Shown: piece by piece, positions 1 through 46,247 of the stretch
How positions within the stretch are numbered: the first letter of the stretch is position 1
Layout of the letters: each line of letters begins with the position of its first letter
Virus record (IMG/VR): IMGVR_UViG_3300020045_005957
Span: 1-46,247 of that record
Length of the DNA: 46,247 nucleotides
Origin: a virus
Taxonomy: Duplodnaviria > Caudoviricetes
Strand: one strand, 5' to 3'
Position numbers and translations under genes: made by a program
Notes under the pieces: model-generated
Databases searched by the model: none
The model's input: the letters and a program-made list of their open reading frames with translations, nothing else
What the model was told of the DNA's origin: nothing

Positions 1-121
1 TGTGCTCCGTATGCGGGAGCTGAAGACCAAACAACACCAGTACCTCCAGTAGATGCTGTAAGGATCTGGCCGCTTGAGCCGATAGCTAAAGCACGGACTG
101 TGTTGCTTGCACTTCCTATAA
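1..121. repeat. 121-bp terminal direct repeat (copy 1); circular-assembly overlap
   Basis: Identical to 46127-46247; lies inside a coding region that reads through the join. Confidence 0.97.
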
Positions 122-494
122 TAAGATCTCCTAAGGAGCCTGTAGCGGAATAAGCAGCTGAAACTATGTTGAGTCCTCCAGCAGAATTGACTACAGTGGT
201 AAGACCCCCAGCGGAGTTCTCAAATATAAGATTTCCCGAGGTGATGAACAGAACTCCTGCTTGTGTTACAGAGGCAACTACAGGAACAACGGGGGTTCCA
301 GTTTGAGCTTGGAAGCTTACAGTTGTGTGAAACCCTGCAGCATTCGTGCCTGTTTGGGAAGCTGGCCAGATGTGCTCATTAGCCATGCGACTGCGAACGC
401 CTGTTTTTATGTCACGGGCTATGTCATCTATTTCGTTAGCGAGGGTGCTGTTTGTTGGTTCGCTTTCATTCCAAGAACTTCCGTCGTACGGCAT
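1..494 (-). CDS. Virion/tail protein, 5' part of a 256-aa gene spanning the origin (continues 46126-45850)
   Basis: ATG at 494 with AAGGAG RBS (ctcctt 501-506); MPYDGSSWNESEPTNSTLANEIDDIARDIKTGVRSRMANEHIWP... open to base 1 and in frame with the 45850..46077 ORF; 494+277=771 nt. Confidence 0.85.
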   Translation of the reverse strand, partial: MPYDGSSWNESEPTNSTLANEIDDIARDIKTGVRSRMANEHIWPASQTGTNAAGFHTTVSFQAQTGTPVVPVVASVTQAGVLFITSGNLIFENSAGGLTTVVNSAGGLNIVSAAYSATGSLGDLIIGSASNTVRALAIGSSGQILTASTGGTGVVWSSAPAYGA

Positions 495-504
495 GGGTGA
501 CTCC

Positions 505-816
505 TTATTTTGCTAGTCCATTTACTACAGGCTTACCTACGATTAAGCTCAATGTTACGTTAATGTTGCTTAGCGTGTTTATCATTTCTCGTCGAATACT
601 TGCGTTGTCCGTTAGCTCTTGTAAGACCTTTGTGTTAAAGTTCATCTGGTTGGCGTAGAGCATAATGCCTAGTGCAATTACTGAACCTGCTTTAATTGCA
701 TCACCCATTGTAATGCCAAACACCATTTTAGAGATTTGGCTATCGTATTCCCTAGCAGGGCGGTCAAATACTTTTTTACCATCGTTGCTGTATCCTACAA
801 TCCTTGTTACCATCAC
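505..816 (-). CDS. Small membrane protein (holin-like candidate)
   Basis: 103 aa, hydrophobic stretch AIKAGSVIALGIMLYA followed by a coiled-coil-like region; RBS GGAGAGGTG. Confidence 0.55.
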   Translation of the reverse strand: MMVTRIVGYSNDGKKVFDRPAREYDSQISKMVFGITMGDAIKAGSVIALGIMLYANQMNFNTKVLQELTDNASIRREMINTLSNINVTLSLIVGKPVVNGLAK

Positions 817-822
817 CTCTCC

Positions 823-1980
823 TTAGTTAACTATGTATAGAACAAAACTACGTGCATGAATTGCGCCATTAGCGGCTTCACTAGCCATCGCGTAAGTCAT
901 AGGATAAAGAGTTCCAGGTGTTAATGTAGATACATTTAGGGCTGCTGATTCAATCCAAGTTCCAGTGCCGCCACCTACAATACTAGCTGTAGCAGAAGCT
1001 GTGCCTATGATTACAGTGACGGTGCCTGAAGTAGTCTGGCATACAGCGTAGACGGAGAACTTCATTGTATTAACCGCTGTGTTGTGTAAATACATAGACT
1101 CCAATATAGTCTTTGAGCCAACAGCAGCTAGGTACATTTGGGATGCTGTTGTGGAGATAGCAAAGTTTATAAAAGAACTCGCGCTATTTACAAATATGAT
1201 TCCACCATTGTTAGAAGAGAGGCTTGTATTTCCCCCACACCATTCCCAGACAACATTAGACTTATGAGGGCCTGAGCCAAATATTAGATTTCCAGCGGAG
1301 ACTTGCAGGACTTGTGAAGAGGTACCTACTGTTGCGGGAAAAGAGTAGGTTCCAATAGAGAGCCCACCTGCAGTTATAGTACCTCCTGTGCAGTTAACTA
1401 CATTTGCGGTAACTGTGCCAAGTGCGGTAAGCAGTCCTGCGAATGTTCCTGTAGTAGCTTGGAAAGAAGTTAAGCCTGTTAGAGCCCCGGAGGTTGCTAT
1501 AACGCGAGCTACTGTAACGAACCCTGCGGAGAATGTGTTAAGAGACGTGTTGATGGCAACAGGACCTACAAGATTGCTTAGGTCAGCAGCAGCGCCTGTA
1601 CCTGGAGCTGGTGTTACAAAGAGAGCATTCCCTGTAACTATAGTAAGGACATCACCAGCTCCACCTGCAGTAGCTGGGTAGCTGTACGTGCCTACGGTTA
1701 AGGTATTAAGTGTAAGGGCACCGCCTGTAGCAGTTATGGTGTTAAAACGCCCTGTGTTAGCAACTAGTAGGGTGCTTCCAGACGCTGTGCCAGACATGAC
1801 AGGATTGACTAATACAGGAGTAGTTAGGGTGAGGCTTGCTTTAAGCTGCCCTGTGCCTGTATGGGCTACTGCTAGAATAGCATCTATGGAGGATAGTGGA
1901 TTAGCTATATGAGACGTTACGCTAACTACATCTGATGTTGTAGCTAAGACAAATCCAAAGTTTGGAGAAGTTGAGCTCAT
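823..1980 (-). CDS. Thr/Ser/Gly-rich tail fibre/appendage protein
   Basis: 385 aa; N-terminal TSPNFGF fibre-type start; internal duplicated segment (TGG...GTYSYPATAG / TGG...GTYSFPATVG); lies in the tail cluster. Confidence 0.7.
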   Translation of the reverse strand: MSSTSPNFGFVLATTSDVVSVTSHIANPLSSIDAILAVAHTGTGQLKASLTLTTPVLVNPVMSGTASGSTLLVANTGRFNTITATGGALTLNTLTVGTYSYPATAGGAGDVLTIVTGNALFVTPAPGTGAAADLSNLVGPVAINTSLNTFSAGFVTVARVIATSGALTGLTSFQATTGTFAGLLTALGTVTANVVNCTGGTITAGGLSIGTYSFPATVGTSSQVLQVSAGNLIFGSGPHKSNVVWEWCGGNTSLSSNNGGIIFVNSASSFINFAISTTASQMYLAAVGSKTILESMYLHNTAVNTMKFSVYAVCQTTSGTVTVIIGTASATASIVGGGTGTWIESAALNVSTLTPGTLYPMTYAMASEAANGAIHARSFVLYIVN

Positions 1981-1994
1981 TATATCCCTTTAAG

Positions 1995-2255
1995 TTAGAC
2001 TGTGTTTTCTCTAAACAAGACTGCAAAACTTCCACCTGAAGATGTGCCATCTACAGGACCTGTGATAGCTGCTGGAGTGGAGAACATAACAGAGCCTCCA
2101 GAGACGGAGCATATAGTTGTAGCGCCAGATTTAAGTGTGATGGTGGATGCTGCTGCTCCCATCACTATTCCACCTATTGCAATGTTGGTTCCTATGACGA
2201 TCGCTGCACCTGTGGTCCATGCTGATAATTCCATCGAGTTATTCATCTTACCCAT
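1995..2255 (-). CDS. Small beta-rich virion protein
   Basis: 86 aa, AAGGAG RBS, colinear in the structural operon. Confidence 0.6.
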   Translation of the reverse strand: MGKMNNSMELSAWTTGAAIVIGTNIAIGGIVMGAAASTITLKSGATTICSVSGGSVMFSTPAAITGPVDGTSSGGSFAVLFRENTV

Positions 2256-2264
2256 AAAATCTCC

Positions 2265-2489
2265 TTATGTTATAACTGTCCAAGTTGTGGTGCTTGTAGT
2301 TGAATTCGTAAAGGTGTAGCCTGCTAAGTATCCCCAGGTGTAGCCTAAGCCTGGTGTTGGTGCACCTCCAGCTATAAGCCCTACCCCCAATTGAAACCGT
2401 TGGTCTTCTTGAAGCTCCGCAATTGTTGATTGAGATAGCCCCGTTGTGTTAATAGGTGCTTGGGGAAATATTACACGAGCAATCGCCAT
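2265..2489 (-). CDS. Hypothetical virion protein
   Basis: 74 aa; start overlaps the upstream stop (TAATG coupling). Confidence 0.6.
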   Translation of the reverse strand: MAIARVIFPQAPINTTGLSQSTIAELQEDQRFQLGVGLIAGGAPTPGLGYTWGYLAGYTFTNSTTSTTTWTVIT

Positions 2490-2998
2490 TACGCAGGAGC
2501 TCCTTTAGTGAATGTTGTACCATCATCGCTTAATGTGCCTGTACCTACAACTGTAGTACCATCGTAGGCGTAAAGTGTTTCTCGAGTTGATGTGACAGTG
2601 CGCTTATGGTGTAGGTATTGATAGTTTGCGACGGCCTTATCATATATAGATGCTGTAGCTGCAGGCACAGCGGATACTTGTTGTGTTACGGTTTGTAAGA
2701 TAACACAGCAGTTTGATGCTGCTGTTCCTGAGTCTCGAGCAGCTATGATAATGTTACTTGCGTCCATTTCACTTGCAGTAAGTTGCAGATACCATTTAGA
2801 ACGCGTGATAGTAGCATCTCCTGTATCTGTTGTTATAAAGACAGCAGCGTTGACGCAAGTAGCAAATTGGCCTCCGTCTTTAGATATGCCAATGTAGGTA
2901 AATGTGCTTATGGTAGGAGGGTTGGCTCCTAATGTCATGCAAGCGCTGTATACAACAAAAGGTGTGGCACGTGTTGGTATATATGGAAGATAGTACAT
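2489..2998 (-). CDS. Virion protein with Ig-like/baseplate-upper-type N-terminal domain
   Basis: 169 aa; ISKDGG...WYLQLTASEM pattern typical of phage tail appendage domains; AAGGAG RBS. Confidence 0.55.
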   Translation of the reverse strand: MYYLPYIPTRATPFVVYSACMTLGANPPTISTFTYIGISKDGGQFATCVNAAVFITTDTGDATITRSKWYLQLTASEMDASNIIIAARDSGTAASNCCVILQTVTQQVSAVPAATASIYDKAVANYQYLHHKRTVTSTRETLYAYDGTTVVGTGTLSDDGTTFTKGAPA

Positions 2999-3008
2999 AG
3001 TTTGCTCC

Positions 3009-3155
3009 TTATTGCAATTGCCCCCATGTGTATGTTTGCCACTCAGCCCAAATATTCTTAAAATCGTAGTGCGATACTGTCCAGCCTGAAGGTGTTGCTG
3101 CTATTATTGTCCAGCCGCGCCTAGAGCTTCCTGGAAATAGTAGTAGTAGGCTCAT
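3009..3155 (-). CDS. 48-aa Trp-rich small protein (MSLLLLFPGSS...TWGQLQ), below the ORF-track cutoff
   Basis: Translated by hand; ATGA overlap with the upstream stop; fills the operon gap. Confidence 0.65.
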   Translation of the reverse strand: MSLLLLFPGSSRRGWTIIAATPSGWTVSHYDFKNIWAEWQTYTWGQLQ

Positions 3156-3325
3156 AAGTCACCCCACCAACTTGAGCGAGGAGTCATAACACCCGTGGTT
3201 GAAGTAACTGGTGCAGCTTCTTCACGTTGAACTGCCCCAATATCTAGGTACCCACGAGTTGCTGAATCCCCACCACCTTCTTGCCTCTGCTTTGCCCCTA
3301 TATCAAGATAACTTGTAGTTGCCAT
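3152..3325 (-). CDS. 57-aa protein with duplicated YLDIGAxQR motif
   Basis: MATTSYLDIGAKQRQEGGGDSATRGYLDIGAVQREEAAP...SWWGDL; starts 1 nt after the stop of 3327..5141. Confidence 0.65.
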   Translation of the reverse strand: MATTSYLDIGAKQRQEGGGDSATRGYLDIGAVQREEAAPVTSTTGVMTPRSSWWGDL

Positions 3326-3326
3326 A

Positions 3327-5141
3327 TTAAGAAAGCCCTGGGAATGTTCCTGGGAACGCTACTGCCTTCATGTTTGTGCCAACGGTGTAATCATGTCCTG
3401 TCTGTACCCACCAAGTAATTGCTGAACCAGAACCGCTTGACGTGATATTACTACTAACCGTCAAGGTAGTTGTAGTGTGTGAGGTGATGAGATACTTAAC
3501 TAACCCTATTCCTGTGCCTGTGCCTGCTGAAATGTAAAGGAAGTCTACGTTGTCTTCCACATCACCAAATGGCGTTCCAGAGCCTACCGTTAGCACGTTG
3601 GTTGAGGACGTGGCACTTGAGCCAGTAAGTAAGGTCACGTCGGTAAATCCTGGGTCTAAGGCTATATCATTTACACCTTTATACCAGTTTGCATTTACAT
3701 CGGTGGTGTTGTTGTAAAAATTATTATAATCACCATAACACGCTGCTTGCAAAGTGTCGGCGTGGGTAATTCCTGTAACAAAGCCGTATATGATTGAATT
3801 AAAAATTCTTGCAAGATAAGACGCTGTTAGAATATTCCAACCCGTCCCCCTTGGGGTTGATACACCAAAGATTGTGCAATTCATTATGTTATATTGGGCA
3901 TTAAGTGAAACTGTGCTATTCAAGGCAAATGATACATTATCCGCAATAATACTATTTACCATTTGCATAGACTGTGCGCCTGTAGCTGAAATTATCCCAG
4001 TATCCGAGTCATGGAAATAGCATCCTATAACCACAGTTCCGCTTGCTTGAGGCACAAAACTTCTGCCTCGATAGCTTATAAATTCACTATCTATAAGTGT
4101 ATTATTCGTACTTGATGTGGTTAGCGCATTTAGATTAGCTGTTGTAGATGTATTTATAAATTTTGAGTTTCTTGTTATGCTTGTGATTGAAAAAGAAACA
4201 GCAGATGTTCCTGTATGAATAAGATTAATCGCATCCCAGGAAGCACCTGTAATTGTAAACGCATTTGCGCCACGGTCAATAGTTGGTCTATTACTTCCTG
4301 TTGGAACATCTCCTCGTAGTGTTTGATAACCTTCAATTGCTATTGGCTGTCTTGTGGCACCAGCAGCACCTATATTAATTGCTTCCCCTAACGTGAAACC
4401 TGTCTTGGTAAACCAGTGAAATGCGCCTGTACCGTTTGTAGCTACCGAAATCTCAAAAGCCTCATCATCTAAGGTTGAATTAAATGAAAGCGCACCACCA
4501 ATGTAGAAGTCTGCCGCTGTATAAGTACCTGATGTCCTATCTAGCACCATCGTGTTTGCGTCGGTGACACTTACCACCTCGTACCAACCAACCACCTCGT
4601 CCGCCCCTGTAGCTGAAATCATGTGAAGGAGGTTGCCTACCATGACCTTCGTGATGCCGCCTGTTGCTGTGGTAAAGGTAGTAGATGCGCTTGATACCCC
4701 GTCTGTTGAGTGAACGATAGCCGCTGTTCCTTGTGAGTAGTCGATTGTGAATACTCCGCCCGTAGGCGTGCCGACTGTCGCACAACCAGCGGCGGTATTG
4801 GCTAGGTATCTTGGAGATGGATAACCTGATGTAAGAGTAGTCTGTACAGCTTCCCCGACTGCCGCAGAAAGTGTTGCCTTGTTAGATGCGACGGATGCAA
4901 TTGAGTACCAGCCTGGTGTCCAATTTGTGCCTGATTTAATGTATAGCCAATGCCCTACGTCGCCGGCGACAAAGTTGTAACTTGCAGAAGAACAAACAGG
5001 GCTGTTGGTGTTTGCGGTGTTGCTATCCGTTGTTAGGTCAGTCAACATATTAGCATTAGCAGGGTTGAAACCGCCACCATTAACGTTGTTAGCCGTTGCC
5101 GTGTTATTTATTTCCATTACTGTTTTTGCGCCAAGTGCCAT
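3327..5141 (-). CDS. Tailspike/receptor-binding-like protein with right-handed beta-helix
   Basis: 604 aa; Asn-ladder repeats (NSKFIN, NSIIADN, NCTIFG, NSIIYGF, YNNFYNNT) and DPGF motif typical of parallel beta-helices. Confidence 0.7.
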   Translation of the reverse strand: MALGAKTVMEINNTATANNVNGGGFNPANANMLTDLTTDSNTANTNSPVCSSASYNFVAGDVGHWLYIKSGTNWTPGWYSIASVASNKATLSAAVGEAVQTTLTSGYPSPRYLANTAAGCATVGTPTGGVFTIDYSQGTAAIVHSTDGVSSASTTFTTATGGITKVMVGNLLHMISATGADEVVGWYEVVSVTDANTMVLDRTSGTYTAADFYIGGALSFNSTLDDEAFEISVATNGTGAFHWFTKTGFTLGEAINIGAAGATRQPIAIEGYQTLRGDVPTGSNRPTIDRGANAFTITGASWDAINLIHTGTSAVSFSITSITRNSKFINTSTTANLNALTTSSTNNTLIDSEFISYRGRSFVPQASGTVVIGCYFHDSDTGIISATGAQSMQMVNSIIADNVSFALNSTVSLNAQYNIMNCTIFGVSTPRGTGWNILTASYLARIFNSIIYGFVTGITHADTLQAACYGDYNNFYNNTTDVNANWYKGVNDIALDPGFTDVTLLTGSSATSSTNVLTVGSGTPFGDVEDNVDFLYISAGTGTGIGLVKYLITSHTTTTLTVSSNITSSGSGSAITWWVQTGHDYTVGTNMKAVAFPGTFPGLS

Positions 5142-5596
5142 TATTCCTCCACCGCTACAACTAGCTTAGCTTCAACTAGTTTTTTTAGGTCAACTGGTTC
5201 TGATACTTTCTCTGCCGGGATGTCTTTAGGGTCTGGAACAGAAAGCCCAAACTTAGTCCATTGCTTCGTGCCACCTATAGGTACGGTAGGTAAGTTGTTC
5301 TCGTCAATCTCCCAGAAGTTTAAATCATTTTGCGCTTTAAACCTTTTCTGCGAACATTCAATTACGGTGTTTCCTGGTGGAATGATTAAGTTGTCAAGGT
5401 TACATTTCACAAAAGTTACGCCTGTCATGCCTTCTGGAAATGGCGAGTAGTCTGGCTCTTCATGGTAAAAGATAGAAGAATAAACCACGATGTCGCTTGG
5501 CATCTGGTTGACTGGAACGTGCATGTTGGAAAAGTTCTTAAAACTCCACTCGTCGTTGTAATTGATAATTTCGCTGTTTAGTTGTACTTTGCCCAT
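5141..5596 (-). CDS. Hypothetical protein (tailspike-associated)
   Basis: 151 aa; stop overlaps the tailspike ATG; FVKCNLDN solenoid-like motif. Confidence 0.6.
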   Translation of the reverse strand: MGKVQLNSEIINYNDEWSFKNFSNMHVPVNQMPSDIVVYSSIFYHEEPDYSPFPEGMTGVTFVKCNLDNLIIPPGNTVIECSQKRFKAQNDLNFWEIDENNLPTVPIGGTKQWTKFGLSVPDPKDIPAEKVSEPVDLKKLVEAKLVVAVEE

Positions 5597-5611
5597 GTTA
5601 TTCCCTTTTTT

Positions 5612-6859
5612 CTACGTTACCGTAAACCCTGCAGCAAATAGGGAAGAAGACCCTGAAGCCGACGGGGTAAATGTTAAAGATTGTGCTGAATTAAGAACCA
5701 TAGGGCTTTGTAATGATACCGTAAAACCCCCCTTAGTTGCTAGATAGACAGACATCTTAGTTGTAGCTGCTGAGAATATATCTACCCTTGCCGGGACATC
5801 AACAGATAAGATCATGTCTGTGATATAAAGCGTATGTGCTCCAGAGGTCTTAACGATTGTAGAAGCCCCTGAGGTGGTGTTTACTGCAAAAGCGTCCCAT
5901 CTTGAAGAATGTGCTGTGCTTACAAAAGCTCCTACAACAGCGGTGGTAGCTAGAAGTCCTGCACTAACTGTGCCGGTTGTAATTGAGGCAATGGTCACGT
6001 TTGCAGCTGTGACAGCAGGTGTGCCTACAATTGAAACCGTGCCTGTTGCAATTGATGCAATTGTAACACCTGATGCAGTAAAGGCAGGAGTTCCCACGAT
6101 GCTAACCGTGCCTGTTGTGATGGATGCGATTGTGACGTTTGCAGCTGTGACAATCTGTGCTGAAGGAAATACTGTGTAAACAGCTCCAGTGGTTGTTAAG
6201 GCAATAGCTCGTCCTGTGGTTGCACCCGTTTGCATCCCAAGTACAAGAGTTCCTGTACCTGTAGCTGCCATAGAAGTATCACCTATGCTGTACTGTACGC
6301 CTCCACCACCGCCAGATACCGCAACTGTGCCTACTACTGTGACGGTGCCTGTAGTAATTGATGCTATAGTAATATTGGCAGCAGTAACACTTTGCACGGA
6401 AGGGAACACAACATACTGCGCACCTGTAGCAGTTACTGCTATCGCACGCCCTGTAGTAGCTCCTGTCTGCACACCTATAATTATACTTCCTGTTGCAGTT
6501 GCCCCCATGTCAGTTGCACCTGCAGAATACTGTGCACCCCCACCTCCTCCAGAGACAGCGACGGTGCCTACTACAGTGACTGTTCCAGTAGCTAAACTTG
6601 CAACTGTGACACCAGAAGCTGAAAGCACATTAACTACATTCACTGTGCCTGTAGTCATGGATATGATGGTGAATGATCCTGTTGTAGCTGTGAGAGATGT
6701 AACACCTACAGCGACGGAGCCTGTAACAAATAAGGGATTAGCAGATGGTGCAGTAGCTGTTATCCCCCCAGTTACAGAGACTATTTGAATGTAGTCCGTA
6801 CCTACAAGGGTTGCTGCAACTGATGGTCCTGTGCCACTATTTATAGGTATACCACTCAT
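5612..6859 (-). CDS. Thr-rich repetitive tail/appendage protein
   Basis: 415 aa with two 79-aa tandem units and three ~23-aa units; C-terminal beta-sandwich-like domain. Confidence 0.75.
   Translation of the reverse strand: MSGIPINSGTGPSVAATLVGTDYIQIVSVTGGITATAPSANPLFVTGSVAVGVTSLTATTGSFTIISMTTGTVNVVNVLSASGVTVASLATGTVTVVGTVAVSGGGGGAQYSAGATDMGATATGSIIIGVQTGATTGRAIAVTATGAQYVVFPSVQSVTAANITIASITTGTVTVVGTVAVSGGGGGVQYSIGDTSMAATGTGTLVLGMQTGATTGRAIALTTTGAVYTVFPSAQIVTAANVTIASITTGTVSIVGTPAFTASGVTIASIATGTVSIVGTPAVTAANVTIASITTGTVSAGLLATTAVVGAFVSTAHSSRWDAFAVNTTSGASTIVKTSGAHTLYITDMILSVDVPARVDIFSAATTKMSVYLATKGGFTVSLQSPMVLNSAQSLTFTPSASGSSSLFAAGFTVT
5957..6622 (-). repeat. Intragenic tandem repeats (2 x 237 bp, then ~3 x 69 bp)
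   Basis: aa 80-158 and 159-237 align (TGTVTVVGTVAVSGGGGGxQYS...QTGATTGRAIA); then TAANVTIASITTGTVSIVGTPAx repeats. Confidence 0.9.
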
Positions 6860-6860
6860 G

Positions 6861-7601
6861 TTATCTCCATAGGGTGCCGTTACCAGCGCCTGTTACAAAA
6901 GGATTATTCCAATATTCCCCGGTGTATGTGTTAGGTTGTGAAGCGTAGCCTTCAGAGAATGGTGCCCAGTCGGGGAATTGTTCTAGCATCATCGTCTCAT
7001 GGTCTTTAATGATAGCATTACCAATAGCTTCCCAAACGGAGGCGTCTTTAAGCTCCTGCATCCAACGAAATGCATACATGGTAGCGTATGCTACAATAGC
7101 ATCATCTAAGTCGGTGTAATCGCTAAATTGAGCATCTGTAGAAAGAGTTGTGGGAAAGTAGCTATAACGCAAAGTCATTGGGTATTCTTGGTCGGGTATA
7201 GCGATTAGTTCAAAGGTTAGCGTATCTGCGTATGGTACATAAAAAGTTGGGATGGCTGTTGTAAGTGTTGCTGGATATGGAACCTTCTTGTCCATTTCCC
7301 AAGGCATGACACATGTTAGTTTTCTGCCATTAAAGTCCGTGTCACTTAAGCCTAAGCGTAGGGATAATACACTTCTGAAGCGTGATGGAAGTGAGTAGGA
7401 TTTCTGGTCAGTTACAGTGTCGGAAGTTGCAATAGCTTGCAGGAAGTCTGCCTTGCGTGCAATTAACATCTGTGCACGATTTATGTATGTTACCACGCGA
7501 GAAGCTAGAGTAGTCCCTGATTGTAAAGTCAGGGAACTACTCTTAGCACAATTATCAAGCGCTTCATTAGCCATTTGAAGGCGTGTAAGCGTACCTGCCA
7601 T
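6861..7601 (-). CDS. Head-tail adaptor (tail tubular protein A-like)
   Basis: 246 aa; YINRAQ...T.TD..SYSLP..F..V, P.....IP...YPMTLRY and DAIVAYA patterns of podophage adaptors; position after the capsid genes. Confidence 0.7.
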   Translation of the reverse strand: MAGTLTRLQMANEALDNCAKSSSLTLQSGTTLASRVVTYINRAQMLIARKADFLQAIATSDTVTDQKSYSLPSRFRSVLSLRLGLSDTDFNGRKLTCVMPWEMDKKVPYPATLTTAIPTFYVPYADTLTFELIAIPDQEYPMTLRYSYFPTTLSTDAQFSDYTDLDDAIVAYATMYAFRWMQELKDASVWEAIGNAIIKDHETMMLEQFPDWAPFSEGYASQPNTYTGEYWNNPFVTGAGNGTLWR

Positions 7602-7819
7602 TAGAAGCCTCCAGAAGCTGTCCCTACAAGTGTTCCTATGTTGGTGCCGCTTGTGAATACTAAGTAAGCACGGGTTGCTACGTTTGAGGCAACTACGGTG
7701 AACACGCCTTTAACAGTCTCGGTGCCTGTGCCAGAAAGTGCAGCAACAACCATGACAGGATACCTAAAACCATGGCTTTGTCCGTAGACCAACTCTGATA
7801 ATCTGCGACGTTTACTCAT
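7601..7819 (-). CDS. Small virion-associated protein
   Basis: 72 aa, AAGGAG RBS, TG/SG-rich C-terminal half. Confidence 0.6.
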   Translation of the reverse strand: MSKRRRLSELVYGQSHGFRYPVMVVAALSGTGTETVKGVFTVVASNVATRAYLVFTSGTNIGTLVGTASGGF

Positions 7820-7875
7820 GTGAGACTCCTTATGTTCAGCTTGTCTTTAGGGGGTACAAGCCACTCCGTTATCGC

Positions 7876-9138
7876 TTACTTCTGCCCATCTACCGTGATA
7901 AGGGTAAGATCGGGTGTAGGCTCATTTCCTACAAGCCTAGACTTATACACAATAGGAGGCTTGACTTTTAAACTAGCTTCTACCTCTTTCATGCGATTAA
8001 CTAAGAGAGTTTGATGTATGTCCATTTGCTCTGGAGACAATTGCACTATAGCTTTTGTCTTTTGCATCTTAGCCATGCCCATGTTCATAAAATGTGGACG
8101 GGTCTCGTCTGTGATGCCAGCATGGTTTAGTCTGACTAGCATGTGTGCGTAAGGTTTGATGCCAGCTTCCATTAAGCGATCACAGAACCAAGAGTCCGTC
8201 GGGTATTCGTTGGTGCAGTGGAACCATGGTTTCTTGATTTTATCAAATACTTTAAGGTCGATCAGGGTAAATGGAAATGGTGTTAGGTCGCACTCTTGAA
8301 TTGTAATGTCGATACCCTTACCACAAGCGGCACAAAACTTAACATCCCAATGGCTTTGGGCATGTTGGCAATGTGGGCAGGTAGCTGGAACCTCATACAA
8401 GCGATACATGGAAGTGTCTGCTGGCATGTCGATAACCTTCTTTGTAGGGTCGTAGCGACGGAAGACGCACATGGCATGTGGGAATTTAGAGGCGTGCATG
8501 ACACCAGAGATGAATTCCTTTTTAGCATTAATTAAGAGTTCTAACATCTGTGGAGTAACGTCAAATATGTCATCATCCATAAGTAGGATGTGGGTGCATT
8601 TGTTATGCTGGGCTGTCTTAACTAAGTATTCTTCAGCCATGTGTACAGGTTTACGGTAGGCAAAATGGTACATGATTTCATACTGTCGATTAGGTGTTAA
8701 GCACAAGGCAGTCCAGAACTTTAAGAAGCTCTCGTAGAACTCGTAGCTAACTGAGAGCATAGGAATGCCAATCATAATGCGAAGACGGCCAGCTGGAGGA
8801 GGTAGCACTGGTGACTTAGCGGGGTCTGGTAAGATATCTAAATGCCCCTCCGCATTTACACGAATAGCATTAGCTGGAATAGGAAGTCCTGTTACTGGAT
8901 CTGGTGGCATCTCAGTCGAAGGATATACAGGAGCTGGAATTGAAGGACACACCTCTTTGAGGCGATTTTCTAAAAATGTGATTTGGCCCTGCATATTGTG
9001 TATGTGGGCGTGAAGCTGCTGATTTAGCAGGTGTACTTGCTGCTCATATGGGATGCTGTCGAAAGGCACAATATTGCCCATAGAGTCTTGCACGATTGGT
9101 TTTGGTAATTGTCCGTTTGTTGGTTTCGCGTCTTCCAT
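7876..9138 (-). CDS. GT-A fold (family-2-like) glycosyltransferase with inserted Zn ribbon and N-terminal coiled-coil/Pro-rich extension
   Basis: IMIGIP strand, THILLMDDD (DxD), FTLI..KVF.KI.KPWF, TDSWFC..L..AGI and late His; CPHC...CAAC insertion. Confidence 0.8.
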   Translation of the reverse strand: MEDAKPTNGQLPKPIVQDSMGNIVPFDSIPYEQQVHLLNQQLHAHIHNMQGQITFLENRLKEVCPSIPAPVYPSTEMPPDPVTGLPIPANAIRVNAEGHLDILPDPAKSPVLPPPAGRLRIMIGIPMLSVSYEFYESFLKFWTALCLTPNRQYEIMYHFAYRKPVHMAEEYLVKTAQHNKCTHILLMDDDIFDVTPQMLELLINAKKEFISGVMHASKFPHAMCVFRRYDPTKKVIDMPADTSMYRLYEVPATCPHCQHAQSHWDVKFCAACGKGIDITIQECDLTPFPFTLIDLKVFDKIKKPWFHCTNEYPTDSWFCDRLMEAGIKPYAHMLVRLNHAGITDETRPHFMNMGMAKMQKTKAIVQLSPEQMDIHQTLLVNRMKEVEASLKVKPPIVYKSRLVGNEPTPDLTLITVDGQK

Positions 9139-9160
9139 TTAGTCTCCTTTATGTTTTCGC

Positions 9161-9388
9161 TTACTTCGTGTTTTGGTCCCATGCAGCTTGTCGACGGCAG
9201 ATACCACAACTAAGAAGGCCATTAATGACCTCATATTGAGGCCCTCCTTGACAACGGCATAGCCTGAACTTTAGAAAGAAATGGTAAATCTTCTGCCACA
9301 AGGTCTTTTTAACTCGCATCATACTCATCCTTTCTGGCGCTGCAGAGGGGGTGTTTTTAGGCACCCCCATTCCGTAGCGTTTTCTCAT
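9161..9388 (-). CDS. Small basic Cys-containing protein
   Basis: 75 aa; CRC and CGIC; ATGA coupling with the upstream gene. Confidence 0.5.
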   Translation of the reverse strand: MRKRYGMGVPKNTPSAAPERMSMMRVKKTLWQKIYHFFLKFRLCRCQGGPQYEVINGLLSCGICRRQAAWDQNTK

Positions 9389-10134
9389 GGTAAGATCTGC
9401 AACGTGACAGGGTTATTCTGTCCAGCTGTTGCTGCAAGGGAGCTGTTCTTCCCGATTTGGTAGGCCACTGTTGCTAAACCACCATTTGTGGTGGCATCGA
9501 ATGTGGTTACTACCCCGCCTGTAGTTCCTAAGTGCAATACACCAGCTGCAGGTGTTGCTGCGACGTGGAACGGATTGGCAGGACCCCAAGATTGCATCCA
9601 GAAGTAGGCACCTGAAGTGACTGCTGTTGGAGCAATACCAACGGGAGTATGAAGGTTTTGAGAACCCACAAAGACATTAGAAAATGGATTCTTCATAAGC
9701 CAGAATACTACACCTGAGGTAATTGTGGTGTTTAAGCCATCGTATAAGGTGATAGCAAAGCCAGTTGAGCCAGCTGCGTTACCCTTAATGCGATATAGCT
9801 CACCAGCAGCTGCGCCTGCTGCAGCACCAAAGTAACCTTCAGCATAAAGGTTAGCAGCGACGGCAGCAGAAGATGTGCCACTGATGACTTTTGCACCAGC
9901 AGATGTTGCAGCCACTGCGAAGATACCGCTTTGGTGAGAGGCAACAGGTGCTTGTGCGCATAAGACTTGACCGCCACCTACAGAAGCGGAAGCTTGTGCG
10001 TAGTAATACACACGATCTGCAATGCGCAGGCGTGTACCGAGCGGAGCATTCTGCGTTGTGTCCGGCTCGTAGATGCTTTGAGGTATTGGGATGATCGGGT
10101 CATTGACCAATACTTGATTCGTTGGAACACCCAT
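9385..10134 (-). CDS. Capsid decoration/cement protein
   Basis: 249 aa directly after the MCP; PLGTR....RVYYYA and GAYFWMQSWGP patterns seen in beta-tulip capsid cement proteins. Confidence 0.65.
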   Translation of the reverse strand: MGVPTNQVLVNDPIIPIPQSIYEPDTTQNAPLGTRLRIADRVYYYAQASASVGGGQVLCAQAPVASHQSGIFAVAATSAGAKVISGTSSAAVAANLYAEGYFGAAAGAAAGELYRIKGNAAGSTGFAITLYDGLNTTITSGVVFWLMKNPFSNVFVGSQNLHTPVGIAPTAVTSGAYFWMQSWGPANPFHVAATPAAGVLHLGTTGGVVTTFDATTNGGLATVAYQIGKNSSLAATAGQNNPVTLQILP

Positions 10135-10225
10135 TGTGATACTCCTTTGGCTTTTTTGTCTGCCTCATAAGGAGCATTGTCTTGCTCCTTGGAGACTAAG
10201 TTATCGCTTACAGCGTGTTGCAAGG

Positions 10226-11203
10226 TTACGCAATGGCTGTTAAGACACCCAAACTAGCCCGACGAGAGCTGACGAAGTTTAGCTTGATAGCTGTCTGCGC
10301 CACGCGGTCGTTGACTTGGTTAGGGATAGCTTTCCATTCCGTCATGTCAAAGTTTACATCTGGATCTATGGTGATACCGCAATACTTGCTGGTTAGCATG
10401 TACATACGACCAGATGGGCATTGCGAAGACCACAATAAGGGAATACCTTTCCAGGCAGTACTCATGCTTTCTGGATCAGCGCCTTCTTTGACGTTGATAA
10501 TCATGCGTTGCTCAAGCACTTCGTCGTCGAACAACTCAGCAACTGTCTGGGTTGTGATTAAGATGTTAGGCAACATACGTGTTTTGCCTTCAGAGCAGGT
10601 GTTAGCTAAGTTACGCATATCGGACAGGAGATAGACTGATGCTGCGCCAGTGCTAGTCTTCTGCCTATTTTGCCACCAAGAATAAGTGGTTTGCGCAATG
10701 TTTCCAACAGTACGAGCTACAGTAGGAGTTGCGTCGACGATATTACCTAAACCGTCGATGTCTTTACCACCGTTACCCGTGCCGTCCAAGAAGATCTGTT
10801 GCTCGATTAAGTCGGTCAACGAGTCCTTCAAGTTATCTATTTTAGCATTAGCTAAGGATAGATGTTGCTGGACACTCTTGTTTTGGGTGTCATCTGTGAA
10901 GTAACGAACGATGCTGCCTGCTAACCATTTCCATTGATACTGAGCTACCGTGAGGAACTTAGTCTCAGATAAAGAGATGGTATCTCCACGACCTAACGAC
11001 TTGACGGTTTCATTCTTAGCATAGCTAAGAGGCACTTCTAAGTACCGCCCACCAGTGCCATTAAACGTAATTCCGCCACGCTTAAATAGCTCATTAGTTA
11101 ATGGCGTAGCTGTAAAGATGCTATCAGTTACTTCTTTCTTACGATTATTCCAGGTTGACGTATATAAGTCATCCAGGATTTCTGTTCTTGTTGGGACTGC
11201 CAT
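10226..11203 (-). CDS. Major capsid protein (HK97-fold)
   Basis: 325 aa; GG..LEVPL.Y, DGTGNGGKDIDGL.IV and W..SWWQN motifs; follows scaffold and portal. Confidence 0.85.
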   Translation of the reverse strand: MAVPTRTEILDDLYTSTWNNRKKEVTDSIFTATPLTNELFKRGGITFNGTGGRYLEVPLSYAKNETVKSLGRGDTISLSETKFLTVAQYQWKWLAGSIVRYFTDDTQNKSVQQHLSLANAKIDNLKDSLTDLIEQQIFLDGTGNGGKDIDGLGNIVDATPTVARTVGNIAQTTYSWWQNRQKTSTGAASVYLLSDMRNLANTCSEGKTRMLPNILITTQTVAELFDDEVLEQRMIINVKEGADPESMSTAWKGIPLLWSSQCPSGRMYMLTSKYCGITIDPDVNFDMTEWKAIPNQVNDRVAQTAIKLNFVSSRRASLGVLTAIA

Positions 11204-11215
11204 GGGAATTACTCC

Positions 11216-11833
11216 TTATATTTTATCTCCCGAAAGTCCGTGCTTGGCTGATACCTCTGCCCATGCAGCTTGCGCTGCAGCATGAGGATCTTTGAATGTC
11301 TTGATGGTGTCACCTTCTACAGGAACCCTGGAGCTAGGTTTTTCATTACCTTGAGCTGGCTTAGCTGGAGGAGTTTCCTTTGGTTTTGGTGTAGCCTCTC
11401 CTACTTGAGCCTTTGCTAAAAGGTAAGCTTGCTCGATGGTAAGCTCATTATCAGAGCCATTTAAGATCTCGACGATCTTATCTTTATGGTCGTCGAAGTC
11501 GGTATGGCGGGCTTTTACATCGTCCAGCTCTTGGCGAATTTGCACTTGACCAAGCCTTTGATTAATAGGCTTGAGTGCATCCTGCACTGATGTTGCAACA
11601 CCTGTGGCGATAAGACCCTGTAACTGTTCAAGCGTCATGCTTTGCAGGTTTACAGGTGTGGTTCCTGGAAGAGCTGGCTTAGGCTTGTTCTTGGTTTCTA
11701 AGTACGAGATGTACTCGGGGTCAAGCAGCTTATTGCGCAAGTCTTCCATGGTACGTGTGGTCTCTTCGGCCTTAGACTTCAATTGCTCAAACTCGGCTTT
11801 TGGGACTGTTTCTACGGTTGGTTGTTCAGACAT
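11216..11833 (-). CDS. Capsid scaffolding protein
   Basis: 205 aa acidic coiled-coil, HTDFD...EQAY motif, immediately upstream of the MCP. Confidence 0.7.
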   Translation of the reverse strand: MSEQPTVETVPKAEFEQLKSKAEETTRTMEDLRNKLLDPEYISYLETKNKPKPALPGTTPVNLQSMTLEQLQGLIATGVATSVQDALKPINQRLGQVQIRQELDDVKARHTDFDDHKDKIVEILNGSDNELTIEQAYLLAKAQVGEATPKPKETPPAKPAQGNEKPSSRVPVEGDTIKTFKDPHAAAQAAWAEVSAKHGLSGDKI

Positions 11834-12086
11834 TTGATACCTCCGTCGTGGGGGTTGTTACTGGTTCGCTTGATTCGTAGCTGGGTGGATAAGCACGTCG
11901 AGTCGCGAGTTGCTTAGATTTATAAGCACGTCCGATTGTGCGGCCTATAAGCTGTACGTCACGACCTACCCAGTCACCACCGAACTCGTACTTGGGGGCT
12001 AATCCTGGAACTAAGGTGATGTGCAATGTCTTAGCTCCTTTAGCCTCCTCAAGTGCTAGTCCTGCTTTCTTTGTAAATTTTACCAT
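11826..12086 (-). CDS. Hypothetical head-cluster protein
   Basis: 86 aa, AGGAGG RBS. Confidence 0.6.
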   Translation of the reverse strand: MVKFTKKAGLALEEAKGAKTLHITLVPGLAPKYEFGGDWVGRDVQLIGRTIGRAYKSKQLATRRAYPPSYESSEPVTTPTTEVSNV

Positions 12087-12100
12087 CGCTTACCTCCTGT

Positions 12101-12382
12101 TTAGAAGTTCCACTCAACGCCTTTGCCTTGAGATGAGGACTTCATAAATGCTTTAGGGATCAGGTTCTTGCCTGTCCGTTTATTCTCTGCCATGATGACT
12201 TCCTTTAAGTGATGCTTGTCACGTATGAATACTGGCTTAGGGCCTATGTTCTCCCAAGTGCCTCGTACCCAGTCTCGCTGCTTCTTCACCCGCTCACCTT
12301 CAACAGATCTTCTACTTGTGCCATATGGGTCAAGTGATGTAGCAACTGCACTGTGCTGACCTAATACTGGTGTAGCCATCAT
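12101..12382 (-). CDS. Hypothetical protein downstream of portal
   Basis: 93 aa; WENIGPKPVFIRDK motif; coupled to the portal stop. Confidence 0.6.
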   Translation of the reverse strand: MMATPVLGQHSAVATSLDPYGTSRRSVEGERVKKQRDWVRGTWENIGPKPVFIRDKHHLKEVIMAENKRTGKNLIPKAFMKSSSQGKGVEWNF

Positions 12383-14154
12383 CTGCCTCGCCCAGCTGAT
12401 TGGATCGCTGCCAGCTGTGCAGGAGCGATGGGTTGTTGTGCAGACCCTCCCATACCCCCCATAGCTTGCTGCATCTGCTCTGACATTTTATTACCTGCAC
12501 CAGATTGTGCGATTAAGCGATCTATATCGAGGCCAATATCATCAAAGTTACCGAACAGTGCTCGTTGTATCTCTGCTGGAACTGGCACGCCTTGCTGTAT
12601 CTGCCCTTGGTTCATCTTAGTCCACACTTCAGCTACTTCAAGCAACTGTTTACGCTTGGTGTTGCTGTCCATGTTAGCACCCTCTTCAGGTGTGACGATG
12701 AGATTATAGTCGTCCTTGATGGCTGGGCCATTAAACTTAACCCACCATTTAGCTCCATCTGGCCCTACAATACTCTCCACTTTATCAGCAGTCCAATAGG
12801 TGAATATGTATGAATTGAACTTGCGCACCACTTTACCAAGCAAGTCAGCCATAGCGTCCCGGCGCTCGTCGAGTCTAATGTTTAGTGATTGCATGACTGC
12901 GTCAGTTTCAGCAGCCGAGACGTGTGTCTTACCTTGATAGTCACCCATCAACACCCGACTAAAGCCAACCATCTCACGCACGTCACCTTGGACGACAGCG
13001 CCCATAGCATTAAGGTCATTCAATATACCTGAGACTCCTGGATTTAATGGCAGCACCGCATCTCGTAATCCTGTATCACTATCTATTTCTACAAATGCCC
13101 CAATATCACCAGATTTCAGCTTTTGCTTCTCGGCTTCAGTCAAGGCCCCCTTCTTAATAAGAGCCTTCATGATATCTACTTGGCGATGGCGCATAGCTTG
13201 TGTACGGATGTCGATTAGTTCAAGTAATTGGGGCTCAATGATACGTGCATCAGGAATTCCGTAGATGTAGTCAGGATCTGGGTTGAAGCTAAGTGTTTCG
13301 CAAGGAAGCCCATCTACCTGCATCTCATCTTGCTCATTACGAAGGAGGTTTGTGCTGTTCATCGTCAGCGCGATCACTTTACCCGTCTTAGCGTTGTGCA
13401 CCTGCCAAAGTTCTACCCATCTAGCATCTGGATCTGGAGAAAAGTTATTAAGGTCCTTCAAGTCTACTATTTGGCCGCCATCGGGATTAGTGCGAATAGG
13501 GGTAACCTCGCCTTGCAGATCAGTGGTGTTAGAGTATTTCTTATCTGATTTTAGGTCAGTTACACGCCTAAATACCCTCATAGCAACCCACTCACTGCTC
13601 TCAATGTCAGTACAACCCCACGGAAAAACCACATCCTCAGGTCTGTTACGCAAGAACCATGGCATTCCGGGAGAAACCCCCTTATTTACCTCTATCTTGT
13701 CACCTTTCTTGTTAAACTGCGTCATGGAGAACTGTCCTGTAGGGTCAGAAAGAGCGCTGTCGTAGCCAAACATGGAGTCATAGCCTACAAAACCAGTCGC
13801 TGTGCCTGCAAAGAAGCAGTCTGCGACCATTTTCTTTAGTTCCCGCTTAGTCATGAGCTCGTAGAGCAGCCAATTGTCGAGTTTCTGCACAATCCTGGCG
13901 TTCAACTCTGCTAAAGGGCCCGGCTTGCGCGGGGTCACAGTCACTCTCGGGTTTCTAAGCACGATTTGTGGTGTTAATGAGCGTAGTACAGAGTACATGA
14001 TGTTAACAGGAAGGGTTCCTTGGGCAAACTCGTGTCTGTAGTAGCTTTTAAATCTCCCCCATTCTTGTGAACGACCCACTTTTCTTTGAAATCTCAAACC
14101 GTTTAATATGCGATCTTGCCAGAGTTTGGATTCCGTCAGCCCGTTAAGTTCCAT
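12379..14154 (-). CDS. Portal protein (podophage-type)
   Basis: 591 aa; size, position between TerL and scaffold, SAAET motif and Gln-rich C-terminal tail. Confidence 0.85.
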   Translation of the reverse strand: MELNGLTESKLWQDRILNGLRFQRKVGRSQEWGRFKSYYRHEFAQGTLPVNIMYSVLRSLTPQIVLRNPRVTVTPRKPGPLAELNARIVQKLDNWLLYELMTKRELKKMVADCFFAGTATGFVGYDSMFGYDSALSDPTGQFSMTQFNKKGDKIEVNKGVSPGMPWFLRNRPEDVVFPWGCTDIESSEWVAMRVFRRVTDLKSDKKYSNTTDLQGEVTPIRTNPDGGQIVDLKDLNNFSPDPDARWVELWQVHNAKTGKVIALTMNSTNLLRNEQDEMQVDGLPCETLSFNPDPDYIYGIPDARIIEPQLLELIDIRTQAMRHRQVDIMKALIKKGALTEAEKQKLKSGDIGAFVEIDSDTGLRDAVLPLNPGVSGILNDLNAMGAVVQGDVREMVGFSRVLMGDYQGKTHVSAAETDAVMQSLNIRLDERRDAMADLLGKVVRKFNSYIFTYWTADKVESIVGPDGAKWWVKFNGPAIKDDYNLIVTPEEGANMDSNTKRKQLLEVAEVWTKMNQGQIQQGVPVPAEIQRALFGNFDDIGLDIDRLIAQSGAGNKMSEQMQQAMGGMGGSAQQPIAPAQLAAIQSAGRGR

Positions 14155-14590
14155 TTTTCACCAAGTAGGTAACCATCTTGTTTAAGATCTCAATATTGTC
14201 TTGCACCCCACCCAAATATAAGTTACAACGAGAGCATAACCAACCTCTAAACTTACCTGTTTTGTGGCTGTGATCGTAGCAGATCTTTCCACCTTTACCA
14301 CAGATCTCACAAGTATCTGGTTTGGGTCTACCGGCAACACGTTCTAACTTCTCTAAGTTTCTTCGGTTTTGGTAGACTTTAGAGCTTGCTTTAACATGTT
14401 CTCTTTGCCAATATGCTCTGTGCTTAGCTGCAATCTTTTCACGGTGCTTCTCCCTATACGACCGATTAAACTCATAGACACAGTCTTTACAAGTTTTTCC
14501 GTGCCCATCTAGACTGGTAACTCGACGGTGAAATACAGAAAGAGGTTTGTCTTCTCTACAGTGGTTGCACTTTTTAGATAACTCTACCAA
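14144..14590 (-). CDS. Endonuclease VII-family (His-Me) endonuclease, probably a free-standing homing endonuclease
   Basis: N-terminal CxxC...CKDC Zn ribbon; CEICG...YDHSHKTGKFRGWLCSRCNLYLG..DN. Confidence 0.88.
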   Translation of the reverse strand: MVELSKKCNHCREDKPLSVFHRRVTSLDGHGKTCKDCVYEFNRSYREKHREKIAAKHRAYWQREHVKASSKVYQNRRNLEKLERVAGRPKPDTCEICGKGGKICYDHSHKTGKFRGWLCSRCNLYLGGVQDNIEILNKMVTYLVKNGT

Positions 14591-14680
14591 TTAGCACGCC
14601 CCACCTTTAGCAACAGATTTCCTACCTTGCTTAGCTGCCTTTATCATCTTTGCCCGCATAACATTGTTTAGCTTTGCCAT
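14591..14680 (-). CDS. 29-aa basic microprotein MAKLNNVMRAKMIKAAKQGRKSVAKGGAC
   Basis: Translated by hand; TGATG coupling to the lysozyme stop; fills the gap exactly. Confidence 0.55.
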   Translation of the reverse strand: MAKLNNVMRAKMIKAAKQGRKSVAKGGAC

Positions 14681-15249
14681 CACTTATCTCCACGTAGATG
14701 CTTCCATGTTTTAGGCCCAACTGCACCATCTGTAGCTAGACCCTTTAATTTCTGAAACTCCCTTACCTTATTAGTATCGTATGGCTGTCCTGTTAATACT
14801 GTGTAAGCATTCTTGTAAGCCCTTCCTGATGTATCTTTAGCCCGTGCGTAGTTGGAGTTTACTACTTCATCAGCTGCTCCTTGCATATCTCCTGCTTGCA
14901 TCTTTTCACGCAGATTGTGGAAGCCGCTTAACCTAGCTCCTCCCATGTTATAAGCCATATCAGTTAGAACAAACTGCCTATTTGGGTCTAGCTTCTTATA
15001 CGTACCCTCACCTACAAAACTTTGTGCATCTGCTTGTGCTAAGGCTATCCTCTTCTGCAACACCACCTGTGCTTCTTGTGGTGTAAGCTGCCTTCTTCCC
15101 TGCTGCACCTCAAGCGGCATGAGGCTTACTGTTACAGGGTCTTTCATGTTGAAACCAAAGCCTTGTGTAGGAATACCCCTTGTATCCTTATAGGTATTCT
15201 GCCTATATCCCTCCCGCTCTACTATCCTAGCAGCTACTTCATTAGCCAC
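14680..15249 (-). CDS. GH24 (T4-type) lysozyme with C-terminal peptidoglycan-binding motif
   Basis: E-x8-D-x5-T triad (EGYRQNTYKDTRGIPT), DMAYNMG, FQ..KGL..DG.VGPKTW. Confidence 0.9.
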   Translation of the reverse strand: MANEVAARIVEREGYRQNTYKDTRGIPTQGFGFNMKDPVTVSLMPLEVQQGRRQLTPQEAQVVLQKRIALAQADAQSFVGEGTYKKLDPNRQFVLTDMAYNMGGARLSGFHNLREKMQAGDMQGAADEVVNSNYARAKDTSGRAYKNAYTVLTGQPYDTNKVREFQKLKGLATDGAVGPKTWKHLRGDK

Positions 15250-16847
15250 GCGTTCTCCAATGGGTTAGAAAATGGATATAGGCTTGTTCTACTTGCTGCC
15301 TTATCTTCCATCTCCTTCTCAAGCGCATCAAATGCAGCCTCGAGGCGTCCTTCCTTAGTAATCTCAAATGTATTTAGCACCGCATCTACTGTAGCTACAG
15401 CTGGGCGTTTAGCATATCTATGAAGAAATCCAAGAGTATCTGCAATATCCTTGGTTGATGTGTAGGGGTAGTCCTCGAGTTCCTGAAGGAGATTGGACAT
15501 AGGACGTAGTACATGAAGCATGCCGTTCGTCACAACAGGTTCTAAGGACTCAATTCTTAGTGCCTTGGCATTAGCCTTGTTATCTGTAGGGATTGCTTCC
15601 ACGCTGTAGGCAAATCCCCCTTCTTGTTCCATCTCTTGCTTAGCGAAATGTCTTAGTGCGATCTGGTAACCCACTTCCTCGATGTAGACCTTACTTCCAA
15701 ACTGCGCAGCGTGGCTCTTCATGAGTTCTATCATCTGTGTTGGGTTAAACTTTCCTGCATCTATACGGTAAATCCAAAGGTGATTACGTGAGTCACGCCC
15801 ACCAGTTAGAACGACGTTGCGGCATATGCGCTTACTGTCTTTCCAACTTGCGAGATCAACAAAGGTCAGTAGCTTCATACCCTTAGGGTATTCATCAATC
15901 GTGTCATGGCGATGCACGTAGGCTATAGCAAACTTAATCTCATCTCCCACGCGCGGCCTGTTGAGGTACTGCGTTTCAAAGATCTTAGCACCCTGGCTTG
16001 CACGGATGTTCTCCAATGTTTTGATGTCATATCTCTCTGGCCATATACAGTAACTGTCGTCAGGCACAGGCCACAGGGCATCCTTCGTGACTGCGATCTC
16101 AAAGACTGCGTAATGGGTTTCCTGCTTGCGTATGTAGTCGATGACGTCGTGGGGAGCCCAGCGTGTGCCTGTATTATCTATGCACCCTGTTTGGGGGTTG
16201 GAAAGTAGCGAGAATGTAAGCTTATGCCATCCGATAGCGTTATCAATGTCCTCTTGGGAAGGCATAAGTTCTTGGCCTGTGAAGTCGTCTTTCTTTGCGT
16301 ATACCAAATCATCTTCGAGTATGTGGTCGAAGTGTTGGGAGATGACTGAGCCGCCCACGCCGACTGCGGTATACGTTCCTTCAGTGTAGTTTCCTGGACG
16401 ATTGACTTGTGCGCAGTGGTCTGACCATCGTACTTTGTTGAACTCAGGTACGAGATCTGGAAATGCAGCTTTGAGACGGTCGTTATTTTCCCACTCTGAC
16501 TTGATTTTGTTGACCATCTTTGCAGCGTTGTCAATGACGTTAGATGCGACCAAAATACGGACATTAGCTCCCTTATATGGATAGACAGACGCATATAGGC
16601 CCTCCTCATCTGGAAGAGTTAACCAAATTGCCTTAGCTATAGTGAAGGTCCATGTTTTGAACCAGGAGCGGGGGACACATGCAGATCTGAAGCGTCCGTA
16701 GTTTGGGTGGGTTGCAAAATGACACATATCTCCGTGCACATGTGGCACAAAGTCTTTATAGCCTAGAACTTCCTTACACAGATAGTACAAGGAGGCGCTG
16801 GCCATCTTACGATCTATTTTAGCTTGTGCAGAGAGATGGTGGCTCAA
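15234..16847 (-). CDS. terL: Terminase large subunit
   Basis: PRSWFKT Walker A variant, ILEDDLV Walker B, GTRW..HD, WPER, nuclease VDLAS...DIAD. Confidence 0.92.
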   Translation of the reverse strand: MSHHLSAQAKIDRKMASASLYYLCKEVLGYKDFVPHVHGDMCHFATHPNYGRFRSACVPRSWFKTWTFTIAKAIWLTLPDEEGLYASVYPYKGANVRILVASNVIDNAAKMVNKIKSEWENNDRLKAAFPDLVPEFNKVRWSDHCAQVNRPGNYTEGTYTAVGVGGSVISQHFDHILEDDLVYAKKDDFTGQELMPSQEDIDNAIGWHKLTFSLLSNPQTGCIDNTGTRWAPHDVIDYIRKQETHYAVFEIAVTKDALWPVPDDSYCIWPERYDIKTLENIRASQGAKIFETQYLNRPRVGDEIKFAIAYVHRHDTIDEYPKGMKLLTFVDLASWKDSKRICRNVVLTGGRDSRNHLWIYRIDAGKFNPTQMIELMKSHAAQFGSKVYIEEVGYQIALRHFAKQEMEQEGGFAYSVEAIPTDNKANAKALRIESLEPVVTNGMLHVLRPMSNLLQELEDYPYTSTKDIADTLGFLHRYAKRPAVATVDAVLNTFEITKEGRLEAAFDALEKEMEDKAASRTSLYPFSNPLENAWLMK

Positions 16848-17471
16848 TTAGCCTTTGCCAATACTCCCCAGTAGAACGCCCTCATTTTTTGTCTCATGAG
16901 CCTTGTCCGTATCGGAGCTCGCAAGTTTACCCTTACCTCTATCGCCGAGGATGAAGGGACTTGACTGGGTTGAAAGTCGCTTAACTATGTCCTCAGTTTC
17001 TAGCAAGACATTCTTTGCATGGATAACTTCCTCAGGACTGTAGACCCTTTCGCGGGTCTCTACTATCTCGATGGGCTTAAGGCCGCATCGGTCTAAAATG
17101 TCTTTAGCTGCTGTGACTTGTTCTCTAGTTCCGTCGCCAGTTTGTGCTATGGCTATCATTGTCTTTGCTGCCATTACTGCTGCATTATCAAGGTGTCGTC
17201 GTGCTTCCTGCACATTATTAGTCGTGAGGTGCTGGATCTGTTTCTCAGTAATCCTCTCGACGACACTCATATGAACTGTCTTTAAACGCTCTTTAAAGAT
17301 TGGCTGATTCTGTATGGCAACAACTGCTGCTCTGGTCATGTAATTCTTCGCTGCAATATCAGCATTAGGCACGCCTTGATGCGTTGCTTCAAGGACTTTA
17401 GTATGCCTATCAGTCCAGTTCTCGTCTGTTAAGCTACGCTGTCGTGCAAAGTTCTTGACCTTTAGTACCAT
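16848..17471 (-). CDS. terS: Terminase small subunit (likely start ATG 17471)
   Basis: N-terminal HTH, AAKDILDRCG motif, directly upstream of terL. Confidence 0.8.
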   Translation of the reverse strand: MVLKVKNFARQRSLTDENWTDRHTKVLEATHQGVPNADIAAKNYMTRAAVVAIQNQPIFKERLKTVHMSVVERITEKQIQHLTTNNVQEARRHLDNAAVMAAKTMIAIAQTGDGTREQVTAAKDILDRCGLKPIEIVETRERVYSPEEVIHAKNVLLETEDIVKRLSTQSSPFILGDRGKGKLASSDTDKAHETKNEGVLLGSIGKG

Positions 17472-17506
17472 GCTATACACATAGCACACCTAGCTTCGTG
17501 GGTCAA
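17472..17506 (-). promoter_or_regulatory. Possible sigma70 promoter for the late arm (leaderless terS)
   Basis: Minus strand TTGACC-17 nt-TATGTG with TG extension; ATG 6 nt downstream; no SD. Confidence 0.4.
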
Positions 17507-17699
17507 GAGAATTTTGGGAAATTTTTAGAAAGGGTGGTGCACGTAGTCTTGGCTGATGCGCTATAAAATTTTTAGAAAGGGGTGTCATGGGATTTGGAGG
17601 GGTGGCGTAAATGTGAAGAGACCCCGGCCTGGGCACCCACCCCCTCAGGGGGGAAACGACTTTTCTACGTCGAGGAAACGCTTCCTCGTCGAGCCGACC

Positions 17700-17738
17700 T
17701 GTGGATATGTGGATAACATGTGCACAAGCTGTGGACAA
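17700..17738. promoter_or_regulatory. Cluster of four DnaA-box-like 9-mers
   Basis: TGTGGATAT (17700), TGTGGATAA (17708, exact reverse complement of TTATCCACA), TGTGCACAA (17719), TGTGGACAA (17730). Confidence 0.7.
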
Positions 17739-17823
17739 CAGCGACGAGGTGGCTAACAGCGACGAGCCTTAGTTCATGAATGGGCATGATGTCCCGTCGG
17801 TGTGAAGGCTTGCCAGCGGCGAG

Positions 17824-17844
17824 CTTGACAACAATGGTATGATG
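17824..17844 (+). promoter_or_regulatory. Promoter-like motif CTTGACA-N4-TGGTATRATG (copy 1)
   Basis: CTTGACA ACAA TGGTATGATG upstream of the first early gene. Confidence 0.7.
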
Positions 17845-17906
17845 GCATTGCCTGGTCAGAAAACCGACAAGCCCGTCGGTGTAGACCACAAAATCAAGGG
17901 GGACAC

Positions 17907-18116
17907 ATGAGAACATCACTAGACGTTACACCATCACTAAAAATACCTATTATATACCCTACTCGCTGGAAGGGTAAACCAAGGACATTAACTCAAGCAC
18001 AAGCAATATTCGACGCTATTGAAGCAAGAGAGCTGGCGGACATGAGAAGAGCGGAAGAGCATGCACTTGAGCATGTAGGGCACGTGATAGATGAGAATTT
18101 CTCATATACTAAATGA
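17907..18116 (+). CDS. Early hypothetical protein
   Basis: 69 aa, AAGGGGG RBS. Confidence 0.65.
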   Translation: MRTSLDVTPSLKIPIIYPTRWKGKPRTLTQAQAIFDAIEARELADMRRAEEHALEHVGHVIDENFSYTK

Positions 18117-18204
18117 GAATTGTTACATCCCTAGAGACTGCAATGGGTTACAGACGCGCTAGGGCTTATTAGACAAACAGTAATTAACAAACAAGGGGGA
18201 TTGC

Positions 18205-18624
18205 ATGAGTACACAAGGACAAGAGCTAAAGACCAACATGACAAACAGGGTTGTAGGGTTAACGCCTACTATCAAGACAGCAGAACAACGCAAGGCAGAG
18301 CTAAAACAAGCATTAGCTAACATACCAACAAAGACTGCAAGACAAGCTAGAGTACGTCCAGACATGCCTACGGAAGTCAAAGAGCTTGTGGAACTTGTGG
18401 AAGGATTAGACTTGAGTGATATACGCAAGATGGCAACAGCACAAGCTGGTATGGATGATAGAGTGCCTAGTAATAGCGTTTGGGGGGGATACACGTCAGA
18501 CAAAACAGGCAAGCCGAGCTGGTCATGCGGTGAGGGTATGTTTGACAAGGGTACTACTGTTGCAATTAAAGGACAATATGTCATGGCGATTAAAGTGGGG
18601 TTGAGTATATACGAAAAGAAATAG
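18205..18624 (+). CDS. Early hypothetical protein
   Basis: 139 aa, AAGGGGGA RBS. Confidence 0.75.
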   Translation: MSTQGQELKTNMTNRVVGLTPTIKTAEQRKAELKQALANIPTKTARQARVRPDMPTEVKELVELVEGLDLSDIRKMATAQAGMDDRVPSNSVWGGYTSDKTGKPSWSCGEGMFDKGTTVAIKGQYVMAIKVGLSIYEKK

Positions 18625-18678
18625 CCTACTGATGAGCTGGAAACAGCGAAACGAGCTCTAGCAAGGCTCGTATAGGCT
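18623..18678 (+). ncRNA. Type I hammerhead ribozyme
   Basis: Stem I AGCCTA/TAGGCT; core CTGATGA; stem II GCTG-GAAA-CAGC; GAAA; stem III CGAGCT/GGCTCG; GUA cleavage triplet ending at 18672. Confidence 0.93.
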
Positions 18679-18814
18679 TTGAAGGCATGAAAACGGGTTT
18701 GGGTAGCATGCAAGCGGTGAAAGTGGCTAGGAAGTACCGCAAAACGCAAATAAATGCGATCTGGCAGGTGGGTTAGCATGGCAAATTGGCAAGCTGAGTA
18801 AAAAGGGAGTATCT

Positions 18815-18877
18815 ATGAATATGTTTTGGCTAGTACTTTTACTAATGGCATATTGTGCTGATAGGGGGATAGAATGA
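18815..18877 (+). CDS. 20-aa hydrophobic microprotein (MNMFWLVLLLMAYCADRGIE)
   Basis: AAGGGAG RBS; ATGA overlap with the next ORF. Confidence 0.4.
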   Translation: MNMFWLVLLLMAYCADRGIE

Positions 18878-19017
18878 ATATAGAGCTTATACGTATAGCA
18901 TTACAGGAATCATTAACAGTGATGGAACAAGAAAAAGCTAATTGGGATATGACGTGTGATATATACGATGATGCTATCGAGCTGTGTAATAAGGCACTGG
19001 TAGAGCTAGGTAAATAG
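18874..19017 (+). CDS. 47-aa helical early protein
   Basis: MNIELIRIALQESL...ALVELGK, translated by hand; AGGGGGA RBS. Confidence 0.6.
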   Translation: MNIELIRIALQESLTVMEQEKANWDMTCDIYDDAIELCNKALVELGK

Positions 19018-19043
19018 GCGTAAATCGTAAGGGAGGATTACAA

Positions 19044-19259
19044 ATGGACACCATTAAAGATAAGAAGGGCATTACGGTAGCTATAAATATCAATTGGTGC
19101 ATTGAGGATGTGCTAGAGACAGCAAAGAATGAACATATTAAGCTAACACGTAAGCAAGCTGGAGAAGTGCTAGATAAGTGTTTAGCAGACCATGATGCTA
19201 CAATTGGAGTTAATTGGGATGTAATAAGCTATCACATTGGGTGTGTAAAGAATGACTAG
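19044..19259 (+). CDS. Early hypothetical protein
   Basis: 71 aa; W..EDV...LT..QA.EVL....HDA.IG.NW pattern typical of small phage early proteins; GGAGG RBS. Confidence 0.75.
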   Translation: MDTIKDKKGITVAININWCIEDVLETAKNEHIKLTRKQAGEVLDKCLADHDATIGVNWDVISYHIGCVKND

Positions 19260-19299
19260 ACCACTATTAAAGCATTTTACACACAATAATCAAAACACG

Positions 19300-19585
19300 T
19301 GTGCAATTTTCTCATTTTATCAACTCGTCGTGGAGGCTCTTTTATCACATTCTCCAAAGCAATCAGTACTGTATGAGAGTATGCCCCCTTTTTGGGGCAT
19401 TCTCATCATACATGTGCTTACTTTATAATGCATTTGTCTATTAGAATATTAGAATTATCATATATAGTAGCAATAGGCAATTCTCACAATTATCAGGCAC
19501 TTTTCAACACTTTGAGAATTGAGAATTGCACAGGAAAATAAGGATTCTCATGGGGTTATCTGATGATAATCTGATGAGAATTAAA
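19300..19585. repeat. AT-rich intergenic region with many TGAGAAT/TGATAAT heptads in both orientations plus a hairpin (origin/operator candidate)
   Basis: aattctca 19479, attatca ~19489, tgagaattgagaattg 19513, attctcat 19544, tgataat 19564, atgagaatt 19574; hairpin 19373-19406. Confidence 0.7.
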
Positions 19586-19601
19586 TAAAAAGGGGGTTAG
19601 C

Positions 19602-19895
19602 ATGGCTATCGTATCTGGTGCAATAAAAACTGATTTGGAGATAGGTGGTAAAGGTAGGTTAGGCACTAATCCATGTGCTAAGACAGTAAAGAGAGCTAAT
19701 GCGTATGAGGTGTGGGAGAGTAAGAATGGGCAATGGAGATGGTATGTACTTAAGAAGTGGCAAAGTCCTGAGAAGGAAGCTAAGAACCCGTATGCTAGAT
19801 GGTTTTGTGATGTAGTTACTCCTATATGTCCAGATGGAGAGATGGGTGATGTGTATGTATCTGAGATCAAACAATATGCAGTTAGGATAGGATGA
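19602..19895 (+). CDS. Early protein, DUF2958-like
   Basis: W.WYVL...WFC.V......GEMGDVYVSEI pattern. Confidence 0.6.
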   Translation: MAIVSGAIKTDLEIGGKGRLGTNPCAKTVKRANAYEVWESKNGQWRWYVLKKWQSPEKEAKNPYARWFCDVVTPICPDGEMGDVYVSEIKQYAVRIG

Positions 19896-19978
19896 GTTGT
19901 AAGCTGTATTATCACCATTTCACCATTATAGAAGAGGATGTGAGAATTGAGAATAACAGGTTAATAAAGGGGGATGAC

Positions 19979-20374
19979 ATGAGTGAGAAAGAAAAGAGTG
20001 AATTAAGGTTTGATAGTGTGAATAGATTAACCATCAAAAGAGGTGAGGGAGTACGTACCACAACAGATGCGCTTGACTTCAGTGAAGAAGAGATGAGTAA
20101 GTTCTTAGATAAGCATATTAGGAAGTATGTAGATGTGGATAGATTCACCATACCAGATGTTATGGCAGAGATATGGAATGATGATAGCGCACCATTGAAT
20201 GTAAGGTTGTTTGGGCTAGTCTCCCTAGGTAGGTTATGTGAGTATAGGGATGGGCAGTTTGGGAAGATGGGTAAGTCGAATAAGAGTGGAGTGCGGGGTA
20301 TTAAGCTAGATGGTAAAATGGCAGATATGATGATTAAGATGTTAGAAGAATTAGCTAAAGAACAGGAGGATTAG
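19979..20374 (+). CDS. Hypothetical protein (start ATG 19979)
   Basis: AAAGGGGGA RBS at 19966-19974 favours this start over 19892. Confidence 0.7.
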   Translation: MSEKEKSELRFDSVNRLTIKRGEGVRTTTDALDFSEEEMSKFLDKHIRKYVDVDRFTIPDVMAEIWNDDSAPLNVRLFGLVSLGRLCEYRDGQFGKMGKSNKSGVRGIKLDGKMADMMIKMLEELAKEQED

Positions 20375-20376
20375 TC

Positions 20377-20628
20377 ATGGATCTTAAGAGCTTACTTATG
20401 AGTGCTAGCACTAAGAATATTAAGGAGTTGTGTATAGCAGATATTCTTAGCCTAGATAAAGATGCAGCTGACAAATGTTGGAAAGTGTTTTCTAAAGCAA
20501 TGGATGAAGGCACTGGTTGGAAGGATGTAATTAAGACTATAGCTGATAGTAAGGATTTATCAGAGCGTGAGAAGTATGCTGTATTCTTGTTTATTGGAGG
20601 TAAGATAGAAAAATCGAAGAGTAAATAG
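20377..20628 (+). CDS. Hypothetical protein
   Basis: 83 aa, GGAGG RBS. Confidence 0.7.
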   Translation: MDLKSLLMSASTKNIKELCIADILSLDKDAADKCWKVFSKAMDEGTGWKDVIKTIADSKDLSEREKYAVFLFIGGKIEKSKSK

Positions 20629-20649
20629 GATAAAATAAAGGGGGAATGT

Positions 20650-21600
20650 ATGGGTAGGTACACGCTTATAGGCATGGATGGTGAGTTAAGGGCAATTAAG
20701 AGAGCAGTTACTCTGGATATACCTGTGTTAGCTATAGGTCATACTGGATGTGGTAAGACTACAGCAATACAGCATGTGGCTAATAGCATGAATAAGAGAT
20801 TAGTGCGAATTAGCCTAAATGGTGAGATGGGCATACCAGAGCTGGTGGGTAAGTGGCTTGTAAGAGATGGTGCTACAGTGTGGCAAGATGGAATAATCGT
20901 TGAAGCTATGCGTAGTGGGGATTGGATAGTGCTAGATGAGATAAATGCGGCACTTCCAGAAGTGCTATTCTGTCTTAACTCCATCATGGATGATGCAAGG
21001 GCACTAACCATAAGTGAGAAAGATGGAGAGCTAGTCCAAGCACATGAGGACTTTAGAGTATTTGCTAGTATGAACCCAAGTGGAGAGTATGGAGGGACTA
21101 AGGAGCTTAATATGGCACTTATCTCTAGGTTTGGTGTAGTGCTTGAGGTAGATTATCAGCCACCACAGAAGGAGCTAGAGATCATTAAGCAGACTGGATT
21201 AGCTGAGGATATGTGTAAGTTGGTGATTGATGTGGGTGGGATATTGCGTAAGAGCTATAAGCAGAACATTACCACACACATGGTGAGCACACGAGATCTA
21301 ATCAATCTTGCTAGGCTGCTCAAAGATGGTGCACCCATGATTGATGCGCTTGAGTGGGCCATTATCAACAAGATAAATAAGGAGGAGAGAGTGCAGGCAG
21401 TTGAGAGGATTAAGAGTGGTATAACCCTTCAGATCAATTGGAGAGCCAGTGCTGATACTGTGATGAAGAATCTAACAGAGGATTTAGCACTAAGCGTAAA
21501 GGACTTACAAACTAAGAAGAGTGAGTTAGAGCAGAAGTTGCTCCAGCTTGAGGCTAATGTGCAGAGTGTACTAGGCTATCTTAAGCCTGCAGTACAGTAA
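20650..21600 (+). CDS. MoxR-family AAA+ ATPase (CbbQ/NorQ/CobS-like)
   Basis: GHTGCGKT, IVLDEIN, FRVFASMNP, LNxALxSRF, STRDL; C-terminal coiled coil. Confidence 0.92.
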   Translation: MGRYTLIGMDGELRAIKRAVTLDIPVLAIGHTGCGKTTAIQHVANSMNKRLVRISLNGEMGIPELVGKWLVRDGATVWQDGIIVEAMRSGDWIVLDEINAALPEVLFCLNSIMDDARALTISEKDGELVQAHEDFRVFASMNPSGEYGGTKELNMALISRFGVVLEVDYQPPQKELEIIKQTGLAEDMCKLVIDVGGILRKSYKQNITTHMVSTRDLINLARLLKDGAPMIDALEWAIINKINKEERVQAVERIKSGITLQINWRASADTVMKNLTEDLALSVKDLQTKKSELEQKLLQLEANVQSVLGYLKPAVQ

Positions 21601-21607
21601 GCTAAGT

Positions 21608-21636
21608 GGGGTGTGGGAGAAATCCTGCACCCCTTT
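21608..21636 (+). terminator. GC-rich GAAA-loop hairpin (weak terminator or processing site)
   Basis: GGGGTGTGGGA-GAAA-TCCTGCACCCC-TTT; short U tract. Confidence 0.55.
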
Positions 21637-21650
21637 AAAAGGGGGATATT

Positions 21651-22616
21651 ATGGGAGTTATTAAGCAGGTATTTAAGGTGGAGGAATTGCCTTCAGCATG
21701 GGGAGATGAGCTAAAGCGTCAAGGATATGTTAATAAGCGCAATGAGGTATGCCTTACGTTTGCTAAGCCGGAGGGTGTGGATGAGGAGGAAGAGTATAAG
21801 AGTACTGTCCACATGCCAGGCAGTAAAGATGGAGATAAGGTGGACTATGATGAGCCTCCATCACAGTATGATGTGCCTCCAGGTGTAGCAAGCAGGCTTA
21901 AGAGGTCCTTTGCAGATAATAAGGCTAAGAGGCCAGAGCATTTTAGGAAGAGTGGAAGATTGAGCCATAAGCATGTGGGTAGAGTGGCCTTCAGTAATAG
22001 GGTATTTGACCGTGCGCAGAAGCAGAATGGTAAGAGCTATTATATGCATGTGGTGGTGGATACCAGTGGGAGTATGAAGACTACTGACCCTGCTAGTGTG
22101 TCTTATGTAAGTGCTATGAACTTAGTGAGAGATCTGCAGACTATAGGTGTGCAGGTACAGGTTACGGGGTTTGACACCAGAGTAGAGTGTGTACATCCAT
22201 TCAGCCCTTCTAGATTTAGCAAGGTTTATAGGGATGGTAAGATAAAAGTTTTGCGTAGTATGGCAATAAATGGTGGTGGCACAGATCTACAAGTGGCACT
22301 TATAAGGGTATTAAGGGATATTAATGCAGTTAAGGATGCTAAGGCAGAGCATATTGTGGTTGTGCTAACAGATGGATTTCCAGATCATGATGTGCATACG
22401 CTTGAGCCACTTATGAACCAGATTAAGAAGAAGGCGGCATTAGATGTAGCACTGATATTAACACCATTCTTAGGATTGCCAAAACATGAGCAAGACAAAT
22501 GGATGAAGACTATTGAACAAAAGTTTGGATATGTGCCACGCATACTTCCTGATGTAACTGGAGTGTATGAATACTTAATAAGCCGAGTTAAGGGGCACTT
22601 TGTAGCTAAGATGTAG
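21651..22616 (+). CDS. vWA domain protein (CobT-like MoxR partner)
   Basis: MIDAS DTSGSM, GGGT, VLTDG; SGRL motif. Confidence 0.9.
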   Translation: MGVIKQVFKVEELPSAWGDELKRQGYVNKRNEVCLTFAKPEGVDEEEEYKSTVHMPGSKDGDKVDYDEPPSQYDVPPGVASRLKRSFADNKAKRPEHFRKSGRLSHKHVGRVAFSNRVFDRAQKQNGKSYYMHVVVDTSGSMKTTDPASVSYVSAMNLVRDLQTIGVQVQVTGFDTRVECVHPFSPSRFSKVYRDGKIKVLRSMAINGGGTDLQVALIRVLRDINAVKDAKAEHIVVVLTDGFPDHDVHTLEPLMNQIKKKAALDVALILTPFLGLPKHEQDKWMKTIEQKFGYVPRILPDVTGVYEYLISRVKGHFVAKM

Positions 22617-22631
22617 CACCCACCACGTATT

Positions 22632-22701
22632 CTCCAGGTAGTTTAGGTCCCCCTTTTCTACCTGGAGGGTGGGAGCTTCAAAAAGGGGAACTAAAAAGGA
22701 G
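22632..22701 (+). promoter_or_regulatory. Hairpin with anti-SD loop and downstream complementary tract in front of parB
   Basis: Stem CTCCAGGTAG/CTACCTGGAG; loop TTTAGGTCCCCCTTTT is 14/16 complementary to AAAAAGGGGAACTAAA (22680-22695). Confidence 0.65.
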
Positions 22702-22707
22702 TAAGCG

Positions 22708-23553
22708 ATGAGTACAGACATTAAGATTGGAGATGTAGAAGTGGTGGAGAATGTGCGAAGTAGTATTAAGGATGCACAGCTTCAGGAGTTAATGGCAAGT
22801 ATAAAACAGCATGGCCTGCAACACAATATAGGTGTATCCTCGACGGAGAGTGGTAAGTATGTACTGATCTACGGACATCGTAGGTTAGAGGCGTGTCGTA
22901 AGTTAGGGTGGAAGACTATACCAGCGCGTATAGTTGAGGATATGGAATTGAAGGATCTTATTATCCAAAACATGGTGGAGAATTTGCAACGTAAGGAGGG
23001 TAGTCCAATTGACTTTGGAAGGCAGTGTTTTAAGTTACAGAAAGAGTTTAAGATGACACCAGGAGAGATTGCCGTAGCACTGGCGGTGCCATTTAGTAGG
23101 GTGCGTACTATGATGGACATTTACAAGCAGGTGCCGACACATGTGCGTGGCAAGATTGCCTTTGTAGGGCAGAATAATAGTGCGCGTGCTGGTAAGATAA
23201 GTGTTAATGTAGCAAGAAAGATTCTTGACATCAAGCGGTCAATAGGTTTAAATGCATCACAGGTAGATGGGCTTCTTGAAGTAGCGAGGGTGAATGAATT
23301 AAGTGGAGAAGATATAAGGGTAATTGGTAGAATGATTATGTTGGGCGCGACACCAGCTAAGGCAGTTAAAGAGGCTAAAGGGTATGCCTGCTACAGGCTG
23401 GATGTGGTGGTGAGTGTTGCAGAGATGGATGTTTTGGTTAAGAAGCATAACACCCATGTAAATACTATCCTTACTCGTATCCTGTATGGTGAGCTTCCGG
23501 GTATAACTAGGCCAAACTTCTTAAGTAAGAATGTGAAAGGGGGCAGCAGCTAA
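22708..23553 (+). CDS. ParB/Spo0J-like protein
   Basis: L.ASIKQHGL, GHRRL.AC, ENLQR, HTH (PGEIAVAL). Confidence 0.9.
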   Translation: MSTDIKIGDVEVVENVRSSIKDAQLQELMASIKQHGLQHNIGVSSTESGKYVLIYGHRRLEACRKLGWKTIPARIVEDMELKDLIIQNMVENLQRKEGSPIDFGRQCFKLQKEFKMTPGEIAVALAVPFSRVRTMMDIYKQVPTHVRGKIAFVGQNNSARAGKISVNVARKILDIKRSIGLNASQVDGLLEVARVNELSGEDIRVIGRMIMLGATPAKAVKEAKGYACYRLDVVVSVAEMDVLVKKHNTHVNTILTRILYGELPGITRPNFLSKNVKGGSS

Positions 23554-23569
23554 GCAAGTCAAGAAATCC

Positions 23570-23590
23570 CTTGACAATGGTGGTATAATG
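23570..23590 (+). promoter_or_regulatory. Promoter-like motif CTTGACA-N4-TGGTATRATG (copy 2)
   Basis: CTTGACA ATGG TGGTATAATG; overlapped by palindrome GTCAAG-N6-CTTGAC (23558-23575). Confidence 0.75.
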
Positions 23591-23608
23591 TAAGTAACCC
23601 AAATAGGA

Positions 23609-23803
23609 ATGTACGTGCCTATGTTAATTAAGATCATTACACTTAGTTTGTTAGCAGCTATGCCATGCTATGCACAAGACATGGTATTTGTCAAGTATGA
23701 AGTTGTGGAAGATTGTAAGTGGGTGTCTACAGTAGAGAAGGTTTATGATAAGGATGGAAATTATGTGGGTGTGATTGTGAAGCAAGATTCTAGGTGTGAT
23801 TAA
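23609..23803 (+). CDS. Small exported protein
   Basis: Signal-peptide-like MLIKIITLSLLAAMPCYA; two further Cys in the mature part. Confidence 0.55.
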   Translation: MYVPMLIKIITLSLLAAMPCYAQDMVFVKYEVVEDCKWVSTVEKVYDKDGNYVGVIVKQDSRCD

Positions 23804-23804
23804 T

Positions 23805-23930
23805 CTAGCAGTGGTGTGGCCGTTATCAGCGGTTATTGTATAGTCCCATAGCGAAGTTGGCACTGATACCGATAAGGTAAGTCTTGAAGGCTATGCGACG
23901 AAGCAGGGGAAAGCCTGCCATCACTGCTAG
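23805..23930 (+). ncRNA. Structured tRNA-like RNA 1
   Basis: 12-bp closing stem CTAGCAGTGGTG/CATCACTGCTAG; T-arm-like GCAGG-GGAAAG-CCTGC directly before the 3' strand; inner CATAGC/GCTATG. Confidence 0.65.
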
Positions 23931-23938
23931 GTAAATAT

Positions 23939-24002
23939 AGACCATTCGGCACGGGCCGATAACCTGACGAGGGAATGACTGGGGATGACCTGGCGATGGT
24001 CT
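23939..24002 (+). ncRNA. Structured RNA 2
   Basis: AGACCAT/ATGGTCT closing stem; inner TCGGC-ACGG-GCCGA and CCT-GACG-AGG hairpins. Confidence 0.5.
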
Positions 24003-24017
24003 TATAAGTAAATATAA

Positions 24018-24091
24018 AGGGCGATAGTGTAAGAGATGGAGCACGGCGGGCTTCTGCTCGAAAGAACTGACCACTCGTCCGGTTAAGCCCT
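24018..24091 (+). ncRNA. Degenerate tRNA-like RNA 3
   Basis: AGGGC/GCCCT ends; TA-GTGT...GG..GCAC D-arm-like; CGGGC-TTCT-GCTCG; no TTCRA loop or CCA. Confidence 0.5.
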
Positions 24092-24158
24092 GTTTAGGTT
24101 GCTAGGTCAAGATATGGGCGTCAGACGCCTGATTCACTAAAATGGAGAGGAAGTCGTT

Positions 24159-24386
24159 ATGATTAAACTATCTATTGAACTTAAAGATGAGAAATTTGAA
24201 TGGGGCTATGAAGTGGCGGGATGTAGACATAACGGTATTGAACCAGTAACGCCAGAGAACTTAGAGTGCTTTACGTTAATGCTTAAGATGTGCCATAGAA
24301 ACCACACGCAAAGATACAAAGAATGGGAAGATGAATGTAATGCTAAAGCATATTTAGAAAAGCATCCTGAACTATTAACCCCTTAA
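24159..24386 (+). CDS. Hypothetical protein
   Basis: 75 aa, GGAGAGG RBS. Confidence 0.65.
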   Translation: MIKLSIELKDEKFEWGYEVAGCRHNGIEPVTPENLECFTLMLKMCHRNHTQRYKEWEDECNAKAYLEKHPELLTP

Positions 24387-24432
24387 GCAATCAAACGCTC
24401 ACAGCTAAAGACTTGAATAATGGAGAATAATT

Positions 24433-24648
24433 ATGGAGCTATTACCGTGTCCGTTTTGTGGTGGGGAAGCAGAAGTATATAGAGTTGGAAACGCTCACAC
24501 TAAGAAACGTTCCGTTGTGGTTGACTGCAAGACTTCTGGATGCACTATTAAAATGACTGTTGGAGTTATCCATCAAAGTCTTGATTGGGCAGAAGGAAAA
24601 GCTATTGAGAAATGGAACACCAGACTGCCTATTAACGTAAAGGAATAA
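24433..24648 (+). CDS. Lar-family restriction alleviation protein
   Basis: ELLPCPFCGG...V.C...GC...AIEKWNTR signature. Confidence 0.85.
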   Translation: MELLPCPFCGGEAEVYRVGNAHTKKRSVVVDCKTSGCTIKMTVGVIHQSLDWAEGKAIEKWNTRLPINVKE

Positions 24649-24649
24649 T

Positions 24650-24865
24650 ATGAGAGCAACGCTTGAAGAAGCCGAGAATGAAGCTCGGAAGTTAGGAAGG
24701 TTAATTAAGGCGGATATGCCTGAAGGTTGGGGCTTCGTGCTTATGTTGGTTTCACATGGCGAGAACGGCGTATTTACTTATTTGAGCGATTGCCAACGCC
24801 AAGACATTATAAAATTTCTGCGAGAGATAGCTTATAAACTAGAAGCAAACGAAAAGGAGATTTAA
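24650..24865 (+). CDS. Hypothetical protein
   Basis: 71 aa; GFVL...G...YLS..QR.D pattern. Confidence 0.7.
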   Translation: MRATLEEAENEARKLGRLIKADMPEGWGFVLMLVSHGENGVFTYLSDCQRQDIIKFLREIAYKLEANEKEI

Positions 24866-25096
24866 ATGAATCCGAACCAAGATAATACGGCGTGCGTTGA
24901 AGTTCCACAAGCACCTAGAGGACAATTGATTGGTGGTATGGGAATGAAAGAAGAACAAATGAATTTAAGAACCCACAAACGCCTAACAGATTTGGCTTAC
25001 CGTGTTAAAGATTTTATTGACGGGAACGGTGGATTGACTTACCAAGAAGCGTGTATCTTTGGAAATATCATGCAGGGAATTATTAACCTAAAATGA
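24866..25096 (+). CDS. Hypothetical protein
   Basis: 76 aa, AAGGAG RBS. Confidence 0.65.
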   Translation: MNPNQDNTACVEVPQAPRGQLIGGMGMKEEQMNLRTHKRLTDLAYRVKDFIDGNGGLTYQEACIFGNIMQGIINLK

Positions 25097-25138
25097 TGCT
25101 ATCTCTCGCAGAGATATTTAACGTAAAGGAACGCTGAT

Positions 25139-25300
25139 ATGACCGAAATTATATGTTTAATAGCTGGGCTTGGGATTGGATTTATCCTTGGCGATATTTA
25201 CGTGAGCAATCTTATATGTAAAGAATCTGGCATTAAATATGACGGTAATATGAGCATAAATTCCATGATTGCACAGCTTAAAGAACTTCGGAAAACATAA
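25139..25300 (+). CDS. 53-aa membrane-anchored protein
   Basis: MTEIICLIAGLGIGFILGD..., translated by hand; AAGGA RBS. Confidence 0.55.
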   Translation: MTEIICLIAGLGIGFILGDIYVSNLICKESGIKYDGNMSINSMIAQLKELRKT

Positions 25301-25301
25301 A

Positions 25302-25580
25302 ATGGATAAAATCTCATGGCTAAAACTCGCCAAAAGGAATATCGAAGAAGTTAATATAAAGCAAGCAATCAGGTGCATCAACGAGGTTATTGAGTTAATT
25401 GAGATTGATGAGCAACCGGCGGAGCCAGCAGGGATTACCGAAGTAGATATTGAATCGCTATTACGAGACAAAGCTAAGGGATATATGATGCCAGATGCTT
25501 ACCAAAAAGCATTGGAGATGGGGTTATTCAAAGGACAATCGGAGGCATTATGGCGAGCAATACAGGAGAGTAAATGCTAA
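25302..25580 (+). CDS. Hypothetical protein (start ATG 25302)
   Basis: Starts 1 nt after the upstream stop. Confidence 0.6.
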   Translation: MDKISWLKLAKRNIEEVNIKQAIRCINEVIELIEIDEQPAEPAGITEVDIESLLRDKAKGYMMPDAYQKALEMGLFKGQSEALWRAIQESKC

Positions 25581-25645
25581 AACCATTCCTATTATTCCTC
25601 TGGGTAGTCATAACAACAATGTGGTTAGCGTGGTATGTAAGATGA
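25574..25645 (+). CDS. 23-aa single-TM microprotein (MLKPFLLFLWVVITTMWLAWYVR)
   Basis: AGGAG RBS; hydrophobic. Confidence 0.4.
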   Translation: MLKPFLLFLWVVITTMWLAWYVR

Positions 25646-25674
25646 GAATAATTAAGAAATCCATTGACACAGCA

Positions 25675-25695
25675 CTTGACACGCATGGTATAATG
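25675..25695 (+). promoter_or_regulatory. Promoter-like motif CTTGACA-N4-TGGTATRATG (copy 3), leaderless to radical SAM 1
   Basis: CTTGACA CGCA TGGTATAATG; ATG 25701 is 6 nt after TATAAT, no SD; extra TTGACA at 25664 (19-bp spacer). Confidence 0.75.
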
Positions 25696-25700
25696 TACAC

Positions 25701-26804
25701 ATGCCTTTAAGCCCTAAAGAGAAAGATCCATACCTCATCGACGGACATAAGATGATGTGGCACGCAGATCGTGTGGCGCAATGGGAGAAAGCCCAAACCA
25801 TTGACGAGAAATTGAAGATTTACCCAATATATGTAGAGATTTCACCAGTTGGTCATTGTAACCATAGATGCAGCTTTTGTGCTGTAGATTACATTGGTTA
25901 TGTCAATCGTCGCATTAGTACACCAATCCTTAATTTAGCATTAGATAACATGGCAGCACATGGTGTTAAGAGTGTGATGTTTGCGGGGGAAGGTGAACCT
26001 ATGCTGCATCCAGACATTGTGCAGATTACAAATCACGCAGCAATGGTTGGGCTAGATGTAGCATTTACAACTAATGGGACGGCACTGACAAGTAAGTTTA
26101 TTGATAAGGCATTGCACAGCGTTAAGTGGATTAAGGTATCTATGAATGGAGGGCCTACAAGTTATGCGAAAATACACCGTACCAAAGAAGGTGACTACGA
26201 AAGAGTATGGGCCAACCTGCTGGCAGCTGTTACACGGCGCGCGCGAGATGGTATTAAGTGCGCTATCGGGGTGCAATGCGTCGTCTTACCCGAGAATATC
26301 CAAGATTTGGATGCTATTATCACAAGAGCTAAAGAAACAGGAGTCGACTACGTCGTTCTTAAGCCATACAGCCAGCACAAAGCCAGCCTCACGAAAGTTT
26401 ACGAAGGAGTTAATTACAAAAGCCAGGAAGCTAGGTTTGAAGAACTTAGAGGCTGGTCTACGGAGAGGTTTAAGGTAATTGCGAGGACACAGGCTATGGA
26501 GGATTGGGATGCCCAGCAACACCACTACACAACATGCCATGCAACGCCATACTACTGGGCTTATATTATGGCTACAGGGGATGTCTATAGTTGTAGCGCT
26601 TACCTACTCAACGATAGCTTTAATTTGGGATCTATTACGAGCCAATCATTTACAGAGATCTGGGAAGGTGAAAAGAGACGCAAGCACATAATTGATATGG
26701 AGAGCTTGGACATTAGCAAGTGCAGGGTGAACTGTCGAATGAATCAGGTTAACAAGTACTTAGATACCATCAAGAGAGGAAATGCCCATGCCAATTTTAT
26801 CTAA
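25701..26804 (+). CDS. Radical SAM enzyme with SPASM/twitch domain (rSAM1)
   Basis: CNHRCSFC, AGEGEP, TTNG; C..PY...GDVYSC..LG.I..EIW...C..NC. Confidence 0.93.
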   Translation: MPLSPKEKDPYLIDGHKMMWHADRVAQWEKAQTIDEKLKIYPIYVEISPVGHCNHRCSFCAVDYIGYVNRRISTPILNLALDNMAAHGVKSVMFAGEGEPMLHPDIVQITNHAAMVGLDVAFTTNGTALTSKFIDKALHSVKWIKVSMNGGPTSYAKIHRTKEGDYERVWANLLAAVTRRARDGIKCAIGVQCVVLPENIQDLDAIITRAKETGVDYVVLKPYSQHKASLTKVYEGVNYKSQEARFEELRGWSTERFKVIARTQAMEDWDAQQHHYTTCHATPYYWAYIMATGDVYSCSAYLLNDSFNLGSITSQSFTEIWEGEKRRKHIIDMESLDISKCRVNCRMNQVNKYLDTIKRGNAHANFI

Positions 26805-27060
26805 GTCAGCTAAGCAATTACTTAAGCATGTGAAGAAAGCTAGTCAAGCTAATGGATTCTTATTTGCTAAGCCTAAATTGGATTTAGGAACAAAGGCTGC
26901 AAATGATTTCATGCTGGTAAATGTGTTAAAGGCAAAAGATCAAAGTAACAGGACTGGCAGGAAAGCTGTAATAGGGCTTCCTGGAAAAAGGAGAACAAAA
27001 CGTGCTAAGCAAAGAGTTCCTGAAGTGTGTACGTGCATACAGGAAGTCCAAGAGAGCTAG
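26788..27060 (+). CDS. Basic hypothetical protein
   Basis: Lys-rich ORF with GAGG RBS between rSAM1 and rSAM2. Confidence 0.45.
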   Translation: MPILSKSAKQLLKHVKKASQANGFLFAKPKLDLGTKAANDFMLVNVLKAKDQSNRTGRKAVIGLPGKRRTKRAKQRVPEVCTCIQEVQES

Positions 27061-27187
27061 ATTCAAGAAGGCACTTCACAAAGCGATGCAAGATGATAGC
27101 AGGTTTTCAACAAGCAGGGGAACTCTTCAGAAACGACGCGGGGTAAGGTCGGGGAGGAATATCGGTGTCAGCAAGCTCAATAGCTAA
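27002..27187 (+). CDS. Basic hypothetical protein
   Basis: 61 aa, GTG start with AAGGAG RBS; Arg/Lys-rich. Confidence 0.5.
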   Translation: MLSKEFLKCVRAYRKSKRARFKKALHKAMQDDSRFSTSRGTLQKRRGVRSGRNIGVSKLNS

Positions 27188-28304
27188 AGAACATATGGCG
27201 ATGATCCTGGATGGGACAAAAATAAACTTTTACATGGATCGAGTGAGGGCGTGGGAGAGGGGTGAGAGGATAGCACCAGTAACGATCGATCTGGCCTTGA
27301 CTCGCTCCTGCCAATATTCCTGCCAATACTGTTATGCGACGATGCAAGAGAATGAACGGTTTAAGATAACTAAGGAGGTAATGAGTGGGTTCTTGGATGA
27401 TGCAGCTGAAATTGGTGTTAAAGGAGTATCTTTGGTTAGCGACGGGGAGTCTACTCTTAATCCTGCCTATGAGCATACTATTGTTTACGGGGCTAGTAAA
27501 GGGCTTAGTATGGCATCAGGTACTAATGCTTATCTTCTGCGGGATGAGTCTATGCTTCGGCGCATTTTGCCTTGCCTTACATATTTGCGTGTCAACATTA
27601 CCGCCGGAGAGCCTGCACGATATAAAGAAATAATGGGGGTAAAGGATGGGTACTTTGAGCAAGTCTGCGCAAACATTAAGCTCATGGCAAAGATTAAAAA
27701 AGAGATGTCGCTTAACGTCACAATTGGATTACAAATGGTATTGCTCCCTTCCTACATCGACCAGATTATTCCTTTGTGCCGTCTCGGGAGAGAACTTGGA
27801 GCGGACTATCTCGTTATTAAGCACTGCAGTGACGACGAGTCAGGAACTTTAGGGGTAAATTATGACCAATACAAAGATGAGCTTCTGCGGGCTACCCTTA
27901 GAGAGGCGGAAGGGTATAGTAACGATAATTACGTGGTACGTGCCAAGTGGAGCAAGATACAGGATGGTAATATTAGATCGTATAAGTCCTGCTACGGGGC
28001 ACCTTTCTTACTCCAAATCAGCGGGTCAGGCCTCGTTGCTCCGTGTGGAATGCTATTCGGTGAAAAGTATAAAAGGTACCATATCGGAAATATCACCAAA
28101 ACTAGGTTTAAGGAAATCTGGAAGAGTGAGAGATATTGGGAAGTGATGGGGGTGTTAGGTAGTGACAAGTTTGATGCGCAGAAGATGTGTGGGTCCCTCT
28201 GCCTGCAGCATAGCGTTAATAAGGCATTGGACAACCACAAGAAGGGAATTGCGCCGATTGTGCCTGGGGTGGGGGAGCTTCCTGCGCACGGAAGTTTTAT
28301 TTGA
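27165..28304 (+). CDS. Radical SAM enzyme with SPASM/twitch domain (rSAM2, paralog of rSAM1)
   Basis: CQYSCQYC, SDGES, GTNA; CYGAPF...GLVAPC..IGNI..EIW..C.SLC; ends HGSFI. Confidence 0.93.
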   Translation: MSASSIAKEHMAMILDGTKINFYMDRVRAWERGERIAPVTIDLALTRSCQYSCQYCYATMQENERFKITKEVMSGFLDDAAEIGVKGVSLVSDGESTLNPAYEHTIVYGASKGLSMASGTNAYLLRDESMLRRILPCLTYLRVNITAGEPARYKEIMGVKDGYFEQVCANIKLMAKIKKEMSLNVTIGLQMVLLPSYIDQIIPLCRLGRELGADYLVIKHCSDDESGTLGVNYDQYKDELLRATLREAEGYSNDNYVVRAKWSKIQDGNIRSYKSCYGAPFLLQISGSGLVAPCGMLFGEKYKRYHIGNITKTRFKEIWKSERYWEVMGVLGSDKFDAQKMCGSLCLQHSVNKALDNHKKGIAPIVPGVGELPAHGSFI

Positions 28305-28362
28305 AATGTCTCTATTGACACAATTCGTCTATGGAGACCAGAGCAGGATTAAAGGAGTTCGT

Positions 28363-28440
28363 ATGTTATCAGCAATAGTTGGAATTGGGCTTGGTGTACT
28401 TATCATAGGATGGTTACTAGAATGGAAGATAGACCCATAG
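28363..28440 (+). CDS. 25-aa single-TM microprotein
   Basis: MLSAIVGIGLGVLIIGWLLEWKIDP, AAGGAG RBS. Confidence 0.5.
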   Translation: MLSAIVGIGLGVLIIGWLLEWKIDP

Positions 28441-29360
28441 AACTTCCTAAAGGAACTAATTACATAGCAGCATTTCTATCATTTGCTTGCCAGCTAAGAT
28501 GTCCGTATTGCATTAACCACCATGGGGGTGACCTTGTTAAGAACCGGCGCATGACTGGTGTGCAATGGATAGATGGCTTGAGTAGAATTTCTGCGACGGA
28601 AGATCTGCCTATAACCCTGCAAGGTGGGGAGCCTACAGTGCATAAGGACTTCTACCAGATAGCGAGGCATAAGCCATTCTGGGGTAAGATGGATTTGTTG
28701 ACCAATGGGATGATGGATCTCGATGAATGGATAGCTAAGGTAGATGTGGAAGCGTTCAGAAGGAAGGCGCCTTATGCAAGTATTAGGGTAAGCTATCATA
28801 TAGGTCAAAACGATAAAGAGGTAATTGAAAGGGTACGGGTATTATTGGGTGCAGGGTATCAGGTAGGCATATGGGCAGTAGACCATCCAGACCACACTAA
28901 GCAAATTAAGGAAGCACAACTGTATGCGTGGAGTAAGGGAATAGATTTTAGGCTTAAGGAGTTCTTAGGTCCACATGGAGGGCATGAATATGGAACATTT
29001 AGGTATCCCAATGCGGTTAATGCTCACAAGCTACGATATTGCGAGTGCAGAACAAGCGAAGTGCTTATTGCCCCAGATGGGCAGATCTACAGGTGTCACA
29101 GCGACCTTTACGCAAGTAGGCTTCCTATTGGGAATATCGCTGCTGCTTCTAACCCTTTGCTTGGTAAGTGGGTGCCCTGCGCAGTCTACGGGAGATGTAA
29201 TTCCTGCGATATAAAGGTAAAAAACGACAGACATCAGGTACATGGTCACAGCTCAGTTACAATTCGCAATATTAGCCCAGAATACGCCCATAATAATGAC
29301 TTCCAAGAGCAGGTGACGAACACCTACGGTAAGGCAGACGCCCCGGCCAAGAGCGTCTGA
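28410..29360 (+). CDS. Radical SAM enzyme with twitch/SPASM domain (rSAM3)
   Basis: CQLRCPYC, QGGEP, LTNG, VSYH; C..RT..LIAPDG.IYRCH...C....C..CD. Confidence 0.92.
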   Translation: MVTRMEDRPIELPKGTNYIAAFLSFACQLRCPYCINHHGGDLVKNRRMTGVQWIDGLSRISATEDLPITLQGGEPTVHKDFYQIARHKPFWGKMDLLTNGMMDLDEWIAKVDVEAFRRKAPYASIRVSYHIGQNDKEVIERVRVLLGAGYQVGIWAVDHPDHTKQIKEAQLYAWSKGIDFRLKEFLGPHGGHEYGTFRYPNAVNAHKLRYCECRTSEVLIAPDGQIYRCHSDLYASRLPIGNIAAASNPLLGKWVPCAVYGRCNSCDIKVKNDRHQVHGHSSVTIRNISPEYAHNNDFQEQVTNTYGKADAPAKSV

Positions 29361-29378
29361 ACTGGCTAAAATGGTGTG

Positions 29379-29439
29379 ATTATCAATTCTCAACAGTTCC
29401 TTAATAGAGAGTTATAAGGGGAATTTGAGAATTGAGAAT
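29379..29439. promoter_or_regulatory. Inverted pair of tandem TGA(G/T)AAT heptads upstream of the helicase gene
   Basis: ATTATCAATTCTCA (29379-29392) ... TGAGAATTGAGAAT (29426-29439). Confidence 0.65.
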
Positions 29440-29441
29440 GG

Positions 29442-30488
29442 ATGGACATGAACCTAGAAGAGATTTATGCAGATGGAGAGTATGGAGTATTTTCAAGAGC
29501 TAAGTTGTGGGAACGTGCTCCTGCTAAGACGTACATCATAGAGCATTTGTTGTATGATAGGGATGTTATGTGTATAAGCAGTAAAGCTGGGGTGGGTAAA
29601 AGCGTCCTTACCCTGCAGATGATGTGTTGTTTGACAAGTGGGACTAACTTCTTAGATACGTATAAGGTGTATAGGCCATGTAATGTATTGTATATACAAA
29701 CTGAAGGGGATAGGGCAGAGACCTTAGAGCGGTTGACCGCGATGCGAAAGATGGTGCCTCTTGATGACTCCAGGTGGGCGCATATAAACCTGCCTGGAAT
29801 AGCAATCAATGATCCTAAGGAGTTCCAGCAATTAGTAGCTGCGGTGCGGAACTTGGGAATGCCGATCGATGTGATAATCATAGACCCCCTTTATACGACT
29901 GTTAAGGGTGATATGAGCAAGAATGAGGTATCAACAGACTGGATACGTAATATAAGGTGGCTTAAGGCGTTTTGTGATTGTGCGGTTATTGTGAATAATC
30001 ATGAGGGAAAGGATGTTTATAATGAGGGGGTAGCAATAGATAGGGGAGCGGTTAGTATATTTGGGAGTACATTTTGGGCAGCATTCTTCAATCAGAATTA
30101 CAGGCTTAAGGTATATGATGGACATCACTTGCTAGAGATAGGAAAGAATAGGTCTGGTAAGGCAGTTGACAAGATTGCCATGCGCATGGTGACAGATGGC
30201 ACGCTGGCTTACATCCCCCACGACGAGACAGCGACGGTGAAGCAAATTAAGGTGGAAACTATATTAAGGGAAGGGCGCCCGGTGGGTGCGAAGGAGTTAG
30301 TTAAGCTGTCGGGTTTAAGCCAAGCAACGGTGTATCGTGTAATTAGGAAGTTGGAAGATGAGGGAAAAATAGAAAGGGTGTTTCTCGACGGGGGAATAGG
30401 ATATCAATGGGTATGTCAGGGCGCTGATATTTCTCTTGACAAAGCTGTAGAAGATGATAGAATACTTGAACCTGAACAGGAGACGTGA
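29442..30488 (+). CDS. RecA-fold AAA_25/RepA-type helicase with C-terminal winged HTH
   Basis: SKAGVGKS Walker A, VLYIQTE, IIIDPL Walker B, NHEGK, GS; C-terminal LSQATVYR HTH; no primase domain. Confidence 0.85.
   Translation: MDMNLEEIYADGEYGVFSRAKLWERAPAKTYIIEHLLYDRDVMCISSKAGVGKSVLTLQMMCCLTSGTNFLDTYKVYRPCNVLYIQTEGDRAETLERLTAMRKMVPLDDSRWAHINLPGIAINDPKEFQQLVAAVRNLGMPIDVIIIDPLYTTVKGDMSKNEVSTDWIRNIRWLKAFCDCAVIVNNHEGKDVYNEGVAIDRGAVSIFGSTFWAAFFNQNYRLKVYDGHHLLEIGKNRSGKAVDKIAMRMVTDGTLAYIPHDETATVKQIKVETILREGRPVGAKELVKLSGLSQATVYRVIRKLEDEGKIERVFLDGGIGYQWVCQGADISLDKAVEDDRILEPEQET
30436..30463 (+). promoter_or_regulatory. sigma70-type promoter for the ThDP-enzyme operon
   Basis: TTGACA-16 nt-TAGAAT with TGn extension, inside the helicase 3' end. 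Confidence 0.55.
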
Positions 30489-30901
30489 TGCCCAAAAAAC
30501 GCCCAGCAGAACCACAGGTTTACAATGTAGGAGATTTGATAGATAGGCTTAGCATCTTAAGTCGCAAGATTTATTTTGGTGAAGAGATTGCTATAAGTGA
30601 GCACCGCTATCTGGAGAAGTTGATTGAGGAGGCAGGGTTGCCGGGGAAGCTTATAACTAACGTGATAAGGCTTGCTCAACAAAACATCGAGATATGGAAC
30701 CTAGAGCATGAGATGCGTAAAGTAGCAGAAGGTCCTGGGGCTATGTCATACGAAGAGGTGGGGCGTAGGGCTGTTAAGATTAGAGACCACAACAGAAAAA
30801 GGATTGAGTACAAGAATATGATAAATGATCTTGTTGGCAATAACTTTCGAGAAACTAAAATCAACCATTTATCGGGTGGGATTGCATGTCGAAATCATTG
30901 A
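30485..30901 (+). CDS. DUF6165/DUF4254-like all-alpha protein
   Basis: VGDLIDRLSIL..K...NIEIWNLE..R...N..R...KN.IN...E.K pattern. Confidence 0.65.
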   Translation: MMPKKRPAEPQVYNVGDLIDRLSILSRKIYFGEEIAISEHRYLEKLIEEAGLPGKLITNVIRLAQQNIEIWNLEHEMRKVAEGPGAMSYEEVGRRAVKIRDHNRKRIEYKNMINDLVGNNFRETKINHLSGGIACRNH

Positions 30902-31575
30902 CCAAAGAAGACTTGATAGCATTTGTCGACGAGGAAGTGAAGCTTTGGGAAGCTGGTAAACTTAAGATCCCCTGCCACTTCTCCGGCGGTAATGAAGATC
31001 AGTTAATCGAGATCTTTAAGGAGATAAGACCATATGACTACGTTTTCAGCGGGCATCGCAATTCTTATCATGCTTTGCTTCACGGTGTGGGCGCAGATGT
31101 ACTTATGGATGAAATATGTGGTATTTCGACTGCTCTATGCAAAGGACGTGCGCGTTCAATGGGATTTATTGACCATCGTCACAAGTTTTATGCTTCAGCT
31201 ATTGTTGGTGGTTGTGTCAATATTGCTGTGGGGGTGGCTGTAGCATTGAAGCGCTCTAATGCGGATGAGCTTCGCATTGATGAGATGGCAACACCACCAA
31301 GGCATGTTTGGTGCTTTGTAGGTGATGGAGCGGTTGATGGAGGACACTTTTGGGAGGCATTGCAGTATGCTGAAGGGCAAGAGCTTCCTATCACATTTGT
31401 GATAGAAGACAATGATCGTGCAACCTGCACTGATGTTGATAGCAGAGAAGGCAAGAAACATAGGATGCGCACTGGGTTATTAACACAGAGTGCTTGGGGA
31501 AGTAAGTACATTAAGCATTACTTTTATGAACCAACTTTCCCGCATGTTGGTACTGGGAAATATATCCAATTCTAA
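30886..31575 (+). CDS. ThDP-dependent enzyme, E1-alpha-like subunit (C-terminally short)
   Basis: HFSGGNE, GHR.SYH, GR..SM, AIVGG, GDG-x26-DN ThDP/Mg motif. Confidence 0.9.
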   Translation: MSKSLTKEDLIAFVDEEVKLWEAGKLKIPCHFSGGNEDQLIEIFKEIRPYDYVFSGHRNSYHALLHGVGADVLMDEICGISTALCKGRARSMGFIDHRHKFYASAIVGGCVNIAVGVAVALKRSNADELRIDEMATPPRHVWCFVGDGAVDGGHFWEALQYAEGQELPITFVIEDNDRATCTDVDSREGKKHRMRTGLLTQSAWGSKYIKHYFYEPTFPHVGTGKYIQF

Positions 31576-31584
31576 GGAGGGTCT

Positions 31585-32016
31585 ATGCTAGTATATATAC
31601 TATTTGGAGTGGTTGTTGTCTCGTCATACATGCTTGGTGGGCAGTTTGGGTCTGCTTGGCGTAAGTACGGTTGCCTAGCTGCAGTGATAGGGCTTGTGCT
31701 CTACGCATGGAAGCTAAAGTATCTACCCCTGCTTCTCATCTGTGGTACGGTGTTCATGGGTTATGGTGAGAAGAGTTGGATGGCTAAAAGGTTAGGGTTT
31801 GGAGATAATGCGCAGAGGTTAGCTATGGCTGCTATGTATGGATTGCCACTTATACTATCGAACTTTCTACCAGGGTTACTCGGGTACATGGTGTTAACGC
31901 TTGTGTGGATGGTGCATGCAGGAAGCTTTAAGATAGGTAAGAAGGACTTTTTGTTGGAAGATTTGTACCGAGGTGGTGCATTAGCACTTGGTGTATTAGG
32001 AGTTGTGATTGCATGA
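31585..32016 (+). CDS. Multi-pass membrane protein
   Basis: 143 aa with several hydrophobic helices; GGAGG RBS; sits between the two ThDP subunits. Confidence 0.8.
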   Translation: MLVYILFGVVVVSSYMLGGQFGSAWRKYGCLAAVIGLVLYAWKLKYLPLLLICGTVFMGYGEKSWMAKRLGFGDNAQRLAMAAMYGLPLILSNFLPGLLGYMVLTLVWMVHAGSFKIGKKDFLLEDLYRGGALALGVLGVVIA

Positions 32017-32558
32017 CATACAGCCAAGCAATAAAGGAGCAATGTGAAGCTTATGCAAAGAACCCAGCTGCAAGGTTTATCGGCTATAATACGATTTTTG
32101 GCTCTCGTATGTACGGCACCCTTGATGGTGTGGATGTGCAGCAGTGTGTGGAGACTCCTGTGGCTGAAAACCTCATGGTTGGATTGGCAATGGGTATGGC
32201 TCTTGAAGGGTATCGCCCTGTTGTTTGCTTCGAGCGTCATGATTTTATACTGCTTGCTATGGACGCCATTGTTAATCAGATGGACAAGATGCCGTGGATG
32301 AGTGGAGGACAGTTTAGGTGGCCAATAGTCATCAGGGCAATTGTGGGAGGTAAGAAGCCAATAGACCCAGGCCCGATGCATAGCCAAGACTATACGCATG
32401 AGTTGTGCACTATGCTAAAGCACACTGAGGTGTATAGGCCGATCAGCCACACCGAGCTGGTGCAGGCGTGGACTAGGGTAGGAGAGACCAAATCAGGAGC
32501 AGTAGTAATCATCGAGAAGAAGGATTGGTATAATAAGGAGTTGCCCGACAAGATTTAG
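32013..32558 (+). CDS. ThDP-dependent enzyme, E1-beta/transketolase pyrimidine-binding domain only
   Basis: ETPVAEN..G.A.GMAL.G.RPV...DF...A.D.I.N, GPMHSQ; lacks the C-terminal domain. Confidence 0.9.
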   Translation: MTYSQAIKEQCEAYAKNPAARFIGYNTIFGSRMYGTLDGVDVQQCVETPVAENLMVGLAMGMALEGYRPVVCFERHDFILLAMDAIVNQMDKMPWMSGGQFRWPIVIRAIVGGKKPIDPGPMHSQDYTHELCTMLKHTEVYRPISHTELVQAWTRVGETKSGAVVIIEKKDWYNKELPDKI

Positions 32559-32660
32559 CCCAAGAGAAACCCGCCGAAAATCTACGGGGCGAGCAGGGTC
32601 AAGTCCATCCGACCCGGGCACCTATGTTGACGATGCTCGCTATGCCAACTAGGCGGGCCT
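32558..32660 (+). ncRNA. Structured intergenic RNA with pseudoknot potential
   Basis: GCCC/GGGC, CCCG/CGGG, GGGTC/GACCC, CCTA-GTTG/CAAC-TAGG; GCGAGCA (32589) complementary to loop TGCTCGC (32634). Confidence 0.5.
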
Positions 32661-32678
32661 AATGTTGTAAGGAGTGGT

Positions 32679-32879
32679 ATGCTAAAGAGGTTTGCGTGGT
32701 TTAAGGATAGGAAGGTGGCAGCAGATTGGGCACTAGAGCAAGTGCAGTTCTTTGAGCAAGGAGCACGGTTTCACATTGATGAGATGCCAAGGATAGGTAA
32801 GAAGAGCTTAGGCTTTCGAGTGTCAATAGAAGGGCTTATACTGCCATCTAATATTAATAGATGGAGGGTGGCATGGTAA
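32679..32879 (+). CDS. Hypothetical protein
   Basis: 66 aa, AAGGAG RBS. Confidence 0.65.
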   Translation: MLKRFAWFKDRKVAADWALEQVQFFEQGARFHIDEMPRIGKKSLGFRVSIEGLILPSNINRWRVAW

Positions 32880-33193
32880 AAGGAGTGGATGTTATGAAGA
32901 CAGTTAAGAAGGTTGTAGCGGTAGAAGTAACACCAAATTCAGTGTGTGAGGAGCATAGGATTGTAGGATGTAGGAAATGTTGGCCAGTGGAAGAAGTTGT
33001 AAAAGCAGTGGAGGCGATTGTAGCAGCACCCCCTGTTGATGCAAATAACTTAGTTGCGTGTGTGTGGCTTATGTATAAGCTTGACATCATTACACGAATA
33101 CAGGTTAGGGACTTCCTGAACTTGATTAAGGAGGGGAAGTGGCCAGTGGACATACTGAAATACCTGCAGGAGGAAGTAAAGAAAATTGGATGA
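32873..33193 (+). CDS. Hypothetical protein with CxxH-x4-CxxC motif
   Basis: GGAGG RBS before ATG 32873; CEEHRIVGCRKC. Confidence 0.6.
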   Translation: MVKGVDVMKTVKKVVAVEVTPNSVCEEHRIVGCRKCWPVEEVVKAVEAIVAAPPVDANNLVACVWLMYKLDIITRIQVRDFLNLIKEGKWPVDILKYLQEEVKKIG

Positions 33194-33311
33194 TTTAGCA
33201 GCAAGACTGGAGAAGCTGAGAGATCGTCGGTACCCCAGTAAAAGGAAGCAAGCCCAAAGAAGGAAAATTACTAATGGCCCAAGAGATGGAAAAACACGCA
33301 AACGAACTTAA
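33186..33311 (+). CDS. 41-aa basic microprotein (TTG start)
   Basis: Translated by hand: LDDLAARLEKLRDRRYPSKRK...; fills the operon gap. Confidence 0.4.
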   Translation: MDDLAARLEKLRDRRYPSKRKQAQRRKITNGPRDGKTRKRT

Positions 33312-33453
33312 GAGTGCTGTAGATGAGTTAGTGTTACTGCTAGAACGCTATGGATGTCCAGTCAGCAAGAGCGAGTCTATAGCTATTGGTATTATCTGCG
33401 AGCAGGGTTATGTGTTAATAAAGAGAGAAGAAAGAGAGCCAAGAAATGCCTAA
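33274..33453 (+). CDS. 59-aa hypothetical protein
   Basis: MAQEMEKHANELKSAVDELV..., AAGGA RBS, overlaps the next start. Confidence 0.5.
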   Translation: MAQEMEKHANELKSAVDELVLLLERYGCPVSKSESIAIGIICEQGYVLIKREEREPRNA

Positions 33454-34303
33454 GACCGAGTTTGACTACACAAGCATGAGCACATTCCAAACATGTCAGC
33501 GCAAGTACGACTTCAGGATAAATAGAGGATTGGTAGGAAAGGTAGGCATGACTGCGCCTGATTTTGGGAAGGCAATTCACAAAGCACTCGATGCTTGGTA
33601 TAAAGATAAGGATGTGGATAATGCAGTTGCTATATTTAAGGCGGATTACCAAGAGTCTGACGAAGACGACAAGCGTACATATAGAATGGGGGAGTGGATA
33701 CTTAAGAATTACCATGAGAAATACCGCGATCAGCCGTTCAAAGTGCTGGCAACTGAGCAGGAGTTTACAATTAGGCTGCCTAATGGGAACAATCTCATTG
33801 GAAGAATTGACAAGATTATCGAGTGGGATGGGGCAGTATGGGGTGTCGATCACAAAACAACATCTAGCTTAGGGGATGCTTACATGCGTTTCCATACGCC
33901 TAACTTACAATTCAGTGGATACACATATGCCATACAACAGCTTGGGTTTCCTGCGTGCCAAGGGATATTAGTGGATGCGATCCTGGTAGCGAAGGGCCTA
34001 CTTGAGGCCTCCAGTCGTAGTAAGCTAGTACCCTTGCGCAGGGATTTTGCATATAGGTCAGTGGGAGATATTGAGGAATATTTGCAGATAGCTCAGCAGA
34101 TACAAGGGCAGATAAGGTTTAATGAGGAAATGGAAATTGGATATAACAGGAGTGCTTGGCTTCCTAACTTCGACGCCTGCACCGACTACGGAGAGTGTCC
34201 ATACAGGAAGATATGTAAGGAGCCTATTGAGTACAGGGATAGGATAATTGCAAGTGATTATAAAGTAGAACACTGGGACCCCAGAGATAAGGAGGTAAAG
34301 TAA
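33446..34303 (+). CDS. PD-(D/E)xK exonuclease, Cas4/RecB-like
   Basis: C.RKY, FG.AIH, E..F, GRID, DHKT, Q...Y; C-terminal Cys cluster (C....EC.Y..IC). Confidence 0.9.
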   Translation: MPKTEFDYTSMSTFQTCQRKYDFRINRGLVGKVGMTAPDFGKAIHKALDAWYKDKDVDNAVAIFKADYQESDEDDKRTYRMGEWILKNYHEKYRDQPFKVLATEQEFTIRLPNGNNLIGRIDKIIEWDGAVWGVDHKTTSSLGDAYMRFHTPNLQFSGYTYAIQQLGFPACQGILVDAILVAKGLLEASSRSKLVPLRRDFAYRSVGDIEEYLQIAQQIQGQIRFNEEMEIGYNRSAWLPNFDACTDYGECPYRKICKEPIEYRDRIIASDYKVEHWDPRDKEVK

Positions 34304-34587
34304 TGCAAATGAGAAATGATTGGGTTCGTATGAGGATATACGAAGCGCCCAAGAAGGCAGACTTGATATTGCCTGACAGTGTGACCGAGCGTACCATCAG
34401 CGAGGAGGACATCTTCTTCCAAGTGCTGGAGATAGGTCCTGATGTAGAGCAGGTTAAGATAGGCAACATAGTGGCGGTGAGCTTTATGAGCCAGGACATG
34501 CTCAGGATGAAACTCCCCGGAGAGGATTTCAAATGTTTTGCAGCACGTGAGGGAAGTGTGATTGGAATATTAAGGAAACAGCCATAA
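34303..34587 (+). CDS. groES: GroES-like co-chaperonin
   Basis: DWV...LILPDS...VLEIGPDVEQVKIGN.V...REGSVIG. Confidence 0.75.
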   Translation: MQMRNDWVRMRIYEAPKKADLILPDSVTERTISEEDIFFQVLEIGPDVEQVKIGNIVAVSFMSQDMLRMKLPGEDFKCFAAREGSVIGILRKQP

Positions 34588-34597
34588 GGGGTGAAAT

Positions 34598-35422
34598 ATG
34601 CAAGAAATTGATATGACAGGAAGGAAGCCAGAGCTGCGGAAGATACTGGTGATTGGGATGGAGGGTGCAGGGAAGACCAACTTCATCGGTACCATGCCTA
34701 AGCCGATATACTTGTTTAGCTTTGACAAGGGATTCGATACCCTTGCAGGGATGCCGGGCATTAAGGTTGGTGTGTGTATGGATGAGAGCAGGTATATGCC
34801 TAAGGCGTATATGGAGTTCAAGGCACAATTCGACCTTCTACGCAAGGGGCTAAAGTACAAGTGGCCAGATGGTAGGGAAGAGGCATATAAGACAATAGCT
34901 ATCGACTCTATGTCCTTTCTCTCGACGCTGCTTTACGATCATGAGCAGAAGATCAACAACAGCATAGACAAGCAGGGAGGGTTCGGTGTATGGGGGAATG
35001 TCAAGAGCAAGTTGCAGGACATAGTCAACCAAGCTGTTCTTGCGTCGGAGTACTTTGTGTGTACAGCATTGCTGGAGACAACGAAGGACGACATCACGGG
35101 GGAGATCTTCTTCGTGCCATCCATGATGGGGAGCATGAAGAACGAAGTGGGAGCATGGTTCGATGCCGTATTCTACATGACGGTCGACAAGAACCCGAAT
35201 ACAGGAGAGAAGAAGTACCAGATGCTCACCGTTGGAGACAGGAGACAGAAAGCGAAGATAAGATTGCCCAGCGCTATCGGGAATGTGATTAGCGCAGTGG
35301 AACAGCCCAGCTTCGAGAGCATTATGAAGAAGATCGACGCTGCTATGGCACAGAGTGCAGCGATCAATGAAGCACTTGCAGCGCAGACAGTTATTCAACA
35401 ACCACAAACACTAACTAAATAA
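34598..35422 (+). CDS. Sak4-like AAA_24 ATPase (recombinase)
   Basis: GMEGAGKT, FD.G, TIAIDSMS, P...G....AWFDAV. Confidence 0.85.
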   Translation: MQEIDMTGRKPELRKILVIGMEGAGKTNFIGTMPKPIYLFSFDKGFDTLAGMPGIKVGVCMDESRYMPKAYMEFKAQFDLLRKGLKYKWPDGREEAYKTIAIDSMSFLSTLLYDHEQKINNSIDKQGGFGVWGNVKSKLQDIVNQAVLASEYFVCTALLETTKDDITGEIFFVPSMMGSMKNEVGAWFDAVFYMTVDKNPNTGEKKYQMLTVGDRRQKAKIRLPSAIGNVISAVEQPSFESIMKKIDAAMAQSAAINEALAAQTVIQQPQTLTK

Positions 35423-35432
35423 GGAGAACAAC

Positions 35433-35861
35433 ATGGCCCGTATTACAGTAAACCCAAACGCAGATGCAGATGCAGGATTTGATGTGGCACAGCCGGGTGT
35501 GTATAGACTACGCATCGAGGGTAGTGCTAACTTCCCAGCAGTTACGGAGTTTGATAGCAAGAAGACACCAGGCAATCGTGGCCTCAAGATTAGATATGTC
35601 TTCGCTGATCCAACCATTGTAACCACAACAGAAGGCAAGACAGCTAAGAACTTAGGGTCAATCATCGACCAGAGCTGCTTGATCTACCCTGCAGATAAGC
35701 AAGGAAAGCTCAGAAGCCTAGTCGAGAGTGCCAACCTGACCTGGGCAGACTTTGACACCGACGATTTAGATGGTAAAGAAGTGCAAGCTAAGGTGGGCGT
35801 CGAGGAATACAATGGAGTTATTCGTAATAAAATTGAACGCTACCTAAAGCCAACGGTGTAA
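35433..35861 (+). CDS. DUF669-like single-stranded DNA-binding protein
   Basis: F....PGVY, DL.GK....V..EEYNG..RNKI; follows Sak4. Confidence 0.75.
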   Translation: MARITVNPNADADAGFDVAQPGVYRLRIEGSANFPAVTEFDSKKTPGNRGLKIRYVFADPTIVTTTEGKTAKNLGSIIDQSCLIYPADKQGKLRSLVESANLTWADFDTDDLDGKEVQAKVGVEEYNGVIRNKIERYLKPTV

Positions 35862-35862
35862 T

Positions 35863-36318
35863 ATGACGCCCGATGAGATAGTTAGATTGTTACATCCGCT
35901 GGCTACAGCAGTGCCTGATGATGCAGTATTTGGAGCAATTGCTAGATCGTTGCTTATAAGTGTAAAACCAGCTGCTGGTCTTTCACCAAGTGCTATATCT
36001 ACAACAGTTGCAGTTCCACCACCTGTTGTGGTAGGTGAGGTGGAAATTCCTAAAGGGCAGATATGTGAATGCACGGAGTGTAAAAAGAAAGTGTACGAGC
36101 TTGTAGATGATGTGCGAGCCAACATGAAGATTAGTGCATTTATTGCCTGCTTTAAGCCTATTAATGGTGCAGCGTCTATGACTACCTCCACAGATATATG
36201 GGGAGACCCGTATGGAAATGCTGCAGTAGATTGCCCATTTTGCAAGGGAGCTAAGACTGTTTGGATTAAGGGCAAAGGGGATATACCATTCAATGAGTAC
36301 CCGGAAGGAAGTAAATGA
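35863..36318 (+). CDS. Zn-ribbon hypothetical protein
   Basis: CTEC...CPFC. Confidence 0.65.
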   Translation: MTPDEIVRLLHPLATAVPDDAVFGAIARSLLISVKPAAGLSPSAISTTVAVPPPVVVGEVEIPKGQICECTECKKKVYELVDDVRANMKISAFIACFKPINGAASMTTSTDIWGDPYGNAAVDCPFCKGAKTVWIKGKGDIPFNEYPEGSK

Positions 36319-38603
36319 TACGCCCAAGTGGACCAATGGACGCAAAGATAATGCTTGTGGGAGAGGCAGCAGGAGAAACTGAAGAACGTGAGGGTGTGCC
36401 CTTTGTAGGTAGCGCAGGGCGCATCCTCGACGGGCTACTAAGGGATGCAGGCATCGTGCGCGAGACATGCTATATTACCAATGTCATGCTAGAGAGACCG
36501 GAGGGAAATAACTTTGGACATTTCTATGAGGACAAGGGACGTTCTAAGCCAACGAATGCTCTACAGGAAGGGATACGGAGATTACATGACGAGATCAAGC
36601 AGGTCAACCCATGCGTTGTGGTAGCATTGGGTGAGGAAGCTCTGCGAGCACTCACAGATAAAAGAGGAATTGGTAACTGGAGAGGATCAGTCATTGCAGG
36701 ATTGACGGGTCACAAGGTAATACCCACATACCACCCAGCAGCCATCCTGCGTGAGTGGGACTTCAGGCCTGCAGCACTGATGGACATGCAGCGCGTGCGT
36801 GGAGAGTGTACTACACATGCTATACGATCTACTGAGCGAAGGCTGGAGATCCTCCGCGACTTCGACCAAGTAATCGCAACCCTTGACATCATGAAGGAGA
36901 ATAAATATGTCGCCTTTGACATCGAAACTGAGTCTGGACAAATTACAGCTATCTCGTTCGCGCCTTCCAGTCGACCACACTGGGCAATATGTATTCCATT
37001 TTGGTTTGGGGCATCCGGGAGCCTGTGGCCGAAAGAGCAAGAGGTTGCCATCTGGGACAAAATCAGGGAAGTTCTCACAGACGATGGGTGTGGAAAGATT
37101 GCCCATAACGGCATGTACGACATTGAGTTCATCGACCGAACCATGGGATTCCACGTACGGCCTTTAGCATTTGACACGATGCTCGGGATGCATTGCCTGT
37201 ACCTTGAGCTCCCTAAGAGCTTAGCATTTGCAGTTAGCATATATACTGACCACCCATATTACAAGCAGGGCTTACATGCAACTAGCATGGATGCCTTCTT
37301 CTTGTATAATGCTACAGATGCGTGCTTAACTATGGAGATAGCAGAGAAGTTAATGCGGGAGATTAAGGAGGATGGGTTATGGCAGTTTTACTTGGATTAC
37401 TTGCATTCCTTGGTGGAGCCTTTATTGGCTATGCAGCAGCGGGGTGTGAAATTCGATTACTTGAAGAGGAACTCCGTCAAAAAGCGTTATCAAGAGGAGA
37501 TAGCAGTGCTGCAGCGAAACCTCGATGCGGCTGCGAGTGCAGCGATTAACGTAAACAGTCCTAAGCAGATGAAGGAGTGGTTATATGGAAGTAAAGAGAA
37601 AGGTGGGCTTGGGCTTAAAGAGAGGACTAAGAAGCGAAAGAGTACAGGGGAAACAACGGTTGCAGCAGACGACGAAGCCTTGCAAGATATCTACCAAGAA
37701 ACGGAAAACAATGCAATCCGGCTTGTCCTGCAAATACGGGAAAAGCAGAAAATCCTTAGCACCTACCTCGAAGTTAAGCTCGACGAAGATAAGCGAATCC
37801 GATGCAGCTATAATATTACAGGAACTGAGACAGGCAGACTCTCAAGCGGGAAGACTGCGCGTGGAACTGGAACGAATCTTCAGAATGTTCCATCTGGGAT
37901 CGTACGGTCTTTATTCGTCCCCGACGATGGAAAGGTGTTTATCAACGCAGACCTTAGTCAAGCTGAGGCAAGAGTTGTGGCATACCTCAGCAATGAGCAA
38001 CGCCTCATTAGAGTGTTTGAGGAGGGTGGAGATATACATAGAAAGAATGCTGCTAACATCTATGGAATACCAGAAGAGCAAGTTACAGATAACCAAAGAC
38101 AGCTTGCCAAGAGAGTCGTGCACGCCAGTAACTATGGCATGGGACCTATCACGTTCGCCAGGACAGCAGGGATTTCAGCAGCAGAAGCCAAGCGGTTACT
38201 CAACCAGTACTTCGCAACATACCCCGGTATCGCTAACTGGCACCTCGACATTAGGAACCAGCTCAATAAACGGCGTTACTTGGTTACACCCTTCGGGAGG
38301 AAGCGTTACTTTTACAACAGGTGGGGTGAAGACATCGTCAAAGAAGGGCTTGCGTACATCCCGCAAAGCACAGTTGCGGACATCGTCACGACGGGGCTTG
38401 CGTGTGCGCACAAGAAAGGGATTGAAGTGCTCCTCCAAGTCCACGATGCGCTGCTTGTCCAAGCGCCTGTTGAGCAAGGGGAAGAGATAGCAAGAAGCTT
38501 GAAGGAATGTTTGAGCATCCCACTTGAGATCAGTGGAAGGGTATTTACTATTCCAGTTGATCTCAAGATGGGAAGCTCGTGGGATGATTTAAATAAGCTC
38601 TAG
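36315..38603 (+). CDS. polA: Family A DNA polymerase with N-terminal family-4 uracil-DNA-glycosylase-like domain and 3'-5' exonuclease
   Basis: GEAAG..E...PFVG.AG, YITNV, YHPAA (UDG); FDIET, HNG.YD, YNATD (exo); TGRLSS, NLQN, DLSQAE, KRVVHASNYG, QVHD (pol). Confidence 0.95.
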   Translation: MIRPSGPMDAKIMLVGEAAGETEEREGVPFVGSAGRILDGLLRDAGIVRETCYITNVMLERPEGNNFGHFYEDKGRSKPTNALQEGIRRLHDEIKQVNPCVVVALGEEALRALTDKRGIGNWRGSVIAGLTGHKVIPTYHPAAILREWDFRPAALMDMQRVRGECTTHAIRSTERRLEILRDFDQVIATLDIMKENKYVAFDIETESGQITAISFAPSSRPHWAICIPFWFGASGSLWPKEQEVAIWDKIREVLTDDGCGKIAHNGMYDIEFIDRTMGFHVRPLAFDTMLGMHCLYLELPKSLAFAVSIYTDHPYYKQGLHATSMDAFFLYNATDACLTMEIAEKLMREIKEDGLWQFYLDYLHSLVEPLLAMQQRGVKFDYLKRNSVKKRYQEEIAVLQRNLDAAASAAINVNSPKQMKEWLYGSKEKGGLGLKERTKKRKSTGETTVAADDEALQDIYQETENNAIRLVLQIREKQKILSTYLEVKLDEDKRIRCSYNITGTETGRLSSGKTARGTGTNLQNVPSGIVRSLFVPDDGKVFINADLSQAEARVVAYLSNEQRLIRVFEEGGDIHRKNAANIYGIPEEQVTDNQRQLAKRVVHASNYGMGPITFARTAGISAAEAKRLLNQYFATYPGIANWHLDIRNQLNKRRYLVTPFGRKRYFYNRWGEDIVKEGLAYIPQSTVADIVTTGLACAHKKGIEVLLQVHDALLVQAPVEQGEEIARSLKECLSIPLEISGRVFTIPVDLKMGSSWDDLNKL

Positions 38604-38803
38604 TTATTCTTCCCATACGTAAAGAACTTACCGCATGGATAGATGTGCACCTGGGAGCTTTCAAAGAAACGCTCGGATGGTGCGGTATTGATGTTCTTGG
38701 TGGTAGGCTTTAGGAACAGGGCATATATCCCTACCATGAAGGCTATACTCACGCCTACATAGATCGCTCCGTTCTTAAGCCTATCGGCTATCCATCCGCT
38801 CAT
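38600..38803 (-). CDS. Single-TM protein (lysis accessory candidate)
   Basis: 67 aa, TM AIYVGVSIAFMVGIYALFL; last gene of the late arm; stop overlaps the polA stop. Confidence 0.55.
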   Translation of the reverse strand: MSGWIADRLKNGAIYVGVSIAFMVGIYALFLKPTTKNINTAPSERFFESSQVHIYPCGKFFTYGKNN

Positions 38804-38895
38804 TTTTTAGGTTTCCATAGGTGAGGTAGAAGGAATGCTCCAACCAACCCTCCAATTACAGCTCCGATGTAAAAGTTAACGTCTAGTAATATCAT
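38800..38895 (-). CDS. 31-aa single-TM microprotein (MILLDVNFYIGAVIGGLVGAFLLPHLWKPKK)
   Basis: AAGGAG RBS; GxxxG TM motif; ATGA coupling. Confidence 0.6.
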   Translation of the reverse strand: MILLDVNFYIGAVIGGLVGAFLLPHLWKPKK

Positions 38896-38911
38896 GGGTT
38901 CTCCTTGGTTG

Positions 38912-39946
38912 TTAGTCAAGCCAATCCGGCTGACGTAATGCATTGAGGATGCTTTGGGCATTGCGCCCTATGTCATTGCGGTATTGTAGGTCGGGGGACT
39001 TCAAGTTACCGACGGTGCGGTACATGCGACGAACGCACTCATTCTCGTCATTGCCACGTGCAGTGACATATCCTACAAGCCCAGACCCATCGACGCTGTA
39101 TGCTCCATCGGTGCGAGAGACGTCAGCAAGCCATAAGTGCTTCAAGTTACCTGGGACTATTCCAGTGATTGGCGCAGGCTCACGATTACCACGTTCGTAT
39201 GGGTATGGAGGAGTGCTTATTTGCACACCGCATGCCCACTTGTCGGTGGCTTGGATGGGCTTTGAGGTTTCATCGAATAAGCGAAGGATAACATCTGATA
39301 CAGATAGGTTAGTATTCTCGTACAGAAGCAGAGACAATGGATGTGCAAAGGATGCATGAATCTCTTTTACGCAGAAATTATCTCCATCAACCATGGTATG
39401 CAGATGAATGCCTCCACGGTGATTGACCTTCTTAAGCACGCGTTCTAGTGGTTCAACGAATGTATGGTATGTCTTAGGGGTTAGGCCTTTGAAGTTTCCT
39501 ATCATGCCTGTACACATCAAGTCAGGGCCTGCACCACCTGGCATGAAGCGGCGATAGACGATTGAGGCATAGGAGGCTATGAAGGATGCTCCGTTAAACC
39601 AAGCACTTATGTACATATGGGTGCCTTGAGCTAGTGGGGTAGTTGACCAACCTAGAGAGGTGATGATTTGCTTGCGGTAATTCTCATCACTCTCTAGCAT
39701 CGACGACCAGCGTGTAGGGCCTAGCACCTTAAAGCCGTGGCTGCGTACGTTCTCGGCTTCGGTGGTGTGAGCTAAGTTATCGTAGAGAGCTATATCAGGA
39801 ACCCAAGACTCGTCTACAGCAGGAAACCGTATAAGACCGCGTCCGGCGGTGGAGAGGGTTGCAAAGCGCACGTCGTGGCCATCATTCTCAATTCTCATAG
39901 CAAGGCCTAGAGTTAGTCCAGTTTGTGAGACAAGTAGTACTCGCAT
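38912..39946 (-). CDS. Degenerate PurD-like ATP-grasp protein
   Basis: GHDV, V.G...S.MLE, WFNG..F, RFMPGG.GP, STPPYP, G.VTARG, YRND.G; lid region and catalytic E-x-N-x-R motif absent. Confidence 0.7.
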   Translation of the reverse strand: MRVLLVSQTGLTLGLAMRIENDGHDVRFATLSTAGRGLIRFPAVDESWVPDIALYDNLAHTTEAENVRSHGFKVLGPTRWSSMLESDENYRKQIITSLGWSTTPLAQGTHMYISAWFNGASFIASYASIVYRRFMPGGAGPDLMCTGMIGNFKGLTPKTYHTFVEPLERVLKKVNHRGGIHLHTMVDGDNFCVKEIHASFAHPLSLLLYENTNLSVSDVILRLFDETSKPIQATDKWACGVQISTPPYPYERGNREPAPITGIVPGNLKHLWLADVSRTDGAYSVDGSGLVGYVTARGNDENECVRRMYRTVGNLKSPDLQYRNDIGRNAQSILNALRQPDWLD

Positions 39947-39961
39947 AGTGCGTCCTTTCGC

Positions 39962-41965
39962 TTACTGCATTTGAGGGGTTTCTTCAAGTTGTAAATCTGA
40001 TCCCATGTCGCTGCTTACATCCTTTTGATTGCGCCCTGTGATTTGCCTCACTGCACCATATCCTACAGCACCAGAGGTCATGCTGGCACGAAGCTGATTC
40101 AGGAGAAAGTTTCCCGCAGGAGAAGTGACATATTGAATAGTTTTGCTTGGTACAACAGGGCTTTTGCTTAATGTGCGCAAAAGTGCTGAATTTACTTTAG
40201 GGCTGCCTAAGCCAGCAGTTAGGACAGGAAATAGCCAGCCTACTTCTTTAGGAACGCCTGCATTAGAGGCTGCCCACCCAGCTGTGCCTGCCATAGTAAC
40301 AGGGAATAAAGAAGGCTTCCATTGGTTCATGCCAGAAGCGCTTGAGATATCCATGACGGTGTCTAAGTATTTTCTAGGGGCATTTGTGTATTTAGATAGT
40401 ATCCTATCGATGGTTTCTAAAGCAGTTTTAGAAGGTGCGTTGCCCGCAGTATCCATGTCAAAATACGAAGATAGCCGATTTCCAGCACCTTCTACAGCTT
40501 GAATACGCTCAGCACGTGTGAGGCTCTTGTTGTAGTCGGTTTTGAAGCCACCAAAAGCTTGTTCGGATTGTCGCTCAAGAGTTGAGTAGTCAGCCCAGGA
40601 TTGTCGTGCAGGGATGTAGCGAGGATCTACTTGAGCTAAATCATCAAATACTCGGTCTGCCATAGCGCCTGCAGGTTTGTAATTGGTAGCGTGATTGCTG
40701 AGTGCAGTACGCATACGGGAGAGTTGATCGGAGGTAATAGGCTTGCCCTGCTTCATAGTATCTAGCAACTCTCCTAAAGTTTGTGTTGTAGGGCCAGCGG
40801 GAGCTTTATCGCTTAGCTCTTTAGTTGTCTTAACTGAGACAAGCTTGTGTCCTACATCAGTCTTCTTAGTCTTGACGGCTTCAGCTTTCTTGTAGTTAGC
40901 TCCAACCTCACTTGCGGTATCTGTGACATACTGTGTGGGTTTAGTGCCTGGAATGCTTAAGGTTTGCCCTTCACCCAAAGGAAGTTCAAGTGGTGGTTGT
41001 CCTGGACGGTATTGTTCAACAGTGCTTACCTTTGTTACAGGAGCCTTGATTTTGGATGCCATGCCTACAGGAAGCTTACGGATAGAGTCTGGGTCATCTA
41101 CACGAGAGAGCATGTCTTCTATGTCCATAGATAGCTTTTGTGCTTGACCTTGGTAGACGGGAATGTTTTGTGCATCTGCATCTATTGACTTGTACAGCCT
41201 GTCAGCTTGGCGCTTAACGGATAGAACATCACGGGAGATTTGATTGGCTGTGTCTTGCCCGATATCAAGGAACTTTTCCATGTTATTAGTTGTAAGGTTT
41301 TTTCCTCCACGACCTATAATGTAGAAGATAGCCTCTTTAGATTTCTTAATAAGCGAAGATGCGGTCTTAGGAATAACGTTCTTAGCTAAGTTGCTTGTGA
41401 TTGCTGAGCGTATAGTATTTGCGGCCTTACTACTTAGTTGCATAGCTTGACTGCCTGCAGCAAATGGGTCAGCAGCAGAGGCAGCAACTAAGCCTGCCAG
41501 GGATGCCATAAGCTCAGGCATGCCTAGCTTGGCTGCAATGTCACCGAACTCAATGCCTCGACTAGCAGGAAGGTAGGAAGGTAAGGATTTCTCTAAGCCC
41601 ATGCCAAACATTTTATTAATTGCACCAGCTTCAGCACCTTCGATAGTTTGCCCAGCAGCGCCTAGAAAGTCTACGGGAACACTAAGGGCTCGTGTAGCAG
41701 CTACTCCTACAGAAGGAGCTGGACCAGAAGCACCTAAGTCGTGCATATACTGAGCCATCATGTCTTTACGGCCTGCTTGCCGGGTTGCTACAGCCTCATC
41801 TGAAGTTGGGGGTGCTTGTGTGGTAGACAAGTCGAACTGCTCCTCATTACGCATAGCATTACGTATGCGCACTTCATCGTATAAACTTTGCAGGTCTTCT
41901 GGAGCTTTGGGGGCAACTTCAGACTGCACTTGAGAATACAGATCTTCTAAGCTCTTGTCAGCCAT
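39962..41965 (-). CDS. Large internal virion/DNA ejection protein (start ATG 41965)
   Basis: AAGGA RBS before MADKSLEDL; helical, Ala/Gly-rich; third of three core-protein-like genes. Confidence 0.6.
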   Translation of the reverse strand: MADKSLEDLYSQVQSEVAPKAPEDLQSLYDEVRIRNAMRNEEQFDLSTTQAPPTSDEAVATRQAGRKDMMAQYMHDLGASGPAPSVGVAATRALSVPVDFLGAAGQTIEGAEAGAINKMFGMGLEKSLPSYLPASRGIEFGDIAAKLGMPELMASLAGLVAASAADPFAAGSQAMQLSSKAANTIRSAITSNLAKNVIPKTASSLIKKSKEAIFYIIGRGGKNLTTNNMEKFLDIGQDTANQISRDVLSVKRQADRLYKSIDADAQNIPVYQGQAQKLSMDIEDMLSRVDDPDSIRKLPVGMASKIKAPVTKVSTVEQYRPGQPPLELPLGEGQTLSIPGTKPTQYVTDTASEVGANYKKAEAVKTKKTDVGHKLVSVKTTKELSDKAPAGPTTQTLGELLDTMKQGKPITSDQLSRMRTALSNHATNYKPAGAMADRVFDDLAQVDPRYIPARQSWADYSTLERQSEQAFGGFKTDYNKSLTRAERIQAVEGAGNRLSSYFDMDTAGNAPSKTALETIDRILSKYTNAPRKYLDTVMDISSASGMNQWKPSLFPVTMAGTAGWAASNAGVPKEVGWLFPVLTAGLGSPKVNSALLRTLSKSPVVPSKTIQYVTSPAGNFLLNQLRASMTSGAVGYGAVRQITGRNQKDVSSDMGSDLQLEETPQMQ

Positions 41966-41966
41966 C

Positions 41967-43133
41967 TTAGTTTCCTTGCTTTTTATGTGCGTCATCTAAG
42001 AAACGGTTTATTTCAGCGTCTGTCTTGCCTAGCTCTCTAGCTCGACGAGCAAATTCTACATCTGTGTTTACAGTTTGTAATGCTTGATTAACAAAGCTGG
42101 TTCTGCGAGCTCCATCTACATCAGGATTTCCTGTGGAGGGAAGCTTGAATAGAGTATTTAGTCTGTCAGTCAGAAGCTTGTTAGTGCGCCTTGGGTACAT
42201 AGGGCTGGGAAGCATCTTAAGTGCAGCTTCCTTATCTGGTTCTGTGGGACGCCCGCCGTTAATGAAATCAGCAAGTTGAAGCGCTAATGGGTCGCGTTGT
42301 TGTTCTAGTGCAGACATATTACTATCTGCAGTAACATAAGAAGATGCTTTTCCTATACCACCTTTAAATAGGGACTCAAGCTTAGTAGAAGAAGGTCCTC
42401 CTGTTTCACGTATTGCACCACTAACAGTAGAAAGATAACCCTTCAAAGAGTCTTTAAGGGAAGCCATATCTACGGTTTTCTTACCTACACCAGAGCCTAC
42501 AGCAGTAGCTTCTGCTTTAGCTTGATTAGCAGCAGGGCTCACGAAGTTCATGGAGCCACCGCCGGGAAGAGGTGCGGTGAAGTCTCCTGGCATGTAGTCG
42601 TCGCCTGTGGCACCAGTGTTGCCATTGACCATTCCTGCACGCATCTTTTTCATGAAAGCACCTGGGTCATTATAGTAAGCTGCTTCTGCACGGTATTTCT
42701 CACCTTGTCCTTGTTCAGAACGCATTTGTGCCCCACGGAGTTGGCCTTCTGTGGCGCTACCAGGCTCAGGCTTAGCATTACGCAAGTTCTCGTAGACCTC
42801 ATTATTCTTCTCTTGTGTATCAGCCATATCAGACATCATGGTTTGTGCGTCACCTTGATATGGGCCATCTTTGAGGGCTTGCAGGAACACAGCTTTAGCA
42901 TTAGGGTCAGTTGTTTCGATGATCTTCTGCTTAAAGTCTTGAAGCTTAGCCCAACGCTCGAACTTGGCTTTCTCCTGATCCGTCTGTGCATTTTGCGCCA
43001 ATATCTTGTAATAATTGGATGTAAGTTTTAAGCTTTGCATCTTGTATATAGAGTCAGCAATATCTTTACTAGCGTCTAGAATTTGCTTTTGCCCAGGGTC
43101 TTGTTGGTAATTAATCACTTGTGTTGTTGGCAT
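41967..43133 (-). CDS. Internal virion/ejection protein
   Basis: 388 aa; GGRPTEPD...LP motif typical of podophage ejection proteins. Confidence 0.6.
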   Translation of the reverse strand: MPTTQVINYQQDPGQKQILDASKDIADSIYKMQSLKLTSNYYKILAQNAQTDQEKAKFERWAKLQDFKQKIIETTDPNAKAVFLQALKDGPYQGDAQTMMSDMADTQEKNNEVYENLRNAKPEPGSATEGQLRGAQMRSEQGQGEKYRAEAAYYNDPGAFMKKMRAGMVNGNTGATGDDYMPGDFTAPLPGGGSMNFVSPAANQAKAEATAVGSGVGKKTVDMASLKDSLKGYLSTVSGAIRETGGPSSTKLESLFKGGIGKASSYVTADSNMSALEQQRDPLALQLADFINGGRPTEPDKEAALKMLPSPMYPRRTNKLLTDRLNTLFKLPSTGNPDVDGARRTSFVNQALQTVNTDVEFARRARELGKTDAEINRFLDDAHKKQGN

Positions 43134-43142
43134 ATAATCTCC

Positions 43143-43964
43143 TTATCCAGCCATTGTAAACATAGCAGCCTTAGCTGCCTTGTTTGCTGCTGATGTTCCA
43201 CCAGGGTAAGCTGTGTTTGCTGTTGTATTAGTTTGGAAGCCTGGTGCAGTTCCAGAACCTCCTCCTTGAAAGCTGCTGGCTATGTTGGCAACGCCTTGCG
43301 CTGTAGCCATAATATTTCCAAAGGTGGTTGGCTCTTGTATCGCACTCCCTGTCGATATACCTAAGAACTGCAAGGCTTGATTGATGGAGTTCTGCTTCAT
43401 TTCGTTACCCTTAATAAAGGACTCAAAGTCACGGTCTAGACCTGCTTGTTTAATAGTACGAGGAATCTCTTGGATACCAGCACTTGTCTGGAAGTAGTTA
43501 GCTGAGCCAGTTAAGGCATTAAGTGCACGATCTTTTGCAGACTCACGAGCTTCAAAGCGTTTCTGGAGGATCTGGTTTTGCATATCACCATAGCCACGGG
43601 AGATCATATTAGCGCGCCCAGTGTTGCTGTATGGGATCTCTTGACCGATGTCACGCTCATAATTCTGCATAAAGTATGAACGCTGTGGGTCAGCTATCTC
43701 AGAGTTGAATTGCTCATTGAACTTGGGGTCATTGTAGTCTCCTAAGTCAGCGTAGGTTTTACCAGCAACGGCATTTATGCGAGCGTTGTTAGCAATTACA
43801 TCCTGCGTGCCAGGGTCAATAGCTGCATTTCGATTACCCCCATACTGAAACCCTTGGTCGATGTTGTTAAGCAGGGTGTTGCCAAGTGACTTATTTACTT
43901 GGATCTGCTCGGGATTAAGCGTGCCGTATGGATCTTTCTTAAGTTCTGAAAACCAGCTTCCCAT
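43143..43964 (-). CDS. Internal virion/ejection protein (small)
   Basis: 273 aa, MG start, Gln/Asn/Gly-rich, follows the nozzle gene. Confidence 0.6.
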   Translation of the reverse strand: MGSWFSELKKDPYGTLNPEQIQVNKSLGNTLLNNIDQGFQYGGNRNAAIDPGTQDVIANNARINAVAGKTYADLGDYNDPKFNEQFNSEIADPQRSYFMQNYERDIGQEIPYSNTGRANMISRGYGDMQNQILQKRFEARESAKDRALNALTGSANYFQTSAGIQEIPRTIKQAGLDRDFESFIKGNEMKQNSINQALQFLGISTGSAIQEPTTFGNIMATAQGVANIASSFQGGGSGTAPGFQTNTTANTAYPGGTSAANKAAKAAMFTMAG

Positions 43965-43973
43965 GTGTGCTCC

Positions 43974-44228
43974 TTAGGTAGTTGAAACTGAAATTACAAT
44001 CCCTGATGTAACAACAATGTGACCACCAGATGCTATGACAAAAGTACCAGATGTCCCGTTAATCGCTGTTGCAACAGTAAAGGTATTGTTAAACTGCCCT
44101 CGCGCAAAGTCTTGAAGCGCACCACGTAACTTGTTGAAATACTGGTAAAGCTCAGGGTTCTCTGTACGCATAGCTTGTGGAGGCTCTGGTATTACTAGGA
44201 TATCTCCTGTTGGTAGTGTGATGCCCAT
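43974..44228 (-). CDS. Small tail protein
   Basis: 84 aa; C-terminal SGTF....GG.IVV.SGIV fibre-like motif. Confidence 0.6.
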   Translation of the reverse strand: MGITLPTGDILVIPEPPQAMRTENPELYQYFNKLRGALQDFARGQFNNTFTVATAINGTSGTFVIASGGHIVVTSGIVISVSTT

Positions 44229-45853
44229 TATTGGTTAGCTCCTGGAATAAAGTCTACCTTAGCGTACTTGATACCGATGAACTCGTTTTGTCCTGTATTT
44301 ACCACGCGTGCCCTAAAGTATGGATTAGAAACATCTACATCAAAAGGATAGCTTGTAGCACCAGGTACGATGGTAATAGGAGAAGCGCTGAATGGCTGAA
44401 ATGTACTTCCCCTATCAGTTGAGAATAGCACATCTGCGGTACCATTCCCAAAAACATTTAGGGTAAATCGCTGCCAGCGCTGTTCTGTTACTAAGTTCTC
44501 GACGTAGTTAGCCTCTAGTGGGTCTTGCGAATATCCAAACTTGGTGCGATTTCCTACAAGGTCAGGAGTTTCATATATAAAAGTTTGCGCGACATCTGTG
44601 CCTGTTTGGCTTAATGAATAGCGTGCTATATCATGCTTGACGATACGGCCAGAGGGGTCACCAAAGAGTTTAACTTCCGCATCAACACGTACGACAGCTT
44701 CACCAAAAGTCCAGTTTTGCGCACCAATAGGTCCTACAAGTTCGCCGATGGTTAGTCCTGTACGACGAGAAAAGCGTCCTGATGCGGAGTGCTGGCGAAT
44801 CTTGCGTGTCCAGGCGTCGTCTGCAACACGGTAGACCCAACAGACGTTAGGCTCTGTGGCAGTTCCGGTAGGCACATTAATGGAGAGTTCATTCTCGCGT
44901 GGATCAAAGTCTAGGAATGCCGTGTTTATGAATTCACGATTGATCTCAGAGAAGAGAGCTTGCTTAATGGGATTGCCTATAGGGCGTAAGTCGGAGCCTC
45001 CAGCGAAGGCGTAGACATTATCTTGGCTTAGAAAATAGTTGACATCAGAGTAGCTAATTGCAGTACGACGTCCTGGTGTTCCTATTCCTGGAACTACCTT
45101 TTGGAAGCGCCACACCTCGTCTCCACCTACCCAGAATTGATAGTGCACACAATGTTCAAAGTAAAGTGCCGCACCTCCCGATAATGGTACAGCGCATTTA
45201 AGCTCCCCTTCACCGTCTTGAATGTCTATGCTGCCTGCAACGCCGGAAGCGAAGTCAGTAGTTGCTGCTGTGTAAGTCAAGACGCCTTTCTTAGACCAGC
45301 GGACACGTTTGTAGAACTCTGAACCATTCTCAAAGGTGTGGTATAGCAAAAGATGGTCTCGCATGGAAAGGAGGGACCATGCTGAGTACGTTGTAGGACT
45401 TACAGCGGATGCCATATTTGTTCCTGTTGCGGAGAAGGAGGATTTTACTTGCAGGGGAGCGAGGCCATTAGAATATATGTAGGCATCGTTGTGCATGACG
45501 CCTGACCAGAAATCAGCATATGTGCCAGCGAAGGCTTGTCCGTCGCTGACGTAGCCATCTAAGCCTGCGGTGTATTTAAGTACAGATAAGGGGGTGTGCA
45601 CCTGCAAGAGGCTTGAGTTTGGAAATTGCGCCTCAAATAAGAATGTGGGAGCACCTCCTGTTATGACAGCAGCAGAACCTGTAGCAAAAAGAGAGGTGCC
45701 ATACTCTTTCTGATTGACACCATAGTAACACTTGTTGTTTTGCACATTACCAAAAGGCATGGCACGGGCGTCTATCAGGTCTGTGGGAGCATCTGATTTT
45801 ATGCCGAGTGTTGGATTAAAGATATCTAGTGAACGATGTCGTTTAGCCATCAT
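44228..45853 (-). CDS. Tail nozzle/stabilisation protein (P22 gp10/tail tubular B-like beta-propeller)
   Basis: 541 aa; RVRWS, YFLS...VY.F.G, WVY....WT, STDRG motifs; position before the ejection genes. Confidence 0.7.
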   Translation of the reverse strand: MMAKRHRSLDIFNPTLGIKSDAPTDLIDARAMPFGNVQNNKCYYGVNQKEYGTSLFATGSAAVITGGAPTFLFEAQFPNSSLLQVHTPLSVLKYTAGLDGYVSDGQAFAGTYADFWSGVMHNDAYIYSNGLAPLQVKSSFSATGTNMASAVSPTTYSAWSLLSMRDHLLLYHTFENGSEFYKRVRWSKKGVLTYTAATTDFASGVAGSIDIQDGEGELKCAVPLSGGAALYFEHCVHYQFWVGGDEVWRFQKVVPGIGTPGRRTAISYSDVNYFLSQDNVYAFAGGSDLRPIGNPIKQALFSEINREFINTAFLDFDPRENELSINVPTGTATEPNVCWVYRVADDAWTRKIRQHSASGRFSRRTGLTIGELVGPIGAQNWTFGEAVVRVDAEVKLFGDPSGRIVKHDIARYSLSQTGTDVAQTFIYETPDLVGNRTKFGYSQDPLEANYVENLVTEQRWQRFTLNVFGNGTADVLFSTDRGSTFQPFSASPITIVPGATSYPFDVDVSNPYFRARVVNTGQNEFIGIKYAKVDFIPGANQ

Positions 45854-46126
45854 GTCCCCGTTGGTGTAAAGTTTATCGCAGCTCCTGCCCCACTAGCAAC
45901 AGCTACAGAGTAGTAATAATTCTTTTGCACTGGGAATGTAAAACCAAGACTTACACCTGCAGCGCCTGCTACAAAGACGCCGTAATGCTGATGTACAATT
46001 GTGCTGGGTGTAGCAGATGCATCGCATTTACAGACGACACTGGTGTTGGCGGAGGTGAGGGCTGTATAACCACACACTATCCCGTCGCTGGTAGCTTGAT
46101 ATGTAGTTGCAAAGCTTTTAGATACT
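45850..46126 (-). CDS. 3' part of the origin-spanning 256-aa virion protein
   Basis: In frame with 494->1; ...YQATSDGIVCGY...FTFPVQKNYYY C-terminal tip domain. Confidence 0.85.
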
Positions 46127-46247
46127 TGTGCTCCGTATGCGGGAGCTGAAGACCAAACAACACCAGTACCTCCAGTAGATGCTGTAAGGATCTGGCCGCT
46201 TGAGCCGATAGCTAAAGCACGGACTGTGTTGCTTGCACTTCCTATAA
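46127..46247. repeat. 121-bp terminal direct repeat (copy 2)
   Basis: Identical to 1-121. Confidence 0.97.

Follow-up and report, generated by a model that had tools for sequence, protein, structure and literature searches.

What do three radical-SAM genes, an E1-alpha/PYR pair of ThDP-enzyme genes and a DUF4254-like gene do together in a phage? These genes lie at positions 25,701–32,558 of the window, which is the whole 46,247 nt record IMGVR_UViG_3300020045_005957, from an uncultured phage of Bacteria. The gene set is a conserved module, common to many other phages and bacteria. The reading modestly favoured here is that the module makes a C-branched nucleotide sugar from a host NDP-sugar and that a GT-A-fold protein encoded in the head operon puts this sugar onto virion proteins. 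From the genes, their motifs, folds and linkage and the absence of E2 and E3, which are established in the analysis, we infer the sugar, the reactions and the acceptor of the pathway. No phage pathway of such composition was found in the literature searched. The features discussed are given in Table 1.

Table 1. Coordinates of the module, its neighbours and the virion operon genes in the window.
Feature	Position	Strand	Remarks
Ser/Thr-rich protein	823-1980		27% Ser/Thr; candidate acceptor
Ser/Thr-rich protein	2489-2998		24% Ser/Thr; candidate acceptor
Ser/Thr-rich protein	3327-5141		25% Ser/Thr; candidate acceptor
Ser/Thr-rich protein, virion operon	5612..6859	-	30% Ser/Thr; candidate acceptor
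Head-tail adaptor gene	6861-7601
GT-A-fold glycosyltransferase (GT)	7876..9138	-	DDD motif; between major capsid/249-aa gene and head-tail adaptor; proposed last step
Major capsid gene	10226-11203
Sigma70-type promoter	25664..25694	+	TTGACA, 19 nt, TGnTATAAT (extended -10); 12/12 consensus
rSAM1, twitch-type radical SAM enzyme	25701..26804	+	367 aa; old paralogue of rSAM2
rSAM2, twitch-type radical SAM enzyme	27165..28304	+	379 aa; 59-66% identical to bacterial NDP-heptose-tailoring cassette enzymes
rSAM3, third radical SAM family	28410..29360	+	316 aa; marker of module
AAA_25 helicase, C-terminal winged helix	29442..30488	+	replication gene; interleaved, outside core
Sigma70-type promoter	30436..30463	+	ahead of DUF/E1-alpha/TM/PYR; 11/12 consensus
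DUF4254/DUF6165-like helical protein	30485..30901	+	138 aa; recurrent accessory of phage module
Short E1-alpha-like PP domain of ThDP enzyme	30886..31575	+	229 aa; E1_dh 1.6e-16; GDG-x27-N motif
Hydrophobic protein, no known family	31585..32016	+	143 aa; passenger between two ThDP halves
E1-beta-like PYR domain only	32013..32558	+	181 aa; Transket_pyr 3.9e-12; invariant Glu52 and His123

All three radical SAM proteins carry CxxxCxxC and belong to the radical SAM superfamily. The Pfam scan gave Radical_SAM matches at 5e-17 for rSAM1, 3e-12 for rSAM2 and 2e-6 for rSAM3, the last slightly below the curated cut-off, and SPASM matches at 3e-10, 5e-8 and 0.019. Invariant C-terminal Cys number four in each of rSAM1 and rSAM2 and five in rSAM3. 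The two-cluster SPASM type needs seven or eight and is rejected. Because only four or five are invariant, each enzyme probably holds a single auxiliary cluster of the twitch type. The ORFs lie at the positions given in an earlier note on this DNA, and its three CxxxCxxC radical SAMs, listed there as radical-SAM/SPASM, are confirmed. An alternative ATG for rSAM3 is possible at 28422. In relatives L005 and L007 the rSAM gene holds an intein.

The top PDB sequence matches of rSAM1 are BlsE, AbmM (8wm2), SkfB and DesII. The predicted model of rSAM2 (pLDDT 83) matches the radical SAM fold, with no extra N-terminal domain seen. Foldseek places DesII at the top (E 2e-14), and the VIA Z score is 22.1 both for BlsE (rmsd 3.9, 301 aligned) and for DesII (rmsd 4.2, 344 aligned); viperin is also among the fold neighbours. 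According to PMC11434129, DesII, a TDP-amino-sugar deaminase/dehydrogenase, gives a 3-keto-deoxy TDP-sugar and can dehydrogenate or dehydrate. Both DesII and BlsE use radical chemistry to turn nucleotide- or nucleoside-sugars into keto-deoxy products. The peptide maturase SkfB ties with them on the same model (Z 21.5) and is top of the rSAM2 profile search. Identity of rSAM2 to the three structures is 12–18%, and to DesII 12–16%. Membership of the DesII family (TIGR04426) is rejected, at 60.8 and 36 bits against a cut-off of 450; no NCBIfam family reaches its cut-off, and every score for RiPP radical SAM maturase families is far under. The closest rSAM2 structures therefore include sugar enzymes, in favour of the sugar pathway of the earlier note, with a peptide maturase tied. 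Deamination by the rSAMs is unlikely here because the phage has no DegT/DesI gene. In the rSAM2 search, 6,747 of the 7,998 scored candidates fell at E<=1e-20, a count that takes in distant radical SAM proteins.

The PYR protein spans E1-beta residues ~6–176 of 329 and is without the C-terminal domain. E2 and E3 families are absent from the 50 ORFs scanned, and no lipoyl domain was found in the complete genome. Because E2 and E3 are absent the ThDP pair cannot work as a dehydrogenase complex, and a pyruvate or 2-oxoacid dehydrogenase is rejected. The E1-alpha/E1-beta-like pair without E2 or E3, as first noticed from the sequence, is borne out by the E1_dh and Transket_pyr matches. E1 alpha/beta enzymes of the alphaKADH2 class branch the sugars of aldgamycin (aldgarose), kibdelomycin (KbDH-alpha/beta), avilamycin and trioxacarcin (PMC12247030). 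The phage pair resembles them in having E1-type PP and PYR domains on two genes, a nucleotide-sugar context, the ThDP motif, the activating Glu and the beta His, with E2 and E3 absent. It differs in its phage host, in lacking the C-terminal domain of the full E1-beta architecture and in the length of its halves, which in viral E1-type enzymes have medians of 207 and 178 aa against 333 and 362 aa in cellular cassettes. On its sequence features the pair may work like the alphaKADH2 sugar-branching family, but it is not classed here as a typical member. Compared with alphaKADH2 pathways, the phage has three rSAMs, lacks the NAD dehydratase, aminotransferase and reductase, and has a virion glycan rather than an antibiotic as its proposed product. 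In aldgarose synthesis, E1-type branching is combined with formation of a 3-keto-4,6-dideoxy sugar along DesI/DesII-like lines.

A ThDP gene is present in 36 of 43 viral rSAM3 loci. The slot is filled by an E1-type enzyme in 22, a split transketolase (TK-N) in 6, an ALS/YerE-like enzyme in 7 and a cut, PYR-only gene in 1, and is empty in 7; two classes never occur together. The three ThDP classes beside rSAM3 are interchangeable. All three have a known or proposed role in keto-sugar branching, with YerE-like decarboxylases in yersiniose and erwiniose and split transketolases in miharamycin and amipurimycin synthesis (PMC12247030). The window enzyme is of the E1 type, unlike these last two classes. 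In the YerE-like and split transketolase pathways the keto-sugar comes from NAD- or PLP-dependent enzymes, which were not found in the window.

An rSAM1/2-family gene is found in 32 of 40 viral rSAM3 loci, and L012 has all six core genes in a different order. Among 45 metagenome rSAM3 loci of at least 8 kb, 36 contain the rSAM1/2 family, 32 a ThDP gene (two classes in 2, none in 13) and 30 a GT9 heptosyltransferase-like gene. The 74 viral short-E1-alpha loci, with family names assigned from one representative each, include NAD-sugar epimerases (50), PfkB (37), DegT (36), B12-rSAM (32) and RmlC (22). The earlier note had proposed a search for co-occurrence, with independent occurrence in relatives as evidence against its sugar pathway; the families instead stay linked through shuffled gene orders, and this linkage, together with the rSAM2 fold, supports that pathway. 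It is very improbable that the genes are auxiliary and unlinked, with a pyruvate dehydrogenase or transketolase in truncated form serving host metabolism and the rSAMs maturing peptides or cofactors. The best HMM scores, all far under cut-off, are for PDH E1 subunits and for maturases of cofactors or peptides, and SkfB ties by fold, but the ThDP classes substitute for one another, E2/E3 and the lipoyl domain are absent, and no conserved small ORF that might encode a precursor was seen next to the rSAM genes in the relatives' loci, where ORFs under 60–70 aa were not collected. Linkage across relatives largely refutes this explanation.

Bacterial relatives of rSAM2 occur in an NDP-heptose tailoring cassette, as on the Azospirillum oryzae plasmid NZ_CP054615, with GmhA-like and HldE-like proteins, epimerases, full E1 alpha/beta, two DegT and a 360-aa orphan. 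No characterisation of its product was found in the literature searched. Among the best 80 of 444 cellular rSAM2 loci, HldE-like genes are present in 45, SIS/GmhA-like in 35, DegT in 48 and ThDP in 48, and an E1 pair is nearby in 43–44. The phage module is like the cassette in its rSAM2 and the E1 pair near by, but lacks the orphan, the enzymes that make heptose and those of the NAD and PLP types, and has rSAM1, rSAM3, the DUF protein and the GT-A protein in addition. The heptose signal stems from the relatives (GT9, HldE) and not from the window genome, the GT of which is GT-A and not GT9.

No nucleotidyltransferase or NAD-dependent dehydratase is encoded by the phage, which therefore probably relies on an NDP-sugar of the host; the ADP/GDP-heptose made for the LPS core is the likeliest one. 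Judging by fold and context, rSAM1 and/or rSAM2 would remove a hydrogen from the ring or side chain and convert a vicinal diol, by oxidation or dehydration, to a (deoxy)keto-sugar in a DesII-like manner. By the chemistry of its family, the minimal PP+PYR enzyme would then decarboxylate pyruvate and add the C2 unit to the ketone, leaving a tertiary-alcohol branch on a C9 product from heptose or a C8 product from hexose. A reductase or aminotransferase to complete the branch is not present in the phage. Further tailoring could conceivably fall to rSAM3 and the second paralogue. Finally, its gene position and fold suggest that the late GT would decorate capsid or Ser/Thr-rich fibre proteins with the sugar as particles assemble. 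The most specific version is tentative, and less probable than the general one: that small tailed phages of a widespread group take host ADP-heptose, build a C-branched nine-carbon sugar with radical-SAM dehydratases/dehydrogenases and a two-domain E1-type ThDP carboligase, and coat their own particle. Such a virion glycan would be self-made and foreign to the host, and the three rSAM families would perform new radical sugar chemistry.

The GT has no Pfam GT family above cut-off, but its fold and DxD motif identify it as GT-A. All top folds of the model (pLDDT 91.6) are GT-A, the first being STIV A197 (Z 18.3, rmsd 2.5, 167 aligned; next match Z 14.8), and two Asp of the DDD motif are invariant among 66 sequences. 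A197 is essential and is proposed to glycosylate the STIV capsid protein, its own acceptor being a proposal only (PMC10551542). A virus-encoded GT-A enzyme with a virion protein as acceptor, proposed or shown, is common to the window GT, A197 and mycobacteriophage virion glycosylation (Freeman 2023, as summarised in PMC12619734). A Cys4 insert and long extensions at both termini set the window GT apart from A197. For A197, the donor sugars are believed to come from the host (PMC10551542), whereas in this phage a rare donor seems to be made by the virus itself.

The GT gene lies between the capsid/249-aa gene and the adaptor in 5 of 5 records and then in 6 more (11 module-bearing records). The family is present in 11 of 38 module-bearing records and 4 of 8 near-complete ones, and in L175, L187 and L209 it is inside the module, a linkage that the earlier note had put forward for checking; module-bearing records without it carry other GT or GT-like genes. 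Among ten near-complete capsid relatives (>=90%), rSAM3 and Transket_pyr are found in none and the GT in one, a distant copy. These module-free relatives are one side of a single capsid-tree branch (SH-aLRT 92), so that the co-absence of GT and module may be one event. The target, left open earlier between virion protein, DNA and host surface, is on this position and the A197-like fold favoured to be virion protein, with DNA disfavoured.

The same branched-sugar chemistry could instead place its product on the host surface, in LPS or another envelope glycan, masking receptors or excluding superinfection. This is unlikely, though the cassettes of the cellular relatives are of a surface-glycan type, with GT9 and HldE, and the operon includes a hydrophobic protein. 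In cyanophages S-SM2 and P-TIM68 a fused short E1 (PHROG 34187) is 43–44% identical to the alpha half, and in S-SM2 it sits in an island of nucleotide-sugar and heptose genes; such cyanophage genes have been interpreted as host-surface modifiers (PMC12801897). That protein differs from the window pair in being fused and flanked by Zn-dehydrogenase and PfkB, with no rSAM annotated in the 20-kb stretch. Moreover, the hydrophobic gene is unconserved, the sole GT found in the window genome is in the late head operon and lacks the GT9 fold, and in several lineages portal, capsid or terminase genes have module and GT genes beside them (L015/L017/L022, L186/L189, L193-L197, L194/L200/L207).

The module enzymes themselves lie in the replication module, adjoining the UDG-fused PolA and 17 kb from the GT. 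Helicase, exonuclease, Sak4 and UDG-fused PolA surround them here and in 10–11 of 40 rSAM3 loci, which, like the intein of L005/L007, would suit a donor for DNA hypermodification shielding the genome from restriction. Such a role has a low probability. Among the 50 ORFs, many of them without a family, there is no hydroxymethylase, TET/JBP or similar enzyme, several relatives have a ParB-fused DNA methylase instead, and the top folds of the GT are protein- or glycan-directed enzymes. Palindrome avoidance, in a weak test, is not relaxed: 6-mer observed/expected ratios are 0.77 in the window, 0.57–0.92 in 11 module-bearing and 0.48–0.86 in 10 module-free loci (simulations, 0.93–1.0).

The two promoters are the only sites of at least 11/12 consensus in the window, a number not above chance, with 1.2 per genome in simulated sequences. 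Both precede module genes, and relative L172 has similar sites before the same genes, with TTGACA-N7-TATAAT-N6-ATG also at rSAM1 and a 12/12 site equivalent to 30436. Promoters had been noticed at 25675 and 30436; both sites were found, the first at 25664. The rSAM1 mRNA is probably leaderless because its ATG is only 6 nt past the -10. These host-type promoters, separate from the GT operon, the presence of BlsE and viperin among fold neighbours, and a GT link resting on few independent events fit a free small molecule, namely an altered nucleotide sugar or nucleoside by which host envelope synthesis or a defence is drained or poisoned, with the GT unrelated. This too is improbable, as the GT gene is within the module in three records and module loci commonly hold some GT gene.

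Two interleaved genes are outside the core: the helicase, correctly noticed earlier, occurs in only 2 of 40 viral rSAM3 loci, and the membrane gene, previously counted in the cluster, has no tblastn match in the 74 loci or 137 locus rows searched. A weak positional look-alike of the latter is seen in L172 (E 0.008). The protein called DUF6165/DUF4254-like in the earlier note matches DUF4254 only below the gathering cut-off (16.8 against 27 bits, E 0.0064), with weak matches in 11 of 15 relatives (best 4.7e-6); DUF4254/DUF6165 clusters listed in the Atlas, at 0.88–0.89, are a lead only.

Rare sugars made for the virion coat are known in giant eukaryotic viruses (PMC10117803). If the favoured reading is true, this 46-kb phage devotes roughly one tenth of its genome to making its own donor by oxygen-sensitive radical chemistry, which would widen the scope of phage glycosylation. 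Many phage genes annotated as 'transketolase' or 'pyruvate dehydrogenase', which could pass for metabolic auxiliary genes, would then gain a definite interpretation. The set is small, at five enzymes and one GT, and therefore offers a manageable entry to three rSAM families that are large and uncharacterised. It also opens the related bacterial cassette of uncharacterised product and a minimal ThDP carboligase useful for tertiary alcohols.

The module of radical SAM (rSAM) and ThDP genes, in some loci with a DUF4254/DUF6165-like gene (DUF), is real, conserved and biochemically coherent. ORF and family checks confirmed the three radical SAM, E1-alpha-like, PYR-domain and DUF4254-like genes named in the earlier note. 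There are four invariant C-terminal Cys in rSAM1, four in rSAM2 and five in rSAM3, counts that would fit one auxiliary cluster in each enzyme. In the alpha half of the split ThDP enzyme, GDG-x27-N is retained and three His/Arg residues are invariant, as judged over 36 relatives. The beta half has conserved Glu52 and His123 and aligns with the first ~176 of 329 E1-beta residues, no further. A search of the complete window genome gave neither E2 nor E3, as had been stated, and no lipoyl domain either. The membrane protein, previously counted as part of the pathway, has 0 tblastn matches in the relatives' loci and no usable family in the Atlas, and is seen as a passenger, as is the helicase (found in 2 of 40 rSAM3 loci).

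Positions of features in the window, and in related loci (L numbers) or records where named
Feature	Position	Strand	Remark
Adaptor	6861-7601	-	virion gene
GT	7876-9138	-
Capsid	10226-11203	-	virion gene
Terminase, SU10-like portal		-	virion genes
CobS/MoxR-like AAA ATPase and vWA (CobT-like) pair	20650-22616
TTGACA-N7-TATAAT-N6-ATG	25664-25701; L172:1048-1073		conserved; TTGACA 7 nt ahead of -10
rSAM1	25701-26804	+
Lys/Arg-rich ORFs	26782-27060; 27002-27187		doubtful status
rSAM2	27165-28304	+
Hydrophobic 25-codon ORF	28363-28440		good ribosome-binding site; overlaps rSAM3 start
rSAM3	28410-29360	+	module marker
Helicase	29442-30488	+	replication gene
DUF	30485-30901
Alpha half	30886-31575		E1-alpha-like PP domain
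Membrane protein	31585-32016
Beta half	32013-32558		PYR domain
PolA, UDG-fused	36315-38603	+	replication gene; N-terminal uracil-DNA-glycosylase-like domain; common to 11/40 rSAM3 loci
PD-(D/E)xK nuclease, Sak4		+	replication genes
GARS_C/ATP-grasp-like	38912-39946	-	end of virion operon; also in most module-free capsid relatives
360-aa orphan	L141:8900-9979		beside cellular rSAM2
rSAM1/2-family enzyme with insertion	L005:3879-5912; L007:3879-5912
rSAM1/2-family gene adjoining short E1-alpha	LR756501.1:322608-324246		735-kb phage record

The suggestion that the module has its own promoters stood in part. Two strong promoter-like sites precede rSAM1 and the DUF gene, the only ones in the window scoring at least 11/12, and similar sites lie before both genes in L172; taken by itself, the number of sites in the window is within chance. 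A generic scan gave 35 sites against 38.9 +/- 5.6 expected, not above chance, and missed a site with a 19-nt spacer. The rSAM1 transcript is probably leaderless.

Linkage of the module was judged by gene neighbourhood. Viral contigs gave no matches when rSAM1 and the GT were each used as a lone query protein; alignment-based searches then gave matches. The predicted co-occurrence of the families was borne out, with an rSAM1/2-family gene in 32 of 40 viral rSAM3 loci (five weak matches, L212-L216, excluded) and all six core genes in L012, in an order that differs from the window. The alpha half was found in 74 viral loci, where its commonest neighbours, epimerase/dehydratases (50), PfkB (37), DegT (36), B12-rSAM (32) and RmlC (22), are by sequence nucleotide-sugar enzymes; the rSAM1/2 family is present in 13 of these loci, rSAM3 in 7 and DUF in 6.

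The ThDP slot of 43 viral rSAM3 loci, some of them near-copies, holds an E1-type enzyme in 22, transketolase-N in 6, an acetolactate-synthase-like enzyme in 7 and a cut PYR half in 1. The seven without a ThDP gene are mostly at contig ends, and two classes never occur together (0/43). A ThDP gene is present in 32 of the metagenome rSAM3 loci judged (45 of 80, those of at least 8 kb), with two classes in two of the 32, and absent from the other 13. A review of ThDP enzymes that act on ketones (PMC12247030) gives these three classes, E1-type, transketolase and acetolactate-synthase-like, as those with a known or proposed role in branching keto-sugars. That one slot is filled by three classes points to C-C branching as their shared job and is the strongest sign for it. 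Sugar branching by the module is likely.

The rSAM1/2-family enzymes of L005 and L007 carry a ~321-aa insertion within CxxxCxxC with the hallmarks of an intein (Cys start, His-Asn-Cys end, endonuclease-like middle), which suggests strong selection on the enzyme. A separate phage lineage (L190, L193, L197, L204-L206) has a chaperonin gene, the module with a varying ThDP class and GT genes, with cytidylyltransferases and LicD in some members and terminase or portal genes downstream in most. In INPHARED (50,697 records) rSAM2 had 4 matches at 21-27%, none with a named cultured host, and rSAM3 had none. Fused forms of the short E1 are found in the cultured cyanophages S-SM2 and P-TIM68.

Branching ThDP enzymes need a keto-deoxy sugar as acceptor. 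DesII, which is the first Foldseek match of the predicted rSAM2 model (pLDDT 83), converts a TDP-amino-sugar to a 3-keto-4,6-dideoxy sugar and is also able to dehydrogenate or dehydrate analogues, according to the available text of PMC11434129. By VIA, BlsE (Z 22.1), DesII (22.1) and SkfB (21.5) tie for this model. The closest characterised homologues, put forward earlier as a test of a sugar role, thus divide: the sugar enzymes DesII and BlsE are near the top, but SkfB ties with them. The best PDB sequence matches of rSAM1 are BlsE, AbmM, SkfB and DesII, and none of the radical SAM enzymes reached a named-family cut-off. Sharing about 29% identity, rSAM1 and rSAM2 are deep paralogues; phages carry them repeatedly as a pair, and so do three cellular loci. 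In most other phages the pair is replaced by a third subfamily, whose 29 rows in the sample are all viral, on a quick tree of 81 of 139 distinct sequences with most cellular ones omitted.

The window has neither a nucleotidyltransferase nor an NAD dehydratase, and a ready host NDP-sugar is therefore needed. Of 444 cellular rSAM2 loci, the best 80 (59-66% identical) include 45 with an HldE-like gene, 35 with a SIS/GmhA-like gene, 48 with DegT, 48 with ThDP and 69 with a 360-aa orphan. Of the 45 metagenome loci with rSAM3, 30 also carry a GT9 heptosyltransferase-like gene; in phage loci L001 and L009 such a gene stands between rSAM and alpha. Judging from these relatives, the ADP-heptose of LPS synthesis would fit as this host sugar; heptose is the likeliest substrate, at roughly even chances, and NDP-hexose is possible. 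A possible analogue, the Coxiella O-antigen region, has an HldE-like gene, with no radical SAM or transketolase mentioned in the available part of PMC13252051. The 360-aa orphan has no Pfam or NCBIfam match, and all 8 of its weak PDB profile matches (E 0.2-0.96) are IscU/SufU/NifU-N proteins; it may be an Fe-S scaffold devoted to the rSAM. DUF and GT9 genes share a slot, the orders being DUF-alpha-beta-rSAM1-rSAM2-rSAM3 in L012 and GT9-alpha-beta-rSAM1-rSAM2-rSAM3 in L281. Across 88 rSAM3 loci, 22 have DUF only, 36 GT9 only, 0 both and 30 neither, a pattern confounded by lineage. In the Atlas, DUF6165 and GT9 domains cluster together.

At 46,247 bp the window is a complete phage record; it has a terminal repeat of 121 bp, no tRNA genes were found in it, and the module lies within its replication arm. 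CobS/MoxR-like ATPase and vWA pairs, one of which is present, are common in phages.

The GT among the head genes has a predicted GT-A fold (pLDDT 91.6), closest to STIV A197 (Z 18.3, next 14.8), then LH3/COLGALT1, Mnn9 and mimivirus R699. These matches came from the fold search alone, PDB sequence searches with GT profiles giving no meaningful match. A197 is essential, and the STIV capsid protein is its proposed, not proven, glycosylation target in the available text of PMC10551542. The GT follows the capsid and 249-aa genes, and precedes the adaptor where the locus extends so far, in 5/5 module-bearing records and 6 more; in L175, L187 and L209 the GT gene lies within the module. The expected co-occurrence of module and GT was seen in part: of 38 module-bearing records, only 11 (including 4 of the 8 near-complete ones) have this GT family. 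The others carry different GT or GT-like genes, which adjoin portal, capsid or terminase genes in several lineages. Of 27 phage-sized contig sizes among the rSAM2 matches, 11 recur among the GT matches, an indirect sign of shared contigs. In ten near-complete capsid relatives rSAM3 and the PYR domain are absent throughout, and the GT is missing from nine of them; since the ten are one side of one branch, this co-absence is weak evidence.

Four proteins of the virion operon, among them those at 5612-6859 and 823-1980, have 24-30% Ser+Thr, a content common in unglycosylated fibres too. The GARS_C/ATP-grasp-like product is a possible candidate for a second virion-modifying enzyme. For DNA as the target, no base-handle enzyme was found in the window, and palindrome avoidance equals that of module-free relatives; this lack together with the unrelaxed avoidance tells somewhat against DNA.

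The module works like the alphaKADH2, YerE and split-TK branched-sugar pathways, yet is not a standard member; it differs in its small-phage setting and in the two steps proposed below. The aldgarose branching step is not described in the available text of PMC7893128. The earlier claim that no characterised phage pathway has such a composition agrees with a literature search that found none, subscription journals being mostly outside its reach. Yersiniose in giant viruses was dropped as a parallel, with no occurrence in the literature searched. The window has neither a reductase nor an aminotransferase to act on the branch ketone.

The pathway would start from a ready host NDP-sugar, ADP-heptose or possibly NDP-hexose, from which the radical enzymes alone would make a keto-sugar. 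The ThDP enzyme, cut to PP+PYR, would branch it by C-C bond formation. The GT may then put the product on a virion protein, an end step resembling that of A197, of which it would likewise not be a standard case. Overall, a virion protein is the likeliest acceptor, a reading slightly favoured.
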